64,000 nucleotides of DNA, from the NCBI GenBank assembly GCA_036146215.1, contig JAYYJN010000079.1, positions 1,928-65,927 on the forward strand. The letters run 5' to 3'. The notes below the pieces were generated by a model. The model was given only the letters and a program-made list of their open reading frames with translations, did no database searches and was not told the origin of the DNA. This DNA is from Planctomycetota bacterium. GTDB lineage: Bacteria; Planctomycetota; Planctomycetia; Pirellulales; UBA7805. This document shows positions 1 through 64,000 of the stretch, piece after piece (the stretch's first letter is position 1; every line of letters starts with the position of its first letter). The position numbers were made by a program, and so were the translations under genes.

Positions 1-923
1 ACATAACTTGTCAACACGGCGCCACTAAGTACGAGAACCGCATCAAGTGAAATAATCCATGCCAGCCAATTTCCATGGCCCGCCACGTAACCGATATTTG
101 CGAGCAAAGCATTTTTGTTCGCGCCGTTCAGTGCATCTAAAGGAATGATTGACAATGCGAGCATGGCCATCATGGGGTTTAAAATGCTCACCGCGATCCA
201 CATGTTACGAAGGGTTTTGGGAAAGACACCCTCTGCTTGCTGCTCCACAAAATTCGCAGAACTCTCAAACCCTGAGATACCCAAAAGTGCTGCCGAAAAC
301 CCAAAAAAGATTGCCAGCATCGGGCTGTAATCGCTGGGTGTTGCCATGTTGGTTTCGAGCGTCGAGATCCCCTCCAAACAGAGGTAAATCACACCGACTA
401 TGATTAGCAGCGAGAGGCTCGCCAGATGGATCACGAAAATATAGATCGCCACGATTGCCGATTCGCTGATGCCAATAATTGTGAGCACCATGAACGTAGC
501 GAGCAATCCTATCGTCAAGCCAATGATCGTCGAATCGCCCCAATCTGATGGCCAAAGCCGTTGCAGATAGTGGATGGCCTCATTGGCGGATAGGACAGCG
601 GTAGTCATGTAAGACAAGATTGTGAGGCAGGCTGCTAAAGAGGCTCTGAATTTGCTCGTCGTATTCAGTAGCGCATTGTACGCACCTCCATTAAGAGGTA
701 AGGCACCAACGACTTCCGCATAGATGGAGCGGAACAGATACAGCAAGCCGGCAACGAGCAAGAGTGCTAATGGAGCCCAACGGCCAGAAACTAAAATGGC
801 GAGAGCTGATACATACAGGCACGAAGAGGTGATATCGTTGCCGCAAATGGCAGTCGATGCAAGCTGACCGAGGCCTCCATGCTTATGCTCAATTCCATAT
901 TGGCTATCGCTGATGCTCATCAT
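1..923 (-). CDS. APC-superfamily amino acid/polyamine permease, N-terminal ~307 codons; the gene continues beyond the window start
   Basis: I translated the minus strand from ATG 923-921: MMSISDSQYGIEHKHGGLGQLASTAICGNDITSSCLYVSALAILVSGRWAPLALLLVAGLLYLFRSIYAEVVGALPLNGGAYNALLN...GFSAALLGISGFESSANFVEQ...AWIISLDAVLVLSGAVLTSYV. The frame stays open to position 1, and there is an in-frame TGA shortly upstream of the ATG. The repeated hydrophobic helices and the PLNGGAY and GFESSANF motifs are typical of APC permeases. It is missing from the ORF track because its stop lies outside the window. Confidence 0.7.
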   Translation of the reverse strand, partial: MMSISDSQYGIEHKHGGLGQLASTAICGNDITSSCLYVSALAILVSGRWAPLALLLVAGLLYLFRSIYAEVVGALPLNGGAYNALLNTTSKFRASLAACLTILSYMTTAVLSANEAIHYLQRLWPSDWGDSTIIGLTIGLLATFMVLTIIGISESAIVAIYIFVIHLASLSLLIIVGVIYLCLEGISTLETNMATPSDYSPMLAIFFGFSAALLGISGFESSANFVEQQAEGVFPKTLRNMWIAVSILNPMMAMLALSIIPLDALNGANKNALLANIGYVAGHGNWLAWIISLDAVLVLSGAVLTSY

Positions 924-1140
924 GCCCCCAATTGCGTTAGCTGCCAATAGAACAAAATCGCAGCTGGCCTGAAGCGTGCCGAGGATGCGCCAAAAATTTA
1001 ATCATCTAGCACACCCTTTTAACAATCTCTTCGTCTCCGATGATAGCAAGCCGAATCGGCAACTGTCTATTGCAGGTGCAGAGATCGCCGCCAGTCATTA
1101 ACTGGACCAACTTGTGGTTTGAAGATCGGCCCTCTCTAGC

Positions 1141-1171
1141 TTTTCGTCAAAACGCGTGAGATCGACGAAAA
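1141..1171 (-). terminator. Possible terminator hairpin downstream of the DUF1559 gene
   Basis: Inverted repeat TTTTCGTC (1141-1148) / GACGAAAA (1164-1171) with a 15-nt loop, about 18 nt past the stop at 1190. The A/T-rich arms give U-tracts on either strand. The stem is weak. Confidence 0.3.
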
Positions 1172-1189
1172 TCAGGTCCGCTGATGTCT

Positions 1190-2101
1190 TCAGGAAGCAT
1201 CGTTGCCCATGCCATCTCCAATCGTGCCTAAGGGCGCCAGTTCTGCGGCAGGCGTGTCATTGGAAATGGCCAGCACGTGCCCATCTAAAAATACAAAAGG
1301 GGTGCTGTCGGGATGGGGTCCACCGAACCAACTATCCTTGTCAGCCGTGCCGGCTTCTTTTTGTTGCGGTAGACCCTGCGCGAGTGTGGCAAAGATGGCG
1401 TCTGGATTATCTCCCGCGAAAAAAGCGGTCTCGCCCAGTTGCCAGGCCTCTCGCCATGGCTCCGTGGCGGGATCCATTTGTCTATCGAAAGTGTGCCGCT
1501 GGCCAATCATCACGGTTCGACTCGCGCCGTCGGTGACCTGAGAAGGCCGAACGCGTGAGTTGGTGTGAATAGCACCCGCACTGGAAAGATTGAGGCTACC
1601 GCTACCCGCATCGTATAAAATTTCCGTGCCGGGACACGCCGCATAGTCACCCCCTGCAGCAACTCCCGTGACTTGGGGAGGTGCATCATCATTGTCAAAG
1701 TTTCTATCCGCTGTGAAATTACCTCGCGAGGGGCAAATAAATGTAATTACCGGCGTGCGCATGGCAATTGCATTTTTATCATCGTCGACTCGAAAATCTT
1801 TATTGAAGCTGTCGAATGTTGCTTCTTCTCCCATGTAGGGCAAGAGGCGAAAAGCCCAGGAAACCGAATACTGCTTTGTATCGTCACGACCCGTTGGATA
1901 ATGCCTTCTGGCTTCGGTGTATTGCAGGCCTGCGAGACCGACCTGTTTGAGATTGTTTTTGCACTGCGTAAGCCGCGCCGATTCGCGTACTGAAGAAAGG
2001 GCGGGGAGTAACAAAGCCACCAGAATGCCGACGATTGCAATTACAACCAGCAATTCTACGAGGGTAAAACCTCGAGATTTTTTCGATAACGGGAGAAACA
2101 T
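1190..2101 (-). CDS. DUF1559 domain protein with a prepilin-type N-terminal cleavage/methylation motif (type II secretion pseudopilin-like)
   Basis: 303 aa. The N-terminus [27 protein letters not shown] is a prepilin-type motif. The C-terminal H-x9-DG ([14 protein letters not shown]) is the DUF1559 hallmark, a family greatly expanded in Planctomycetota. Confidence 0.9.
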
Positions 2102-2256
2102 AAAATTTCACTCCTTAGTCCATAAAAAGAAAATCGCATGGGTAAGGTGGAAGCCGAAAAGATTGTGTTTCGCAACGAAGGTGGGACCACCCCGCGAGTC
2201 TGATCTCAGCGAAGCGATAGCGTTACTTTACGTACACTACGATAGCACAAAAAGGC

Positions 2257-2283
2257 ATAAAACACTCCCCGCCACGGAGGGGA
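2257..2283 (-). terminator. Probable rho-independent terminator of msrA
   Basis: On the minus strand, a TCCCC / GGGGA stem (2266-2283, 8-nt loop) is followed by GTGTTTTAT (2257-2265). It lies about 40 nt downstream of the msrA stop. Confidence 0.45.
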
Positions 2284-2324
2284 ATCTTTTCTCGATACAA
2301 ACTGACGCGACAAAAGCCTTGCTG

Positions 2325-3023
2325 CTATTTGCCTCGCCCGACAGAGTCCGTTTGTAGATCTTCGGCAAAGAGCTTACGGATTTTACGCAGTTTTGGCTCA
2401 ATCACCGCTTGGCAATATCGCGTTCCACTGTTGTCGCGATAAAAGTTCTGATGATCTGCTTCGGCCGGATAAAATGTTGTCAATGGCGCGATCTGAGTCA
2501 CAATCGGTGCGCGAAAAATCTTTGCCTGATCCAGTTTGCGAATTGCATCTTCTGCAATTTTTTTTTGTTCCGAATCGTGATAGAGAATAATTGAACGGTA
2601 CTGCGTTCCGACATCATTTCCCTGGCGGTTCAAGGTCGTCGGATCGTGACTCATCCAGAATGCCTCAAGCAAACGTGGGTAAGAAACTTTCTTGGGATCG
2701 TAAGTAACCTGCACAACCTCTGCGTGGCCTGTTAATCCGCTGCAGACATCTTTGTAGGTTGGGTTCGGTAGAAAACCACCCGCATAACCAGACACGACTT
2801 GCTTTACTCCGTCAAACTGCTCAATCACCGCTTCGGTGCACCAAAAGCATCCCCCGCCAAAAGTTGCTAATGCCAATGCATCCGTATCGCTCGTATCAGA
2901 TTTTGTATTCTCACCCACAGAAGTTACCTCGGCCTTCGATAGATTGGCAATCGAAAATAGCATTGCAACCGTTGCAAGAACTAAAAAAAATCGCGAAAGA
3001 AAATATTTTTTTACGAAAAACAT
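2325..3023 (-). CDS. msrA: Peptide-methionine (S)-S-oxide reductase MsrA with an N-terminal signal/anchor sequence
   Basis: 232 aa. It has the active-site motif GGGCFWCTEAV and conserved GHAEVVQVTYDP and HDPTTLNRQGNDVGTQYRS blocks. The hydrophobic N-terminus is FFLVLATVAMLFSIANLSKA. Confidence 0.9.
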   Translation of the reverse strand: MFFVKKYFLSRFFLVLATVAMLFSIANLSKAEVTSVGENTKSDTSDTDALALATFGGGCFWCTEAVIEQFDGVKQVVSGYAGGFLPNPTYKDVCSGLTGHAEVVQVTYDPKKVSYPRLLEAFWMSHDPTTLNRQGNDVGTQYRSIILYHDSEQKKIAEDAIRKLDQAKIFRAPIVTQIAPLTTFYPAEADHQNFYRDNSGTRYCQAVIEPKLRKIRKLFAEDLQTDSVGRGK

Positions 3024-3107
3024 TTGTAATACCGCTGTTTTGTAATTTTGGAAGAGGCGATCGGAAATTAGAAATAGTGAAAGATCAAATTGGTATTTGA
3101 ATCGAAA

Positions 3108-3749
3108 TTATTTATTAAGGTTTTTGAGAAAATCATCTAACGCATTGCTTTGTTCCGCTTTCCCTTTTCCGTGATTGATCCCCGATCCACTTTCGTCGTC
3201 AACTTGATTTGACTTAGGATCGCGTGATTTTTTCAGCGTCTTAAATTGTATCGAATCACCTTCCGGTGACTCCGGATTTTCCCGCTTTTTTTCCGCACCG
3301 GACTTCAATGGCATGGAATCGTCAATGCCGAGAAAGCTTCCCTCGATAGTTTCCTGGTAATGGACGTTGGAGGCAGACTCAGCGTCTGGCACGGGCGATT
3401 CGGTGAGAACACTTTTGTCACCCGAGTATGGATCATGAGAGATGCTGCGATCATCTTTTTCGCAAACGACTTCGAGTGTTACCGGGCCTACCGTCAGAAA
3501 ATCGCCGGTGGCGATGGGTGTGATCGCTGTAATTTTTTCTTCATTCACGAACGTACCATTCGATGAGTTTAGATCCTCAACATACAACGCACCATTTTTT
3601 TCATACAACCGACAGTGTTCGCGGCTTACAACGGAAGTGCGGACTTTAAGGGATGCCTCACCGCTTCGACCAATGATTGTCGGCAGTTTGAGTTTGATTT
3701 CAGCTTCCGTTGCTCCCTCTACAACAATTAACTTTGCTTCAATAGTCAT
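3108..3749 (-). CDS. FHA domain protein with a disordered charged C-terminal tail
   Basis: FHA signature IIGRSGEASLKVRTSVVSREHCRLYEKNGALYVEDLNSSNGTFVNEEKI. The ORF track starts at TTG 3767, but I prefer ATG 3749 (MTIEAKLIVVEG). The start is uncertain by 18 nt. Confidence 0.8.
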   Translation of the reverse strand: MTIEAKLIVVEGATEAEIKLKLPTIIGRSGEASLKVRTSVVSREHCRLYEKNGALYVEDLNSSNGTFVNEEKITAITPIATGDFLTVGPVTLEVVCEKDDRSISHDPYSGDKSVLTESPVPDAESASNVHYQETIEGSFLGIDDSMPLKSGAEKKRENPESPEGDSIQFKTLKKSRDPKSNQVDDESGSGINHGKGKAEQSNALDDFLKNLNK

Positions 3750-4018
3750 GTCACGTGATACAAGCAATCATTGGAATGTAAATCGAATCGCGAGCGATTT
3801 TATTTGTTTCGATGCCCTACTCTCGCATTTTATGAGAAGCTCGTCGCGGTTACAATCAATGGGCATCTTCCAGTTAAATTATAGCAATACCCGAAAACAA
3901 TTTCTCTTTAACGTCGCATCCCGTGGGGTGCGGAAAACTTGGGGCAGCAGGTAAGGTTTCTTGCCGAAGATTTGTCGTGGTAGACTGCGACACTGCAGGC
4001 GATGGTGAAGGAAGTGTG

Positions 4019-5791
4019 ATGAACATTATCGGGTTAAATGCTTACCATGGGGATGCGGCAGCTGCCTTGGTGGTCGATGGAGAGCTGATCGCAGCTGTCG
4101 AAGAGGAACGATTTAATCGAATTAAACACTGGGCCGGTTTTCCGACCGAATCGATTCGCTGGTGTCTAGAGCGAGGCGGTATTAGTGCAGAAGAAATTGA
4201 TCACGTAGGCATTTCGTTTAATCCGCGCGACAATTTCTGGCCCCGCCTGAGCTTTCTCGCTCGCCATCGTCCTTCCCTCCGTGCGATTGTGAATCGCCTC
4301 CAGAGACAAGGGAAAACGTTTGGACTTGCCGAGCAATTTGCTGCTGCAGTCGCACTCCCCTCGTCAAAAATCAAGGCAAAGTTTCACCGAATTGAACACC
4401 ATGACGCGCATGTCGCGGCGGGATTTTTAATTTCTCCATTCGATCACGCAGCCGTCCTATCGATTGACGGCATGGGTGATTTCACAAGTATGCTCTCGGC
4501 GGAAGCTCGGCATACTTCGTGGAAAAATATTAATCGAGTTTACTATCCGCATTCGATTGGTTTTCTCTATACGGCCATAACGATGTACCTTGGTTTTCCT
4601 CACTACGGGGATGAGTACAAGGTTATGGGGCTTGCGCCCTATGGCGAACCAGAATTCATCGATCTATTCCGGAAAATGATCTTCCCGGATAAGGATTCGT
4701 TTGCCTTGAATCTTGATTATTTTACGCATCATCGCAAAGGTATCCGCATGCAATGGAATGATGGCGCGCCGCGTGTTGAACCGTTTCATAGCACCTTGCT
4801 GGAGCGCACATTAGGACCACCCCGTGATCCGCGAGAGGAGATGACTTCACGGCATGACAACATCGCCAAATCGCTGCAAGTGGTGACCGAAGAGATCATT
4901 CTTCATCTCTTACGATCGCTGCAAAAATCGACAGGCCTCAAAAACGTTTGTCTAACAGGTGGCGTTGCCATGAACTCTGTTGCCAACGGAAAGGTTACGG
5001 CCGAAACCGATTTTGAGAACGTTTATATTCCAGCTGGGGCTGCAGACAACGGAACTTCCTTCGGCGCGGCGTTTTATATCTGGAATCGTGTGCTGAACGG
5101 TAAACGGGGTTTTGTGCAAGAGCATGCTTACTGGGGCTGTGAAGCGTCAGATGCTGATGTTGTCGAGGCGGCTGATCGTCTCGGGGTGCCGACAGCGTCC
5201 TACTGCGAAGATCAACTTCTTGATATCGTCGTCGATTTGCTGCTCGATGGTAAGGTAGTAGGCTGGTTTCAGGGTCCCATGGAATTCGGCGCAAGGGCCC
5301 TGGGAAATCGCAGCTTGTTAGCGGATCCTCGTCGAACCGATATGCGGGACATTATCAATCTGCGAATCAAATTTAGAGAAAAGTTCAGGCCTTTCGCCCC
5401 CAGTATTTTAGAAGAGCATGTGGGTACATGGTTTGCCGTCGATGAACCGACGCCTTACATGGAAAAAGTCTTCCCGGTCCGACCAGAAAAACAAAATCAA
5501 ATTCCCGCCGTCACGCATGTGGATGGCAGCGGGCGTCTACAAACGGTGTCTCAAAAGACCAATCCGCTCTATCACGCGTTGATCACGCGATTCTTTTCAA
5601 AAACCGGTGTACCTATTTTGCTCAATACGTCGCTGAACGAGAATGAGCCAATCGTAAGAACACCGCTGGAGGCGATCCGTTGTTTTTTACGCACGGATAT
5701 GGATGCCATTATCATCGGAAAGCATTTAATCCACCGCCATGCCGAAAATTTTCCAGAAGCATTCCGCCAACGTGTGACGGAACAAGTTTGA
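4019..5791 (+). CDS. Carbamoyltransferase (NodU/CmcH family)
   Basis: MNIIGLNAYHGDAAAALVVDGELIAAVEEERFNRIKHWAGFP is the canonical family N-terminus. The C-terminal block THVDGSGRLQTV...PILLNTSLNENEPIV is also present. The track ORF begins at 3923, but homology begins at ATG 4019. Confidence 0.9.
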   Translation: MNIIGLNAYHGDAAAALVVDGELIAAVEEERFNRIKHWAGFPTESIRWCLERGGISAEEIDHVGISFNPRDNFWPRLSFLARHRPSLRAIVNRLQRQGKTFGLAEQFAAAVALPSSKIKAKFHRIEHHDAHVAAGFLISPFDHAAVLSIDGMGDFTSMLSAEARHTSWKNINRVYYPHSIGFLYTAITMYLGFPHYGDEYKVMGLAPYGEPEFIDLFRKMIFPDKDSFALNLDYFTHHRKGIRMQWNDGAPRVEPFHSTLLERTLGPPRDPREEMTSRHDNIAKSLQVVTEEIILHLLRSLQKSTGLKNVCLTGGVAMNSVANGKVTAETDFENVYIPAGAADNGTSFGAAFYIWNRVLNGKRGFVQEHAYWGCEASDADVVEAADRLGVPTASYCEDQLLDIVVDLLLDGKVVGWFQGPMEFGARALGNRSLLADPRRTDMRDIINLRIKFREKFRPFAPSILEEHVGTWFAVDEPTPYMEKVFPVRPEKQNQIPAVTHVDGSGRLQTVSQKTNPLYHALITRFFSKTGVPILLNTSLNENEPIVRTPLEAIRCFLRTDMDAIIIGKHLIHRHAENFPEAFRQRVTEQV

Positions 5792-5800
5792 CCGATATAT

Positions 5801-7426
5801 TTGATAAAAAGAATGTACAAGCAGCGAGGTATTCCTTTGGCAAATTTAGAAAAAAAATGTGCTTTCGACAGATCGCTGTGCAGGCGGTGGGGTCATTTAT
5901 TCGTTTTGTGTTTATTGTGGGTTCTTGTGAAAACCGATTTATCGAGTGCCGCAGAGGAAGCCGGTTTTCAATCAATCTTTGATGGTAAAACCCTCAATGG
6001 CTGGTCGGCACCTGACATGCGCTATTGGTCGATACGGGATGGGGCTATCACGGCGGAGTCAAGTGAAGCTTTACCTTGCAGACGCAATCAGTTTCTCGTG
6101 TGGCAACTCGGGTCCTTGGACGACTTCATCCTGCGCTTGAAATTTCGAATTACAGGTCCACCTGCTGCCAATTCAGGTATCCAATTCCGTTCCCAGATTG
6201 CGGAGGATGGACATGCCCTGGGTTATCAAGCCGATATTGATCGTGCCGGTACCTACCTGGGGCTCTTGTACGATGAGCATGGTCGAGGCGTGCTGGCCAA
6301 AAGAGGCGAAAAAACAGTCATCGGTCCCGAGGGAAATCGTCAGACCACACCGCTTAAGGGGAAGCAGGCGAAGGTAGACCTTGATGGTTGGAATGACTAT
6401 GAGATTATGGCCTGCGGTCCTCACATCACGTTGAAAATCAACGGGATCACCTCGGCCGAGGTGATCGACGAAGAAAAAACACAGCGTGATCTCTCGGGTA
6501 AACTGGCACTTCAGATTCACTCCGGACCCGCGATGACAATTCAGTTTAAGGATATCCGCTTGAAGCGTTTGCCCCTTTGCGGCGGTCGCAAAAAGGTCGT
6601 TTTACTTGCTGGTGCTCCATCGCATGCCAGCGGTGCTCACGAGTTTAACGCCGGGGTGAAACTTCTGGCAAAGAGATTAGAAGCGATTGATAGCCTTGCG
6701 GTTGCAAGTTATCACGACGGTGGCTGGCCGAAAGATCCTACGGCACTGCAAAACGCAGATGGATTGGTTGTCTATGCAGACGGGTTGGGTGCGCACCCGC
6801 TGATGGGACATTTCGAGGAGATTGATCGGAAAACGCGGCAAGGAATGGGACTGATGTGCATGCACTATGCGGTCCATGTGGAACCGGGTGTGGCGGGTGA
6901 TTGTTTCAAGAGATGGATCGGCGGATTTTACGAATCTGGTTACTCGACCAATCCTCATTGGATTGCCCGCATCGAACCGAATGCAGAGCATCCCGTCACG
7001 CAGTCTCAGACAACGGCAGATATTAATGATGAGTGGTACTTTTCAATCCGTTTTCCGGAAGATACCGCTATCACGCCGCTGTTGCAGGCCGTGCCGGGCA
7101 AGCAAGCTCGCTCAAAGAATGGTTATCCACCGGTCCCCTACCCTCACATCCAGGCTGCGGATGGAAAAAAAGAGACTCTGATGTGGGGTTTAGAGCGACC
7201 TGATGGTGGACGCGGCATTGGATTTACGGGAGGTCACTGGCACCGTATCTGGGCACACGATCAGCAGCGTGATGCAGTTTTAGCCGGCATTGTATGGGTC
7301 GCCGGTGGAGACGTTCCAACGCGCGGTATTTGCTCTGCGCCCGTGGGCCAACAAGAGCTTAACGTGCATCTCGACCCCAAGCGTCCGCTTCAAGAGATTC
7401 AACTGCCGGAAGCTGTCCAGCAATAG
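5801..7426 (+). CDS. Secreted fusion protein: DUF1080 (3-keto-disaccharide hydrolase-like) domain plus ThuA-like domain
   Basis: Signal-like N-terminus. DUF1080 pattern: FQSIFDGKTLNGWS...NSGIQFRS...WNDYEIMACGPHITLKINGI...LALQIHSGPAMTIQFKDIRLKRL. A ThuA-like block follows: KKVVLLAGAPSHASGAHEFNAG...ADGLVVYADG. Confidence 0.8.
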   Translation: MIKRMYKQRGIPLANLEKKCAFDRSLCRRWGHLFVLCLLWVLVKTDLSSAAEEAGFQSIFDGKTLNGWSAPDMRYWSIRDGAITAESSEALPCRRNQFLVWQLGSLDDFILRLKFRITGPPAANSGIQFRSQIAEDGHALGYQADIDRAGTYLGLLYDEHGRGVLAKRGEKTVIGPEGNRQTTPLKGKQAKVDLDGWNDYEIMACGPHITLKINGITSAEVIDEEKTQRDLSGKLALQIHSGPAMTIQFKDIRLKRLPLCGGRKKVVLLAGAPSHASGAHEFNAGVKLLAKRLEAIDSLAVASYHDGGWPKDPTALQNADGLVVYADGLGAHPLMGHFEEIDRKTRQGMGLMCMHYAVHVEPGVAGDCFKRWIGGFYESGYSTNPHWIARIEPNAEHPVTQSQTTADINDEWYFSIRFPEDTAITPLLQAVPGKQARSKNGYPPVPYPHIQAADGKKETLMWGLERPDGGRGIGFTGGHWHRIWAHDQQRDAVLAGIVWVAGGDVPTRGICSAPVGQQELNVHLDPKRPLQEIQLPEAVQQ

Positions 7427-7461
7427 CAATCTCATGGATTGCCGTAAAATGAAAGCGTTCG

Positions 7462-8265
7462 ATGCCCTCCAAACCATTGCTTGAATTTAGAGAGGTGTCT
7501 TATGAGGTGTCGGGCTGTAAAATTCTGGATCGTGTAAGCTGGACACTCCGCGGCGATGAACATTGGGCTCTGCTGGGTCCGAATGGCAGTGGAAAGACAA
7601 CCCTGCTACGGTTGGCGACAGGCTTCCTCTGGCCGAATGCCGGTGGGAGCATCTGGCGATGTGGTCGAGCCTGCAGCGATTTGAGAATTTTGCGGCAAAG
7701 TATCGGTTGGGTCGCTCAACATCTTACAAAGTTGGTTCCCCCGCATGAGCCGGCAATAGATACGGTACTCAGCGGACGTTTTGCCCAGTGGGGACTTCGC
7801 CCCGCAACTCGCTCTCGACTCACTGCAGAAGATCGAGAACGAGCTGCCGCGCAAATTGAAAAATTGGGAATGACACCGTTTCGAAATCGCCACTTTGGTC
7901 ATCTTTCGCAAGGGGAACAACAACGGATTTTGATTGCGAGGGCCCGCATGGCCGATCCCCTGCTGATTCTGCTCGATGAGCCATGCGCCGGACTGGATCC
8001 TGGAGCACGTGAACGACTACTGGAAGACTTACATGTCTGGATGACCGATTCACAATCTCCCCGTGTTATATTTGTCACCCACCATGTGGAAGAAATTCTT
8101 CCACCGATGGAGCACACCTTGGTTCTGAATCAAGGGAAGATTGCATGCAGTGGCCTGACCAAGAAAATGGTAAACACCAAATTGCTCTCCGAGGTATTCC
8201 AAACCACTCCCTGCCGAATCGAGGTGGAGGGCGGACGCTATTGGCCCATCTGGAGCGATCAATAA
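7462..8265 (+). CDS. ABC transporter ATP-binding protein with no adjacent permease
   Basis: Walker A LLGPNGSGKTTLL, ABC signature LSQGEQQRILIARA, Walker B LLILLDEP and H-loop VTHH. Confidence 0.85.
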   Translation: MPSKPLLEFREVSYEVSGCKILDRVSWTLRGDEHWALLGPNGSGKTTLLRLATGFLWPNAGGSIWRCGRACSDLRILRQSIGWVAQHLTKLVPPHEPAIDTVLSGRFAQWGLRPATRSRLTAEDRERAAAQIEKLGMTPFRNRHFGHLSQGEQQRILIARARMADPLLILLDEPCAGLDPGARERLLEDLHVWMTDSQSPRVIFVTHHVEEILPPMEHTLVLNQGKIACSGLTKKMVNTKLLSEVFQTTPCRIEVEGGRYWPIWSDQ

Positions 8266-8281
8266 TGATCGGTATCACGCT

Positions 8282-9784
8282 TCATCGCGGCCGCGATGGC
8301 GAGAGACTGTCTGGCGGTCGTTGAAGATCGACAGCGGGTCTCTGATTCGTATTTAGATCGGCTTGATGTTTTTCAAATGCCGTTTGTAATCGTTTGACCA
8401 CATCGGGATATTGTTCCGCAAGATTGGTTGTTTCTCCAATGTCGGCAACCGTGTCGTACAGTTGGACTGGATGTTTCGACAACAGCTTTACTTTTCGTGG
8501 TCGATCCTCATGCCGTGTTCCTTCTTGCCATGGATAGTATTTCCACTTTCCACTACGTACGGTACCCGGTCCATGCAGCAGACAATATGTGTCATGTGGA
8601 CTTTTAGCGCCATGCTTACCCTCCATTAGTGGCCAGATGTTGTGTCCATCAATTGGTTGGCTTGGTAGTTTTGCTCCCGCAAGAAAGGCAAGTGTCGGCA
8701 GAATATCAACGCTCGCTGCCACCTCGCGGCAAATACTTCCCGCAGGAATTTTTCCCTTCCATTGCATAACGGTCGGTTCACGAATACCACCGTCATACAC
8801 GCTTCCTTTTCGGGATCGCAGCGGCAGCGAAGAACCGACTGCAGCTCCATTGTCGCTGGTGAAAATAATCAATGTTTTTGCATCCAAACCAGCATGGTGA
8901 ACGGCTTGGGTGATCTGACCCACTGACCAGTCAACTTCCTCGATCGCATCCCAGATGAGCCGATCAGTGCGTCCTGCAAATTCTTTCGAAACAGCTAAGG
9001 GTAGATGCACCATGGTATGCGGCAAATAAAGAAAAAAGGGGCCCCCTTTTGCTGCATCAATAAAACGCACGGCCTCTTCGGTATACCGCTTCGTGAGTGT
9101 TGCCTGATTTGCCGGATATTCAATGATTTCTTCATCACGCATTAACGGGACCCAATTCATGTGTTTTTGTCCTTTTTTCAACTGCTCTCGAGTGACCCCT
9201 TCTCGGAGAACAATCTCCTTGGACAGTTTGTTCGCAGGGTCAATCCACATGTCATTGCTATATGGAATGCCGTAATACGAATCGAATCCTTGCATCGTGG
9301 GTAAGCAGGGCGGTAAATGCCCAAGATGCCATTTTCCGATGCAAGTCGTGCGATAGCCGATTGCTCGTAGCATTTCTGCAATCGTCACTTCATCCGGATG
9401 AAGTCCCTGTGTACTGTGCGGAAACAGCACCGCATCCATATTGAGTCTTTGGTAGTGTGTGCCGGTCATCAGCGCGGTGCGCGATCCCGAACAAACCGGA
9501 CATCCCACGTAAAAATCGGTAAAACGCATGCCGTTGCGGGCCATTTCATCAAGATGCGGTGTGCGCGGACCACTCGCACCGTTGAAGCCTACATCGCCAT
9601 AGCCCAGATCATCGATGAAAATTAAAATGACATTAGGCGTTTCATGCGACGATGTTGGGATGTCGCTGGTGTCCGCGGCAATAACAAGACTGCCCCATCC
9701 AATATTCGATGATAGTACTGCTGTCAGTAGTAGAGCTCTGAACTGCATGGATGGCCGAGGCGATGATAAAAGCGGGTCGGTCAT
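8282..9784 (-). CDS. Sulfatase (arylsulfatase A family), exported
   Basis: Signal peptide, metal-binding IFIDDLGYGDVG, formylglycine-site region CPVCSGSRTALMTG, and GKWHLG and FTSDNG blocks. Confidence 0.9.
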   Translation of the reverse strand: MTDPLLSSPRPSMQFRALLLTAVLSSNIGWGSLVIAADTSDIPTSSHETPNVILIFIDDLGYGDVGFNGASGPRTPHLDEMARNGMRFTDFYVGCPVCSGSRTALMTGTHYQRLNMDAVLFPHSTQGLHPDEVTIAEMLRAIGYRTTCIGKWHLGHLPPCLPTMQGFDSYYGIPYSNDMWIDPANKLSKEIVLREGVTREQLKKGQKHMNWVPLMRDEEIIEYPANQATLTKRYTEEAVRFIDAAKGGPFFLYLPHTMVHLPLAVSKEFAGRTDRLIWDAIEEVDWSVGQITQAVHHAGLDAKTLIIFTSDNGAAVGSSLPLRSRKGSVYDGGIREPTVMQWKGKIPAGSICREVAASVDILPTLAFLAGAKLPSQPIDGHNIWPLMEGKHGAKSPHDTYCLLHGPGTVRSGKWKYYPWQEGTRHEDRPRKVKLLSKHPVQLYDTVADIGETTNLAEQYPDVVKRLQTAFEKHQADLNTNQRPAVDLQRPPDSLSPSRPR

Positions 9785-9992
9785 GAAAGTATTCCGTGGT
9801 CTAACAAGGAGCGTAAGGAGCTGATATAGCGTTTACATAAGTCGTTCTCTGTTCCCCGATCGCTCTGTATCTTAACCGCAAGCAAAGGTCATGAAAGGTG
9901 TTGGATGTGGGCCCCTCATCGAACTGCCCTTGTTGAAAGAATAGTCATTTTCTACAAGCCAAGCCGGGAAAGATCCGTGTAGGGGACCATTC

Positions 9993-10394
9993 ATGTCACG
10001 GCATAAACCGTCACCGATTTTACAGAAACCATTGATCCACCGCCTGTTTGCTAGATCATTTCGTGCACTGCTTGTTTGGTGCCCTCTATTGATCGCACTC
10101 GGGTTTATGGTCGATCAATCCCAACTCCAGCAGGTCGCGGGCGATCCGCAGCAATCCCGATCAGTCCGCAAGCTTGCGGAACTTCGCGCCCAATTGACGG
10201 TGGGTCTTTTGCCGGCCTCTCCAGTACAGGAAGCCTTTCTAGACAAGGTGGTCGCTCATGTAGCCCGCGGGACCCTTTCGCTAGAAATGGTACAAGGGAC
10301 CTTTGTCTGGGCATGCGACCAGGCGGATTGGGCCTACCCTTATTTCGAACAGGCGCTCCGGAAGCGGGCACGCCGCGTTGGAGTGCAGCTCTGA
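9993..10394 (+). CDS. Hypothetical membrane-anchored protein
   Basis: 133 aa with one hydrophobic helix (ALLVWCPLLIALGFMV) and no domain I recognise. It lies in a locally GC-rich stretch where two other frames are also open, so the frame choice is uncertain. Confidence 0.4.
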   Translation: MSRHKPSPILQKPLIHRLFARSFRALLVWCPLLIALGFMVDQSQLQQVAGDPQQSRSVRKLAELRAQLTVGLLPASPVQEAFLDKVVAHVARGTLSLEMVQGTFVWACDQADWAYPYFEQALRKRARRVGVQL

Positions 10395-10429
10395 TCGGGT
10401 ATTCAGTCGCCTCGCCCCAAACGGGTCGC

Positions 10430-11038
10430 TTAGCGGGACATGAATTCGACCACGAGGTTTTCATCTACCGGTAGACTAATGTCCGCGCGGCCAGGTTGTT
10501 GCTGGACTGTAATCCGCAAAGTTTCTGTATCGACGGTCAACCAATCACATGGTTCGCCTTCAGACTCTTTTTCCATGTGGTGATATAACTGCAATATATT
10601 TTTACGGTTTCGTACTTGGATCACATCACCGGGGCGGACGTGATAAGAGGGTTTATTCGTTCGCCTTCCATTGACGAGAAAATGTCCGTGTACGATTCCC
10701 TGTCGAGCTTGCGGTCGCGTGCGGGTTAAACATGCTTTGCGGACCACATTGTCGAGACGGCACTCGAGAAATGATAACAACAGTTCCCCGGTTCGCCCCG
10801 GTTTCCGTGAGAGGCTAGCGAAGTAACGTCGCAACTGTCGCTCGCCGATGCCGTAGAAGTGCTTGATCTTCTGCTTTTCAACCAGACCTTGACCATAGGT
10901 CGACAGCTTGCGGGGTCGAGTGTGCATCCCCGGTGGCTCGGGGCGTCGATCAAAGGCACGAACTGCGCCTCCGCTTTCGTAGATCTGCGCACCCAAGCGG
11001 CGATTAATTTTCCCTTTTGCGTCTCGATAACGCGCCAT
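10430..11038 (-). CDS. rpsD: 30S ribosomal protein S4
   Basis: MARYRDAKGKINRRLG...YGQGLVEKQKIKHFYGIGERQLRRYF...RLDNVV...GHFLVNGRRTNKPSYHVRPGDVI is the classical S4 sequence with its S4 RNA-binding domain. Confidence 0.95.
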   Translation of the reverse strand: MARYRDAKGKINRRLGAQIYESGGAVRAFDRRPEPPGMHTRPRKLSTYGQGLVEKQKIKHFYGIGERQLRRYFASLSRKPGRTGELLLSFLECRLDNVVRKACLTRTRPQARQGIVHGHFLVNGRRTNKPSYHVRPGDVIQVRNRKNILQLYHHMEKESEGEPCDWLTVDTETLRITVQQQPGRADISLPVDENLVVEFMSR

Positions 11039-11324
11039 AACGATGTCTCCTTTGTTTGAAAAAAATCACAATCCGGGAATACCGAATTGCTGGGTGATCA
11101 CCGCATCGCTTGCCGGAAATCAATCACCCGTGGAGGTTTTCTGTAACCCTCCATGATGAGCGAATTGAGAATCTTTTCAAGTGGGATAGGCCGGGGAATG
11201 TGTGAAGGCGTCGCCAACGTAAAAATGCGACCGGTCCGGGTTGTCGGCTTGAAAAATGTGTAAAATGCCCACTTTGATCGGGGAATCCGTGGGAGAGGTT
11301 CTCCCGGGTATGACGGTCTTCTGA

Positions 11325-12446
11325 GTGAGACATGCACCGATGCAATCTTTTATGACCGCCTCGTGGCGGCAAACATTCAGACGTCGGCTAAAAGCATGGT
11401 ATACCCGCCAGGCTCGAGACTTACCTTGGCGACGGACACAAGATCCGTATCGAATCTGGGTCAGCGAAATCATGCTTCAGCAAACCCAGGTTAAAACGGT
11501 GATTCCCTACTACGAGCGATTTTGCGACCGATTTCCACAACTCAGCGATTTGGCAGAAGCAGAGGAAGCGGAGGTTTTGCAACTTTGGGAAGGGCTGGGC
11601 TACTATCGACGTGGAAGACAACTCCATGCTGCGGCCAAAAAAGTCGAGACAGAACTTGGAGGAGTTTTGCCGACTTCCCGGAAAGAACTGCAGCGACTTC
11701 CGGGCATCGGGCGATATACAGCAGCCGCTATTTTATCTTTCGCATTCGATCAAACGGAGCCTATTTTAGAGGCCAATACGATCCGCTTGCTGGCGCGATT
11801 GGCGGCGCTTCGATCTGAGGTTTCATCGTCAAAATCTCAGGAAACACTCTGGTCTCTCTCAGAGAACCTAATACCTAGAAAACACGTCGGACAATTCAAT
11901 CAAGCTTTGATGGAATTAGGAAGCCTCATTTGCATCCCGAAATCCCCTCGATGTGAGGAATGCCCTGTGGCCGATCTTTGTCTGGCTCGTCAGAAAAAAC
12001 TCACCGCAGATATTCCGGTGATGCGGCCTCGGGAAACGATCGAAAAAATTCGTGAGGCGTTAGTGTTGATTTGTCGCAAGCAACGATTTTTGATTCGCCA
12101 GTGCGGGCCGGACGAACGGTGGTCAGGCCTCTGGGATTTTCCCAGGATGCGGTTGGATCAAAAGAATCCATCGGCTGTCGCCTCACAGATTATCGACGGA
12201 GTCCGCGACTTGACTGGCTACACAGTGTCGCCTGGAAATCGCATAAAAACACTCAAGCATTCGGTGACTCGATATCAGATTACGCTGGATTGCTATGCGG
12301 CGACGATCGCGTCGTCACGACGCAAACAGGGGAACCTCACCCCGCATCGCTGGGTCCGTGCGGCTGAATTGAGCGATGTGCCCCTGAGCGTGACAGGACG
12401 TAAAATCGCTCGCTATCTGTCAGCGCATCCCACCTTGGAGTTGTAG
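11325..12446 (+). CDS. mutY: A/G-specific adenine DNA glycosylase MutY
   Basis: LPWRRTQDPYRIWVSEIMLQQTQVKTVIPYYERF, HhH-GPD LPGIGRYTAAAILSFAF, a 4Fe-4S Cys cluster (CIPKSPRCEECPVADLC) and a C-terminal NUDIX-like domain. The start could be a few codons downstream. Confidence 0.9.
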   Translation: MRHAPMQSFMTASWRQTFRRRLKAWYTRQARDLPWRRTQDPYRIWVSEIMLQQTQVKTVIPYYERFCDRFPQLSDLAEAEEAEVLQLWEGLGYYRRGRQLHAAAKKVETELGGVLPTSRKELQRLPGIGRYTAAAILSFAFDQTEPILEANTIRLLARLAALRSEVSSSKSQETLWSLSENLIPRKHVGQFNQALMELGSLICIPKSPRCEECPVADLCLARQKKLTADIPVMRPRETIEKIREALVLICRKQRFLIRQCGPDERWSGLWDFPRMRLDQKNPSAVASQIIDGVRDLTGYTVSPGNRIKTLKHSVTRYQITLDCYAATIASSRRKQGNLTPHRWVRAAELSDVPLSVTGRKIARYLSAHPTLEL

Positions 12447-12559
12447 TGAGTTGTAGGGAGGTGTTGAGATGAACGTTTTGGACTTGTCGCCTCGCGGCAG
12501 CGCGTTATCATCGATTCGCAGGGGTACTTCCGTGAACAAGCGTATTGCAGGTGATTGGC

Positions 12560-13234
12560 ATGCTTTTGCTTCAAGATGTCCGGAAAGCTTACTTAGAGCC
12601 GGATGGGACCCGGTTGCCGATACTCCACATTCGGCAATTTCAGGTCGACCGGGGGGAGCAGATGCTGCTGGTCGGCCGGAGTGGCAGTGGTAAAACCACC
12701 CTGCTGCATGTGATTGCGGGGATCACCAAGCCGGATTCAGGAATCGTCGAGATTGATGGAAGAGATATTACCCAACTGTCTGAAGCGGTGCGTGACCGAT
12801 TCCGTGCCGACAAAATGGGCTACGTGTTTCAAACATTTAATCTCCTACCTGGTTTCAGTGCGCTGGAAAATGTCTGCTTAGGAATGGCTTTCACGCGCAA
12901 CGCTGCCGATGCCGACCGCGCGCGCGAGTTGCTCAAGCGTGTTGGACTTGAGCATCGACTGTCGCACCGCCCTGCGGCACTTTCGGTGGGTGAACAGCAA
13001 CGGGTGGCAGTTGCTCGAGCATTGGCAAACAAACCTCAGTTACTTTTGGCAGATGAACCCACTGCAAATGTGGATGCCGGACATCAACAACAGATTGTCG
13101 ATTTGATTCGCGAGACATGTCGCGAAGAGAATGTGGCTCTGGTGATGGTGACTCACACTGCGGAGATTCGTGCACAATTTGATCGAGTCGATGAATTATC
13201 GGACATCAATCAAGTCGAGCATAGTGTTGTATAG
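12560..13234 (+). CDS. ABC transporter ATP-binding protein (MacB/LolD/FtsE-like)
   Basis: Walker A GRSGSGKTTLL, Q-loop, signature LSVGEQQRVAVARAL and Walker B LLLADEPTANVD. I prefer ATG 12560 (MLLLQDVRKAY, preceded by AGGTGA) over the track TTG at 12545. Confidence 0.9.
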   Translation: MLLLQDVRKAYLEPDGTRLPILHIRQFQVDRGEQMLLVGRSGSGKTTLLHVIAGITKPDSGIVEIDGRDITQLSEAVRDRFRADKMGYVFQTFNLLPGFSALENVCLGMAFTRNAADADRARELLKRVGLEHRLSHRPAALSVGEQQRVAVARALANKPQLLLADEPTANVDAGHQQQIVDLIRETCREENVALVMVTHTAEIRAQFDRVDELSDINQVEHSVV

Positions 13235-13280
13235 ACCATTTCTTCACACCCTTAGGCGGGCAAAGATTGCGAGTTGAACG

Positions 13281-14837
13281 ATGAGTTTATGGAAGATTGC
13301 CTGGCGGAGCGTTCAACAACGAAGTCTTTCCTCGTTGTTGACTGGCCTTTCCATTGCCCTGGGGACGGCATTGGTGATTATTGTTTTGGTGGTGTACGGG
13401 GTGGTTGCTCAATCATTCCGTGAGGCAGCACAGGGCTACCATCTTATTCTTGGTGCGAAGGGTGGAAAGTTACAATTGACGCTCAACACGGTGTTTCATC
13501 TGAGTCAACCAATCGAGAACGTGCCATATTCGTTCTATAAAGAGTTTACTGAATACAAAGATGCAGAGGGCAAACCGACGCGAGGAAAGTATGCTTCGGC
13601 AGTCGAGGTGGCGGTTCCCTATTGTTTAGGGGACAGTTACCAGGAGTTTCGCGTTGTCGGGACCACACCCGATTTATTCGATAAATTGAGCTACGGTAGC
13701 TATGCCGATGGAAAACCGAAATTTTACGAATTCTCGGCAGGCAAAAACTTCACAGCGGATGATTTTCGCGGTGCGGTGATTGGCGCTGTGGCGGCAAAGA
13801 AAACGGGTTTAACGGTCGGTGACCGATTTCCCATTACACACGGATTGGCGGAAGACGAGGATGCACATGTTCATGAGGAAGATGCGTTTCATGTGGTAGG
13901 CATTTTAAAGCCGACCGGCACACCCAATGACCGTGCGGTGTTTGTCAACATGGAAGGTTTTTATCTGATCGGCGACCACGCGAAACCGGTTGAATCCGAA
14001 CCGGAGTCAGCCGAATCGCGAGAATACAGACAGCAGGTGGATCGCTTAAAGAGAGTCGATACGATGCTGGCGAAATTGCTTGCCGCGGGTAAGCTCGAAC
14101 CGAATGTTGCAAGCGAAGTGAAACAGGTGGAATCTTTGCTTGGCGAAATGCAGGAGTCATTCGCCGCAAAGATTACCGATGACAAGGACCAGTCCACCTC
14201 AGTGGTCACACCTGCACCGGATACAGAGGGTAAAGCCGTTCCATTGCCGGAAAATCAACGCGAGGTAACGGCGGTGTTGTTATTGCTCAAGAACGATGTC
14301 TTTTCTCAAATCTTGCACAATAAAGTCAACGAAGGCAGTGTCGCTCAGGCCGTTTATCCCAGTCGGGAGGTTGCCCAACTTTTTGAGGGAATCGTGGGGC
14401 ATGTCCAAACAATCCTCTTGGTTCTCGCAATTCTTGTCGTGATTGTCGCAGGAGTTGGTGTCATGGTGAGTATGTATAACTCGATGAGTGATCGGAGTCG
14501 AGAAATTGGCATCATGCGAGCATTGGGTGCCGGGCGGGTTACCGTGATGACCATTGTTCTGCTCGAAGCGATTCTGTTGGCTGTCCTTGGCGGCGCAGTC
14601 GGAGTAATTCTCGGGCATTCTGCCATTGGTGCTTTTGCATCAGTTATCGCGGACAACACCGGGGTAATGATTCACTTTTTAGAACCAGCACCTGCAGCGG
14701 ATTTCGGCGGTTGGCGTATATCCCCTGAGTTGGTTTTGATTCCCGCATTAATTCTACTGGCAGTCCTCGTTGGCTTTCTTCCGGCATTGGTCGCTTATCG
14801 GACCGATGTCTCCCGGGCATTGAGTCAGTCTCCCTAG
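13281..14837 (+). CDS. ABC transporter permease, FtsX/MacB type, with an enlarged periplasmic domain
   Basis: 518 aa. TM1 is LLTGLSIALGTALVIIVLVV. A roughly 330-aa extracytoplasmic region follows, with an acidic coiled segment. The C-terminal FtsX domain reads REIGIMRALGAGRVTVMTIVLLEAILLAVLGG and carries three TM helices. Confidence 0.9.
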   Translation: MSLWKIAWRSVQQRSLSSLLTGLSIALGTALVIIVLVVYGVVAQSFREAAQGYHLILGAKGGKLQLTLNTVFHLSQPIENVPYSFYKEFTEYKDAEGKPTRGKYASAVEVAVPYCLGDSYQEFRVVGTTPDLFDKLSYGSYADGKPKFYEFSAGKNFTADDFRGAVIGAVAAKKTGLTVGDRFPITHGLAEDEDAHVHEEDAFHVVGILKPTGTPNDRAVFVNMEGFYLIGDHAKPVESEPESAESREYRQQVDRLKRVDTMLAKLLAAGKLEPNVASEVKQVESLLGEMQESFAAKITDDKDQSTSVVTPAPDTEGKAVPLPENQREVTAVLLLLKNDVFSQILHNKVNEGSVAQAVYPSREVAQLFEGIVGHVQTILLVLAILVVIVAGVGVMVSMYNSMSDRSREIGIMRALGAGRVTVMTIVLLEAILLAVLGGAVGVILGHSAIGAFASVIADNTGVMIHFLEPAPAADFGGWRISPELVLIPALILLAVLVGFLPALVAYRTDVSRALSQSP

Positions 14838-14859
14838 AGGGGAATCTGGAACGAATCGC

Positions 14860-16296
14860 ATGTCTGCTTTTGTGAAATTTCTCTTGCAGGTGACTACTCT
14901 TATTAGTCTGGGATTCAGCATCGCCCCACCCGGAGTCGTGGAGGGGTGTTCGATTTGTGCCAGCCTCTCACCAACACTTTGTGATGAAATGGCCGCCGCA
15001 GATCTTGCAGTTGTCGCGGAATACATCGGTACTCCGGAGGTCGATCCGGGGATCGCCGATCCGGAGGCGTATAAATCATCGTTTCGAATCCGAAATATCT
15101 TTAAGGGGTCCGACGAAATTGATGACAGTCTTTCGGTGAAGGTACTTTTTTTCCCCAGCGAGAGTGCTAAATCGGGTGATCAGTATCTTATCCATGGCAA
15201 TTGGATCGACAACGATGATCAGACTGCTATGGAAATCCGCTGGACAACCCCGATCGCCATGTCAGACGAAGCGATAGCGTACTTAAATCGAATGAGGAGT
15301 TTACCGGAAGATGAGCCGCAACGATTGATCGAGGCAATGGCTTATTTAGAGAGTGATGATCCGATGCTTCGCCGGGATGCATTTGACGAATTCGGCAAAG
15401 CCCCCTATGAATTGCTCGAGCAGTTGAAACCGGTGCTCGATAAGCAAACTTTGATTGCTAAAATTGATAATCCGGAGACCGAATCGAACATCAGGAAACT
15501 CTGTTACACCCTCCTCACGATCTGCGGTACACCGCAGGAGTTGCCTTTTCTAACGTCAAAAATAAAACAAGAGCAGAAGCAGGCGAGCGACTCGCTTCCC
15601 GCGATTATTGCCTGCTATTTGAGTATTGCCGGCGCAGAGGGTTTACCGCTCATTGAGAACGTCTTTCTCATGCAGGAGGGATCCGATCACGAGCGACGCG
15701 CGGGGGACGCGATCACGGCGTTACGGTTTCACGGGCAAGAGGCATCGGTTATTAAGCGAGAGCGGATAAGCGATGTATTTTTACGAATGCTACAAAGACC
15801 CACGTTGGGTGCCCGCGTTTTGAGTGATCTTGCGCGTTGGGAAAATTGGTCGGCAGTGGATCAAGTTGTTGCCATGTTTATCAATGCGGACGGAGATGGG
15901 TTGTGGGTACGGGAACCGGCGATTCGCTATTTACTCGCCTGTCCCACCGAATCAGCAAAAAAACAGATTCCAAAACTCGAGGCACTTGATCCCCTTGCGG
16001 TTCGCAATGGCCGACGGTTCGCGCTTCCCTTCGCAATGGGCCCAAGGAACATCGGCGTGGAGAATCAGACGGTCAACGCCTCGCAAGGCGAGCGGACCGA
16101 GACCCCACGGGTGGGCAATGCAGAGCCTGCCACTGATACTCCGGTGGTTTTTGGTGAAAAACAGCCGACAGTGACACAGGTTCCACTCAGGCAGCAGATG
16201 GACCCCTGGCGCTATGGCATTCCGCTCGTCATTGGTGTGTTGTTCGTGGTATTATTAGGTTGGTTTGTGATGCGGCGGCAACCACAATCTTTTTGA
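14860..16296 (+). CDS. Exported Cys-x-x-Cys helical-repeat (HEAT/ARM-like) protein with a C-terminal TM anchor; paralog A
   Basis: 478 aa. A signal sequence is followed by GCSICASL. It is alignable by eye over about 350 aa with the next gene (AADLAVVAEY / AADVAVLGEL; SSFRIRNIFKG / TTFRIKKIYKG; DPMLRRDAFDEFGKAPYELL / DPILQGDAFDEFARADYQAL; LARWENWSAVDQVVAMF / LARWKDWGSMDRLVQMF). C-terminal helix: IPLVIGVLFVVLLGWFV. Confidence 0.7.
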   Translation: MSAFVKFLLQVTTLISLGFSIAPPGVVEGCSICASLSPTLCDEMAAADLAVVAEYIGTPEVDPGIADPEAYKSSFRIRNIFKGSDEIDDSLSVKVLFFPSESAKSGDQYLIHGNWIDNDDQTAMEIRWTTPIAMSDEAIAYLNRMRSLPEDEPQRLIEAMAYLESDDPMLRRDAFDEFGKAPYELLEQLKPVLDKQTLIAKIDNPETESNIRKLCYTLLTICGTPQELPFLTSKIKQEQKQASDSLPAIIACYLSIAGAEGLPLIENVFLMQEGSDHERRAGDAITALRFHGQEASVIKRERISDVFLRMLQRPTLGARVLSDLARWENWSAVDQVVAMFINADGDGLWVREPAIRYLLACPTESAKKQIPKLEALDPLAVRNGRRFALPFAMGPRNIGVENQTVNASQGERTETPRVGNAEPATDTPVVFGEKQPTVTQVPLRQQMDPWRYGIPLVIGVLFVVLLGWFVMRRQPQSF

Positions 16297-16337
16297 TTGT
16301 GTTGTTCCCAGAAAAATCATCGCGAGGTTCAAGGCAA

Positions 16338-17588
16338 ATGCAATCTTTTTTTCGGATTTTGGCGGTGGTGTTGTTTTTATCCGGTGGTACCAGCCTCCTC
16401 TTAGCCTGTCCTTTTTGTCGCCCCGTAAAGACCACCTTCACCGAAGATATCAATGCCGCCGATGTGGCAGTACTCGGCGAACTTGTGGCCCGCCCAAAGC
16501 GCCCTGACTCGAGTGAGGGTGAATTGCCTGCGGCTGACATTATTGATTCTTATAAGACCACATTTCGAATCAAAAAAATTTATAAAGGAGACAAGCGAGT
16601 CGATCTTGGCGATGAGATTGTCGCAATTTATACGGGAGATGCTCCCCTGGGTGCAGAATGTTTGCTTCGTGGAATCGGAAAAGAAGAAGATCTGCAATGG
16701 GTTCCTCCGGTGCCGCTAAGTCAACGGGCTCAGACGTATGTGGAGCAAGTGCTGAAGCTTCCGGAGAATGGATCTGAAAGGTTAGTCTTTTTTGAAGATT
16801 ATCTGGAAGATAAAGATCCGATTTTGCAAGGAGATGCCTTCGATGAATTTGCAAGAGCTGACTACCAGGCACTCAAAGATATTCGTGCCCGTATCGATCA
16901 TGAAAGGCTTCTAGGGTGGATTCAAAATCCCGATGTGACTCCCTCCAATCGTCGTCTTTATTTCACAATGCTGAGCGTTTGTGGGAAACCAGAAGATTTG
17001 GGTTTGCTCCGCGAAATGCTCGTTTCTGGAGACGAGAGCCAACTAAAGGGTCTCGATTCATTGATCTCTTGTTATCTCACCCTTGCTGGTTCAAAAGGCA
17101 TCGATTTGGTTGAAGACGAATTTTTAAGGGGTGGCGTGTTTTGGGATCCTGAATATGTACACACGTATGCGGCAATCATGGCAATTCGCTTTCAGGGGCA
17201 GGAAGGCGACATAATTCCACGTGATCGGCTGATTGCAGCTTTGCAGATTGTGCTTGACCGACCTGAGTTGGCGGATCTGGTGATACCGGATTTAGCCCGC
17301 TGGAAAGATTGGGGTTCTATGGACCGTCTTGTTCAGATGTTTAAAGATGCTGGGGAAAAATCGAGTTGGGTTCGTGTGCCGATTGTTAATTTTCTCCGCG
17401 CATGTCCCCTTCCGGAGGCCAAAGAACAATTGGGAGAACTGGCTAAGATTGATCCAGATGCGGTGAGGCGAGCCACCACATTTTTCCCATTCGCTACGGG
17501 AAGTCGGGGGAAAAAATCAGAAGTTGCCACTGCTACGAAGCCGAAAGAAGAGAAACAAGAGACCGAGAAATCTTCGCCGAAACCATAA
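16338..17588 (+). CDS. Exported Cys-x-x-Cys helical-repeat (HEAT/ARM-like) protein, possible lipoprotein; paralog B
   Basis: Starts at ATG 16338 (MQSFFRILAVVLFLSGGTSLLLACPFCRP); the track start 16260 overlaps the upstream gene. The LLAC context is lipobox-like. It is a paralog of 14860-16296 but ends in a Lys/Glu-rich tail instead of a TM helix. Confidence 0.7.
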   Translation: MQSFFRILAVVLFLSGGTSLLLACPFCRPVKTTFTEDINAADVAVLGELVARPKRPDSSEGELPAADIIDSYKTTFRIKKIYKGDKRVDLGDEIVAIYTGDAPLGAECLLRGIGKEEDLQWVPPVPLSQRAQTYVEQVLKLPENGSERLVFFEDYLEDKDPILQGDAFDEFARADYQALKDIRARIDHERLLGWIQNPDVTPSNRRLYFTMLSVCGKPEDLGLLREMLVSGDESQLKGLDSLISCYLTLAGSKGIDLVEDEFLRGGVFWDPEYVHTYAAIMAIRFQGQEGDIIPRDRLIAALQIVLDRPELADLVIPDLARWKDWGSMDRLVQMFKDAGEKSSWVRVPIVNFLRACPLPEAKEQLGELAKIDPDAVRRATTFFPFATGSRGKKSEVATATKPKEEKQETEKSSPKP

Positions 17589-17654
17589 ATTTTATTTCGC
17601 GTGGATGGTATCAATTCATAGATTAATTAGATCATTGTCCGAAATCGCATCGAC

Positions 17655-18335
17655 ATGAGTATGAATGTCCAGTTAGGTGAGACGATTGACGTGACTGTCA
17701 GTGATGACGACTATCGCGCATTGTCGGGCGCAGCAGTAATGAGTCTTGCACTCGGATTTTTGTCGGCCCTTGCCTTACTTACTCTTTATTTAGCTGCAAT
17801 TCCCATTTTAGGCATCCTGTTCGGTTTTTATGCAATCTTGCAAATCCGTAAACATCCGAGTGAACTAACAGGCCGGGGTGTCGCAATCGCGGGAGTGATT
17901 CTTTCGTCCACGCTTCTCGTAGCAGGCGCAAGTGTCGCATCGTACGTGTATGCCACAGAAGTACCAAGCGGATATGAGCGGATTTTTTATTCCCAGCTGC
18001 AACCAGAGGAAGGAAAAATCGGACAAAAGATTCCGCCACTTGCTGAAGAGCTCGATGGAAAAAAGGTTTTTATCAAGGGATATGTCTTTCCTGGGAAACA
18101 ACGCCAAGGAATCAAAACCTTTCTATTGGTTCGCGATAAAGGAGACTGCTGTTTTGGTGGAAATCCGAAATTAACCGATCGGATCCAGGTCACGCTGTCT
18201 GACCCTGAGCGGTTGCAATTTGATCCTTACCTGCACAAAGTTGCTGGCACATTCAGGCTCGTCAAGAATCCGGGCCAAGCGGTCGATGCGGGTGGCGAAG
18301 TTTATTATCATCTGGATAACGGTCAGTTGCGATGA
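17655..18335 (+). CDS. DUF3299-like protein with an N-terminal two-helix membrane anchor (DUF4190-like)
   Basis: N-terminal hydrophobic hairpin (AVMSLALGFLSALALLTLYLAAIPILGILFGFYAILQI ... GVAIAGVILSSTLLVAG). The C-terminal domain KVFIKGYVFPGKQRQGIKTFLLVRDKGDCCFGGNPKLTDRIQVTL matches the DUF3299 pattern as I remember it. Confidence 0.65.
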   Translation: MSMNVQLGETIDVTVSDDDYRALSGAAVMSLALGFLSALALLTLYLAAIPILGILFGFYAILQIRKHPSELTGRGVAIAGVILSSTLLVAGASVASYVYATEVPSGYERIFYSQLQPEEGKIGQKIPPLAEELDGKKVFIKGYVFPGKQRQGIKTFLLVRDKGDCCFGGNPKLTDRIQVTLSDPERLQFDPYLHKVAGTFRLVKNPGQAVDAGGEVYYHLDNGQLR

Positions 18336-18928
18336 TCAAAGGTGGTTGGACGAAAAATACTCTCTTGGTGATGGTGGCTTTGTTGCTGCCAGCGTGTAAT
18401 CAGGGTTTAACAGTGCCATTGGAATCGTCTTCTTCAGCGTCCTCGTCAGACGAAGATGGATCCAATACTGGTGAGCGGAAAGTCAATCAAGGCGACGATC
18501 AGCAAGCTGAATCCGCGAGGCCACTGTTTCCAATAGCACAAAAGTCCAAGAGTTCTAAAACACAAGCGATCTCATTTGATGACATCAAGTTTGAAATGAA
18601 AATAGACGACCCGTTTGATCGCTCGATGCTCACCAAAAAGATTACCGAGTATGACGGGCAGAAGATTAAGATTCGCGGATACATCTTGCCAAGTTTCAAG
18701 CAAGATGGACTCACCCAATTTGTCTTGGTTCGAGACAATTTAGAGTGTTGCTTCGGGCCAGGTGCCGCGCTTTATGATTGTGTCATGGTAGAGATGCAGG
18801 CCGGAAAGAGTGCCAGTTACAGCGTGCGACCGGTGACAGTTGAGGGCGGTTTTAAAATCACTGAATGGAAAGATTATGATGGGGTCATTCGGGCGATTTA
18901 TCATCTCGACGGGGATGTCGTCTACTGA
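18332..18928 (+). CDS. DUF3299-like lipoprotein, paralog of 17655-18335
   Basis: Lipobox LLLPAC. The C-terminal domain KIKIRGYILPSFKQDGLTQFVLVRDNLECCFGPGAALYDCVMVEM parallels the upstream gene. Its start overlaps the upstream stop (ATGA). Confidence 0.65.
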   Translation: MIKGGWTKNTLLVMVALLLPACNQGLTVPLESSSSASSSDEDGSNTGERKVNQGDDQQAESARPLFPIAQKSKSSKTQAISFDDIKFEMKIDDPFDRSMLTKKITEYDGQKIKIRGYILPSFKQDGLTQFVLVRDNLECCFGPGAALYDCVMVEMQAGKSASYSVRPVTVEGGFKITEWKDYDGVIRAIYHLDGDVVY

Positions 18929-18946
18929 AAAGTGAGATCGAATCAC

Positions 18947-20461
18947 TTAGCCGCTGCGGGCAAGAGCCGGATAGAGAGCCTGCAGATTCAGCGTATCGCC
19001 GGTCTCTCTCTGTAAGTTCAGCAATTCTGTAAAAAGTTGTTGCAATCGTTTTTTTTGTTTTGGACTATTCGCCAGATTGTGTAACTCGTTCGGGTCTGCC
19101 TGCAGATCAAACAAAAGAATTTTGCGAATCGTCGGGTAGAGGATTAATTTAAATCCGTTTTGGACAATCATTCTTTGGCTTTGCATGTATCCGCCATAGA
19201 TTGCATCATAGTTGTCCACACGCTGCTTTCGCAGGATGGGAACAAGACTGCGAAATTGTATGTGTGCAGGCACGTCAATCTCGGCGAATTCTAACGTAGT
19301 TGGCATAATGTCCTGCAGATAGATTGGCGTTGAAAAACGTTGCCCCGATTCGATACCTGGTCCTTTTAAAATAAATGGGACTCGCATGCTGTGATCAAAC
19401 ATATTTTGTTTACCCAGCAGGCCATGATTTCCGACCGCGAGGCCGTGGTCGGCAGAGAAAATAATAAGTGTGTTGTCAGCATATTGTGACTCTTTAATCA
19501 GATCCAGAATCCGACCGACTTGCTGATCCAAGTGTGAAATAATTGCATAATATTCCTGGCGATGGACTTGGACTGCATGTGGCGTCCGTGGAAACGGTGC
19601 TAATCGCTCATCTCGCAATTGTGCATCGCAACCCATCGCATCTTTATATGGGTATTCGGGAACAAAAGACTTCGGCACCGCAATATTCTCAAGCGGATAA
19701 GCATCTATAAATTCTTTTGGTGCCTGCCGAGGATCATGCGGGGCATTGAATGCGAGATACATGAAAAATGGTGTGTTGTCCGGAACTCCTCCTTTGATGA
19801 AATCACAAGCATCATTTGCAAGCACCTCACTCCAATGTTTCCCGCCTTGCCAATAGCCGCCCTGCGCCGGATTCCAGGCTTTCCAGAGGTCTTCTTTGCG
19901 CGGCCTGTCATAACTTGCTGGCGTATCGGCGGGCATTCCCGGTCGTACATGTTTTACGATATCAAACACGTTGGTCACGTCTGTTTGAAGATGCCATTTT
20001 CCAGAGAAAAAGGTGGTATAGCCAGCGTCCTGAAAATACTGACTCCACAATTTTTTGCTGCGGCTTTTCTTAGTGAGAGGCTTGACCTCCCTTTGCGCCT
20101 GCCAAAGAAAGCGTCCCGTGTTGAGCATACTCCGACTGGCAACACAAATTGCGCCATGCCAGCCTCCCTGATTATAGGCATGTGTAAAAACTGAGCCTGC
20201 TTGCGCTAGGTTATCTAAGTGGGGTGTACGCGGTTGATGCCCTCCTGTTGTTTCAAGCACGTTATAGGCAAGATCGTCGGCAAAGATGAAAATGATATTT
20301 GGCCGTTTCGGGGTATCCGTTCCTGCTGCCACTCCTGCTGCCATGGTATGAAGCAGCAATACCATTGAGATGGAATATAATCCGCGACAATATGGCATTA
20401 AATCTTTCTGGCAGGGAGGCCAAGACATAATTGTCTTTTCCGATAGGAAGGTGGGCGTCAC
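18947..20461 (-). CDS. Sulfatase, exported
   Basis: IIFIFADDLAYN, formylglycine motif CVASRSMLNTGRF (C-x-A-x-R), GKWHL and FSADHGL blocks. The real start may be an internal Met ahead of the signal peptide (MPYCRGLYSISMVLLLHTMAAGVAAG). Confidence 0.9.
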   Translation of the reverse strand: MTPTFLSEKTIMSWPPCQKDLMPYCRGLYSISMVLLLHTMAAGVAAGTDTPKRPNIIFIFADDLAYNVLETTGGHQPRTPHLDNLAQAGSVFTHAYNQGGWHGAICVASRSMLNTGRFLWQAQREVKPLTKKSRSKKLWSQYFQDAGYTTFFSGKWHLQTDVTNVFDIVKHVRPGMPADTPASYDRPRKEDLWKAWNPAQGGYWQGGKHWSEVLANDACDFIKGGVPDNTPFFMYLAFNAPHDPRQAPKEFIDAYPLENIAVPKSFVPEYPYKDAMGCDAQLRDERLAPFPRTPHAVQVHRQEYYAIISHLDQQVGRILDLIKESQYADNTLIIFSADHGLAVGNHGLLGKQNMFDHSMRVPFILKGPGIESGQRFSTPIYLQDIMPTTLEFAEIDVPAHIQFRSLVPILRKQRVDNYDAIYGGYMQSQRMIVQNGFKLILYPTIRKILLFDLQADPNELHNLANSPKQKKRLQQLFTELLNLQRETGDTLNLQALYPALARSG

Positions 20462-20607
20462 CCTACTCTCCTACACTCAGATTGTTTGCCTGTCAACCAT
20501 TTTGGCATTTTGGCTATAAGGACGCGTCAATTGACGAGCGACTTATACGGAGTTCAGAGAGTGTCTGTGATGAAACCGCGTTAAAGCCAAATAATGTTTC
20601 AATTGCG

Positions 20608-20844
20608 TCAGGCTCGATGAGGCAAAGTAAATGAGTAGAGCATGACAACCGATCCGCTGATCAATAGTCCCCATGGAGCCCATGCGGGTGGCGAGACGAC
20701 GAAACTAGAGGGGGTAGCTGCGGTGCTGTAAAGGTCGGTGTCCGAAAAATCAGCGGTTGTGAAAACGGCTGTTTCGACGACCAGGCACTCAATACCGATC
20801 AGTGAAATAAAAAGACCAACGGCCAGAATCGAAGCACGAAACAT
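20608..20844 (-). CDS. Small two-helix membrane protein (hypothetical)
   Basis: 78 aa with two hydrophobic segments (ILAVGLFISLIGIECLVV; WAPWGLLISGSVVMLY). It has no recognisable domain and is isolated between long non-coding stretches. Confidence 0.4.
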   Translation of the reverse strand: MFRASILAVGLFISLIGIECLVVETAVFTTADFSDTDLYSTAATPSSFVVSPPAWAPWGLLISGSVVMLYSFTLPHRA

Positions 20845-21063
20845 TTTACTGGTAAACCTTTGACAGATTAGTGTTCCCGCTTTCTGTTATCGGCCTGACC
20901 TTTGCTCAAAATAAAAGGCGTCTTGCGATCGGTTTAAACTTCGGGGCTGTCGCGGCCCCCTCTGGGGTTTTATGAATCGCTCAATCGGCAAAAAATCTGC
21001 GCTGAACTGATCTTACAAGTTGGAATCCTTGTCGAGTTAGGCACTTACGATTAGGATGAAATT

Positions 21064-21085
21064 GGGAAACTCACGAAAGTTTCCC
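21064..21085. repeat. Perfect inverted repeat GGGAAACT-cacgaa-AGTTTCCC; function unknown
   Basis: Read directly: 8-bp arms at 21064-21071 and 21078-21085 with a 6-nt spacer, followed by gcttactttt. It lies inside a ~550-bp gene-free interval. Confidence 0.6.
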
Positions 21086-21395
21086 GCTTACTTTTGCCCC
21101 CTTATCAGCTATCAGCGTCTTGTGTGACTATGCTCTCTGTGAGGTTCTGTAGCGATTATAGGGTTGGTGCGGATGATCACCGTTTGCGAACTATTTTTCG
21201 ACCCCATGAAGTTGAAAAGATATCCCTGATCGTCAGCGAAATTGGCTGCATGGGAAAAAATATAATGGATCAAATCAAAATCTTATTGAGCGAACACTTC
21301 CACCGAAGGCATTGGACCCAAAAGCCGATGCCAATGGATAGGGCTTATTCGGCTTTTGTCATTTAGAAGTACGGCCGAGCGAAGGGATACAAAAG

Positions 21396-23114
21396 TTGCC
21401 TAAGAAACCAAAGCTTTTGTTTATCGGCGATTTCGAGACTCAAGACGACTCGGTACGTCGATCCCTCAATGAACGATTTCAAATCGTGACGGTTGCAAAC
21501 TTGTGGCGGGCCGTTCATCTTCTTCGGCAGGATGCGTTTGACGCAATTCATGTTTTGGAGAGTCCGGAAACGAGCCTTTTTCAAATTAGCGATATCAAAT
21601 TCAATTCCCTCGTTTTGGAGAGTATGCCGGATGGCGTCGTTCTGCTTGACGCGGAGAACAAAATTATTTGGCACAATGCGTGCATGCAGAAATGGTGTGG
21701 TCAGGGAGCGTTGGTTGGTAAAAATTTCTACGGTGTGCTGACAAGCCCGGAAATTTTGGGGCCTGATTTTTGCCCGTTGCACACCGCTTTGTCGTCTCAG
21801 ACACCAAGCAATTCCACTTTAAGAACTGCAGACAATCGATATTTTCATATTCATGCTGTGCCAGCCACTGTAGAGGCTGAACAATCTGATCAATTGATTG
21901 TGACGATCCGTGACGTAACAACCAAAATGCATCAGCAGCAAAAAATGGAAGCGATTCAAAAGGCGGGCATGGAGTTGGCGGATCTGAAGCCAGAAGAGCT
22001 AAAGCACATGTCGGTCGATGAACGGATTGAACTTTTGAAGTCGAATATCGTTCACTTCACAGGTGAGTTGTTGCACTATGACGTGATGGAAATTCGTTTA
22101 ATTGACCGAGAAACAGGTAGTCTGGAACCATTGCTGGCGGTTGGTATTGAGCAAGAAGCAGCGGTCCGTGAGTTGTATGCGCAGCCTCAAGGCAATGGTG
22201 TGACCGGATTTGTTGCCGCCACCGGTAAAAGCTATCTGTGTGAAAACACGTCCGAGGATCCGCTCTATCTTCTGGGAGCGAGAGATGCAAAGAGTTCAAT
22301 CACAGTTCCCTTGATTTCGCATGATGAGATGCTGGGAACGTTTAACGTTGAAAGTCCGGATTTATGTGCGTTCGATGAAAGTGACCTGCAGTTTCTTGAG
22401 CGATTCAGCAGCGATGTTGCTGCAGCCCTCGGCACGCTGGAGTTGTTGGTGGCAGAGAAGGCAACCACTGCTGCTAAGAGTGTTGAGGCAATACATACTG
22501 CCGTTGCACTTCCGATCGATGATATTTTGAATGAAACAGTCAACGTGATGGAGCGTTATATCGGGCACGAACCAGAGGTGGTATCTCGCCTTGAGAGCAT
22601 TCTACGCAATGCGCGGGATATCAAACAGGTTATTCAGAAAGTGGGTCAAGCGATGACTCCGAGCGAAGCCGTTCCTCAGTCTTTGCAGACCGAATCGAGA
22701 CCTCTGTTGAGTGGACGGCGTATCTTAGTCGCGGACGCGGATGAAAATGTCCGCGTGGCCGCCCATGCTCTATTAGAGCGTTACCAGTGTGCAGTGGAAA
22801 CTTCACATGATGGTGTGGAAACGTTATCGATGGTCCGAAATATCACGGCACTCGGTGGTTATGATCTTGTACTTGCCGATATTCGTCTTCCCGATATGAA
22901 TGGCTACGAGTTAATGCAGAAATTGGCAGCAATTACCGCATCTTTACCACTCGTTTTAATGACTGGCTTTGGTTACGACCCCGGACACTCCATTGTAAAG
23001 GCAAGGCAGGCAGGTCTAAAAGAAGTGCTTTATAAACCTTTCCGCCTGGATCAATTGCTGGAAACCATTGAACGTGTTTTGGTCGAGTCCGATGTTTCTC
23101 CGTCGACAAGTTGA
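21396..23114 (+). CDS. Signal-transduction protein: degenerate N-terminal receiver, PAS, GAF and C-terminal receiver domains, with no output domain
   Basis: TTG start. PAS-like LVLESMPDGVVLLDAENKIIWHNACMQKWCG. GAF-like VMEIRLIDRETGSLEPLL...GVTGFVAATGKSYLCEN...ITVPLISHDEMLGTFNVES. C-terminal REC ILVADADENVRV...DLVLADIRLPDMNGYELMQKL...PLVLMTGFG...YKPF. Confidence 0.85.
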   Translation: MPKKPKLLFIGDFETQDDSVRRSLNERFQIVTVANLWRAVHLLRQDAFDAIHVLESPETSLFQISDIKFNSLVLESMPDGVVLLDAENKIIWHNACMQKWCGQGALVGKNFYGVLTSPEILGPDFCPLHTALSSQTPSNSTLRTADNRYFHIHAVPATVEAEQSDQLIVTIRDVTTKMHQQQKMEAIQKAGMELADLKPEELKHMSVDERIELLKSNIVHFTGELLHYDVMEIRLIDRETGSLEPLLAVGIEQEAAVRELYAQPQGNGVTGFVAATGKSYLCENTSEDPLYLLGARDAKSSITVPLISHDEMLGTFNVESPDLCAFDESDLQFLERFSSDVAAALGTLELLVAEKATTAAKSVEAIHTAVALPIDDILNETVNVMERYIGHEPEVVSRLESILRNARDIKQVIQKVGQAMTPSEAVPQSLQTESRPLLSGRRILVADADENVRVAAHALLERYQCAVETSHDGVETLSMVRNITALGGYDLVLADIRLPDMNGYELMQKLAAITASLPLVLMTGFGYDPGHSIVKARQAGLKEVLYKPFRLDQLLETIERVLVESDVSPSTS

Positions 23115-23133
23115 TGCGACCGAGTATGCATCA

Positions 23134-23970
23134 TTAGTTTGGCGAAGAAATCGCTGGCACCTTTTCTGACTCGATAGCATGATCCGCACACGGATCTGAT
23201 TTCAGAAAAGCAGGTGGAGTCGCTGGTCGCTTGACTAGTTCAACACAAATTCCGCCAACATGCAGTAAACGGTGAAACCGCGTGAACCAAAATTCTCGGT
23301 TAATATCAAATTCAAGTGATTTACATAAATTAAAAAATTCTACTCGATTGTGGGTGCGACACTTCCAGATTCGACTCGTCCAGGCCCCGATAAACGTGTC
23401 TTCGGTCACAAAGAGAAGTACACGACCCCCAGGGCTTAATACACGTGATATCTCCTCCATTCCTCGTCGCGTATCAGGCACATGCTCTAACGCATAGCAA
23501 CAGGTAATGCAATCAAAGGCTTCATCACCAAAGGGCAGTTGTGCCAAGTCGCCTAAAACAAAACGGGGCCGATTACTGTTCAATCGTTTGCGAGCTCTAG
23601 TAATCATAACGCTGGAAATATCAATTCCCGTAATTTTCGTATCGATGTCCGCATACTGAATGAGATGGGATAAAATCGGACCCGAGCCACTTCCAATATC
23701 AAGAATATTCTCAGCCCCTTGCAGGTTAAATTGCCGCTCTTTAAAGACAATCTCACCGTTTCGAAAGTGGCCAGAAATCTGACTCGATCGCGCAAGCAAT
23801 GCCCCTCGATGCCCTGCATAGATACCAATTACTTTTTTACGGTATTGCGCATCGCTGGTGTTGTGAATTAATTTCGCTTCAACGAGTCGATGAAGCACCT
23901 GTTGTTTCCATCGTTTCGCCTTTTTTGCAAGCGTACCGAAAATAGATTTATTGTGCGTTTCACGTATCAT
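23134..23970 (-). CDS. Class I SAM-dependent methyltransferase
   Basis: Motif I ILDIGSGSGPILSHL, post-I GIDIS, and FDCITCCYALEHV...LSPGGRVLLFV (Methyltransf_11-like). Confidence 0.85.
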   Translation of the reverse strand: MIRETHNKSIFGTLAKKAKRWKQQVLHRLVEAKLIHNTSDAQYRKKVIGIYAGHRGALLARSSQISGHFRNGEIVFKERQFNLQGAENILDIGSGSGPILSHLIQYADIDTKITGIDISSVMITRARKRLNSNRPRFVLGDLAQLPFGDEAFDCITCCYALEHVPDTRRGMEEISRVLSPGGRVLLFVTEDTFIGAWTSRIWKCRTHNRVEFFNLCKSLEFDINREFWFTRFHRLLHVGGICVELVKRPATPPAFLKSDPCADHAIESEKVPAISSPN

Positions 23971-24232
23971 TTCATTTGGCGTAAGAGATTCACAAACACC
24001 TTTTTATTGATCGAAAACATGGAAATATACAACTTACAAGAGAATAAATAGATAGATGTCGACAAATTACAGAGTCGCCTTCTAAATCTCACGAGCCACG
24101 GAGAAGATTTGCAAGTCTGCGATTTTAGTTATTATCGCATGATTAAAACGGTCGCACCAGACCCGATAAGTATCGCACGTCGCATGGAAGTACGCACCGC
24201 GCTTTTCAAGCCAAGAAATCAGAGATTACAAT

Positions 24233-24670
24233 TTACGAGAATGCGTAGTCAGAGTGTAACGACTGCATAAACGATTGAATACTTGCCTCATGCTCGCAAA
24301 AACGAATGATCAAGTCTTCGAATTGCTTGCGAAAACCTTCCGTAGCTGGTTCGGTCTGATCACCGAGTTGTGAAGATCTTCGGAGTTGCAGCACAGCGCG
24401 CTCTACGGCAGCTTGCTGCTGTCGTAAAGCTTCAGTAGCACGCGTCAACCACGGATTTTCAAAAACCGCTTCTTCGTAAAATGTGTGCCCAAGATCGTAA
24501 AGTAAATGGTTCTCAAATTGCTGCAGCAACTCGTCCAGTGGCGTATAGATCTCCCTCAAGGCGACATTCGTTGAAAGTAGTTGGGTAACAATTTCGACAA
24601 GAACCCGTGAGCGAAACAAAGGAGTTGACCTAGGAGCGACTGGCAATGGGGCAGAACCGATTGCGGGCAT
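24233..24670 (-). CDS. Hypothetical protein
   Basis: Open frame with predicted helical content and no motif I recognise. I prefer ATG 24670 (MPAIGSAPLPV) to the track start at 24769. Confidence 0.45.
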   Translation of the reverse strand: MPAIGSAPLPVAPRSTPLFRSRVLVEIVTQLLSTNVALREIYTPLDELLQQFENHLLYDLGHTFYEEAVFENPWLTRATEALRQQQAAVERAVLQLRRSSQLGDQTEPATEGFRKQFEDLIIRFCEHEASIQSFMQSLHSDYAFS

Positions 24671-24940
24671 GACGACCTCCGACCAGAAACACGGACATAG
24701 AGTCAGGTTTCGATAAAGCACAACGTTCGTCACAATGAGATCGTTAATGCAGGAGCGAATATGGACCATTCATCTGGTAGAGTCAAGGTGCAAACGAATT
24801 TGTGAAAATGCTCTTGCGGTAGCTTCCGCACAGAAAACTGTTTGCTGATATATGTTTAAGCGTGCTATCACAAGCAATGCACGTATCAATAGATATAACT
24901 TCTAAATCCTGATAATAAATATACAGATAAGAATACAGAA

Positions 24941-26506
24941 ATGAATTTAGCGATCCTTCATTACCACCTTCGACCGGGAGGGGTCTTTCAGGTGATTGCC
25001 AATCAATTGCAATCATTGAATGACATCTTGAGTATTGATGATCCGTATCACGTGTCGATTTTTCACGGCGGAGCGAATGAAGAGGAAAATAGATCGCAAT
25101 GGCCCACATCGCCCCAGTTGGAGGTTTCAACACGTGTCATTGACGGCCTTGGATATGATCAGGTAACGCATGCGCCTGCCGATGCATCCAACCTTGCCAC
25201 TCGACTCTTAAAAGCTCTAGATGCTTGCCAATTTCATCCCGAGGACACAGTCATTCATGTCCACAACCATTCGCTTGGTAAAAACTCAGCGCTCCCGAGA
25301 GCATTAAAAATTATTGCCGAGGAGGGATATCCGCTTTTATTACAGATTCATGATTTTGCGGAGGACTTTCGTGTCGAGCAGTATCAGCATTTAAATGCGA
25401 TGTTAGACCGTTCGCCGATCGGGCTCGGTTGCCAACTTTACCCCCAAGCATCCCAAATTCATTATGCAGTACTCAATGGGCGAGATCGTCAGATTCTTTC
25501 CAAGAGCGGGGTACCGAATAAGAGATTACATGCCGTGCCAAACCCGATTGTGGCGCCGGAAGATTTGCCGGATCCGATCAATGTTCGTAGAGAGATGCAG
25601 GTCAAACGGGGTATCCCGATAGAAGCCCCGTTGGTGATCTATCCTGTTCGGGGTATCCGTCGGAAAAATCTCGGAGAACTTTTATTATGGAGTGCATTAT
25701 TGAAAAATCGAGCGTCCTTCGGTTTAACGCTTGCGCCGAAAAACAATACTGAGAAACCTTCTTACAATCGCTGGAAACGATTAGCCCAAAAGTTGCAATT
25801 ACCTTGTCACTTTGAATTAGGAGAGTCTTTTTCTTTCAAGCAAAATCTCGCTGCTGCAGACGCACTCATTACGACAAGTGTAGCGGAGGGTTTTGGTATG
25901 GTTTTTCTGGAATCACAATTGGTAGGTCGTCGATTGTTGGGGCGGAACCTCCCAGAAGTTACGGCAGAATTTTCGGAGAATGGAGTTGATCTTTCATCGC
26001 TGTATCAAACGCTTTGCATTCCGACGCGATTCGTAGACAAAAATCTCACGATTGAGGGAATCTCAAACGCATATGGTGATGTGCTCCGAGGTTTTGCGCC
26101 CGAACTGTATTGTGAGCAAACTACGCGGAGATCCCTAGCAGAGATGTTGTCGAGTGGCGTTGTAGACTTTGGATTTTTAACGCCTGAAATGCAGGAGCAC
26201 CTGATTTTACACGTCCACAAGCATCCAAACGCGGCTGATGAAATTCTCAATTTGAATCCGCTATTCATAAAAAATTTGTTCCACCAAGATGCGGACTCGT
26301 CCACGCAACGAGGCGTCGTTACAAATCGTGAGGCCGTAAAAGATCACTACGGACCATCTACAATTGGAATTCAACTGCGGGACATTTACCGTAAGCTTCT
26401 TGGAATGCCTCGCGACAAGGAAGTTCTGTCCCTGACTCGCAGTGAAACTATTTTGGAATCTTTTTTAAGCCTGGAAAGGTTCCGCCCCGTGCGATCGATG
26501 TCATGA
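24941..26506 (+). CDS. Glycosyltransferase (GT-B fold, GT4-like) with a C-terminal extension
   Basis: 521 aa. E-x7-E-type block TTSVAEGFGMVFLES and upstream RGIRRKNLGELL, typical of retaining GT4 enzymes. Its stop overlaps the next start (ATGA). Confidence 0.75.
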   Translation: MNLAILHYHLRPGGVFQVIANQLQSLNDILSIDDPYHVSIFHGGANEEENRSQWPTSPQLEVSTRVIDGLGYDQVTHAPADASNLATRLLKALDACQFHPEDTVIHVHNHSLGKNSALPRALKIIAEEGYPLLLQIHDFAEDFRVEQYQHLNAMLDRSPIGLGCQLYPQASQIHYAVLNGRDRQILSKSGVPNKRLHAVPNPIVAPEDLPDPINVRREMQVKRGIPIEAPLVIYPVRGIRRKNLGELLLWSALLKNRASFGLTLAPKNNTEKPSYNRWKRLAQKLQLPCHFELGESFSFKQNLAAADALITTSVAEGFGMVFLESQLVGRRLLGRNLPEVTAEFSENGVDLSSLYQTLCIPTRFVDKNLTIEGISNAYGDVLRGFAPELYCEQTTRRSLAEMLSSGVVDFGFLTPEMQEHLILHVHKHPNAADEILNLNPLFIKNLFHQDADSSTQRGVVTNREAVKDHYGPSTIGIQLRDIYRKLLGMPRDKEVLSLTRSETILESFLSLERFRPVRSMS

Positions 26507-27495
26507 ATCAATCATACTTGCGCATTATTAAAAAATTTAGCCAACCGCAGACGCCATTACCAACTGACATGGTGAGTAGACTGCGTTGTCTCAAAGAAGT
26601 TAAGGCCGTTTTTTTTGATATTTATGGCACACTATTCATAAGTTGTAGCGGAGATATCGGGGTTCCGTTGCCAGGAGTAGGCCGCACCTCAACAGCGGGG
26701 CCATATCAGGAAACTCCAAAGAATCATTTGGCAGGCGTGTTGGGTAAAAGATTTTTCGAATTATTTTCCGAAGGACTCAATGAAAGTTGCTCTCCTCTCG
26801 CAGAACGGCTTGTAGGGCTGCAAACACAAACCGAAGACACATATCCATTGTGTGGCGAGCTCTTAATGGAATCTTTCAGATCGCAGGTTAAAAAGGTTCA
26901 TCAAATCAGAAAACAAGAGGGATTTCCCTGGCCCGAGGTGGATGTTCGTCATATTTGGCAGTCATTGCTTGGGGAATCACATATCGCAGCAAATGGTCAC
27001 GACAGACTGATTGATCAGTGGGCGATCGAGTATGAAGTGCGAATCAACCCGGTTTGGCCCATGCCAAATGCGAACGATTGTATCGATCAACTCGGCTCGG
27101 CAAAATTAACGCTTGGAATAATCAGCAATGCCCAATTTTACACCCCGCTGCTGTTCCCGGCTTTGCTGGATAAGCAACTTGAAGATTTGGAAATTGCTTC
27201 AGAGATGCAATACTATTCATATCGTTGCGGCAGGGCGAAGCCCGATCCTTGGATGTATCAGCGGGCGTCTGAAGCGCTCGCTCAGATAGGGATTATCCCT
27301 AGTCAAACACTTTATGTGGGTAACGACATGCGTAATGATATCTTGCCGGCTTCCCAGATTGGCTTCCGGACTGCTCTGGTAGCAACTGATCGACGCAGTT
27401 TGCGTTTGCGTGAAGGTGACCCAGGTATCGCGCATGTTACTCCGGACCTTGTGGTGACGAATTTAAGCGATTTAGTTGATTGTGTATTAGGTTGA
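26503..27495 (+). CDS. HAD-superfamily hydrolase with a large cap insertion
   Basis: Motif I VFFDIYGTLF (D-x-Y, no second Asp), motif II ISNA, and motif III/IV RAKPDP...YVGNDMRNDILPA. Confidence 0.8.
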   Translation: MNQSYLRIIKKFSQPQTPLPTDMVSRLRCLKEVKAVFFDIYGTLFISCSGDIGVPLPGVGRTSTAGPYQETPKNHLAGVLGKRFFELFSEGLNESCSPLAERLVGLQTQTEDTYPLCGELLMESFRSQVKKVHQIRKQEGFPWPEVDVRHIWQSLLGESHIAANGHDRLIDQWAIEYEVRINPVWPMPNANDCIDQLGSAKLTLGIISNAQFYTPLLFPALLDKQLEDLEIASEMQYYSYRCGRAKPDPWMYQRASEALAQIGIIPSQTLYVGNDMRNDILPASQIGFRTALVATDRRSLRLREGDPGIAHVTPDLVVTNLSDLVDCVLG

Positions 27496-27504
27496 ATCAG
27501 CAGT

Positions 27505-28773
27505 ATGGCAGCACACAATATCGGTTTTGTAGGTACCCGATTTGCGGGAACGGATGGTGTATCCCTGGAGAGCGCTAAATGGGCGCAGATTTTATGGGAC
27601 CATCGAAATGTGAGTTACTGGTACGCCGGTAAACTCGACCGAGATCCTGCGATTAGTATGGAGGTCCCCGAGGCCTACTTCTATGACCGTGAGAATTTAC
27701 TGATCAACGAACAAGTTTTTGGCGTTCGCACACGCACCCCTAGAATAACAAAAAAACTTTATGAGTTGAGCGAATATCTCAAAGGCACGTTGTATGACTT
27801 TGTTGAAAAATTCGACATCGAAATCATGATCGTGCAGAATGCCTTGTGTATTCCAATGCATATTCCCTTAGGTCTCGCAATCACACACTTCATTGCGGAG
27901 ACCGGATTTCCTACAATCGCGCACCACCATGATTTTTATTGGGAGCGTAGTCGCTTCGCTGTGAATGCTGTGGAAGATATTTTGCGAATGGCATTTCCTC
28001 CTTCTCTGCCATCCATTCAGCATGTGACAATTAACTCTTTCGCGCAACATGATCTCTCTTGGCGGACCGGAGAATCTTCTATCTTAGTGCCGAATGTGCT
28101 TGATTTTGAAACCGGACCTCCCCCGGATGACGAATGGACTGTGGATATGCGTGCGGAGATTGGCCTAGATGCGGATGATATCTTGTTGCTGCAACCGACA
28201 CGTGTGGTCCCGCGCAAAGGTATTGAGCATTCGATATCCCTCGTCGCACAATTAAATAATCCAAAATGCAAACTGGTTGTTTCGCATGAATCGGGGGACG
28301 AAGGAGACGAATATCTGACAGCGCTGAAAGATTTAGCGATCAATCAGGGTGTCGACTTGCGATTTATTCACACGCGTGTTGGAGAGATCCGGAAAACAGA
28401 TGAGCATGGTCATAAAATATATACACTCGGCGATGTCTATGCGATTTCCGATTTTATTACCTATCCAAGCCTTTACGAGGGATTTGGGAATGCCTTGCTC
28501 GAGGCTTTTTACTATCGAAAGCCGGTGCTCGTTAATCGCTATTCTATTTTTGTAGCCGATATCGAACCGCGTGGCTTTGAGGTAATCAAAATGGACGGTT
28601 TCTTAACACGTGATGTCGTGGACAATGTTCGACTTGTTTTGGAAGATAATGAATATCGTGAGCGGATGGTCAGTCACAATTATGAACTCTGTAAAGCATT
28701 CTTCAGTTACTCGGTTTTGAGACGTAAGCTACGCGCTTTGGTCACGAATTTTACAGGTATGGAGGATCTCTAG
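27505..28773 (+). CDS. Glycosyltransferase (GT-B fold, GT4-like)
   Basis: 422 aa. Motifs: [17 protein letters not shown]..., [10 protein letters not shown] and [24 protein letters not shown] (E-x7-E). It starts 9 nt after the HAD gene. Confidence 0.8.
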
Positions 28774-28804
28774 CGCTTAATTTAAGCCAGAGAGGAGTAG
28801 GCAC

Positions 28805-29104
28805 GTGCGAAGATTAAACCGATGGAAGAGTAAATGGAAGAAAAAGGCTTTTAGAAAAGTGAGCGTTATTTTTTCAGTTGCATACTCGTTTGAAACCACA
28901 CAAATTTTTGCACAAGCCAAAACAACAGATGCCTCCGAAAACGAGAAGAGTTATTTCTTAGCCTATTTGGTCGTCTTATTTTTGATTGCGCTGGGAGTAG
29001 TGATTGTTGCACGGTCAGGACGACGTGCAGAGAAACCAAAAATGGTCGAAAAAGACCTTGAGTACCGTTTAGAAAAAATGAGCGGTCGCACGAAAGATAC
29101 GTAG
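28805..29104 (+). CDS. Small membrane protein (hypothetical)
   Basis: 99 aa with a basic N-terminus, one strong TM helix (FLAYLVVLFLIALGVVIVA) and a charged tail. No homology recognised. Confidence 0.35.
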   Translation: MRRLNRWKSKWKKKAFRKVSVIFSVAYSFETTQIFAQAKTTDASENEKSYFLAYLVVLFLIALGVVIVARSGRRAEKPKMVEKDLEYRLEKMSGRTKDT

Positions 29105-29113
29105 CGTATCTGC

Positions 29114-30325
29114 TTAGCCCGTTCTTCGTGCAGATTCAAAATAGGCCGCAATTGTCTGCACGACAAACCGCTGTTCTTCGTCAGCGAGCTCGGGAAAAAT
29201 CGGCAATGCAAGTGTTTCGCGCGCCGCTTTTTCGGTTTCCGGCAAACTACCGACTTCATATCCAAGGTCAGTAAAACATGCCTGTCGGTGCAGAGGTACC
29301 GGATAATAGATTTCGGTGCCGACTTTGGCTTCCGTTAAGTAGCTTCGCAATGCATCTCTCTGTCCGCCTCGGACGCGAATCACATACTGATTCCAGACGT
29401 GTCTGGACTCGACTGTTGAGACGGGTAATTCTAGGTGATCTGTAAGTCCCGCGGCCCCGAGCAACTGGTCGTATTTGCGCGCATTTTCGATCCGCATTTC
29501 GGTCCACCGCTCAAGATGAGGAAGTTTGACATTGAGCACGGCCGCTTGGAGGCTATCGAGTCGACTATTTACGCCGATAGCCTGATGATAATAACGCGGT
29601 CGCATACCATGTCCTCGCAGCAGTGAAACACGATCGGACCACCTTTCATCGCTGCAGGTCAGAATACCGCCGTCTCCGGGGCCACCAAGATTTTTGGTCG
29701 GATAGAAACTGAAGCAACCCATGTCACCCAAAGCCCCGGCCCGTCGTCCCTGGTATTCCGCACCAATAGCCTGCGCGGCATCTTCAATCATCATTAGATC
29801 ATTTCCACGAGCAATATCGCAAAGTGTGTTCATGTCTGCACACTGCCCGAAAAGATGCACAGGGATGATTGCTTTCGTATGCTTTGTGATGCGTCGTGCT
29901 ACATCTGTGGGGTCGATATTGAAGGTGGTTGGTTCAATATCAGCGAATACAACTTTTGCTCCTACCCGCGTCACGGCACTAGCGGTGGAAAAGAATGTGT
30001 AACTTGGCACAATCACTTCGTCGCCGACACCGATATCTGCAGCCATCAAAGCCAAAAGCAGGGCATCGCTACCGGAGGCGCATCCCACGGCAAAATTTGA
30101 TTGACAAAAGGTGGCAATTTTTGCCTCCAGTTTTTTGACTTCCGGGCCAAGCACAAATTGGCCCGAATCAAAAACGCTTGAGATAGCGGCGTCGATCTCA
30201 TCGCGTAGCGGCGCCATTTGACGCTGGATATCGAATAAGGGAACGCTTTGTACGGAAGGGCAAAAGGTGCCTGCCGCTAAATATTGTGACCCATCGCTCA
30301 CCGCAACATCGTTGCTCATCGCCAT
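29114..30325 (-). CDS. DegT/DnrJ/EryC1/StrS-family PLP-dependent sugar aminotransferase
   Basis: VPLFDIQRQMAPLRDEIDAAISSVFDSGQFVLGPEVKKLE..., GCASGSDALLLAL and FSFYPTKNLGGPGDGG are family hallmarks. The track start 30505 adds about 60 non-homologous residues, so I prefer ATG 30325 (MAMSNDV). Confidence 0.9.
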   Translation of the reverse strand: MAMSNDVAVSDGSQYLAAGTFCPSVQSVPLFDIQRQMAPLRDEIDAAISSVFDSGQFVLGPEVKKLEAKIATFCQSNFAVGCASGSDALLLALMAADIGVGDEVIVPSYTFFSTASAVTRVGAKVVFADIEPTTFNIDPTDVARRITKHTKAIIPVHLFGQCADMNTLCDIARGNDLMMIEDAAQAIGAEYQGRRAGALGDMGCFSFYPTKNLGGPGDGGILTCSDERWSDRVSLLRGHGMRPRYYHQAIGVNSRLDSLQAAVLNVKLPHLERWTEMRIENARKYDQLLGAAGLTDHLELPVSTVESRHVWNQYVIRVRGGQRDALRSYLTEAKVGTEIYYPVPLHRQACFTDLGYEVGSLPETEKAARETLALPIFPELADEEQRFVVQTIAAYFESARRTG

Positions 30326-30609
30326 CGTGGCTTTTCCTTTTTCGAAACCGGTATCTTTAACTGTCGCTAACTGAATAGAAGGGCATGATTTAGATTTTTC
30401 TCGCATAGTCGTCAAGGTCGAACCGGTGGCACCTGCCGCCAGCAGCCTGAGTGTCTGATCCTTGCCAGCAGTGCCACCGGTTAAGAATTCCTCAAAAGCT
30501 CGCAATTTACCGGCAAGGCCAGACTTTTGCCTGCTTGTCTATGCTTGTTTACCCTGCTTCGCCAGTATATTTTGAGGAAGGAAACCTCCCACCCTAAACC
30601 CACCGACCC

Positions 30610-32895
30610 TTGCCCATGTCTCGCTTCCGCTGTGTACCACGCGTTTTCGCAAAATATAACTCACTGCTGTATGCATTCTGTTTTTTTGGCCTGCTATTTG
30701 GGACAGCAGGCGATACCGGCGCAAGCGATCCTTTAGATTGGCCGAACTGGCGGGGTCCGCGACAAGATAGAAAATCAATTGAAACCAGCATACCTACTCG
30801 GTGGAATCCCAAGGGAGGTGCCGAAAGCAATCTACTCTGGAAGCGAGACGACTTGGGAAGCATTTCCACACCGGTGGTGCTAAACGACAAGCTCTATACG
30901 ATCGTTCGAAGCGAGCCGGGCACATCGCGCGAGGGAGAAAAAGTTGTGTGTGTCGATGCGGCGACCGGAGAAACAATTTGGGAGAATAAATTCAATGTTT
31001 ATCTCTCGGACGTTCCTGACACGAGAGTCGGTTGGTCGAGTTGCGTTGCCGACCCAGATACAGGCCATATTTACGCACTCGGCGTGTGTGGCATGTTTCA
31101 ATGTCTTGACGGAGAGTCAGGAGAAACGCTCTGGTCTCACTCACTCCACGAAGAGTACGGTCTTTTAAGCACATATGGTGGTCGCACCAACGTTCCAGTT
31201 CTATTTGACGATCTTGTCATTATAAGTGCTATTGTGATTGGCTGGGGAGACATGGCAAAACCGGCGCATCGTTTCCTTGCATTCGATAAAAATACAGGCG
31301 AACTGATTTGGTTTAACGGCACTCGATTGCTGCCCTACGATACGACCTACAGCACACCTAGTATTTCAATGCTCGGGGGTCAGGCCGCACTTATTTTTGG
31401 CTCGGGCGATGGCGCGGTCTGGGCACTGCAACCGCGAACAGGTAAGCCGATTTGGAAATATCAATTTTCCCGCCGCGGATTGAATGTGTCTCCGTTGGTG
31501 ATCGACGAGAAAGTCTATGCGGCACATGGTGAAGAGAATATTGACGACACGACAATGGGAGGGCTGATCTGCATTGATCCGGCACGAGATGGTCCAGAGG
31601 GACCTGCCGGGGAAATCGATCTAACGGGGACGGGGGAAGTTTGGCGAGTAAAGGAAGTTATGATCGGTAAGAGTTCCCCTCTTTTGATTGATGGAACATT
31701 GGTAGTAGTGGATGATCGCGCGACCTTGATGGGTTTTGATGCAACCACGGGTGAGCGAAAATTCAGAAAAAAACTCGGTACGGTAATGCGGTCTACACCT
31801 CTGTATGCTGACGGTAAGCTTTATCTTTGCACGGCAAACGGTCGCTGGTACACGCTTAAAATAGACGGTGACCGAGTAAAAACGCTCTACAAAATGCGAC
31901 TACCTGCAGGAGAGGGAAGTTACGGATCCCCGATTGTTTCGCATGGGCGTCTTTACATCCCGACCACGGAAAACCTCTATTGCGTGGCTGGCCAAACCAA
32001 CACAACGACGTCTGTTTCAGAGTCTCCGGAGGCTATCGAAGAAGCGGCCCCCGTCGATAGTGACGCCACTCATTTGCAGATCGTACCGGCAGATTCTTTG
32101 ATCCGTCCAGGAGAAAAAATCAATTTCCGTGCCCGATTATTCGATGAACGAGGCAGATTTTTGAAGGAGGTTCCTGCCGATTTTACCGTGGAGGGGCCCG
32201 GAACAATTGACGCCGATGGTGTCTATGTTGCTGCGGATACAAGTGCGCATCAGGCAGGTGTCGTTCACGGTAAAGTGGGTTCGCTGACCGGGACAGCACG
32301 TATCCGCTTGGTTCCCGATTTACCCTGGGTATTTGATTTCAATGACGAAGCAGTTCCAATCACTTGGGTAGGTGCACGTTACCGCCATCAGGCCCGTAAT
32401 CTGGATGGTGAGCAGACGATGGTTAAGGTTTCCACCATTCCCAAGGGGGCACGGTCTCGGGCATGGATGGGGCATCCCGACATGCACGACTATACGGTCG
32501 AGGCCGATGTGCGTGGGGATGTGAAAGATAATAAAATGCCCGATATCGGCCTGATCGCACAGCGTTACACGCTTGATCTGATGGGTGCGTATCAGAAGTT
32601 ACAGATTCGATCTTGGGTGCCTGTGATGAGAATGGCCAAAAGCGTTGATTTTTCCTGGAGTCCTGATGTCTGGTATCGTATGAAGTTCTCTGTGACGACT
32701 GAGGAACACGATGGACAGATGCGTGCATTGCTTCGGGGTAAGGTCTGGCCACGCGACCAAGAAGAACCGACCGCCTGGACGATTGAGGCGATCGACGAAT
32801 CACCCAATCTGAATGGAAGTCCAGGACTATATGGTAACGCAAAAGATGCGGAACTATATCTGGACAATATTCGAGTTTACCCGAATGATTCATAG
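30610..32895 (+). CDS. Secreted PQQ-like beta-propeller repeat protein with a C-terminal concanavalin/DUF1080-like domain
   Basis: The signal peptide is followed by DWPNWRGPRQDRKS. Repeated propeller blades carry G..IW and LY.....G motifs (ATGETIWEN, SGETLWSH, TGELIWFN, TGKPIWKY). The C-terminus ends LYLDNIRVYPN. Confidence 0.85.
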   Translation: MPMSRFRCVPRVFAKYNSLLYAFCFFGLLFGTAGDTGASDPLDWPNWRGPRQDRKSIETSIPTRWNPKGGAESNLLWKRDDLGSISTPVVLNDKLYTIVRSEPGTSREGEKVVCVDAATGETIWENKFNVYLSDVPDTRVGWSSCVADPDTGHIYALGVCGMFQCLDGESGETLWSHSLHEEYGLLSTYGGRTNVPVLFDDLVIISAIVIGWGDMAKPAHRFLAFDKNTGELIWFNGTRLLPYDTTYSTPSISMLGGQAALIFGSGDGAVWALQPRTGKPIWKYQFSRRGLNVSPLVIDEKVYAAHGEENIDDTTMGGLICIDPARDGPEGPAGEIDLTGTGEVWRVKEVMIGKSSPLLIDGTLVVVDDRATLMGFDATTGERKFRKKLGTVMRSTPLYADGKLYLCTANGRWYTLKIDGDRVKTLYKMRLPAGEGSYGSPIVSHGRLYIPTTENLYCVAGQTNTTTSVSESPEAIEEAAPVDSDATHLQIVPADSLIRPGEKINFRARLFDERGRFLKEVPADFTVEGPGTIDADGVYVAADTSAHQAGVVHGKVGSLTGTARIRLVPDLPWVFDFNDEAVPITWVGARYRHQARNLDGEQTMVKVSTIPKGARSRAWMGHPDMHDYTVEADVRGDVKDNKMPDIGLIAQRYTLDLMGAYQKLQIRSWVPVMRMAKSVDFSWSPDVWYRMKFSVTTEEHDGQMRALLRGKVWPRDQEEPTAWTIEAIDESPNLNGSPGLYGNAKDAELYLDNIRVYPNDS

Positions 32896-32970
32896 AGGAG
32901 TCAGGCGGCTAGAAGAGAGAACACATCGTTAGTTATCTGTGATTGATTACCGAGAGGATAATACAGTTCG

Positions 32971-34971
32971 ATGCACGGAAAAAAACAACTGATCGCTTTT
33001 GCGTTGGGTTTCATTTGCAGTATGCCTGGTATTGGGTTCACCGAAGAGGAAAAATCTTCGAGTCCTGCCGTGACAAAAGAGTGGACCCAATGGGGTGGTG
33101 ATAGTCAGCGGAACAATACACCGGTGGGTAAAAATATTCCCTTGGACTGGTCACCCGGGGAATTTGTTGGCAACCCGGCAGTCTGGCAAGCGGACACGGC
33201 CAAAAATATTAAATGGGTCGCCCGGTTGGGCTCTCAGACTTATGGAAATGCGGTTGTGGCTGGCGATAAAGTATTCGTGGGAACCAACAACAGTGGGGGT
33301 TGGCTGCCCCGGTATCCGGGGAAGGTGGATTTAGGTTGTTTGCTTGCCTTCGATAAGCAGGACGGTTCGTTTCTCTGGCAGGATTCAAGCGAAAAACTTC
33401 GTACAGGTCGCGTGCATGACTGGCCACTGCAGGGGATTTGCTGTGCACCACTCGTCGAGCAGGATCGTCTTTGGTTTGTGACAAGTCGCGGCGAAGTGAA
33501 ATGTTTGGACACCGAAGGTTTTTATGACGATCAGGATGACGGTGTGCCCGCGGGATGGGCCAGAATGTTCGATATCACTAAGAAGTCAGATCCAGCGACT
33601 GACCCGGTAAAAGGCGCCGTGTCGCAGCTTGACGCTGGAGAAATCCCCGAGGTCATTCGGGATGGTTTTGTGAAGGCAGGCTCACCCCTTCCGGAAAAGG
33701 TTCGGGTCACAACCGAAACAGTGGGAAAAAAATGGTCTCTCGTGCCCCTGGCACTGGTAGATGGAGAGGGAGATCGCTTCGAAGTCCGGCTTATAGGCCC
33801 CAAGTTGAGTGGCTTCAAACAAATTACGACTTCCGATAAACAGGAGTCGGATGTTGTCTGGGTCTATGACATGATGAAAGGTTTGGGAATTTCTCAGCAC
33901 AATATGTGCAGTTGTTCTGTAACGTCGGCTGGCGATCTTTTATTTGTGAATACCTCTAATGGCGTCGATGAATCGCATATTCTGCTCCCTTCGCCCGATG
34001 CGCCGAGTTTTCTTGCGATGGATAAAAATTCAGGCGAAGTTCTCTGGACCGACAATTCTCCAGGAATCAATATTTTGCACGGTCAGTGGTCTTCCCCTGC
34101 CTATGCTGTATTGGGTGGGGTTGCTCAGGTTATTTTTGCGGGTGGTGATGGTTGGGTTTATAGCTTTGATCCGCAGGGTGATGGCAACGGGAATTCTAAA
34201 TTGCTCTGGAAATTCGATGCCAATCCCAAGGAATCAAAATGGGAACTCGGCGGACGGGGAACCCGTAATAATGTTATTGCGACCCCAGTCATTTATGATG
34301 ATTTGGTCTACGTTGCGGTCGGGCAGGATCCGGAACATGCCGAAGGCAACGGACATCTCTGGTGCATTGATCCGACCAAGCGTGGTGATGTGAGTCCTAC
34401 CTTGGCATATCACGTCGATAATCCGAATGACACGATTCCACATCGACGTTTGCAAGCGGTCGATCCGAAAAAAGGAGAGGTAGCCCGTGATAATCCCAAC
34501 TCCGCGGTCGTCTGGCATTATGACAAGCAGGATCAAAATCAGGATGGTGAAATCGATTGGGAAGAAGAGATGCATCGGAGTTGTGGCACGGTCGCGATCA
34601 AGGATGGCCTGCTCTATATTTCTGACTTCAGCGGACTCTTTCACTGCCTCGATGCCAAAACCGGTAAAGTGCATTGGACCCATGATATGTTAGCCGCCGC
34701 CTGGGGTTCTCCGTTGATCGTTGATGGCAAAGTCTATATCGGGGATGAAGACGGAGACGTAACCATATTCAAACTCTCTCCAGAGAAAGAGATTCTTTCG
34801 GTCGATGAATATGGAGATTCAGGTCCGATCAATATGGGCAACTCGGTCTATAGCACGCCAATCGTTGCAGATAATGTGCTCTATATCAGCAACAAAACCC
34901 ACCTCTTTGCCATTGCCGAGCAGTCGGAAGAGGATGTGGACGAGCCGTCGACGGACGAGGGCAGCAATTGA
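32971..34971 (+). CDS. Secreted PQQ-like beta-propeller repeat protein
   Basis: Signal peptide, WTQWGGDSQRNN, and repeated blades (DGSFLWQD, SGEVLWTD, TGKVHWTH, VYIGDEDGDVTIF). It is a distant paralog of the upstream gene. Confidence 0.85.
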   Translation: MHGKKQLIAFALGFICSMPGIGFTEEEKSSSPAVTKEWTQWGGDSQRNNTPVGKNIPLDWSPGEFVGNPAVWQADTAKNIKWVARLGSQTYGNAVVAGDKVFVGTNNSGGWLPRYPGKVDLGCLLAFDKQDGSFLWQDSSEKLRTGRVHDWPLQGICCAPLVEQDRLWFVTSRGEVKCLDTEGFYDDQDDGVPAGWARMFDITKKSDPATDPVKGAVSQLDAGEIPEVIRDGFVKAGSPLPEKVRVTTETVGKKWSLVPLALVDGEGDRFEVRLIGPKLSGFKQITTSDKQESDVVWVYDMMKGLGISQHNMCSCSVTSAGDLLFVNTSNGVDESHILLPSPDAPSFLAMDKNSGEVLWTDNSPGINILHGQWSSPAYAVLGGVAQVIFAGGDGWVYSFDPQGDGNGNSKLLWKFDANPKESKWELGGRGTRNNVIATPVIYDDLVYVAVGQDPEHAEGNGHLWCIDPTKRGDVSPTLAYHVDNPNDTIPHRRLQAVDPKKGEVARDNPNSAVVWHYDKQDQNQDGEIDWEEEMHRSCGTVAIKDGLLYISDFSGLFHCLDAKTGKVHWTHDMLAAAWGSPLIVDGKVYIGDEDGDVTIFKLSPEKEILSVDEYGDSGPINMGNSVYSTPIVADNVLYISNKTHLFAIAEQSEEDVDEPSTDEGSN

Positions 34972-34972
34972 T

Positions 34973-35449
34973 CTAGGAATCGATTTCTGCGATTGCCTGC
35001 AGCACCTCCTGATCATGTCCGTCTACCCGAACACGACGCCAGATTTTCGCAAAGCGTCCTTTGGCATCAATCAGAAAAGTGCTGCGCACGATCCCCATCG
35101 TTTTTTTACCGTACATATTCTTTTCACGCCACGCCCCATACTTCTCTGCAACTTTGTGTTCACGGTCGACCAATAAAGGAAAATTCAGCTTATACTTCTT
35201 GCGGAATTTTTCGTGATCCTCCTGGCTATCCGGGCTAATGCCGACGATCTGCACGCCCAATTTCTTAAATTTCTGTTTCTGATCCCGAAAGGCACAGGCC
35301 TCCTTCGTGCAACCAGGAGTGTCGTCCTTTGGATAAAAATAAATTACGACTGGATTGCCCTTGGACTCACTCAGTTTCCACTTTGATCCATCATTTGCTT
35401 CTAGCGTGAATTGTGGAGCTTTATCGCCCTCTTCCGGCCACTCACCCAT
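34973..35449 (-). CDS. bcp: Thioredoxin-dependent peroxiredoxin Bcp
   Basis: APQFTLEANDGSKWKLSESKGNPVVIYFYPKDDTPGCTKEACAFRD is the Bcp/PrxQ active-site context. 158 aa. Confidence 0.9.
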   Translation of the reverse strand: MGEWPEEGDKAPQFTLEANDGSKWKLSESKGNPVVIYFYPKDDTPGCTKEACAFRDQKQKFKKLGVQIVGISPDSQEDHEKFRKKYKLNFPLLVDREHKVAEKYGAWREKNMYGKKTMGIVRSTFLIDAKGRFAKIWRRVRVDGHDQEVLQAIAEIDS

Positions 35450-35507
35450 AACAGCGCCTTTCTATTTTATGTTGCAATTTCGAGCCAAGACAATTGTGTA
35501 TTGTTTT

Positions 35508-36965
35508 TCACCCACCCCATTTTTCAAGATACCTGGTGGTACGATACTTCCTCGCAGTGTTTTCGGAACTCATGTAACGTATTTTTCCGAAGATCGGACG
35601 CTCCGGTCCCCAGGCTCGGTCGTATCGGCCAAGGACCCAGAAAATCCCGCTATAAGAATTAGGGTCCCGCCCATCGACCGCATATTTGTTGTTTAAATGA
35701 ATCATCGTCTTCAGTGCCTCTTGCGGACTTGCAGACCATTCCAGAATCTTCTTACCCCACAACATTCGAAGATAATTGTGGACCTTACCTGACTGGGCCA
35801 ATTGCCTCTGTGCGGCGTTCCATAGCGGATCGTGGGTTTCGGCTGCATCGAACGAGTCTTGATCATAAAGATATGCTCTCGGATCATTTGCATGTTGTTG
35901 CAAAGTTTTTTTCGCCCAGTCGGGCAATGAGCTGTACCGTTCATAATCATTTCGATGAAAACACATATTAAAACCTAATTCACGCCAAGTGATGAGCTGA
36001 TCGAGAATCGCTTCTGTGTTTTCATCCACTCCCCACCATCCATCTCGAGACCCGGTCGTCGAGTCAGATAAATTATCCACGCCCCACGAGGCCCGCTGCA
36101 TGAGCCGATCAAAAATCAAGTGACTGCTGATGTGCCCAAAGTGTAGATAGGGTGAGAGGCCGCTGGATCCATCCTCCTCAGGAAGGTTTCGCATCGAGGC
36201 ATACGCATCCAATCGTTGGTCAATAAATCTCTTCAAACATTCCTCCGCGGCATGCGAGCCACCCGGAATTGTGACCGGCTGGACAGAGTGATCGATCGGA
36301 AAATTTTTGAGAGAGATTTTTGAAGGGGGGCGGGTGAGTTCCGGCCACCGCTCGCAGATTGAATCATCGAGCGTCACAGATCCGACGGTTTCTGACGACG
36401 GCATGGGATCGGCATCAGGTAAGACGTTCAGATGCGGCCGCAGATTTTTTTGGAGAAATCGCCGAAAATCATATGCCCGAGCGAAACACTTTTCCGTTCC
36501 AGCCATCGGAAAAATTCCATTGGAGTCGATCAACTCACACTTTTTCGGCAGTCGTTTCGTGACACGCCGCAACATCCGAGCTAGAAAAAACGCCGGATAG
36601 TCGTCTGTCACGACCACTGCGGCGTGGCTTGCCAGCGCATCGATCAGCCCATCTCCCGCACCTCGCGACGGTTCCAGATAGGCCCGATATTCAATTCCTT
36701 TTTTACGGCACTTGCGATCGTTTTCGAGCATCCCATCAATAATGAATCGATGGAACCGATCCGATGCCCAAGGATAGTCACAGCTCAGTGACTCTACGAT
36801 AAGTAACGGTTTTCGCAACTCGCGCGACCAATCGAGTGCCCGTTGAAGGCCGAAATTCCAATTGACTCGACGATGCGCAACCATCCAATAGAGAATATAG
36901 TCTCCATTTGGATCAACGGCTTGGGCATTGCCGCAGCGAATGCGATCTTGCGGAAAATCACGCAC
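35508..36965 (-). CDS. phr: Deoxyribodipyrimidine photolyase (class II CPD type)
   Basis: YILYWMVAHRRVNWNFGLQRAL..., SGLSPYLHFGHISS and NNKYAVDGRDPNSYSGIFWVLGRYDRAWGPERPIFGKIRYMS are class II photolyase blocks. Confidence 0.9.
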   Translation of the reverse strand: MRDFPQDRIRCGNAQAVDPNGDYILYWMVAHRRVNWNFGLQRALDWSRELRKPLLIVESLSCDYPWASDRFHRFIIDGMLENDRKCRKKGIEYRAYLEPSRGAGDGLIDALASHAAVVVTDDYPAFFLARMLRRVTKRLPKKCELIDSNGIFPMAGTEKCFARAYDFRRFLQKNLRPHLNVLPDADPMPSSETVGSVTLDDSICERWPELTRPPSKISLKNFPIDHSVQPVTIPGGSHAAEECLKRFIDQRLDAYASMRNLPEEDGSSGLSPYLHFGHISSHLIFDRLMQRASWGVDNLSDSTTGSRDGWWGVDENTEAILDQLITWRELGFNMCFHRNDYERYSSLPDWAKKTLQQHANDPRAYLYDQDSFDAAETHDPLWNAAQRQLAQSGKVHNYLRMLWGKKILEWSASPQEALKTMIHLNNKYAVDGRDPNSYSGIFWVLGRYDRAWGPERPIFGKIRYMSSENTARKYRTTRYLEKWGG

Positions 36966-36996
36966 AACTTTGATTCCTTGCCGGGGCGAGCGTCAA

Positions 36997-38043
36997 TTAC
37001 CGAGCGTGCTCCAGAAGGTAGTGACCAACCTTCCAATCTCGCCCGTTTGAAAAACGAAACAATTCAGCACATGCCATAAAAAACATTCGCCAGCGATGGA
37101 ACTGTAGTTTCGCCAAATCAGCTGGCAAGTGCTGGTGAAGGACATTGAATACCTGTTGCTTATTCAGGTCTTGGTGCAAAATCCAGTCTTCACATGTTTT
37201 GGCATAGTGATTTCCATCAATGGCCCATTGGCGAGCAACGCGTAGATCATCGCTAAAGTAGGAAAAAATATCTTCAGACGGCATGATGCCACCTGTGAAA
37301 AAGTGTTTTGCCATCCAATCTTTCTCGGAATCGGTTTCGAAGAGATATGCAAATAAACGATGGCAAAAAATATGAACAAATAGCTTTCCATCCGATTTCA
37401 GCCATCCTGCAACCCGCGCGAGTAATTGATGATAATTGCGCATGTGCTCAAACATCTCAATTGAGATCACGCGATCAAACCGCTCTTCAATGTTAAAGTC
37501 CGTCAGGTTTTTGGTCAGCACGGTGATCTGCTGGATTCCGCTCTTACGAGCTTGCGCGTCAATGTATTCTTTCTGACTCGCAGAATTAGATACGGCGACG
37601 ATACGAGTCCCCGGAAATCGCTCCGCAATCCAGAGACTCAATGAGCCCCATCCGCATCCCAGTTCCAAAATCGACATCCCGTCACGAATGCCTGCTCGTT
37701 GGCACGTCAATTCTAGCATTGCCTCTTCAGCCTCGGCTAAGCATTCATTCCCATTTGGATACAAGCAACAGCTGTATTTCATTCTGGGGCCGAGAATTAA
37801 CTTGAACATTTCGGCGGGCATTTCATAATGTTGACGATTCGCATCCTCTGTCTGTACAGCAATCGGATCATTTTTACGGTTGGCATAGAAAGATCTCTTG
37901 TCGCTTTTGCCCGATCCATTTTGCTGCTTGATTCGGTCGCGCAACAAACGACGAATACCATGACGAACAATAAAATCAGGTATCCAACCACGCTCGGCCA
38001 AATCTATACCAATCACTCTACGAAATCCTTTTTGGGCCACCAC
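36997..38043 (-). CDS. Cyclopropane-fatty-acyl-phospholipid synthase family SAM-dependent methyltransferase (short form)
   Basis: QHYEMPAEMFKLILGPRMKYSCCLY, SAM motif ILELGCGWGSLSLWIAE and ISIEMFEHMRNY (CMAS family). A GTG start overlaps the upstream gene's 3' end by about 30 nt. Confidence 0.85.
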   Translation of the reverse strand: MVAQKGFRRVIGIDLAERGWIPDFIVRHGIRRLLRDRIKQQNGSGKSDKRSFYANRKNDPIAVQTEDANRQHYEMPAEMFKLILGPRMKYSCCLYPNGNECLAEAEEAMLELTCQRAGIRDGMSILELGCGWGSLSLWIAERFPGTRIVAVSNSASQKEYIDAQARKSGIQQITVLTKNLTDFNIEERFDRVISIEMFEHMRNYHQLLARVAGWLKSDGKLFVHIFCHRLFAYLFETDSEKDWMAKHFFTGGIMPSEDIFSYFSDDLRVARQWAIDGNHYAKTCEDWILHQDLNKQQVFNVLHQHLPADLAKLQFHRWRMFFMACAELFRFSNGRDWKVGHYLLEHAR

Positions 38044-38801
38044 GGGATGAATGCACTCGTCGTCTTTTGATACTTTCGGTAATCGTCGCCCCGGCTCGCA
38101 ATCGCTTGCGCCTCAGTCGGAGGAATTCCTGTTTTGTAAACCAAGGTGTATAGCAGCAACAGCGGTAAAACAATGGCGACCCACCAGTAGGAATTTCCAA
38201 TTGAAAAAGGTAGCCAGCACCACCAAAGAACCCACTCAAAAAAGTAATTCGGGTGCCGTGTGTAGTACCACAGCCCGGCTCTACATGTCTTGCCATGGTT
38301 TTGCTTGTTTTGCTTGAACTGATTTAATTGAGAGTCAGCAATCGCAACTCCCAAGAAGCCGAACAGCCAGATTGCAATTCCAAAAATATCGCAGATCCCA
38401 AAGTGACCTTTATTCCAGCATGCCACGAGCAGGGGAAGCACGAAGAGCAGGATGGCAACAGCCTGAATTTGAAAAAAACAAAATAGCCACCGATTCGCCG
38501 CTGTCCCCCACTTCTTCCTCAGTGTGGCATAACGACTTTCTTCGGCATGTCCTCGCATACGACGAAAAAGATAAAATGTGAGGCGAAATGACCAGATACC
38601 AATAAGAATAGCGGCAGTGAAACGTCGTGAAAGATCACCCCCTGATGAGATCGCACAAAAAATACCACTCACCCCGATTCCACTCGCCCAGCCAAGATCG
38701 ACAATCCCAGCGTTTTTTCGAACCAATTGGATGCACCACAAAAGCACCATGAGGGAGCATGCAAAGATCGTAATCAAAATAATTTGTATTGCGGGAGTCA
38801 T
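38013..38801 (-). CDS. DUF1295 family membrane protein (steroid 5-alpha-reductase / ICMT-like fold)
   Basis: Polytopic membrane protein with GLWYYTRHPNYFFEWVLWW, the DUF1295 signature. ATG 38801 is preceded by GGAGGATACTGAA (a strong SD), which I prefer to the track start 38828. Confidence 0.8.
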   Translation of the reverse strand: MTPAIQIILITIFACSLMVLLWCIQLVRKNAGIVDLGWASGIGVSGIFCAISSGGDLSRRFTAAILIGIWSFRLTFYLFRRMRGHAEESRYATLRKKWGTAANRWLFCFFQIQAVAILLFVLPLLVACWNKGHFGICDIFGIAIWLFGFLGVAIADSQLNQFKQNKQNHGKTCRAGLWYYTRHPNYFFEWVLWWCWLPFSIGNSYWWVAIVLPLLLLYTLVYKTGIPPTEAQAIASRGDDYRKYQKTTSAFIPWWPKKDFVE

Positions 38802-38842
38802 TTCAGTATCCTCCACACGTCGGCACACAAGGGAACTGGGGG

Positions 38843-40156
38843 TTATGACGAAGTGGAACCGGATGACTTTTCAAACGCAATGTGTCCGACCTGAATTTTT
38901 CCTTCCGCAAAACCTCCCGCGCCGTAGCACAAATAATAGTCCCATAACCTGAGGAACGGTTCCCCAACATCGAGATTGCGGATAGCAGCGAGGTTTTCAT
39001 GAAATCGCGCACGCCACTCGGTAAGTGTTCGGAAATAGTCTTGGCTGAAATTAGTCGCATTGACGAACCGGAGGTCCCCTGCTTCGGTCGCCTGCCGAAT
39101 TGCTCCCAATGACGGAAGAAATCCCCCGGGAAAAATGAATTGCTGAATAAAATCAGTCGAGCGTCTATATCGTGAATAATCCGTATCGGGCACCGTGATC
39201 GCCTGAATGATGGCTGTTCCCTGTGGCTTAAGCAGTGAAGCACACTTTTCGAAAAAGGTTTTTAAAAAACGGTGCCCGACTGCCTCGATCATTTCGATCG
39301 ACACAAGTTTGTCGAAGGTCCCGTCAAGGTCTCGATAATCCTTACAGACAACATTGATTTTTTCTGCCAAATTTTTTTGCTTAATCTTGTTTTTTACGTA
39401 AGAAAATTGCTTTGCGGAAATTGTGGTCGTTGTGACTCGACAACCATAATTTTCAGCGGCGAAAAGTGCAAAGCCGCCCCATCCGGTGCCTATCTCCACG
39501 ACGTGATCGTCGGAAGAGAGATGCAACGCCTCAGCAATCACACGATATTTTTGCATCGACGCTTCCCAAAGGCTACTCTCCGGTCGATCGAAAATACCGC
39601 AGGAATATGTCATCGATGAATCAAGAAAGAGGCTGAAAAATTCGTTCCCCAAGTCGTAATGTGCGGCGATATTTTTTCGACTTCCCTTTTTTGAATTCGG
39701 GTGCAATCGAGATGCGATCCAGTAGTACCATTGCTTGATTCGTGCAAGTCCGTGATTAATTTGTCGTAAATAACCTTCGTTTTTTGCAAAGAGCCGAATT
39801 ACGCCAATCAAGTCAGGAGTGGACCAGTCTCCATCAATGAACGCTTCAGAGGCACCGATTGCTCCACCTAATGCCAAACGTCTATAGCAACGCGGATTGT
39901 GAATGATGATTTCCGTCCCGGGACCATTCTGATCACCAAAGACACGGATCGTTTCCGTTTCCCTTATCGTTAGATGTCCATGTTGAATTTTGGAAAATTG
40001 TGCAAACAATCGGCGTCGAAAAAATGAAGTGCATCTCGATGGGCGGCTATCGTGCGAGACCATTGTCTGTGGCTGTGATGCAACCATGTCAACGTTGATA
40101 CCTACACGTTCTGCGCTGTTTTTGGGTGCGGATAAAAGGGGAGCTTTTTTTTCCAT
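38843..40156 (-). CDS. Cyclopropane-fatty-acyl-phospholipid synthase family SAM-dependent methyltransferase (long form)
   Basis: AHYDLGNEFFSLFLDSSMTYSCGIF, VVEIGTGWGGFALFAAE, VSIEMIEAVGHRF and a C-terminal YLCYGAGGFAEGKIQV block. An alternative start at ATG 40087 would remove the 55-nt overlap with the upstream gene. Confidence 0.85.
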   Translation of the reverse strand: MEKKAPLLSAPKNSAERVGINVDMVASQPQTMVSHDSRPSRCTSFFRRRLFAQFSKIQHGHLTIRETETIRVFGDQNGPGTEIIIHNPRCYRRLALGGAIGASEAFIDGDWSTPDLIGVIRLFAKNEGYLRQINHGLARIKQWYYWIASRLHPNSKKGSRKNIAAHYDLGNEFFSLFLDSSMTYSCGIFDRPESSLWEASMQKYRVIAEALHLSSDDHVVEIGTGWGGFALFAAENYGCRVTTTTISAKQFSYVKNKIKQKNLAEKINVVCKDYRDLDGTFDKLVSIEMIEAVGHRFLKTFFEKCASLLKPQGTAIIQAITVPDTDYSRYRRSTDFIQQFIFPGGFLPSLGAIRQATEAGDLRFVNATNFSQDYFRTLTEWRARFHENLAAIRNLDVGEPFLRLWDYYLCYGAGGFAEGKIQVGHIAFEKSSGSTSS

Positions 40157-40863
40157 AATCGAAATGCCTGATGGTAAATGGCCGTCACAATTTGAATTGT
40201 TAATAAAGGATAGCGTATTTGCATCCTTCGCAGGGTTGCGCGATTCAGTGCCCGACGCTGCAACTCCAATCCAGCGTGAAATAGTACTTGGTTTTGATGG
40301 ATGCTACGGATGCCAACGCACAGTTTCTCGCGAGGTATACCAATAGACCAGTCGTATATGTGATCCATGCTCATAAAAGGGGAGACGTGAAATGCTTTTT
40401 GGTGTCTGTATTTTAGTGCGTTGCCGCTTGAAAGTTGGTTCCCTTCCCAAAGAACGTACAGATGCTTCTCGTTCCAGGGAGTATTACTTACTTCGGCGAC
40501 AATTGCGATTAGCGTGGTGCCGTCCGCTTCGAAGCAGTAATACATGTTGAGTGGGCTAAAATAGTAACCCCAGGTTCGTAATTGTGTCAGCAGGCGTATG
40601 GGCCCATTGACCGAAATACCAGTTTTTGAATAAACCAGCTTTTTGATCGACTCGGATAGTCGCTCCCTCGGGTTTCCGAAGTGATCAGAACGTAGAAAAG
40701 AAGTCCACGCAAAACGCTCTCGGCGAATCCATTCTTTCGGACATGCGTGGTCTAACTCATCGAGGTCAAGATACGCCATATAGAGGCGATACTTGAATGC
40801 ATGGTCTCGGGGATGAAATCTCCGATGCTTAAGCATGCCTTCATAAAGATAGCTTTTTAGCAT
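40102..40863 (-). CDS. DUF1365 family protein
   Basis: MLKSYLYEGMLKHRRFHPRDHAFKYRLYMAYLDLDEL is the typical DUF1365 N-terminus. ATG 40863 overlaps the upstream TAA by 1 nt (TAATG). The track start 40884 is probably too long. Confidence 0.85.
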   Translation of the reverse strand: MLKSYLYEGMLKHRRFHPRDHAFKYRLYMAYLDLDELDHACPKEWIRRERFAWTSFLRSDHFGNPRERLSESIKKLVYSKTGISVNGPIRLLTQLRTWGYYFSPLNMYYCFEADGTTLIAIVAEVSNTPWNEKHLYVLWEGNQLSSGNALKYRHQKAFHVSPFMSMDHIYDWSIGIPREKLCVGIRSIHQNQVLFHAGLELQRRALNRATLRRMQIRYPLLTIQIVTAIYHQAFRLWKKKLPFYPHPKTAQNV

Positions 40864-42146
40864 TAGAGTTCTTTCCCAAAACATTTGGCAACGGTCAGAC
40901 CGCTTCGGAGCCCATCTTCATGAAAACCAAACCCCCAGTAAGCACCGCAGAAAAATGATCTATTTTTTCCATTGATTTCCTGCTGTCGCTCCTGCGTTGC
41001 AAGTGTCCCAGTTGAAAAAACCGGATGTCGATAACGTATTCTTTCTATCACGTGCCGATCGGAAATCATGCGGGTCGGATTCAAGGTAACACACAATGGG
41101 CGGGAGCACCCAAGTTTCTGCAGCCGATTGATATCATAGGTTACCGATGCAGGAGCAGTTGGTTCCTCGCCGACATGGTAGTTCCAACTGGCCCATGCGC
41201 GATGGCGATTTGGAAGCCAGCTATGATCGGTATGCAAGATTGCATCGTTTTGCTGATAATCGAATTGACTAAGAATTTCTGTTTCTAAATTCGTCGGATT
41301 GGCAATAAGCTTAAGCGTAGTATCGGCATGCGTTGCAAAAATCACCCGATCAAATTCAAAAGCACCTTCATCCCGCGTTTGAATCTCAACCCGGTCGGCG
41401 GACCGATCAACGCGTACAACCGGACAGTCGACTCGAATTGATTTTTTAAATTCCTTCGTCATAGCCTCGACGTACCGCTGTGCACCGCCGGGAATGGTGT
41501 ACCATTGAGGGCGATTGCGAATCTGTAGCAACCCATGATTGTTCAGGAACGCAACAAGAAAGTTTAAAGGAAATGCGAGAAATCGGTCGGCCCTGGCAGA
41601 CCAGATCGATGCACCGAGTGGCACGAGATAATTTTGGATAAAGAAATCACTATAACAATTTTCCTTTAAATAGCTCTGGAGGGTGAGACTGTCACCACAA
41701 CTTTGCAGGGCGAGTGGGGCTTCCCGATTAAACCGTCTAATATCGAGGAGCATTCTGTAAAAAGCCGGACGCAACACATTGGATCGCTGTGCGAAAAGGC
41801 CGTTTATTGAACTGCCCGAGTATTCCAGATTGCTACGCTCGCAACACACACTAAAGCTCATATCACTTTTTTGAGCTTTGATACCGAGTCGATCTAGTAA
41901 TTTGACAAAGCAAGGGTAGGTACGCTGATTGTAAACCATAAATCCCGTGTCGACGCGAAGTTGCCTCTGCTCAAATTCAATGGCGTGCGTGTGGGTATGC
42001 CCCCCGTTATGCGAATCTGATGTGAAAAGTGTGATGTCATGGTCGTTGTGGAGCAGATATGCACACGCATTTCCACTGATACCGCCTCCGATGATTGCGA
42101 TTCGCAGGCGTTGGTCAGGAGCCAGTGACATATCAGAGTGCTCCAT
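40863..42146 (-). CDS. FAD/NAD(P)-binding amine-oxidase / phytoene-desaturase-like oxidoreductase
   Basis: N-terminal Rossmann dinucleotide motif RIAIIGGGISGNACAYLL, and a C-terminal FCGAYWGFGFHEDG block typical of this family. Confidence 0.85.
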   Translation of the reverse strand: MEHSDMSLAPDQRLRIAIIGGGISGNACAYLLHNDHDITLFTSDSHNGGHTHTHAIEFEQRQLRVDTGFMVYNQRTYPCFVKLLDRLGIKAQKSDMSFSVCCERSNLEYSGSSINGLFAQRSNVLRPAFYRMLLDIRRFNREAPLALQSCGDSLTLQSYLKENCYSDFFIQNYLVPLGASIWSARADRFLAFPLNFLVAFLNNHGLLQIRNRPQWYTIPGGAQRYVEAMTKEFKKSIRVDCPVVRVDRSADRVEIQTRDEGAFEFDRVIFATHADTTLKLIANPTNLETEILSQFDYQQNDAILHTDHSWLPNRHRAWASWNYHVGEEPTAPASVTYDINRLQKLGCSRPLCVTLNPTRMISDRHVIERIRYRHPVFSTGTLATQERQQEINGKNRSFFCGAYWGFGFHEDGLRSGLTVAKCFGKEL

Positions 42147-42175
42147 CCGCTAGAAGGCCTTCGACTGAGAGGGAG

Positions 42176-43102
42176 TCAAGCCTTAAAAATGTTTGTGACG
42201 CACGACTCAAGATCTTGCATGTGGTCACAATATGCGGTGCAATCCATTCTACTACGCACATCATCGGTAAGCGCGTTGCCGCCCATAATGATCGCCAATT
42301 GACTTCCTGCCGATTTGCGAAGTTGCTCATATTCAGAGAAAAAAGTTTCCTGTTTTATAATTGCTGAGACGCTAAGCCATAAAAGTTTGGGATTATATCT
42401 TTCAAGCGCCTTTTCAATGGTAGCAAATGGCAGGGAGACTCCTAAAGATACCGCGTTCCAGCCGAGTTCTCGAAGAATTAATTCAGCCATGCGATTTGCA
42501 ATCCGATAGCTATCTCCTGCGGGAGTGGCACCAATAGCGTACGGGGATCGTTCATTTGGAATCGGTAGATAAGATCGAAGTTCGATTAAAATGCTTTCAC
42601 AAATTTCGCCAGCACGGCGCTCCTGATAGATGTCCAAATTCCCATTCCGCCATTTCGAGCCGATCTGTGCGAAGCTGGGAGCGATCAGCTCATCAAATAT
42701 GCGTCCCAATCTTTCGTTTCCCAGATAGAGATCAAAAATTAATCGTCGGCAGACTTCATCTTTCCCATCAATGAGTGCTTGAGTGAGTCGGTCCACACAC
42801 GGCTCTGTGAAATTGATCTGTTTTGCTTTTCCGGCGGGAAGACCTAGCAATTCGGGCTCGGCCAGGTGGCGGTCGGATTTGCGGATGAACGCTACTACGT
42901 CCGCCGGATTCAAACGACGATGACCACCTTCAGTCCGCGACATCGGAATTAATCCCTGATCGCACCAGCGCTTTAACGAAGACTCACTCACCCCGATCGC
43001 TTTGGCGACCTGCTTTGGAGATACCGTCTTGGGAGCAGAGGAAACTGGGTTCTGTAGAGACATACCGCGGGCCTGGAACATATAAATGAACGTTTTGACC
43101 AT
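42176..43102 (-). CDS. MerR-type HTH regulator with a cobalamin-binding-like C-terminal domain (LitR/CarH-like)
   Basis: HTH VSPKQVAKAIGVSESSLKRWCDQGLIP. A helical-bundle region is followed by a Rossmann-like B12-binding-domain pattern AIGATPAGDSYRIANRMAELILRELGWNAVSLGVSLP...LLWLSVS...IIMGGN. The start may be an internal Met (43063). Confidence 0.75.
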   Translation of the reverse strand: MVKTFIYMFQARGMSLQNPVSSAPKTVSPKQVAKAIGVSESSLKRWCDQGLIPMSRTEGGHRRLNPADVVAFIRKSDRHLAEPELLGLPAGKAKQINFTEPCVDRLTQALIDGKDEVCRRLIFDLYLGNERLGRIFDELIAPSFAQIGSKWRNGNLDIYQERRAGEICESILIELRSYLPIPNERSPYAIGATPAGDSYRIANRMAELILRELGWNAVSLGVSLPFATIEKALERYNPKLLWLSVSAIIKQETFFSEYEQLRKSAGSQLAIIMGGNALTDDVRSRMDCTAYCDHMQDLESCVTNIFKA

Positions 43103-43234
43103 TTTTATGCCATAAAGGGGTCTTTGCCAATGGAAACAAATGTTTAATTCTGGAAAAATAGAGTTTTAGCGATAAAAATCACCGATTAGCGAATTAAGAC
43201 AGGTTGGTTCGCAGTATGCCCCGGACCAAACCCT

Positions 43235-43248
43235 TGAGACGGGTCTCA
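43235..43248. promoter_or_regulatory. Palindrome TGAGAC-GG-GTCTCA in the divergent promoter region; candidate operator
   Basis: Read directly from the sequence. It lies in the 201-bp interval between the regulator gene (minus strand) and the SRPBCC-SDR gene (plus strand). No functional evidence. Confidence 0.25.
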
Positions 43249-43303
43249 CAGCCAAACCCCTCTGAAGAGCTATTTGCGGACATAGAATCAAAGGAGTCTG
43301 TTT

Positions 43304-44716
43304 TTGATGGCCGGCCCACTGACACAATGCCGCTTCCCGGTAGCCCTTCCGGTCGCCCCTTCTGAGGCTTTTGCCTGGCATCAACGGCCTGGTGCTCTCG
43401 CCCGACTACTTCCGCCCTGGGAAAATATTCAGGTGCTGCGAAGGGCGGCCAATATCGATGTTGGGAGTCAGGTGGAATTTCTCACGCGCGTGGGACCTTT
43501 TCCTTTGCGGTGGCTCGCAGAACACACGGCCTGCTGCCCGCCGGAATATTTTGAAGATGTGCAGCTTCACGGACCTTTCAAGCATTGGCGACACCGGCAT
43601 CAATTTAGAGAAATGCCTGACGGAAAAACAATCCTCGAGGATCAATTGGAGTATAGCCTACCGGGCGGTCGGTGCGGTGCTTGGATTGCAAGACAATCGG
43701 TTGAAAAGAAAATTGAGAGAATGTTTGCTTTTCGACACGCTGTGACCCGTGCTGACCTTCAATCCCATGCTCGCTATCACAATCGCCAGCGGATTGCAGT
43801 AGGCATTACCGGTGCAGACGGTCTGGTGGGCAGTGCACTGACGGCATTTCTCACTACTGGTGGCCATAGCGTGACGGCAATCTGTCGTTCGCTGAGGGAT
43901 ACGGCTGCCCCAGAAAAAATTGTATGGAACCCAGGGTTTGATCAGGAATTGGATCATGCGTCTCATCGATGGGATGCGGTTATCCATCTGGCCGGGGAGA
44001 ATATCGCTCATCGTCGATGGACCGCAAAGCAAAAACGTGAAATATGGACTAGTCGTGTTGAAAGGACGCGCAGTTTTTGCGAGTCATTGGTATCTTTGCC
44101 CAAACGACCGTCTGTGTTGCTTGCTGCTTCTGCAACTGGATTTTATGCCGATTCGAGTACGACAGAAATTTCTTCGGAGGATGCACCGCAAGGAGAGGGG
44201 TTCTTAGCGGAATTAGCAGCAGCTTGGGAGGAGGCTTGTCGACCAGCAATCGAGGCTGGAATCCGAGTGGTGCACTTGCGATTCGGGATGGTTTTATCGC
44301 CTCGTGGTGGTGCACTTCGTGCAATGCTTCCGGTATTTCGCACCGGTATGGGTGGTAGGGTTGGCGCGGGAAACCAAATTTGGAGTTGGGTTTCATTGGA
44401 TGATGCCGTGGGTGCGATCCATCACGCTTTGATGGAGTCGGATATACGGGGGCCGCTAAACGTTGTTTCCCCTCAGCCGGTCACCAATGCACAGTTTACC
44501 GAGAAATTGGCTCGGGCGTTGCATCGCTGGGCTCCGGTTCCGCTGCCCGGCGGTATGGCAAAGATCTTTCTGGGGGAAATGGCCGACGCGATGTTGTGTT
44601 CCAGCATCCGCGCTACTCCGGAAAAATTATGCGACACTGGTTATGAATTCCGTGCTTCAGAATTGGATCACGCGCTGGATCACATGTTCGGTCTTGCGAG
44701 GGCATCTCGCAAATAA
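43304..44716 (+). CDS. Fusion protein: SRPBCC (polyketide-cyclase-like) domain plus TIGR01777/YfcH-type NAD-dependent epimerase/SDR with DUF1731
   Basis: The N-terminal ~150 aa are SRPBCC-like (HGPFKHWRHRHQF). Then IAVGITGADGLVGSALTAFL (Rossmann), HLAGENIAHRRWT and the C-terminal DUF1731 block. Confidence 0.85.
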   Translation: MMAGPLTQCRFPVALPVAPSEAFAWHQRPGALARLLPPWENIQVLRRAANIDVGSQVEFLTRVGPFPLRWLAEHTACCPPEYFEDVQLHGPFKHWRHRHQFREMPDGKTILEDQLEYSLPGGRCGAWIARQSVEKKIERMFAFRHAVTRADLQSHARYHNRQRIAVGITGADGLVGSALTAFLTTGGHSVTAICRSLRDTAAPEKIVWNPGFDQELDHASHRWDAVIHLAGENIAHRRWTAKQKREIWTSRVERTRSFCESLVSLPKRPSVLLAASATGFYADSSTTEISSEDAPQGEGFLAELAAAWEEACRPAIEAGIRVVHLRFGMVLSPRGGALRAMLPVFRTGMGGRVGAGNQIWSWVSLDDAVGAIHHALMESDIRGPLNVVSPQPVTNAQFTEKLARALHRWAPVPLPGGMAKIFLGEMADAMLCSSIRATPEKLCDTGYEFRASELDHALDHMFGLARASRK

Positions 44717-44768
44717 TCATTGCGGATTGATACTACACATCGGCAGCACCGAGAATTGTTGCACAGAC

Positions 44769-45518
44769 CTATTTTGCGAACGCACCGCTTCGTGGCCGTA
44801 CGCCGCCGTAATATCTCAGAATAGACCATGCGTTTGCCTCTCCGGTATCGCTTCGCTTGATTAGCAGTCGCACAAAAAAGGTTTTCTTTTTCAAGGGCGT
44901 CTCAAGGTAGCTCACTGTAAAAAGGCTCGTAATAATTTGGTTTTGTCTATCAGAACGAACATCCTCTGTTTGAAAAAAATTAGACCTTGCACGTCCATTG
45001 AGGGCGAGCAAGCATTTTACCAGTCGTTGGTTTTCAAATTTATGCAACTCGGTTTGCCCCTTCGCCGTTGTTTGATAGTAGTGCGCAAGTTGTCTTTCTG
45101 AGAGTCGGATATCAGGTTCAGTCAATGCGGACAACGCTCTTTCAGGTTTACCGGAGAGAATATTTTTTATCCAAGCATTTCCAAAGAGTTCGGCTTGTCG
45201 GGTAATTGCCATCTTCCGTAAATAATATTGCGTGGGGGCGTACGAGATTGTCAGCAAACTAAGGCAGAGGCCTCCGACTGCCAGTAAGCGAACGATAAAT
45301 GGCGGGTGGCATCGATTGAAATAGATCATAATGAGCGTGCAGCCAAGGAATCCCATCCCGCCACAGATCCACCAGGTAGGCCCGATAAGGGCACAAAGAG
45401 AAAAAGCTCCTAACAAAGTCGCCAGGAACCCCAAGCTAAAAAGCCTAAATAAATACTCGGGTGAGGCGGACGGGCAGTCTGACGAAAAATCTGCGCTGCT
45501 AGGGGAAGGCTCACTCAT
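44769..45518 (-). CDS. Hypothetical membrane protein (three N-terminal helices plus a soluble domain)
   Basis: 249 aa. Hydrophobic segments LFSLGFLATLLGAFSLCALI, WWICGGMGFLGCTLIMIYF and IVRLLAVGGLCLSLLTI. No recognisable domain. It starts 34 nt after the CvpA-like gene on the same strand. Confidence 0.55.
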   Translation of the reverse strand: MSEPSPSSADFSSDCPSASPEYLFRLFSLGFLATLLGAFSLCALIGPTWWICGGMGFLGCTLIMIYFNRCHPPFIVRLLAVGGLCLSLLTISYAPTQYYLRKMAITRQAELFGNAWIKNILSGKPERALSALTEPDIRLSERQLAHYYQTTAKGQTELHKFENQRLVKCLLALNGRARSNFFQTEDVRSDRQNQIITSLFTVSYLETPLKKKTFFVRLLIKRSDTGEANAWSILRYYGGVRPRSGAFAK

Positions 45519-45552
45519 GCCAACTGCATTTCTTGGATGCTGCGGGATTAGA

Positions 45553-46215
45553 CTACTTACCAGCCGTTAACGTCGGTTCTTGAATTATTCCGCTACCCCA
45601 GGTTCTTTGAACACGCAGTGCAGGAAGTGTTTCAAGCGTACCACGTCGAGCGCCATAAGTCAGAATAAATGTTCCCTTCGGATCGAAAACGTGCGAGGAG
45701 GGTGTTTCCGGATTCACGGGGCGGGCAAAGCTACCTTGCGAAGTCTTTTGCATCAGCGCTAACCAGTGTCTGTCGGGCGCGAACCAAAGCATTCGACTTT
45801 CGGGAGTCGACTGAAAATTTCCGCCAAAAGAATTCACGGCGAGAGGGGCTAAGTGAAGTGAAGTTGCTACAAGAGAGATCAGGATCCAACCAGTCCAGAG
45901 ACCAAAAAAGAATCCACCGGTCAGGTCGACCAGTTTAATAAAGCGAACGCGTACCCTCGATAGTCGTAGAGTTAGCAGCCTGATTGCGAGACTGAAGCCG
46001 GTGAAAATTGCCCAGAACGCGAGAAAATCGACAAAGTAACTGAAACTTGGCATCCAGATATCGAGTTGCAAAGCCACCGGTTCAAAAAAGTTCATCGTCA
46101 AAGTTCCCGCAAATAGCACGTTGAAGAACGTGAGCAGGCTGTGCCAGAGTCCATCCTTTCCGATCTCGGCAATCACGGCGAGCATAATCAACGTAAACAG
46201 GATAGCTAAAATCAT
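45553..46215 (-). CDS. CvpA-like (colicin V production family) integral membrane protein
   Basis: Four hydrophobic helices. The pattern ...GKDGLWHSLLTFFNVLFAG... and DLTGGFFFGLWTGWILISLV resembles the CvpA blocks G.vRGf.rE and D..lG..fG..rG. Its start overlaps the upstream stop (ATGA). Confidence 0.55.
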   Translation of the reverse strand: MILAILFTLIMLAVIAEIGKDGLWHSLLTFFNVLFAGTLTMNFFEPVALQLDIWMPSFSYFVDFLAFWAIFTGFSLAIRLLTLRLSRVRVRFIKLVDLTGGFFFGLWTGWILISLVATSLHLAPLAVNSFGGNFQSTPESRMLWFAPDRHWLALMQKTSQGSFARPVNPETPSSHVFDPKGTFILTYGARRGTLETLPALRVQRTWGSGIIQEPTLTAGK

Positions 46216-48107
46216 TTTTTCAGTGACCTTTGCAGCTCTTCCACAGAGGTAATTCCCCTTGCGACAAGTAATTTCCCATGATCAAGCTCTGTATGCATGC
46301 CTGTTTTGCGCGCCACTTTTTTCAGATCATCGATGTTCGGTTTTCCACTGACCAAAATCTTTTGAATGTCCTGATTCATGTGCAGCACTTCATAGATGCC
46401 AGTGATACCGTGATACCCGATTCCTTCACAAACCTCACAAATGGCTTCACCTTCAGGTGACGCTGCTCGGTACAGATTCTCTGCACGTTCGGGCGGGATC
46501 CCCAATCTTTTCAATAGCTCAGGTGAAGGTCGATAAGAGACTTTACACTCAGGACATAATTTCCGAATCAACCTGCCATGAACCACTGTAGTGATGGAAC
46601 CGGCAACCAATTCGGGAGGAACTTTTATCACAAGCACACGGAGTAATGCCTCCAGGCTATCACGGGCAGCGATCGAACTTATGACAAGAAAATCCGTCAT
46701 CGCAAGTTCACACAGCATGTGTGCCGATTGTGGATCCGCCATCTTCCGGCAGACAATCACATCAGGTTGTGCACGGGATACAGCGGGCAAACAATCAACG
46801 GGCCGCTCACCTGCAGAAGAGTCGTAGTTTTTCGGATCGACATTTGCAATTTCTGGTTCTGGCGATTCAGAATCTTCTACGCTGACAAAGTCGCGCATGT
46901 ATCGATCCACACTCTCCAGTCCAATGTTGATGAGAGTGGTAAGCCCGCCGGCGGGCAGCGCGGAAAATAAGATCATCCCTTTTGTGTTTTGCAAGGCGGT
47001 CGTAACTTCCTCTGCCGTTTTTTTACGCATTCCGAGGTCGACCAGGGAATGCAAATGGTCAGCAGATCGCTCAAAAGCGATGAGCCACCGCTCAACGTTT
47101 TCGCCCTTTGCAAGCGTGAGTTTGCAGGTGACGGTTTCCTCCCATTTTCCATGAAACCGATTGCGACTTGCCTGCATGTGATCGAGTTTTATCGAATCAC
47201 CGTCGGAGTCAATCATTTTGGAAAATGTTGCTGAAAAATCAGCTTCACTGCTCCGTACAAACGATGACTGCTCCGGATCGTTAGGGTCGGTTGCAAGGGT
47301 CGAAAGTACCTCGGTAATCTGTCGGCCTGTTTCAACCGAATGGGAGGGTAGATTATGCCAAACTCCATCGATCAGATAACGAATACCCATTTGTTCAGCA
47401 AAATCAAGAAGCACTTGACTTGCTCTCCGGTCTAATGCGTCGCCGAACAATTCGGTCGTCGCGGTATATCCCTCAAGTTGCCGAGCCAGAATTGTTTGCG
47501 ACTGTTTGTCCCGCTTCGCCGGATTCAGGTCTGCAAACAGATCAACTTCAGGCCCCAGATGGTCCTCCAGTCGCAACGGATCCTCGGCATTTATCTGGAT
47601 GCCCAAGTAGCGCAAATTTTTAGACGCTAAAAATTTTAGGTGCTCGGGCGTCAACACGCGCTGATGCTCTTCGACCAACGGGTTGCGGTAGTAAAATACG
47701 TAACTTAATGTAGGAGCGGCGAGGGCAACGAAAAGCAAAAAAAATGCCGGCCAAAAATAAGGAATCACCCACATCATTAAGAGTGCAAATGCGAAACAAC
47801 CGACAACAATTGGATTCCATGTGTTTCTTCTCAGGCGATGATAAAGCAGATCTTGGTTAATCCAGTCAGCCGCCCGAACCCATAGAAGAAATAGCGCAAA
47901 GCACGCCGATATCCTGAAAATGCTGAAATAGAATCCGGGACCACGGAACGTGTCTGGATCGATCCACTGTGGATCAGGCCAGGTTGCTTGTTGAGAGAGC
48001 GCGATATTTTCCTGAGCAAAAGCCTCCAATGACGAGAGGAGAAACAACCCTAATCCAATCGAAAAGGTTTTGAGTGAAAATATATTTTCAGAATATGGTT
48101 GTTGCAT
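46212..48107 (-). CDS. Membrane-anchored GspE/PilB-like protein with degenerate ATPase motifs (predicted pseudo-ATPase)
   Basis: 631 aa. The N-terminal 150 aa hold a signal-like segment plus three TM helices. The C-terminal part is colinear with T2SS/T4P ATPases and includes CPECKVSY...CEVCEGIGYHGITGIYEVL. Walker A reads ALPAGGLTT, Walker B reads PDVIVCRKMAD and the His box reads TDFLVISSIAAR. Confidence 0.8.
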   Translation of the reverse strand: MQQPYSENIFSLKTFSIGLGLFLLSSLEAFAQENIALSQQATWPDPQWIDPDTFRGPGFYFSIFRISACFALFLLWVRAADWINQDLLYHRLRRNTWNPIVVGCFAFALLMMWVIPYFWPAFFLLFVALAAPTLSYVFYYRNPLVEEHQRVLTPEHLKFLASKNLRYLGIQINAEDPLRLEDHLGPEVDLFADLNPAKRDKQSQTILARQLEGYTATTELFGDALDRRASQVLLDFAEQMGIRYLIDGVWHNLPSHSVETGRQITEVLSTLATDPNDPEQSSFVRSSEADFSATFSKMIDSDGDSIKLDHMQASRNRFHGKWEETVTCKLTLAKGENVERWLIAFERSADHLHSLVDLGMRKKTAEEVTTALQNTKGMILFSALPAGGLTTLINIGLESVDRYMRDFVSVEDSESPEPEIANVDPKNYDSSAGERPVDCLPAVSRAQPDVIVCRKMADPQSAHMLCELAMTDFLVISSIAARDSLEALLRVLVIKVPPELVAGSITTVVHGRLIRKLCPECKVSYRPSPELLKRLGIPPERAENLYRAASPEGEAICEVCEGIGYHGITGIYEVLHMNQDIQKILVSGKPNIDDLKKVARKTGMHTELDHGKLLVARGITSVEELQRSLKK

Positions 48108-49243
48108 TACAGCAATCCACCCTGGGCAACATCAATCCCTTTCAGCACCATCTTTAGTTGTTGCCTGTTTGGAGAGACCTCCATGGCTACGTCCTGAGAG
48201 ATGAGTGCCTGATCAATCAGACTTTTCAGAGACATGTTAAAATCCTGCATGCGATCTTGTGATCCAAGCCGCACCGCATCAGAGAGTTTTTCATCCTCTT
48301 CTTCGATGACCAATTTGCGGATCATACTGTTCATAATTAAGACTTCCACCGCCGGTACACGGGAACAATCTTTGGAAATCGAAGGTAGTAATTTCTGTGC
48401 TACGATTGCCTTTAGGTTTGTTTCCAACGCACTTCTCAGTGAGGCATGCATGTCTTGCGGGAAGAGATCCAAGATGCGGTTGATCGTCGACGCGGCGCTC
48501 GAAGCGTGAATGGTGCCAAAAACCAGGTGCCCAGTCTCTGCGGCGTGGATGGCTGTCTGAAAAGTTTCCCGGTCTCGCATTTCTCCGACCAGCATGACAT
48601 CTGGATCCTCGCGCACCGCATGCTTCATTCCCAACTCAAAGTTTTTGACGTCGATGCCTATTTCCCGTTGATTGATTAGACATTTGTGTTCATGGAACAA
48701 AAACTCAATGGGATCTTCGAGCGTAAGGATGTGTTTTCGGTAATGATCGTTGATCCAATTCAGCATCGAGGCGATCGTAGTGCTTTTTCCCGAACCGGTG
48801 ACGCCCGCAACTAGAATCAGCCCCTGGTCATATTGGCAAAGGTCTTCGATCACATCCGGCAAATGCAGGCCTTTAAAATCGGGAATCGCATTGTTTACGC
48901 GGCGTGCAACCATTCCAACGTGGCCCATCTGCGTGAGCATATTCACGCGAAACCGCCATTGCACTCCGTCGACATCAATCATATGCGCAAAATCAGCGCC
49001 GCCTTCCGCTTCAAAGATTTCCCGATTTCTTTCGTCCATAAGCGGGTAGCAAAGGTCGCGCATCTCAAGCGAACCAATCGGGTCGTGCTTTAGCGGACGG
49101 AGTGAACCGGCAACTCGGACATAAGGAGGCTGACCCACCTTAAGATGTAGGTCACTGCCATCAAGTTTCACCACCGCCCTAAATATTTTGTCGACCGATA
49201 GATCGGTGGAGCGGTCAAGTTTCAGTGAAGGGTCGGTTGCCAT
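48107..49243 (-). CDS. pilT: Type IV pilus retraction ATPase PilT family
   Basis: GSDLHLKVGQPPYVRVAGSL, Walker A AGVTGSGKSTTIASM, Asp box ILTLEDPIEF, Walker B DPDVMLVGEMRD, His box TGHLVFGTIHASSA and a PilT-like MIRKLVIEE helix. Confidence 0.9.
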   Translation of the reverse strand: MATDPSLKLDRSTDLSVDKIFRAVVKLDGSDLHLKVGQPPYVRVAGSLRPLKHDPIGSLEMRDLCYPLMDERNREIFEAEGGADFAHMIDVDGVQWRFRVNMLTQMGHVGMVARRVNNAIPDFKGLHLPDVIEDLCQYDQGLILVAGVTGSGKSTTIASMLNWINDHYRKHILTLEDPIEFLFHEHKCLINQREIGIDVKNFELGMKHAVREDPDVMLVGEMRDRETFQTAIHAAETGHLVFGTIHASSAASTINRILDLFPQDMHASLRSALETNLKAIVAQKLLPSISKDCSRVPAVEVLIMNSMIRKLVIEEEDEKLSDAVRLGSQDRMQDFNMSLKSLIDQALISQDVAMEVSPNRQQLKMVLKGIDVAQGGLL

Positions 49244-49307
49244 CAGATGTCCTCAATGTGAAATTGCAGTCGAAGGCTTTTATTGTAATCGTATTAGGTC
49301 CACCATA

Positions 49308-50075
49308 TCAGAGCCGGACCGGGATACCACAGTCCCGCATGAACTGCTTGGTATCTGTAATGGAATATTCCCCGAAATGAAAAATGCTGGCTGCAAGGGC
49401 TGCGTCCGCCTTGCCAGTTTGGATCGCTTCGGCAAGGTGTCTGGGGTGTCCCGCACCGCCACTGGCAACGACCGGAATAGAAACGGCCGTGCTGACTGCG
49501 CTTGTGATCTCAAGGTCATAACCGTCTTTAGTCCCATCGCGATCCATGCTCGTGACTACGATTTCACCCGCCCCAAGACGTTCCACCTCTTTTGCCCAAC
49601 TCACGGCCTCCAAGCCGGTCGCGACGCGTCCGCCGTGAATAAATACCTCCCATAACGTAGCCCCATTTTTTTTTACTCGTTTAGGATCAATATTAACAAC
49701 GATGCATTGACTGCCAAACTTCTGGGCGGCCTGTTGAATAAATTGCGGGTCTTTCACTGCCGTCGAATTGATCGAGACCTTATCGGTGCCAGCCATTAGA
49801 AGCCCTCGGATATCATCAAGCGTCCGAATGCCACCACCGACCGTCAACGGCATAGAGATCACATCGGCGGTCTGCCGGACAATGTCGACCATGCACTCCC
49901 GGCCTTCGTGACTGGCCGTAATGTCCAAAAAAACAAGTTCGTCGGCACCTTCGTTTTCATAGCGGTTGGCGACTTCAACCGGATTTCCCGCATCCCGCAG
50001 ACCCACAAAGCGTGTTCCTTTCACAACACGTCCTTGATCCACATCCAAGCAGGGGATGACCCGTTTGGTTAGCAT
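49308..50075 (-). CDS. hisF: Imidazole glycerol phosphate synthase cyclase subunit HisF
   Basis: [20 protein letters not shown]...[11 protein letters not shown]...PLTVGGGIR...[12 protein letters not shown]...[21 protein letters not shown]...VVASGGAG. The track ORF (to 50306) adds 77 non-homologous residues. Confidence 0.92.
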
Positions 50076-50298
50076 ACAAAAATTCCGAAGGGATTCATGT
50101 AAGTCTATTTCGAAGCAGAAACAAAAGTAAACTCTATGATAGGCAGATCGGGAATAGCCGTTAAGATGATATTTTAAAATACTGATTAAGAAGCCGACCA
50201 AATTAATTTGCCGCGATCGCCGGGTCAACGCTGAGTTAACGTGTTGACTGGCGATATCGGTTTGGCAAACTGCAACACTGAAAAATCGATCTTCGCCC

Positions 50299-51516
50299 AT
50301 GAGCAATGTTCAAATGTTGCCGTTCTCCAAGCGGTCAAGCGTCGCCGAGGCGATCGACTGGACGGATAAAGCACTGCCTGATTTAGGGTGCGAAAACATT
50401 GCGAGCATGCAAGCCGATGGCCGTGTTTTAACGCAATCGATCACCAGCACGGTGAATGTGCCCGGTTTTCATCGCGGCATGATGGATGGCTTCGCGGTGC
50501 GTGCAATTGATGTTAAAGAATCATCGGAAACCCAACCGATCGTACTCCGCATTGTAGGCGATATTTACCCGGGTCAATCACCCGTTGCTGCGTTATCTTC
50601 CGGCGAGACAATCCGGATTACGACAGGTGCCGCAGTGCCCCCGGGTGCCGACACAGTCATTCCAATTGAAATGGTGGGAGTGCGGGATAATACAATTCTT
50701 GTGCATCAATCGGTGGTGACCGGGAAGCATGTAGGACCTCCTGGAGAAGATGTCGCTCGCGGTCAGTGTGTGCTTGAAGCGGGTCGACGCATTCGGCCGC
50801 AAGATGTTGGCTTGCTCTCTTCGATCGGAATCAATTCGGTATCGGTCGTGCGGAAACCAAAGGTCCATCTTATAACAACAGGTAATGAATTATTGCCGGC
50901 TGGAACGCCCCCTTCGGATTACAGGATTACCGATGCAAATAGTCCGATGCTCGAATCGTTGGTTCTTCGCGACGGTGGAGAGGTTTCATTTTCCGGTATC
51001 GTTCCCGATAAGCCAGATTGCATTCTAGATGCATTCAAAGTCGATGCAGACATTCTGATTGTCTCGGGCGGAACAAGCGTGGGATGCGAGGACTTCGTGC
51101 CCTATTTACTCGCTCAGAACGGGGAATTGGGCATCCACGGTGTACGAATGCGGCCCGGCTCACCCATAGGAATCGGGACTTTTGAGAACCGCCCCACGTT
51201 TCTTCTTCCGGGTAATCCTGTCGCCTGTCTGTACGGGTACGATTTCTTTGCAGGTCGCGTAATTCGTAAACTGACCGGGCGGGGTATCGACCTGCCTTAC
51301 CATCAGCATCAGCTCCCACTCGGCGAAGCGCTAAATTCAATCGAAGGCCGAACCGATTTTGTCCGCGTTCGGATTGTCGGAGATAGCGTGATCAAAAGCA
51401 AGCAGCAAGGATCGTCGATGCTTTTTTCAGCAGTACGGTCGGATGGCTTTATCATCATTCCGGAGGGAGCGAAATCGCTTTCGGCGGGCGAGACAGTGAC
51501 GGTTTATTGTTATTAA
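50299..51516 (+). CDS. moeA: Molybdopterin molybdenumtransferase MoeA
   Basis: [59 protein letters not shown] and MRPGSPIG are MoeA family blocks. Confidence 0.9.
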
Positions 51517-51554
51517 GACATGAAAGCCGGGCAGCGTGAATTACCGCTGATGTT

Positions 51555-53675
51555 TCAGCCGCCCGCATGGCCCCGACTGCTCGTCTTGAGAGCGGCAGTG
51601 TAACAAATCATTGAGCGGAAACCGACACGCAACGAGCGGTGACGCGGCATCGGCGGACCGTCTCCTCCTGGAAAGATGTCCTCCGGACCGATTGCCGCTG
51701 TATCAAACAACAATCGCCAGTCGAAAGAGCGCGATTTTGCGGGAAGCACAAATTCAAGATCTTGATCTTCGGCATTGAACAGCAGCAGGACGTGCCGTCC
51801 GCCGGAGTATCCCTCGGTCTCCCCCACTGCACGCAACAGGCAAGTCAGCGTTTTTTCATCATGGTCCCAACAAACGGTTTCTCCGGTGAGGTCATACCAA
51901 CTCACATCGGGTAGTTCACCCGGTTTCCGTGCGACGCCCTGAAGAAATGTTTCACGACGGAGTGTGGGTTCCATTTTGCGAAATTCGATCAACGTTCGTG
52001 CAAACCGAACAAGTTCAGCGTGCTCTTCAACGAGTGACCAGTCGAACCATGAAATTTTATTGTCCTGGCAATAAGCGTTGTTATTCCCAAATTGAGTGCG
52101 GCGACATTCATCGCCCGAGACAATCATCGGCACGCCCTGACTGACAAGCAGGGTTGCCAACATATTTTTAATTTGTCTTTCACGGGTGACAATTACATTT
52201 TCCTGGTCCGTCGGACCTTCAATTCCGTAGTTTGCGCTGTGATTATTGTCGTCTCCGTCCCGATTTCCCTCGCCGTTGGCTTCATTATGCTTACGCGAGT
52301 AACTGACAAGGTCATTCAGTGTGAATCCATCATGGGAGGTCACAAAATTGATGCTGTGATAAGGCTTTCGGCCACCACGTTGATAAAGATCGCTTGAACC
52401 AGCCAATCGCGTGGCCAATTTGCCCCGCAGTTGACTATCACCGCGCCAAAAACTTCGGACATCGTCCCGATATTGCCCATTCCACTCTGCCCATCGCAAA
52501 TTGGCAAATGTTCCGACCTGATACGCACCGGCCGCATCCCATGCTTCGGCAATGATTTTTGTATCTGCAAGCATCGGATCTTCACCAATCATCTCCACCA
52601 GTGGAGGGTTGGCGACGAGTTGACCGTTACGGTCACGGCTTAAAATGGAGGCGAGATCGAAGCGAAAGCCATCCACGTGGTAATTGTGAACCCAGTGTCG
52701 GAGGCAATTGAAAATCATTTCACGACAGATCGGATGGTTGCCGTTGACGGTGTTTCCGCAGCCCGAATAGTTTCGATAAAATCGACCGCCGTTTTCCAAC
52801 ATGTAATAGACGCGGTTTTCAAGGCCCTTAAAACTGAGTGTCGGACCGAGTTCATTTCCCTCGCATGTGTGATTGAAAACTACATCCAGGATCACCTCAA
52901 TTCCAGCCTGATGCAGTGCTTTGACCATTTGTTTGAATTCGTGGACCTGGGATCCTGGTTCCTGTCCGACTGCATAACCACGATGAGGTGCAAAAAACGC
53001 CATCGGGTCATATCCCCAGTAGTTGTGATGCTTTAAATCATTTCCCTGACAGTCTTTGATGGGAAATTCGTGAACCGGCATCAATTCGATTGCGGTCACA
53101 CCGAGTGATTGAAGATACGGGATTTTTTCGATCACCCCGAGATAACTCCCCGGATTCTCCACGCCGCTCGTCTCGGATCGAGTGAATCCGCGAACATGCA
53201 TTTCGTAAATTACCGTTTCCGAAAGGTTGCGCCGTAGATGGCGATCTCCATCCCAATCAAATTCATCATCAACGACCACACATTTCGGTGGTCGGATAAT
53301 GCCGTCATCAGAATGCAGAAAATTTCCGGCAAGCGCGCGGGCATAAGGATCGATTAACCGGGCGGTTCCATCAAAACGATGCCCCATCTCGGGATCGTAT
53401 GGCCCGTCCGCCTGGAAGTGATAAAGCTGCCCTGGTGGAAGGTCCGGCACAAAAATACTCCAGACATCGCCCCAGCGATCCGATTCCGGATCGTAGTGGA
53501 GAATGGCTGAGGGCTCATGGTCTTCGATAGAGTCGTAGAGCAGAACTCGCATCGCGGTCGCGCTTCGACTGAAGACCGCAAATTGCACACCCCCATCGTG
53601 AACGATGGCCCCATAGGGCAGTGGGTGGGCAAACTGGAGGGTTGCGGAGGGCTTGGAATGAAGTGGCATAAGCAT
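51555..53675 (-). CDS. glgX: Glycogen debranching enzyme GlgX (GH13 isoamylase type)
   Basis: VIYEMHVRGFT, NYWGYDPMAFFAP, ILDVVFNHT, DGFRFDLAS, IAEAWD and FVTSHDGFTLNDLVSY are GH13/GlgX regions. I prefer Met at 53675 or 53669 to the track start 53816. Confidence 0.92.
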   Translation of the reverse strand: MLMPLHSKPSATLQFAHPLPYGAIVHDGGVQFAVFSRSATAMRVLLYDSIEDHEPSAILHYDPESDRWGDVWSIFVPDLPPGQLYHFQADGPYDPEMGHRFDGTARLIDPYARALAGNFLHSDDGIIRPPKCVVVDDEFDWDGDRHLRRNLSETVIYEMHVRGFTRSETSGVENPGSYLGVIEKIPYLQSLGVTAIELMPVHEFPIKDCQGNDLKHHNYWGYDPMAFFAPHRGYAVGQEPGSQVHEFKQMVKALHQAGIEVILDVVFNHTCEGNELGPTLSFKGLENRVYYMLENGGRFYRNYSGCGNTVNGNHPICREMIFNCLRHWVHNYHVDGFRFDLASILSRDRNGQLVANPPLVEMIGEDPMLADTKIIAEAWDAAGAYQVGTFANLRWAEWNGQYRDDVRSFWRGDSQLRGKLATRLAGSSDLYQRGGRKPYHSINFVTSHDGFTLNDLVSYSRKHNEANGEGNRDGDDNNHSANYGIEGPTDQENVIVTRERQIKNMLATLLVSQGVPMIVSGDECRRTQFGNNNAYCQDNKISWFDWSLVEEHAELVRFARTLIEFRKMEPTLRRETFLQGVARKPGELPDVSWYDLTGETVCWDHDEKTLTCLLRAVGETEGYSGGRHVLLLFNAEDQDLEFVLPAKSRSFDWRLLFDTAAIGPEDIFPGGDGPPMPRHRSLRVGFRSMICYTAALKTSSRGHAGG

Positions 53676-53942
53676 GGAATGGTACCTACCGCTTGCGATT
53701 TCACAAACCGCATCTAACGCAGTTTCGTCCAGAACGTTAGCAAGGCTGTGGAAAATCTGTACAGAAAACCACCAGATACCCAATAAAACACCACATTCTG
53801 CCTGCGGAGCGGACAAATTCGATAATTTGTAAACATAAAATTATCATGGACTTATCGTAAGCTTTGCTCGCGATGACAGCCGAATCGGCTGGAGAGGCCA
53901 GGCCGCTCAGCAAAGGGCAGGGTCATTGTTCCCGGAGTCTTA

Positions 53943-54965
53943 TTATTCAGCTGCCCAACGTGCCACATCCTTGGCGGCATAGGTCACAATCAGTTGGGCA
54001 CCGGCGCGGTGCATGGAGATCAGCATCTCGAGGGTTGCCGCCTGCGGATCGATCCATCCTTGCGCCGCCGCCGCCTGCACCATGCTGTATTCCCCAGAAA
54101 CGTTGTAGGCCGCCAAGGGAACTCCCGGAAAATGATTTTTGACCCGGGCGATGACATCCAAGTACGATAGTGCCGGTTTGATCATTATCATGTCGGCACC
54201 CTCTGCCAGATCGAGGGCGACCTCGCGGACCGCCTGATCAGCCGATACGGCCGGATCCATTTGATGGGACTTTCGATTCCCGGCCACCGGTATACTCTCA
54301 GCCGCATCCCGAAACGGTCCGTAAAAACTGCTTGCATATTTTGCCGCATAACTGAGTATGGGGAGATGTTGGTATCCGCCCCGATCGAGCCCTTTGCGGA
54401 TCGCCCCCACCATGCCGTCGATCATGCCACTCGGGGCGACCATATCTGCCCCAGCTTCCGCATGGCTCAAAGCCTGGCGGGAAAGTAATTCGCAAGTTGT
54501 ATCATTATCGACATCCGTTTGTCCCTGGGCCTCGGAAACAATCCCGCACTGTCCGTGGTCGGTGTATTCACAGAAACAAACATCTGAAATGAGTAAAACT
54601 TCGGGTGAGGTTTCTTTTGCGTAACGTAATGCCCGCTGAATAATCCCGTCGCTACGCATCGAATCGCTACCACTGGCATCTTTTTCCGAAGGGATCCCGA
54701 ACAGCATTACGCCACCAATACCCAGAGATTGTATCTCAGATAATTCATCGCCAAGTTGATCAATCGAAATCTGTGCATGCCCGGGCATTGAGGCGATCGG
54801 TTTGCGCACCTTTGTGCCGCTGCATATGAAAAGAGGTAAAATCAGTTTGGCTGGTGAGATTTGAACTTCCTGAATCAGCGACCGCACCGCCGGAAGATAG
54901 CGTAAGCGACGCATTCGCGTCGTGGGAAATGCCCCGGGAAAATTTTTAAAGTGGTCAAATTCCAT
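53943..54965 (-). CDS. hemB: Porphobilinogen synthase (delta-aminolevulinate dehydratase)
   Basis: RMRRLR, DVCFCEYTDHGQCG, active-site Lys contexts MVAPSGMIDG and MIMIKPALSYLD, and YNVSGEYSM. Confidence 0.95.
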   Translation of the reverse strand: MEFDHFKNFPGAFPTTRMRRLRYLPAVRSLIQEVQISPAKLILPLFICSGTKVRKPIASMPGHAQISIDQLGDELSEIQSLGIGGVMLFGIPSEKDASGSDSMRSDGIIQRALRYAKETSPEVLLISDVCFCEYTDHGQCGIVSEAQGQTDVDNDTTCELLSRQALSHAEAGADMVAPSGMIDGMVGAIRKGLDRGGYQHLPILSYAAKYASSFYGPFRDAAESIPVAGNRKSHQMDPAVSADQAVREVALDLAEGADMIMIKPALSYLDVIARVKNHFPGVPLAAYNVSGEYSMVQAAAAQGWIDPQAATLEMLISMHRAGAQLIVTYAAKDVARWAAE

Positions 54966-55009
54966 GTACCTAGTCTATGTGGGGAAACGCTGCGGAACAA
55001 GAATCGGAT

Positions 55010-55411
55010 TTAGCGCGCAAATAGAGATCCTTGGACCGGGAGATCGGGCGCGGAATATTCAGACATTTCCGCTTCGAGCCAACGCTTGAGGACACGGATC
55101 AGATATTTGATCTCTGAATCATTCAATGCGGATCCCCGTTCAATTCCATGCCATTTTGCCAGGCAACCTCGACAGCATGAGGCGGTGGCATGTTGAGCCA
55201 CAAACACAGGATGCCCACGCATTGGGGTCTGCTTACCATCGTTTGGCGGATTTGCCGGTGCAATCCGAGCCTCAAGCAATACTCGCGCATGTGCAAGAAC
55301 CACGCGCATGCCTTTTTGCTGAAGATAGTTTTTTTCGGCACGGCTTAACTGAAATCGATTGCGGAATCGCGAGCGGTTAAGTGACTCAAAGAGCGGACTC
55401 AGATCGGACAC
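55010..55411 (-). CDS. DUF4186 family protein
   Basis: 133 aa. FVAQHATASCCRGCLAKWHGI matches the DUF4186 conserved core as I recall it. Confidence 0.7.
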   Translation of the reverse strand: MSDLSPLFESLNRSRFRNRFQLSRAEKNYLQQKGMRVVLAHARVLLEARIAPANPPNDGKQTPMRGHPVFVAQHATASCCRGCLAKWHGIERGSALNDSEIKYLIRVLKRWLEAEMSEYSAPDLPVQGSLFAR

Positions 55412-55488
55412 TGGTATACCTCGCTGTCATCTGCAGGCTACATGACGTTTGGTAGGGACTCTCCGACGTAGCCGACATTCAGGATAGG

Positions 55489-57417
55489 TTAGTCGCAGTA
55501 TTTTTTCACTCGCTTTTTGAATGTCTCGTGCTCCGCCCAGATGGCCTGCGGCAGCTTCTTGGGAGCTCCCCGTCCCTCACTTTCTGCCTCCAGTCCATTT
55601 TCGATCTGGTGGAGCCAATCTTCGCGGTTGTCGACTTCGTTTTTGAGTGCCTCTTTGTCGGGCACAAGAATTTCAGCGAGTTGCTCAATGGTTGTTGTCG
55701 ATTTGAGGCCACTGATGTCGATATGCTCTGGCTGAGGAACAAGTCCCATCGGCGTTTCTACCCACCGGTCTTCTCCTGCAAGTTCCCGCACGGCAGCATC
55801 AAGAACGCGGTAGTTTGCTCCGAAACCATCCCAGACAAACTGCCCCGCATCGTTGCGCCGGAACCAGTTAACACTGAACACAACGGGCGGTCGCGGCGTA
55901 TTTTGAGGCAGTGAGAGCCATTTCTGTGCGTAATCGCTCACGTTGAATGCGATGAACGGGCGATTTGCCATGGGATCATAACGGGGCTTCTGACCGACGG
56001 CGGCTGCGGTCGGTTCACTGAATTGACACAAGGCGTGGTAGACAGCTTCGTTCCATGTACGGGCGCGACTAATTAATGGATGCAGCTTGCTCGAGCGACC
56101 ACCGATGAGGCAAACATCCAGTGGCACGCCCTCCGCATTGTGATAGTCCGCTTCCAAATGAGGAACGTTGCGGATCGGCATTGTGACACGCGCATTTTTC
56201 TGGTCTTTTTCTTCACAATCAGTACCGATTTGCTCACCGAGCCAGTTCCAGGTGGTAATCCCTTCACCGACGGGAAACTCTGTGCCACTGTCACTCCACC
56301 ACACCCGTTTGCTTCCCTTGTGATCAACAAGAACCTGGTTGGTAAAAATGGGCCCGCCTTCGCAGTCCTGAACCTCAGGTTTAGGGTGCCGTAATGCTTC
56401 CATCAGCATTTTGTTGGCAAAATCACTCATTCCACGTGTAACGCCAAAAATACCGGACTCAATATTATTGACGAAGAGTCTGCCGTCACCTTTTTTAGTG
56501 GCTCCCCCGATAATGTCATCACCCAATGTGAATACTTTATTGTCAGCCATCGGACCCTCTGACACACCATTGGCGATATTTGTTTTACCGCACATGCTTG
56601 GAAAAGCGGCTCCGAAATGAACCCGACGATTTCCATAGTCGATACCGAACAACGCCATATGTTCGACGAACTCTATGCCCACTTCCTCATCAGGATGGGA
56701 TTTCTTCCGAGCGTTTTCCAGTGCTTGAATTCCCACCAGTCGTAGGCCGAAAATCTTCTTGGGACCAAGCGCGTTGCCCCCATAATCGCTATTGATTGTA
56801 CGGCAGTAAAGTTCCTTCGGAAAATGCGTAATCCACCGGTCTTCTTTGCTCAGCGTGCCATAACTGTGCGTGACTCGTGGGAAGCGAGACTGTTTCTTGA
56901 GGATCCGCCAACCATCCTGAAGATTGCTCATACGATATAAGTTGCAAACCACATTTGCACTGTCAGTCAGTTGGACCCCCGCAGATGCAAACTGACTATC
57001 TGCCGGGTTGGTCACGAACGGAACCACATACATGGTCCGTCCCTTCATGCTCCCGTCAAAAAGTTGATCAAGTTTGCAATGCATCTCTGCCGGTTCTTTC
57101 CAAAAATTGAGTGGTCCGGCGTCGATCGGGTCGTCGGTGCAGATCACCGTGCGTTCCTCCACGCGAGCCACGTCATTTTTATCACTTCGAGCATAAAATG
57201 ACCGCTTGCCGTAAACCTGCTCGTCGAGTCGGGTGTAGGCACCCGCTGCCTCAAGTTCATTTTCGAGTTGAATAATTTGGTCCACATCGCCCGTGATGAT
57301 TTCAATCGCCTCGGGCTTGCAAAGAGCGACTTCGTTGCGGACCCATTCCTGGACGTGCGCCGGAAGTGAGTCAATCGCCGATTCAACAGGACTGAAGGGG
57401 GTTGATGGAGAAGTCAT
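55489..57417 (-). CDS. pckG: Phosphoenolpyruvate carboxykinase (GTP)
   Basis: 642 aa. FPSMCGKTN (kinase-1a P-loop), GDDI, WWSDSGT and NWFRRNDAGQFVWDGFG are GTP-PEPCK hallmarks. Confidence 0.95.
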   Translation of the reverse strand: MTSPSTPFSPVESAIDSLPAHVQEWVRNEVALCKPEAIEIITGDVDQIIQLENELEAAGAYTRLDEQVYGKRSFYARSDKNDVARVEERTVICTDDPIDAGPLNFWKEPAEMHCKLDQLFDGSMKGRTMYVVPFVTNPADSQFASAGVQLTDSANVVCNLYRMSNLQDGWRILKKQSRFPRVTHSYGTLSKEDRWITHFPKELYCRTINSDYGGNALGPKKIFGLRLVGIQALENARKKSHPDEEVGIEFVEHMALFGIDYGNRRVHFGAAFPSMCGKTNIANGVSEGPMADNKVFTLGDDIIGGATKKGDGRLFVNNIESGIFGVTRGMSDFANKMLMEALRHPKPEVQDCEGGPIFTNQVLVDHKGSKRVWWSDSGTEFPVGEGITTWNWLGEQIGTDCEEKDQKNARVTMPIRNVPHLEADYHNAEGVPLDVCLIGGRSSKLHPLISRARTWNEAVYHALCQFSEPTAAAVGQKPRYDPMANRPFIAFNVSDYAQKWLSLPQNTPRPPVVFSVNWFRRNDAGQFVWDGFGANYRVLDAAVRELAGEDRWVETPMGLVPQPEHIDISGLKSTTTIEQLAEILVPDKEALKNEVDNREDWLHQIENGLEAESEGRGAPKKLPQAIWAEHETFKKRVKKYCD

Positions 57418-57641
57418 GGTAATCAGATCGATCGGATCGGTTGCGTGGACAGACCGTCAAGGTTTACTCAATTCAATGATACGAGCCGTTAATTATAATG
57501 GTTCCACCGGTTGGATATAGCGACTGACAAACCCGCAGGCACGCTAAAAGAGAGACGATTTTTGTCAAAAAAGTCGGTGAAAACAGGCCCCCTTTAAATA
57601 ACGACAGGGAAATGGTGCATTAGAATCAGGGGCGGGGTGAT

Positions 57642-60600
57642 TTATTCTTCGTCTCCTTCGGCATTCGGGAAAGCGAAGTCCCCCGGGGGTTTGTCGCCTG
57701 GGCTTTTCTCCTGCCCGACTGGATCGATTAGCACGAAGCCACTCCAGAAAAAAGGATGTCCGCCGGTCAATTGGGGTCCGTCTAAGTCCGAATCGACCCG
57801 CGGCTCGTTGACTTGATCAAGTTCTGTCTGTTCGACAATTTGCACGGCCCGCTGCCACGCATCAGCGGCCGAAGTATTGGGTAGTTCTTGAACAAATTCC
57901 GTGAGTAAATCGGTTGCAAACCTTCCCCCAGTGCGCCAACGACTAAGAAGGATTGTTCGACTGCCCGCACCGAGCATACCCATGCTCGTCAAAAAAAGTT
58001 CGTCTCCTGCCCGATTCAGCCCCTTAAGTTTCATTTTTCTCAGACTGTTTTCGGACGGTGTGTGAAAACCGGGTAGCAATATGACATCGGGACCGGGCCA
58101 AGGAGTCGCCAACCAGTCCTGGATGCTAGAGCCTTCTTTACCCCGATCAATTTGTAATGGTGCAAGCTCAAGGGGAGTTGTGCTGCCATTGTCGAGATCA
58201 TCCCACACGAGCAGTCCGTCCAGCAAGCTCACGAAAGTGTGTCCGTGCATCTTGAAAGATTGACCGATGACGCTCAATTTAGGCACCAATTTATCGACCC
58301 CTTCAGTGACCCGCTGTGCCACATCCAAATCTTCCCCCGGGTAAAGTTGCCCTTGGACGATTGCCCAGTCACCCGATTGTTTCCTCCCGCGACCGTCTCC
58401 TTGCGATAGTCCGAGTGTCGGAGCATAGCGGATCCGGATTCGGGAAAGTAATGGCTCCGTCTCTTCGCGATTCAGCGGAAGCGTTTCAAACGGAACATAC
58501 CAGTAAAAGTGATCGGGAACGATCGTCAAATCGGTAATGTTCTTACCGAGGTCGATATTCGCACCTTGGGTTAGCGATTGGAGTAACTGCTGTGCCGGTT
58601 GTCGCCACCGATTCTTTTGAATATCAGAAATTTTGATGGCACTATTTGCATCATGATGACCCATTGCTCGCAACAGATCTTTCAAGTTCTCTTCCGCATC
58701 CTGTGGTGATTCGATTCGCCAAACCCGTTGGTTTCCTTTGGTAACCAAAAATCCGTAGTGCGCTTGCGACGCAACATGTAGCATGAATATCGCTTCACCA
58801 CTTACCATACTGCTTTGGATATCTTTGCTTTTTCGCAGGGGAGGGAAGACCATTTCAACAGGCTCCCGGCGAACCACCATTTGACGCAATATTTTTTCCT
58901 GCTCACGGGCAATTTTTAGAGATTCGCTGAAAAGCTTGTCCCGCTGTTTACTTGATTTTGCCGCTGCAGGAAGCAGCGGATTCTGTTTGATCTCTTCCCG
59001 GATTGCTTTGGCTTTTTGATTCAGTTTGCCAAAAAGGGGATACGCGGTGAGAAACTCCTGGCGTTGCAACATTGCCGTTTGTGGCAGGGCGGCAGCATCC
59101 GCCTGCATCACCCAGCGCAGGTTCAGTAATCGCCCTCCCAGCGGTTGCGTACTGTAGAATCTTGCCGTTCGCACCCGATCGGCAATCTCCATGGCTTCAA
59201 GGGGTTTTTCACGCTTGATCGCCGCATTAAACCAGTGCTCAAGCGCAACAAATTGAGGAATCAAAAGTTGACTCCACGCCTCGAGTGGTTCATGGCGCCA
59301 GACAATCGCGCTCGGTTCCCCGAGCACTTCTCCAAAGAGCTGCATCGCAATCCGATCACGGATAGCACCCTGTTGATAAGATCGATCCACCAGCAATACA
59401 TGAAACAAGCGAATTGAGCCTTGTTTTTCAAACTGCATCGCATCCGCGAGCGCACGACCTGCAGACTGAATGTCGCCACGAATCATGGCAATCACAAACG
59501 CAACATAATTCGCCTCCGCACCGAGGCGACTGCCCGCAATTTTGTTTCGACGCAGCACGGGTTGCACACGATTAAGTGACGCCTCTGCCTCTTTAATATT
59601 TCCGGAATTCGCAAATCCTTCCGCGGTTCTAATCAATAAAGTCGCATAAGTTTCTTCAAGATTGTTTCGTTTTGCCCAGATGACCGCGTCGGCGAAGTTC
59701 GGTGGCACGCCACCTCGTCCGCTCGCAGCGTGTGCAACAAAGGCAAGATTAAAAGCCTCTTGGACGACCAACTGTTGGTTATAATAAGCGGCAGATAACG
59801 CGGCCGCCTGGAAAAAATTTGTGGCCTGATCGTATCGCGATTCATTGAGACTCAACCGCCCCAGTTCTAGCAGTGCAGCACCTGTAAGAGGGTGGTCTAA
59901 CCGACCGTTAATGACCAGACTGCGTTGGAGCGTTGCGGCGGCAACCTCTTTCTTCCCCAGAGCAGACTGTGCCACCCCGAGCGGAAAATCAATCCAGGCC
60001 TGTGACCAGTGATTCGGGGAGGTTTGTCTTTTGACGAGTTCCGATTGAACCTTTTCAAGAAGTGGATTGTATTCTGCCAGGGGTCCATACAACTCAGTAT
60101 AACGACGGATGGCGATGGCAGTGCAACGGACAACTTCAGTTGCATGGAGTGATTGAAGTTTTTGGACGTTTGCAATTCCCGACTTTCCATTTCCCGTGAC
60201 CAATTGTTTGCCACCGCGGAGGATTGGGAAGACGTCCGGAAATTTTCCTAAGATGAACTTTCGCCGACTACGCGCCCATGACGGACTACGTGGAGGATGA
60301 TTATTAGGCGCTATTTGGGGGGGGAATTTCATTCGCAGCATCCAATCGGAATTCTGCAAATAGATATTCAGCGCAGATTCAAAATTATTACGCGCCTCCT
60401 CCAGTTGCCCGGTCCGGTAAAAAGTTTCGCCGAGCATGGTGTAATAGCAAATCGAATCAATCCACCGTTGGCTGCCAAATCGAATTGCATTTCTGCCTGC
60501 TTGTTGAAACCCTTTGATCGCCTGTTTGTAACGGCCACGTTGGAGCAACTCGAGTGAGGCGAAGTAAACGGGTTTAATGATCGATTGGGTTCGTGCTTGT

Positions 60601-60743
60601 TGCGGATTGAGCGGATTGAATTGTGCCAGAAGAGTTTGAGGCAGAAGAATCGATAGGAGCATCAAGGCAACGTGGCCAAAGCTGCGCAGCGTCTTCCTTG
60701 ATCGGCGATAATTACTATCAATGCCAGCAGTCATCGTGGTCAT
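57642..60743 (-). CDS. Large exported TPR-repeat protein with a C-terminal CHAT-like domain lacking the catalytic Cys
   Basis: 1033 aa with a signal/anchor and multiple TPR-like helical pairs. The C-terminal 350 aa are colinear with CHAT domains (IVPDHFYWYVPFETLP; MHGHTF; DVILLPGFHTPSE; LGAGSRTILLSRWRTGG; GGHPFFWSGFVLI). Confidence 0.8.
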   Translation of the reverse strand: MTTMTAGIDSNYRRSRKTLRSFGHVALMLLSILLPQTLLAQFNPLNPQQARTQSIIKPVYFASLELLQRGRYKQAIKGFQQAGRNAIRFGSQRWIDSICYYTMLGETFYRTGQLEEARNNFESALNIYLQNSDWMLRMKFPPQIAPNNHPPRSPSWARSRRKFILGKFPDVFPILRGGKQLVTGNGKSGIANVQKLQSLHATEVVRCTAIAIRRYTELYGPLAEYNPLLEKVQSELVKRQTSPNHWSQAWIDFPLGVAQSALGKKEVAAATLQRSLVINGRLDHPLTGAALLELGRLSLNESRYDQATNFFQAAALSAAYYNQQLVVQEAFNLAFVAHAASGRGGVPPNFADAVIWAKRNNLEETYATLLIRTAEGFANSGNIKEAEASLNRVQPVLRRNKIAGSRLGAEANYVAFVIAMIRGDIQSAGRALADAMQFEKQGSIRLFHVLLVDRSYQQGAIRDRIAMQLFGEVLGEPSAIVWRHEPLEAWSQLLIPQFVALEHWFNAAIKREKPLEAMEIADRVRTARFYSTQPLGGRLLNLRWVMQADAAALPQTAMLQRQEFLTAYPLFGKLNQKAKAIREEIKQNPLLPAAAKSSKQRDKLFSESLKIAREQEKILRQMVVRREPVEMVFPPLRKSKDIQSSMVSGEAIFMLHVASQAHYGFLVTKGNQRVWRIESPQDAEENLKDLLRAMGHHDANSAIKISDIQKNRWRQPAQQLLQSLTQGANIDLGKNITDLTIVPDHFYWYVPFETLPLNREETEPLLSRIRIRYAPTLGLSQGDGRGRKQSGDWAIVQGQLYPGEDLDVAQRVTEGVDKLVPKLSVIGQSFKMHGHTFVSLLDGLLVWDDLDNGSTTPLELAPLQIDRGKEGSSIQDWLATPWPGPDVILLPGFHTPSENSLRKMKLKGLNRAGDELFLTSMGMLGAGSRTILLSRWRTGGRFATDLLTEFVQELPNTSAADAWQRAVQIVEQTELDQVNEPRVDSDLDGPQLTGGHPFFWSGFVLIDPVGQEKSPGDKPPGDFAFPNAEGDEE

Positions 60744-61112
60744 GCAGTCCTCTGCTCTCTCTCCGACTACTTCTATGTTTGAGTCTGTTTGAGGTGAGGT
60801 TTAGAACGCTGTCTTGAAGATCTATTGAGGTCACGCAGTGATATCTTACCTCTTAATGTCTATCGGTTCGAATAAAAGCACTTTTATCTGCCTTGTATCA
60901 GTCTTGCGACGTTCAGGGTTGAGACTCTATGGTTGTCGGCCAAGATTATGGTGACAGCATGCTATCGGTTCCAAATTAGGTATTTCAAGCAAACTTTTAC
61001 GGAATCCGATGCAAGTTGATTGGCCCGTTTGTCGATAACGGAAATAACGATTATGCGGTTTAATCACTCTCTGTGAAGACGATCTAAATTCTGTCGCTTG
61101 AGGAGCAATCGA

Positions 61113-61349
61113 ATGTGCCGAACCGGTCAGTCCCTTTCGAGGTTAAGTCTTTGCTTAGCCGCTCCTTTACTTATCATCGTGCTGATTGCCTCCGGTTGCC
61201 AGGTGAATGTGGGTGGCCAAACGTTGCCATCGCCGTTTTATTTGGACGACGACGTTCAGTATTTTGCGCCCGGTCCCGAATTCCCACTAAGCCAGGAAGC
61301 GGCAGCTCAGGGCATTCAGCGAGCCGAAGCCGGGGAACTCGACCAATAG
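61113..61349 (+). CDS. Small putative lipoprotein
   Basis: ATG 61113 is preceded by GAGGAG. The signal peptide ends LIASGC (lipobox-like). The mature part is 50 aa (QVNVGGQTLPSPFYLDDDVQYFAPGPEF...). Confidence 0.45.
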   Translation: MCRTGQSLSRLSLCLAAPLLIIVLIASGCQVNVGGQTLPSPFYLDDDVQYFAPGPEFPLSQEAAAQGIQRAEAGELDQ

Positions 61350-61584
61350 ATGAGTTAGCTGCTCGCCTTCCCAATTCTACACAGGCGAAACGGGGGTCTC
61401 TCGCGGACAAGGTCTTATCGATTTTTGATTAGTTTCTCGATCGCTGCGGCCTCATGTCGTTTCTTGCATCACGACTCGGCCTACTGTCCAACCCATCAGC
61501 GTCCCTTTATAATTTGCTCTTTCGGGATTGGCCCTTCTTGGCGGGAACGGCCCCTCAAAGCAAGCAGCGTGGAGTGTTAGTCAC

Positions 61585-62484
61585 GTGTGTGGGATTGTTG
61601 GACTGTTTTTAAAAAATCGGGAGCTTGAATCCCGCTTGGGTATGCATTTGGAAAGCATGCTCATCACCATGAGCGATCGGGGTCCGGACAGTGCAGGCAT
61701 TGCCATTTACGGGACAGACCACGAAAAGGATCAATTGAAACTGACTCTGCAGTCTGCCGCTGCGAAAGAGGCATTCCCGAAATTAGAGCAAGCTCTGACA
61801 TCAAGGTTTTCCCAACCGATCAACATCAATGTGATTGAGACCCATGCTGTGCTCCAGATGGATCAAGCAATCGCCCCTGCCGTTGAAGCGCTGCTTGCAC
61901 ACGAGTTTCCAGGCTTGCGGATTATGAGTCGCGGCGAGTCGGTTGAGATTTATAAGGAGGTTGGTGCTCCGTCGGATGTTTCCCGAAGGTTCGGTATCGC
62001 GCAGATGAGTGGTTCGCATGGAATTGGTCACACACGAATGGCGACAGAGTCTGCCGTGACGACCCGCGGAGCACACCCATTTTCTACCGGTCCAGACCAA
62101 TGTCTGGTGCATAACGGGTCGCTCTCTAACCACAACAACCTACGGCGGGATCTCAAGCGACATGGTGTGCATTTTGAAACTGAGAATGATACAGAGGTTG
62201 CCGCTGCCTATCTATCGCATCATCTGGCATCTGGTCTGACATTAGGGGATGCGTTAGAGGGCGCGCTTGTGGACCTGGACGGTTTTTATACCTTTGTGTT
62301 CAGCACGCGAACCGGTTTCGGTGTATTGCGTGACCCGATCGCTTGTAAGCCCGCTGTACTGGCAGAAACCGACGACTACGTTGCGTTCGGATCCGAGTAT
62401 CGCGCACTGGTTGCCTTGCCTGGCATTGAACTTGCGACGGTTTGGGAACCCGAGCCCGCGACCGTCTATTTCTGGGAGCATTAA
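61585..62484 (+). CDS. Class II (Ntn) glutamine amidotransferase, GlxB-like (glutamate synthase domain 1-like)
   Basis: GTG 61585 is immediately followed by CGIVGLF (N-terminal nucleophile Cys), then RGPDSAGIAIYG, GIGHTRMATES and LVHNGSLSNHNNLR. The track start 61528 is too far upstream. Confidence 0.85.
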   Translation: MCGIVGLFLKNRELESRLGMHLESMLITMSDRGPDSAGIAIYGTDHEKDQLKLTLQSAAAKEAFPKLEQALTSRFSQPININVIETHAVLQMDQAIAPAVEALLAHEFPGLRIMSRGESVEIYKEVGAPSDVSRRFGIAQMSGSHGIGHTRMATESAVTTRGAHPFSTGPDQCLVHNGSLSNHNNLRRDLKRHGVHFETENDTEVAAAYLSHHLASGLTLGDALEGALVDLDGFYTFVFSTRTGFGVLRDPIACKPAVLAETDDYVAFGSEYRALVALPGIELATVWEPEPATVYFWEH

Positions 62485-62489
62485 ATCAC

Positions 62490-63191
62490 TTGGCCGTCTT
62501 TGATCTACAGAAGCAGTCGCTTAGAGAATTGAATGCTGCGTTGCATCAGCAGGCGACACTCCTGCGCGCGGGTGAGCATGCGGATACGGACTGGGAGATT
62601 ACCAATCCGCGAGGAAGCCATGCGGTTGCCGTCGGAGTCGATGGGCCGTTAAAAATTAAGATTCAGGGAAGTGTTGGATATTATTGTGGTGGTATGAATC
62701 AGTCGGGTCAAATTCATGTGCATGGCTCGGTTGGTCCTGGGGTCGGTGAGAATATGATGTCGGGTTCCATTCGTGTCACGGGAAATGCCAGTCAATATGC
62801 TGGCGCGACCGGCCGAGGCGGTATGCTCGTAATTGAAGGCAACGCGTCATCACGTTGCGGAATTTCCAACAAAGGAATGGATATCATCGTGCGGGGCAAT
62901 GTGGGGCATATGTCGGCTTTTATGGCCCAGCGCGGCACCCTCGTGGTCCTCGGAGATGCTGGAGATGCCCTGGGGGATTCGATCTACGAAGCGAAGCTTT
63001 TTGTACGCGGCGATGTGAAGAGCCTCGGGGCGGACTGTGTGCAGAAAGAGATGCGGACAGAGCATTTGGAGTTACTCGCGGGATTGCTTGAGACAGCTGG
63101 CATTCGAGATGTGCAGCCCGCTGAATTTACCCGTTATGGATCGGCCCGCAAGTTGTATCACTTTGATATAGATCACGCTGATGCTTATTAA
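62490..63191 (+). CDS. GXGXG-motif protein, GlxC-like (glutamate synthase C-terminal beta-helix domain-like)
   Basis: Repeated G-x-G-x-G turns (IQGSVGYYCGGMNQSG, VHGSVGPGVGENMMSG, VTGNASQYAGATGRGG, IEGNASSRCG, VRGNVGHMSAFMAQRG, VLGDAGDALGD). I chose TTG 62490, 6 nt after the glxB-like stop. The track start 62442 overlaps it. Confidence 0.8.
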   Translation: MAVFDLQKQSLRELNAALHQQATLLRAGEHADTDWEITNPRGSHAVAVGVDGPLKIKIQGSVGYYCGGMNQSGQIHVHGSVGPGVGENMMSGSIRVTGNASQYAGATGRGGMLVIEGNASSRCGISNKGMDIIVRGNVGHMSAFMAQRGTLVVLGDAGDALGDSIYEAKLFVRGDVKSLGADCVQKEMRTEHLELLAGLLETAGIRDVQPAEFTRYGSARKLYHFDIDHADAY

Positions 63192-63236
63192 ATTCGTGTT
63201 TACACCAAAGGCCCTAAGAACAAATTGGTAACAAAA

Positions 63237-64000
63237 GTGTCCTATACCAATCCAACAACGACACCCCGCAAAAGCGCAAAGTTCGACGAGTATACGCTCT
63301 CGGAAATTCGACGCGCTGCGGCAACCGGACTCTACGATATCCGGGGAGCTGGTGCCAAGCGCAAGGTGCCGGGGCTCGATGATCTGCTCTTTCTCGGTGC
63401 CTCTATGTCACGCTATCCGCTTGAGGGTTCTCGAGAGAAGTGCGGTACAGATGTGGTGCTGGGTAATCGATTTGCGGAAAAGCCACTCGAGCTGAAAATT
63501 CCGATCACGATTGCCGGGATGAGCTTCGGGTCGCTTTCTGGGAATGCAAAAGAAGCGCTTGGTCGCGGTGCCACGTTAGCGGGAACCTCCACGACAACCG
63601 GTGATGGGGGAATGACGCCCGAAGAGCGGGGCCATTCAGAACTGCTTGTTTACCAATATTTGCCTTCGCGATATGGAATGAATCCGGATGATCTGCGGAA
63701 AGCAGATGCGATTGAGATTGTGGTAGGACAGGGCGCCAAGCCAGGTGGTGGAGGGATGCTGCTAGGACAAAAAATTTCTTCCCGAGTTGCCGAGATGCGC
63801 ACGCTTCCTGAGGGGATTGATCAGCGTTCAGCTTGCCGTCATCCCGACTGGACCGGACCTGATGATTTAGCAATCAAGATATTAGAGCTCCGTGAGATCA
63901 CCGATTGGCAGAAACCGATTTATATTAAAGTGGGAGGGGCACGACCCTATTACGACACCGCGCTCGCGGTTAAAGCCGGCGCCGATGTCGTGGTGCTCGA
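63237..64000 (+). CDS. FMN-binding glutamate synthase family protein, GlxD-like; the 3' end lies outside the window
   Basis: I translated from GTG 63237: VSYTNPTTTPRKSAKFDEYTLSEIRRAAATGLYDIRGAGAKRKVPGLDDLLFLGASMSRYPLEG...ITIAGMSFGSLSGNAKEALGRGA...VVGQGAKPGGGGMLLGQKIS...HPDWTGPDDLAIKILELREITDWQKPIYIKVGG. The frame is open to the window end. TTG 63225 is an alternative start. Confidence 0.85.
   Translation, partial: MSYTNPTTTPRKSAKFDEYTLSEIRRAAATGLYDIRGAGAKRKVPGLDDLLFLGASMSRYPLEGSREKCGTDVVLGNRFAEKPLELKIPITIAGMSFGSLSGNAKEALGRGATLAGTSTTTGDGGMTPEERGHSELLVYQYLPSRYGMNPDDLRKADAIEIVVGQGAKPGGGGMLLGQKISSRVAEMRTLPEGIDQRSACRHPDWTGPDDLAIKILELREITDWQKPIYIKVGGARPYYDTALAVKAGADVVVL

Follow-up and report, generated by a model that had tools for sequence, protein, structure and literature searches.

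A candidate furan fatty acid gene block with a LitR/CarH-like regulator gene in a marine planctomycete

Gene content of the locus

We analyzed a 64,000-nucleotide stretch of DNA (the window; contig JAYYJN010000079.1, positions 1,928–65,927) from GCA_036146215.1, a metagenome-assembled genome (MAG) labelled 'Planctomycetota bacterium', the host of which is a marine planctomycete. On the minus strand at window positions 38843–42146, open reading frame (ORF) calls and Pfam searches delineate an FAD amine-oxidase-family gene, a DUF1365 gene, and a CMAS-family methyltransferase gene. The initial annotation had described three such consecutive minus-strand genes, which is borne out by the ORFs and by Pfam scores far beyond chance. 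The trio is embedded in an eight-gene same-strand block (34973–43102, minus strand) that reads, in order, regulator, ufaD-, ufaO- and ufaM-like genes, DUF1295, fufM-like methyltransferase, photolyase, and peroxiredoxin; successive genes are spaced by 29, −1 (TAATG), −55 or +14, 14, −31, 31, and 58 nt. All Pfam and NCBIfam assignments in the block are strong, and NCBI PGAP annotates the same proteins (MEC8337064/65 and neighbours).

The first gene of the trio (40863–42146, minus strand) encodes a 427-residue protein with matches to PF01593 Amino_oxidase (E 1.7e-21) and NAD_binding_8 and an N-terminal GxGxxG motif (RIAIIGGGISG); the N-terminus of Rhodopseudomonas palustris UfaD, as read from a published primer, is MRVAIVG (Lemke 2020, PMC7380195). 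The length of the protein is close to the 433 residues of known UfaD (683 minus 250), and its best PDB match is the amine oxidase LkcE (148 bits, full length). It is 92% identical to the copy in a close relative (locus L011), and 39–50% identical to FAD oxidases that precede DUF1365 genes in nine unrelated loci. The C-terminal stretch, ...GFGFHEDGLRSGLTVA..., carries an FHEDGL motif within GFGFHEDGL; the R. palustris ufaD primer US2569-Rev encodes the FHEDGL peptide, and a search with this 20-mer led to six loci in which a DUF1365 gene follows a ufaD-like gene. The gene product is thus a UfaD-like candidate for an FAD-dependent fatty-acyl desaturase.

The DUF1365 gene (40102–40863, minus strand) is translationally coupled to the FAD oxidase gene; the TAATG overlap proposed earlier is present as GAA CTC TAA TG CTA at positions 40861–40865. 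While the ORF remains open to position 40884 (260 residues), the ATG of the TAATG sequence at 40863 is the most likely start, given the TAATG overlap; GenBank and the close relative call the same start. It yields a 253-residue protein identical to MEC8337065.1 ('DUF1365 domain-containing protein') and comparable in length to the 250-residue RSP1090. The match to PF07103 (DUF1365) scores 248 bits against a cut-off of 25 and spans profile positions 1–234 of 235. The protein has 1842 homologues, many of them planctomycetal, and is strongly conserved, with 39 invariant columns in an alignment of 64 homologues. An AF2 model (pLDDT 89) is beta-rich; a search of the PDB returned no sequence match to the protein, and the fold comparison gave no significant match. 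The gene lies directly downstream of a UfaD-type FAD oxidase gene here, an adjacency that recurs at ten other loci.

Directly downstream of DUF1365, as is RPA2569 in R. palustris, lies the ufaM-like gene (38843–40156, minus strand). The longest ORF, of 437 residues, starts at 40156 and reaches 55 nt into the DUF1365 gene; two other possible ATG starts, at 40087 and 40063, leave the start uncertain and put the protein at about 406–437 residues. Its PF02353 (CMAS) score is 263 bits, and it falls short of both NCBIfam Cfa equivalog cut-offs (255 vs 600 and 247 vs 400). By BLASTP, the protein shares 38–52% identity with CMAS proteins linked to DUF1365 at unrelated loci, and 32% with Escherichia coli Cfa. 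The positions corresponding to Cfa H266 and H240 are occupied by Gln and Ala, respectively, a signature found in all 117 of the closest homologues. Judged by its sequence, this SAM-dependent fatty-acyl methyltransferase candidate is a CMAS-family member distinct from canonical Cfa. A methyl-branched olefin product would be in keeping with the lost bicarbonate-ligand His, yet cotton cyclopropane synthases carry the same Gln and make cyclopropane rings, and the signature is therefore not predictive of the product.

Accessory genes and the regulator

Two further genes follow directly after the trio. The DUF1295 gene (38013–38828, minus strand) encodes a steroid-5-alpha-reductase/ICMT-like membrane protein (PF06966, 216 bits), with a second match to PF02544, the family of steroid 5-alpha-reductases. 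DUF1295 is a conserved companion, lying within about 5 kb of either the trio or a fufM-like gene at L003, L006, L011, L014, L016, and L019. The next gene (36997–38043, minus strand) encodes a 348-residue protein with a 143-bit match to PF02353. Against the plant coclaurine N-methyltransferase (CjCNMT, PDB 6gkv) it scores 247 bits with 37% identity over 292 residues, and against E. coli Cfa 101 bits; it is not Cfa-like. R. palustris FufM is 37.9% identical to At4g33110, annotated 'coclaurine N-methyltransferase, putative', and thus also appears to sit in the CNMT/LIME-like branch; we label the planctomycete protein FufM-like on account of this shared branch. The suggestion that this second CMAS gene could play the FufM role is, in this respect, supported. 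The copy in the close relative is 91% identical, and homologues at 46–53% identity adjoin the trio at L003 (an Acetobacteraceae MAG), L013, and L016 (Lignipirellula cremea).

The last two genes encode a 485-residue class II CPD photolyase (35508–36965, minus strand; TIGR00591 phr2, 372 bits, E 4e-111), which occupies the same position in the close relative, and, 58 nt further downstream, a BCP/PrxQ thioredoxin-dependent peroxiredoxin (34973–35449, minus strand; AhpC-TSA, 150 bits; NF006960, 159 bits against a cut-off of 140), the last gene on this strand. Given the shared strand, the close spacing, and the company of the photolyase and the peroxiredoxin, the block genes are probably co-expressed; judged by spacing alone, the block is probably a single transcript.

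The first gene of the block (42176–43102, minus strand) encodes a LitR/CarH-family regulator-like protein with a MerR/excisionase-type helix-turn-helix (HTH_17, 39.8 bits; MerR_1, 30.2 bits), a B12-binding_2 four-helix bundle (32.6 bits), and a degenerate Rossmann domain (B12-binding, 27.5 bits, below the cut-off of 32.1). Its best PDB match is 8jbs, a 'putative cobalamin binding protein' (89 bits). Class I CarH/LitR proteins from Thermus, Myxococcus, and Bacillus share the N-terminal MerR-type HTH, the four-helix bundle, the Rossmann-like domain, and the photoprotection neighbours; the planctomycete protein differs from them in that Wx9EH reads Wx9ER, a Tyr replaces the His of DxHxxG (GDSYRIA), and the Rossmann domain falls below the Pfam cut-off. 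With both the Wx9EH His and the cobalt-ligating DxHxxG His absent, we rejected its assignment as a class I CarH, that is, an AdoB12 photoreceptor. As these are the two His residues used by B12-dependent CarH, light sensing by the regulator is only putative. Class II LitR proteins possess the four-helix bundle alone and partner with a short LOV protein, whereas the regulator here retains both B12-type domains with Tyr and Arg at the two His sites; no LOV gene was seen near the block. Across the planctomycete regulator subfamily, Tyr occupies the B12-ligand His position in 116 of 116 homologues and ER is present in 115 of 116.

Upstream of the regulator gene, a 201-bp divergent intergenic region (43103–43303) presumably holds the promoter and operator of the block and of the divergent gene, a role assigned from position alone. 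Promoter-like matches in this region were at chance level, repeats were absent save for one 8-nt inverted pair composed only of A/T, and promoter, terminator, and operator scans returned nothing above chance. The divergent gene (43304–44716, plus strand) encodes a fusion of an SRPBCC (lipid-binding) domain to a YfcH/TIGR01777 extended SDR (TIGR01777, 300 bits against a cut-off of 207; Polyketide_cyc and DUF1731 were also found). It keeps its divergent position in the close relative, and SDR genes accompany the trio in Rhodobacter sphaeroides (RSP1087), Pseudomonas, Klebsiella, and Lignipirellula, making it a possible accessory gene.

Conservation of the trio and comparison with known systems

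The trio is a common gene cluster in Planctomycetota, and its order recurs in other Planctomycetota and in Alpha-, Gamma-, and Deltaproteobacteria. FAD oxidase, DUF1365, and CMAS genes follow one another in Rhodospirillales, Acetobacteraceae, Lysobacter, Azorhizobium, a Deltaproteobacteria genome, Klebsiella, Pirellulaceae MAGs, and L. cremea, and all related loci with an intact 5′ side show this order. Two loci begin with DUF1365–CMAS, with no upstream FAD oxidase gene: one (L012) meets the contig end there, and the other (L015) has a fatty-acid desaturase gene in that place. The close relative at L011, 91% identical, retains the whole block. In a Pirellulaceae MAG, a regulator gene of the same subfamily is oriented divergently to a set made up of a sigma factor gene, the trio, DUF1295, and the UV endonuclease gene uvdE. 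The Klebsiella locus is a cluster of the kind known from Pseudomonas (below), headed by a MerR regulator.

The initial annotation described a pathway in which UfaM acts as a methylase, UfaD as a desaturase, UfaO (DUF1365) in an O2-dependent furan-forming step, and FufM as a second methylase, in agreement with the published roles (Lemke 2020, PMC7380195). In R. palustris CGA009, ufaD-ufaO-ufaM (RPA2571-2570-2569) belong to the same three families, run in the same order along a single strand, and have matching lengths. These genes are contiguous and were cloned as part of an in-operon stretch, RPA2571–2568; R. palustris needs them to make 9M5-FuFA, and in R. sphaeroides they suffice for its synthesis. 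UfaO turns the 11Me-10t,12t-18:2 chain into 9M5-FuFA with O2, and FufM, assayed in vitro on liposomes containing 9M5-FuFA, makes 9D5-FuFA (Lemke 2020, PMC7380195). The R. palustris second methylase (fufM, RPA0924), CNMT-like as is the one here, lies at a separate locus, with RPA0923 directly upstream as read from primer junctions, whereas the fufM-like gene here is inside the block. For the R. palustris operon, neither a LitR-like gene nor a photolyase or peroxiredoxin has been reported; the planctomycete block has all three. Reference accessions are Q3IYV7 (UfaD), Q3IYV8 (UfaO, RSP1090), Q3J4I7 and RPA2569 (UfaM), and Q6NBA4 (FufM, RPA0924).

In R. (Cereibacter) sphaeroides, ufaD and ufaO are adjacent, ufaM adjoins the photolyase gene phrA, and the set answers photo-oxidative stress. 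The core regulon of sigmaE-ChrR comprises RSP1091–1087 (ufaD, ufaO, GPH transporter, hypothetical, SDR) and RSP2143–2144 (phrA, ufaM), and ufaM and phrA both belong to the singlet-oxygen regulon. Two loci under an ECF sigma/anti-sigma pair thus compare with one block headed by a MerR/LitR-type gene here, which has no GPH transporter and adds DUF1295, the FufM-like methylase, and the peroxiredoxin. A LitR/CarH-like gene in first position suggests light or photo-oxidative induction, not the sigmaE-ChrR system of Rhodobacter. In Pseudomonas putida and P. mendocina, the class II LitR regulators (PplR/PmlR) lie beside, and control, a light-induced cluster of phrB, SDR, FAD-dependent oxidoreductase, ufaM, and hypothetical protein genes. 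These clusters, induced by light or singlet oxygen in Pseudomonas and Rhodobacter, resemble the planctomycete block. Plants possess the same four families, as FAD-oxidase–CMAS fusions (cotton/Sterculia; Arabidopsis AT3G23510, 'UFAM1/UFAD1'), AT1G30130 (DUF1365, 'UFAO1'), and LIME1 (AT4G33110). The oxidase and methylase fused in plants are separate here, and the Arabidopsis roles are hypothesised only; the cotton enzymes share the Gln at Cfa H266 with the planctomycete protein but make cyclopropane rings.

A proposed pathway and its alternatives

Taken together, we propose, with a probability of roughly 70%, that the block at 34973–43102 (minus strand) is a photo-oxidative-stress operon, the core of which builds methylated furan fatty acids on phospholipids already present in the membrane. 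That the trio represents Ufa-type furan fatty acid genes, as first suggested in the initial annotation, is supported by the gene order, the lengths, the FHEDGL motif, and the conserved synteny; the putative orthology to the Ufa proteins is based on these features and on family membership. While domain identities, gene order, translational coupling, conserved arrangement, and subfamily signatures are observed, we infer what the enzymes do, on which substrate and to what product, and how the block is regulated. In the proposed pathway, modelled on R. sphaeroides and R. palustris, the UfaM-like enzyme would use SAM to methylate a cis-monounsaturated acyl chain, yielding a methyl-branched trans-olefin; the UfaD-like FAD oxidase would introduce a second, conjugated trans double bond; and the UfaO-like protein would add one oxygen atom from O2 and close the furan ring. 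The FufM-like enzyme may place a second methyl group on the ring to furnish a dimethyl furan fatty acid.

A different end product, such as a cyclopropane or cyclopropene ring, a methyl-branched olefin, or a conjugated diene, would be expected if the trio altered unsaturated acyl chains with a lineage-specific substrate or UfaO-like step. Cotton cyclopropane synthases, which combine the H266-to-Gln replacement with a fused UfaD-like FAD-oxidase domain, lend this reading some weight, as do the former annotation of RSP1091 and RSP1090 as cyclopropane/cyclopropene synthesis proteins, the hint of a lineage-specific substrate from fatty-acid desaturase genes that precede the trio in Lignipirellula and DUF1365–CMAS at L015, and the fact that DUF1365 chemistry is known from only two alphaproteobacterial enzymes (Lemke 2020, PMC7380195). 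We consider it distinctly unlikely, however, as the two bacteria in which the bacterial trio has been tested both yielded a furan fatty acid (PMC7380195), the DUF1365 protein is strongly conserved, and a FufM-like gene in the same operon is most sensible with a furan ring as substrate. In another reading, DUF1295 and the CNMT-like methyltransferase would form a separate two-enzyme module, not equivalent to FufM, that might for instance couple methylation to NADPH-dependent double-bond reduction and so furnish a saturated methyl-branched lipid, or might act on a different membrane lipid. The PF02544 match of DUF1295, its travelling with the CNMT-like methyltransferase or the trio at many loci, and the presence in the CNMT-like branch of N-methyltransferases acting on unrelated substrates are consistent with such a module. 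FufM itself appears to belong to this branch, though, and the CNMT-like gene is part of the ufa block in the window as well as in the close relative, the Acetobacteraceae MAG, and L013, and lies close to the trio in Lignipirellula; we regard a separate module as somewhat unlikely.

Chance adjacency of unrelated housekeeping genes, a generic amine oxidase next to an ordinary cyclopropane fatty acid synthase, would accord with the generic PGAP names and with an amine oxidase, LkcE, being the nearest solved relative of the FAD oxidase. It is very hard to reconcile with the TAATG coupling, the retention of the three-gene order across several phyla, and a CMAS protein with a subfamily signature of its own that scores under both Cfa equivalog cut-offs, and we hold it to be highly improbable. 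More speculatively, the regulator might control the operon and represent a planctomycete-specific LitR/CarH-like class that senses light or oxidative stress without AdoB12 photolysis, by way of base-on B12, another chromophore, or a partner protein, and that couples furan fatty acid synthesis, perhaps of the dimethyl form, to the repair of DNA photodamage in Planctomycetota; we offer this only tentatively, as an idea with the odds against it.

The pathway's authors have already stated that Ufa homologues occur across the bacterial phylogeny and in eukaryotes (Lemke 2020, PMC7380195), and the planctomycete locus is an ordinary addition to a widespread bacterial system that leaves the understanding of the pathway unchanged; the Tyr-variant regulator family poses a small separate question. 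In the literature searched, we found no report of furan fatty acids in Planctomycetota. With the same gene set in the cultured L. cremea, testing the prediction would be inexpensive. The compact grouping of a regulator, four lipid enzymes, a photolyase, and a peroxiredoxin supports furan fatty acid synthesis as part of a light-stress response. If the proposal is correct, marine and other Planctomycetota would produce membrane-bound methylated furan fatty acids that scavenge singlet oxygen and radicals, and would constitute an added marine source of these lipids.

An eight-gene minus-strand block

A run of closely spaced open reading frames, with families assigned by Pfam and NCBIfam, occupies the minus strand of the window from 34973 to 43102. 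The first gene encodes a regulator (42176–43102) with a MerR/excisionase-type HTH, a B12-binding_2 domain and a weak B12-binding domain. It is followed by genes for an FAD amine-oxidase family protein (40863–42146; PF01593, NAD_binding_8), a DUF1365 protein (40102–40884; 248 bits) and a CMAS methyltransferase (38843–40156; 263 bits), which we refer to as the trio. Completing the block are a DUF1295 protein (38013–38828), a second CMAS-superfamily methyltransferase (36997–38043; 143 bits), a class II photolyase (35508–36965; TIGR00591, 372 bits) and a BCP/PrxQ peroxiredoxin (34973–35449). The oxidase stop codon and the likely DUF1365 start overlap in TAATG; the remaining junctions measure 29, −55 (+14 if a later ATG is used), 14, −31, 31 and 58 nt. 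GenBank has identical proteins as MEC8337060–78, all under generic PGAP names, on a 70-kb contig from a 'Planctomycetota bacterium' MAG. The initial annotation had described the trio as coupled, Ufa-like planctomycete genes; its coordinates, domain calls, TAATG coupling and taxon all proved correct against the ORFs, the Pfam/NCBIfam matches and these GenBank entries.

A relative with ~91% protein identity (L011) keeps the entire block, including two neighboring genes. One, the divergent gene at 43304–44716 (+), encodes an SRPBCC/polyketide-cyclase-like lipid-binding domain fused to a YfcH/TIGR01777 extended SDR with a C-terminal DUF1731; it scores 205 bits against the ThyD model, and its position is kept in L011. 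The other, an ORF at 44769–45518 (−), encodes 249 residues without a Pfam or NCBIfam match, and its same-position counterpart in L011 has 253. Further out, the flanks (30610–34971 (+) and 46212–49243 (−)) resemble ordinary chromosome content: one side encodes two PQQ-like beta-propeller proteins, and the other encodes a colicin V production protein plus a pair of type II/IV secretion (PilT-like) ATPases, beyond which lie histidine-biosynthesis and MoeA genes.

Evidence for the identity of the trio

In the published pathway, UfaM (RSP2144) methylates cis-vaccenate chains, the flavoprotein UfaD (RSP1091) produces a conjugated 10t,12t diene, and the furan ring, whose oxygen comes from O2, is formed by the DUF1365 protein UfaO (RSP1090) (Lemke et al. 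2020, PMC7380195). The contiguous R. palustris genes RPA2571, 2570 and 2569 are needed in that organism and sufficient in R. sphaeroides, and FufM (RPA0924) methylates 9M5-FuFA, the monomethyl furan fatty acid, to dimethyl 9D5-FuFA; homologues extend across the bacterial phylogeny and into eukaryotes, those of FufM in a subset only (PMC7380195). In R. sphaeroides, ufaM adjoins the photolyase gene phrA, while RSP1091–1087 encode UfaD, UfaO, a GPH-family symporter (RSP1089, as listed in a literature table), a hypothetical protein and an SDR; the singlet-oxygen sigmaE regulon includes all of these genes.

The case for Ufa identity was built from indirect tests, namely gene order, a primer motif, protein lengths and subfamily comparisons. 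The order FAD oxidase–DUF1365–CMAS recurs, complete or up to the locus end, in Rhodospirillales, Acetobacteraceae, Lysobacter, Azorhizobium, a Deltaproteobacteria genome and Klebsiella, as well as in two metagenome contigs, in MAGs of Pirellulaceae and other planctomycetes, and in the cultured Lignipirellula cremea (L016). The L. cremea cluster spans 340799–359596 of CP036433.1. Two loci, L012 and L015, start with DUF1365 and CMAS without an FAD oxidase upstream; L012 ends at a contig edge. In L. cremea and in the L015 locus, the FAD oxidase or the DUF1365 gene, respectively, is closely preceded by a gene (L016:6870–7748 and L015:5270–5971) for a membrane fatty-acid desaturase (PF00487), which might supply a lineage-specific unsaturated substrate; no such gene is present in the window block. 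The Klebsiella pneumoniae locus (L021; NZ_CP129856.1, 508400–523098) reads MerR regulator, NTF2-like, SDR, FAD oxidoreductase, DUF1365, followed by CFA-synthase family, DUF2878, hypothetical, DUF3833 and DUF523+DUF1722 genes; the record, a 550-kb linear 'plasmid', may in fact be chromosomal sequence.

The C-terminal part of the window oxidase carries GFGFHEDGL, within which FHEDGL is the peptide encoded by the published R. palustris ufaD primer. Lengths also correspond, at 433 aa for UfaD vs 427 aa in the window, and 250 aa for UfaO vs 253 aa. Scanning genome contigs with the primer 20-mer, GTTCCATGAGGACGGGCTTC, returned four ufaD loci (L002, L003, L005, L006) and no Rhodopseudomonas record; the conserved FHEDGL motif encoded by the 20-mer accounts for these matches. 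Among metagenome contigs, two matches (L007, L009) were further trio-type loci and two (L008, L010) had no similarity to the window proteins. The primer-deduced N- and C-terminal peptide tags of R. palustris and R. sphaeroides were absent from the metagenome-contig loci so matched, and a search of metagenome contigs with a 29-mer taken from the 3' end of ufaO gave zero matches. The exact 20 nt recur in ufaD-like genes of Rhodospirillales, Acetobacteraceae, Lysobacter and Azorhizobium and of two metagenome contigs, which makes FHEDGL codon conservation at the DNA level unusually strong in these high-GC genomes.

The window CMAS protein scores under the NCBIfam cut-offs for true Cfa, and its sequence identity is 38–52% with the DUF1365-linked CMAS proteins of unrelated loci, compared with 32% for E. 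coli Cfa. Gln replaces the bicarbonate-ligand His266 and Ala replaces His240 (E. coli Cfa numbering) in the window protein, in all 117 of its 117 closest homologues and in every DUF1365-linked CMAS examined, with Glu239 and Tyr317 kept. We considered the His266-to-Gln change as a sign of a non-cyclopropanating methylase and dropped this reading, as the cotton cyclopropane synthases, which are fused to a UfaD-like FAD-oxidase domain, carry the same Gln. The signature therefore marks an oxidase-associated lineage and does not indicate the product.

A sequence search for a solved relative of the DUF1365 protein found none. A confident AlphaFold2 model built from 64 homologues (pLDDT 89) is beta-rich; no Foldseek match in the PDB was significant (best E-value 0.02; TM ≤0.41 to barrels of the calycin, nitrobindin and lipocalin types), and we draw neither cofactor nor mechanism from this resemblance.

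Second methyltransferase and regulator

The second methyltransferase (348 aa) is 37% identical to Coptis coclaurine N-methyltransferase (CNMT; 247 bits vs 101 bits to Cfa), and FufM itself is 37.9% identical to At4g33110, annotated as a putative CNMT. Relatives at 46–53% identity adjoin the trio in an Acetobacteraceae MAG, another MAG and Lignipirellula. We are less certain that the DUF1295 and CNMT-like pair acts as a FufM equivalent than we are of the trio assignment. The DUF1295 membrane protein has steroid-5-alpha-reductase-like similarity and recurs, across phyla, alongside the trio, the FufM-like methyltransferase or both (window, L003, L006, L011, L014, L016, L019).

The first gene of the block resembles LitR/CarH. 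In Pseudomonas, regulators of the LitR family govern a cluster that is induced by light and includes phrB, ufaM and genes for an SDR and an FAD oxidoreductase, and the Klebsiella cluster is likewise headed by a MerR regulator. The window regulator falls outside the canonical AdoB12 CarH type: its Rossmann-type B12 domain scores under the Pfam cut-off, Wx9EH is replaced by Wx9ER, and Tyr stands in place of the cobalt-ligand His. Tyr occupies this position in 116/116 mostly planctomycetal homologues, with Wx9ER in 115. This Tyr-variant subfamily is the most unusual observation made here, though it lies outside the original finding. In one Pirellulaceae MAG, a gene for this type of regulator is oriented divergently to genes for a sigma-70-like protein, FAD oxidase, DUF1365, CMAS, DUF1295 and UvdE; in two other genomes it does not adjoin ufa genes. 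An ECF sigma gene and a 207-aa neighbor flank the trio downstream in one Pirellulaceae MAG (L012:2577–3805), and a sigma-70-like gene heads the trio operon in another (L019:5269–6243); the mode of regulation thus seems to differ among members of the phylum. When the block and the divergent intergenic region were scanned for promoters, terminators and repeats, the scans yielded either no hits or no more than chance would give, and we therefore infer co-transcription and light control from spacing and analogy.

A predicted furan fatty acid pathway in Planctomycetota

Judged from sequence, the block probably encodes a UfaM/UfaD/UfaO-type furan fatty acid pathway, possibly with a FufM-like second methylation, within a photo-oxidative-stress block (probability of about 0.7). 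Such a block would join furan fatty acid synthesis to peroxide detoxification and the photorepair of DNA. As the main rival, which we regard as unlikely, these enzyme families would make another kind of modified acyl chain in the present lineage. The pathway, its wide distribution, the photolyase-gene link and LitR-type control are already published. DUF1365 proteins are common among planctomycete genomes, and no report of furan fatty acids in Planctomycetota turned up in the literature searched. As a cultured strain carries the same genes, the predicted occurrence of furan fatty acids in this phylum is easily testable.
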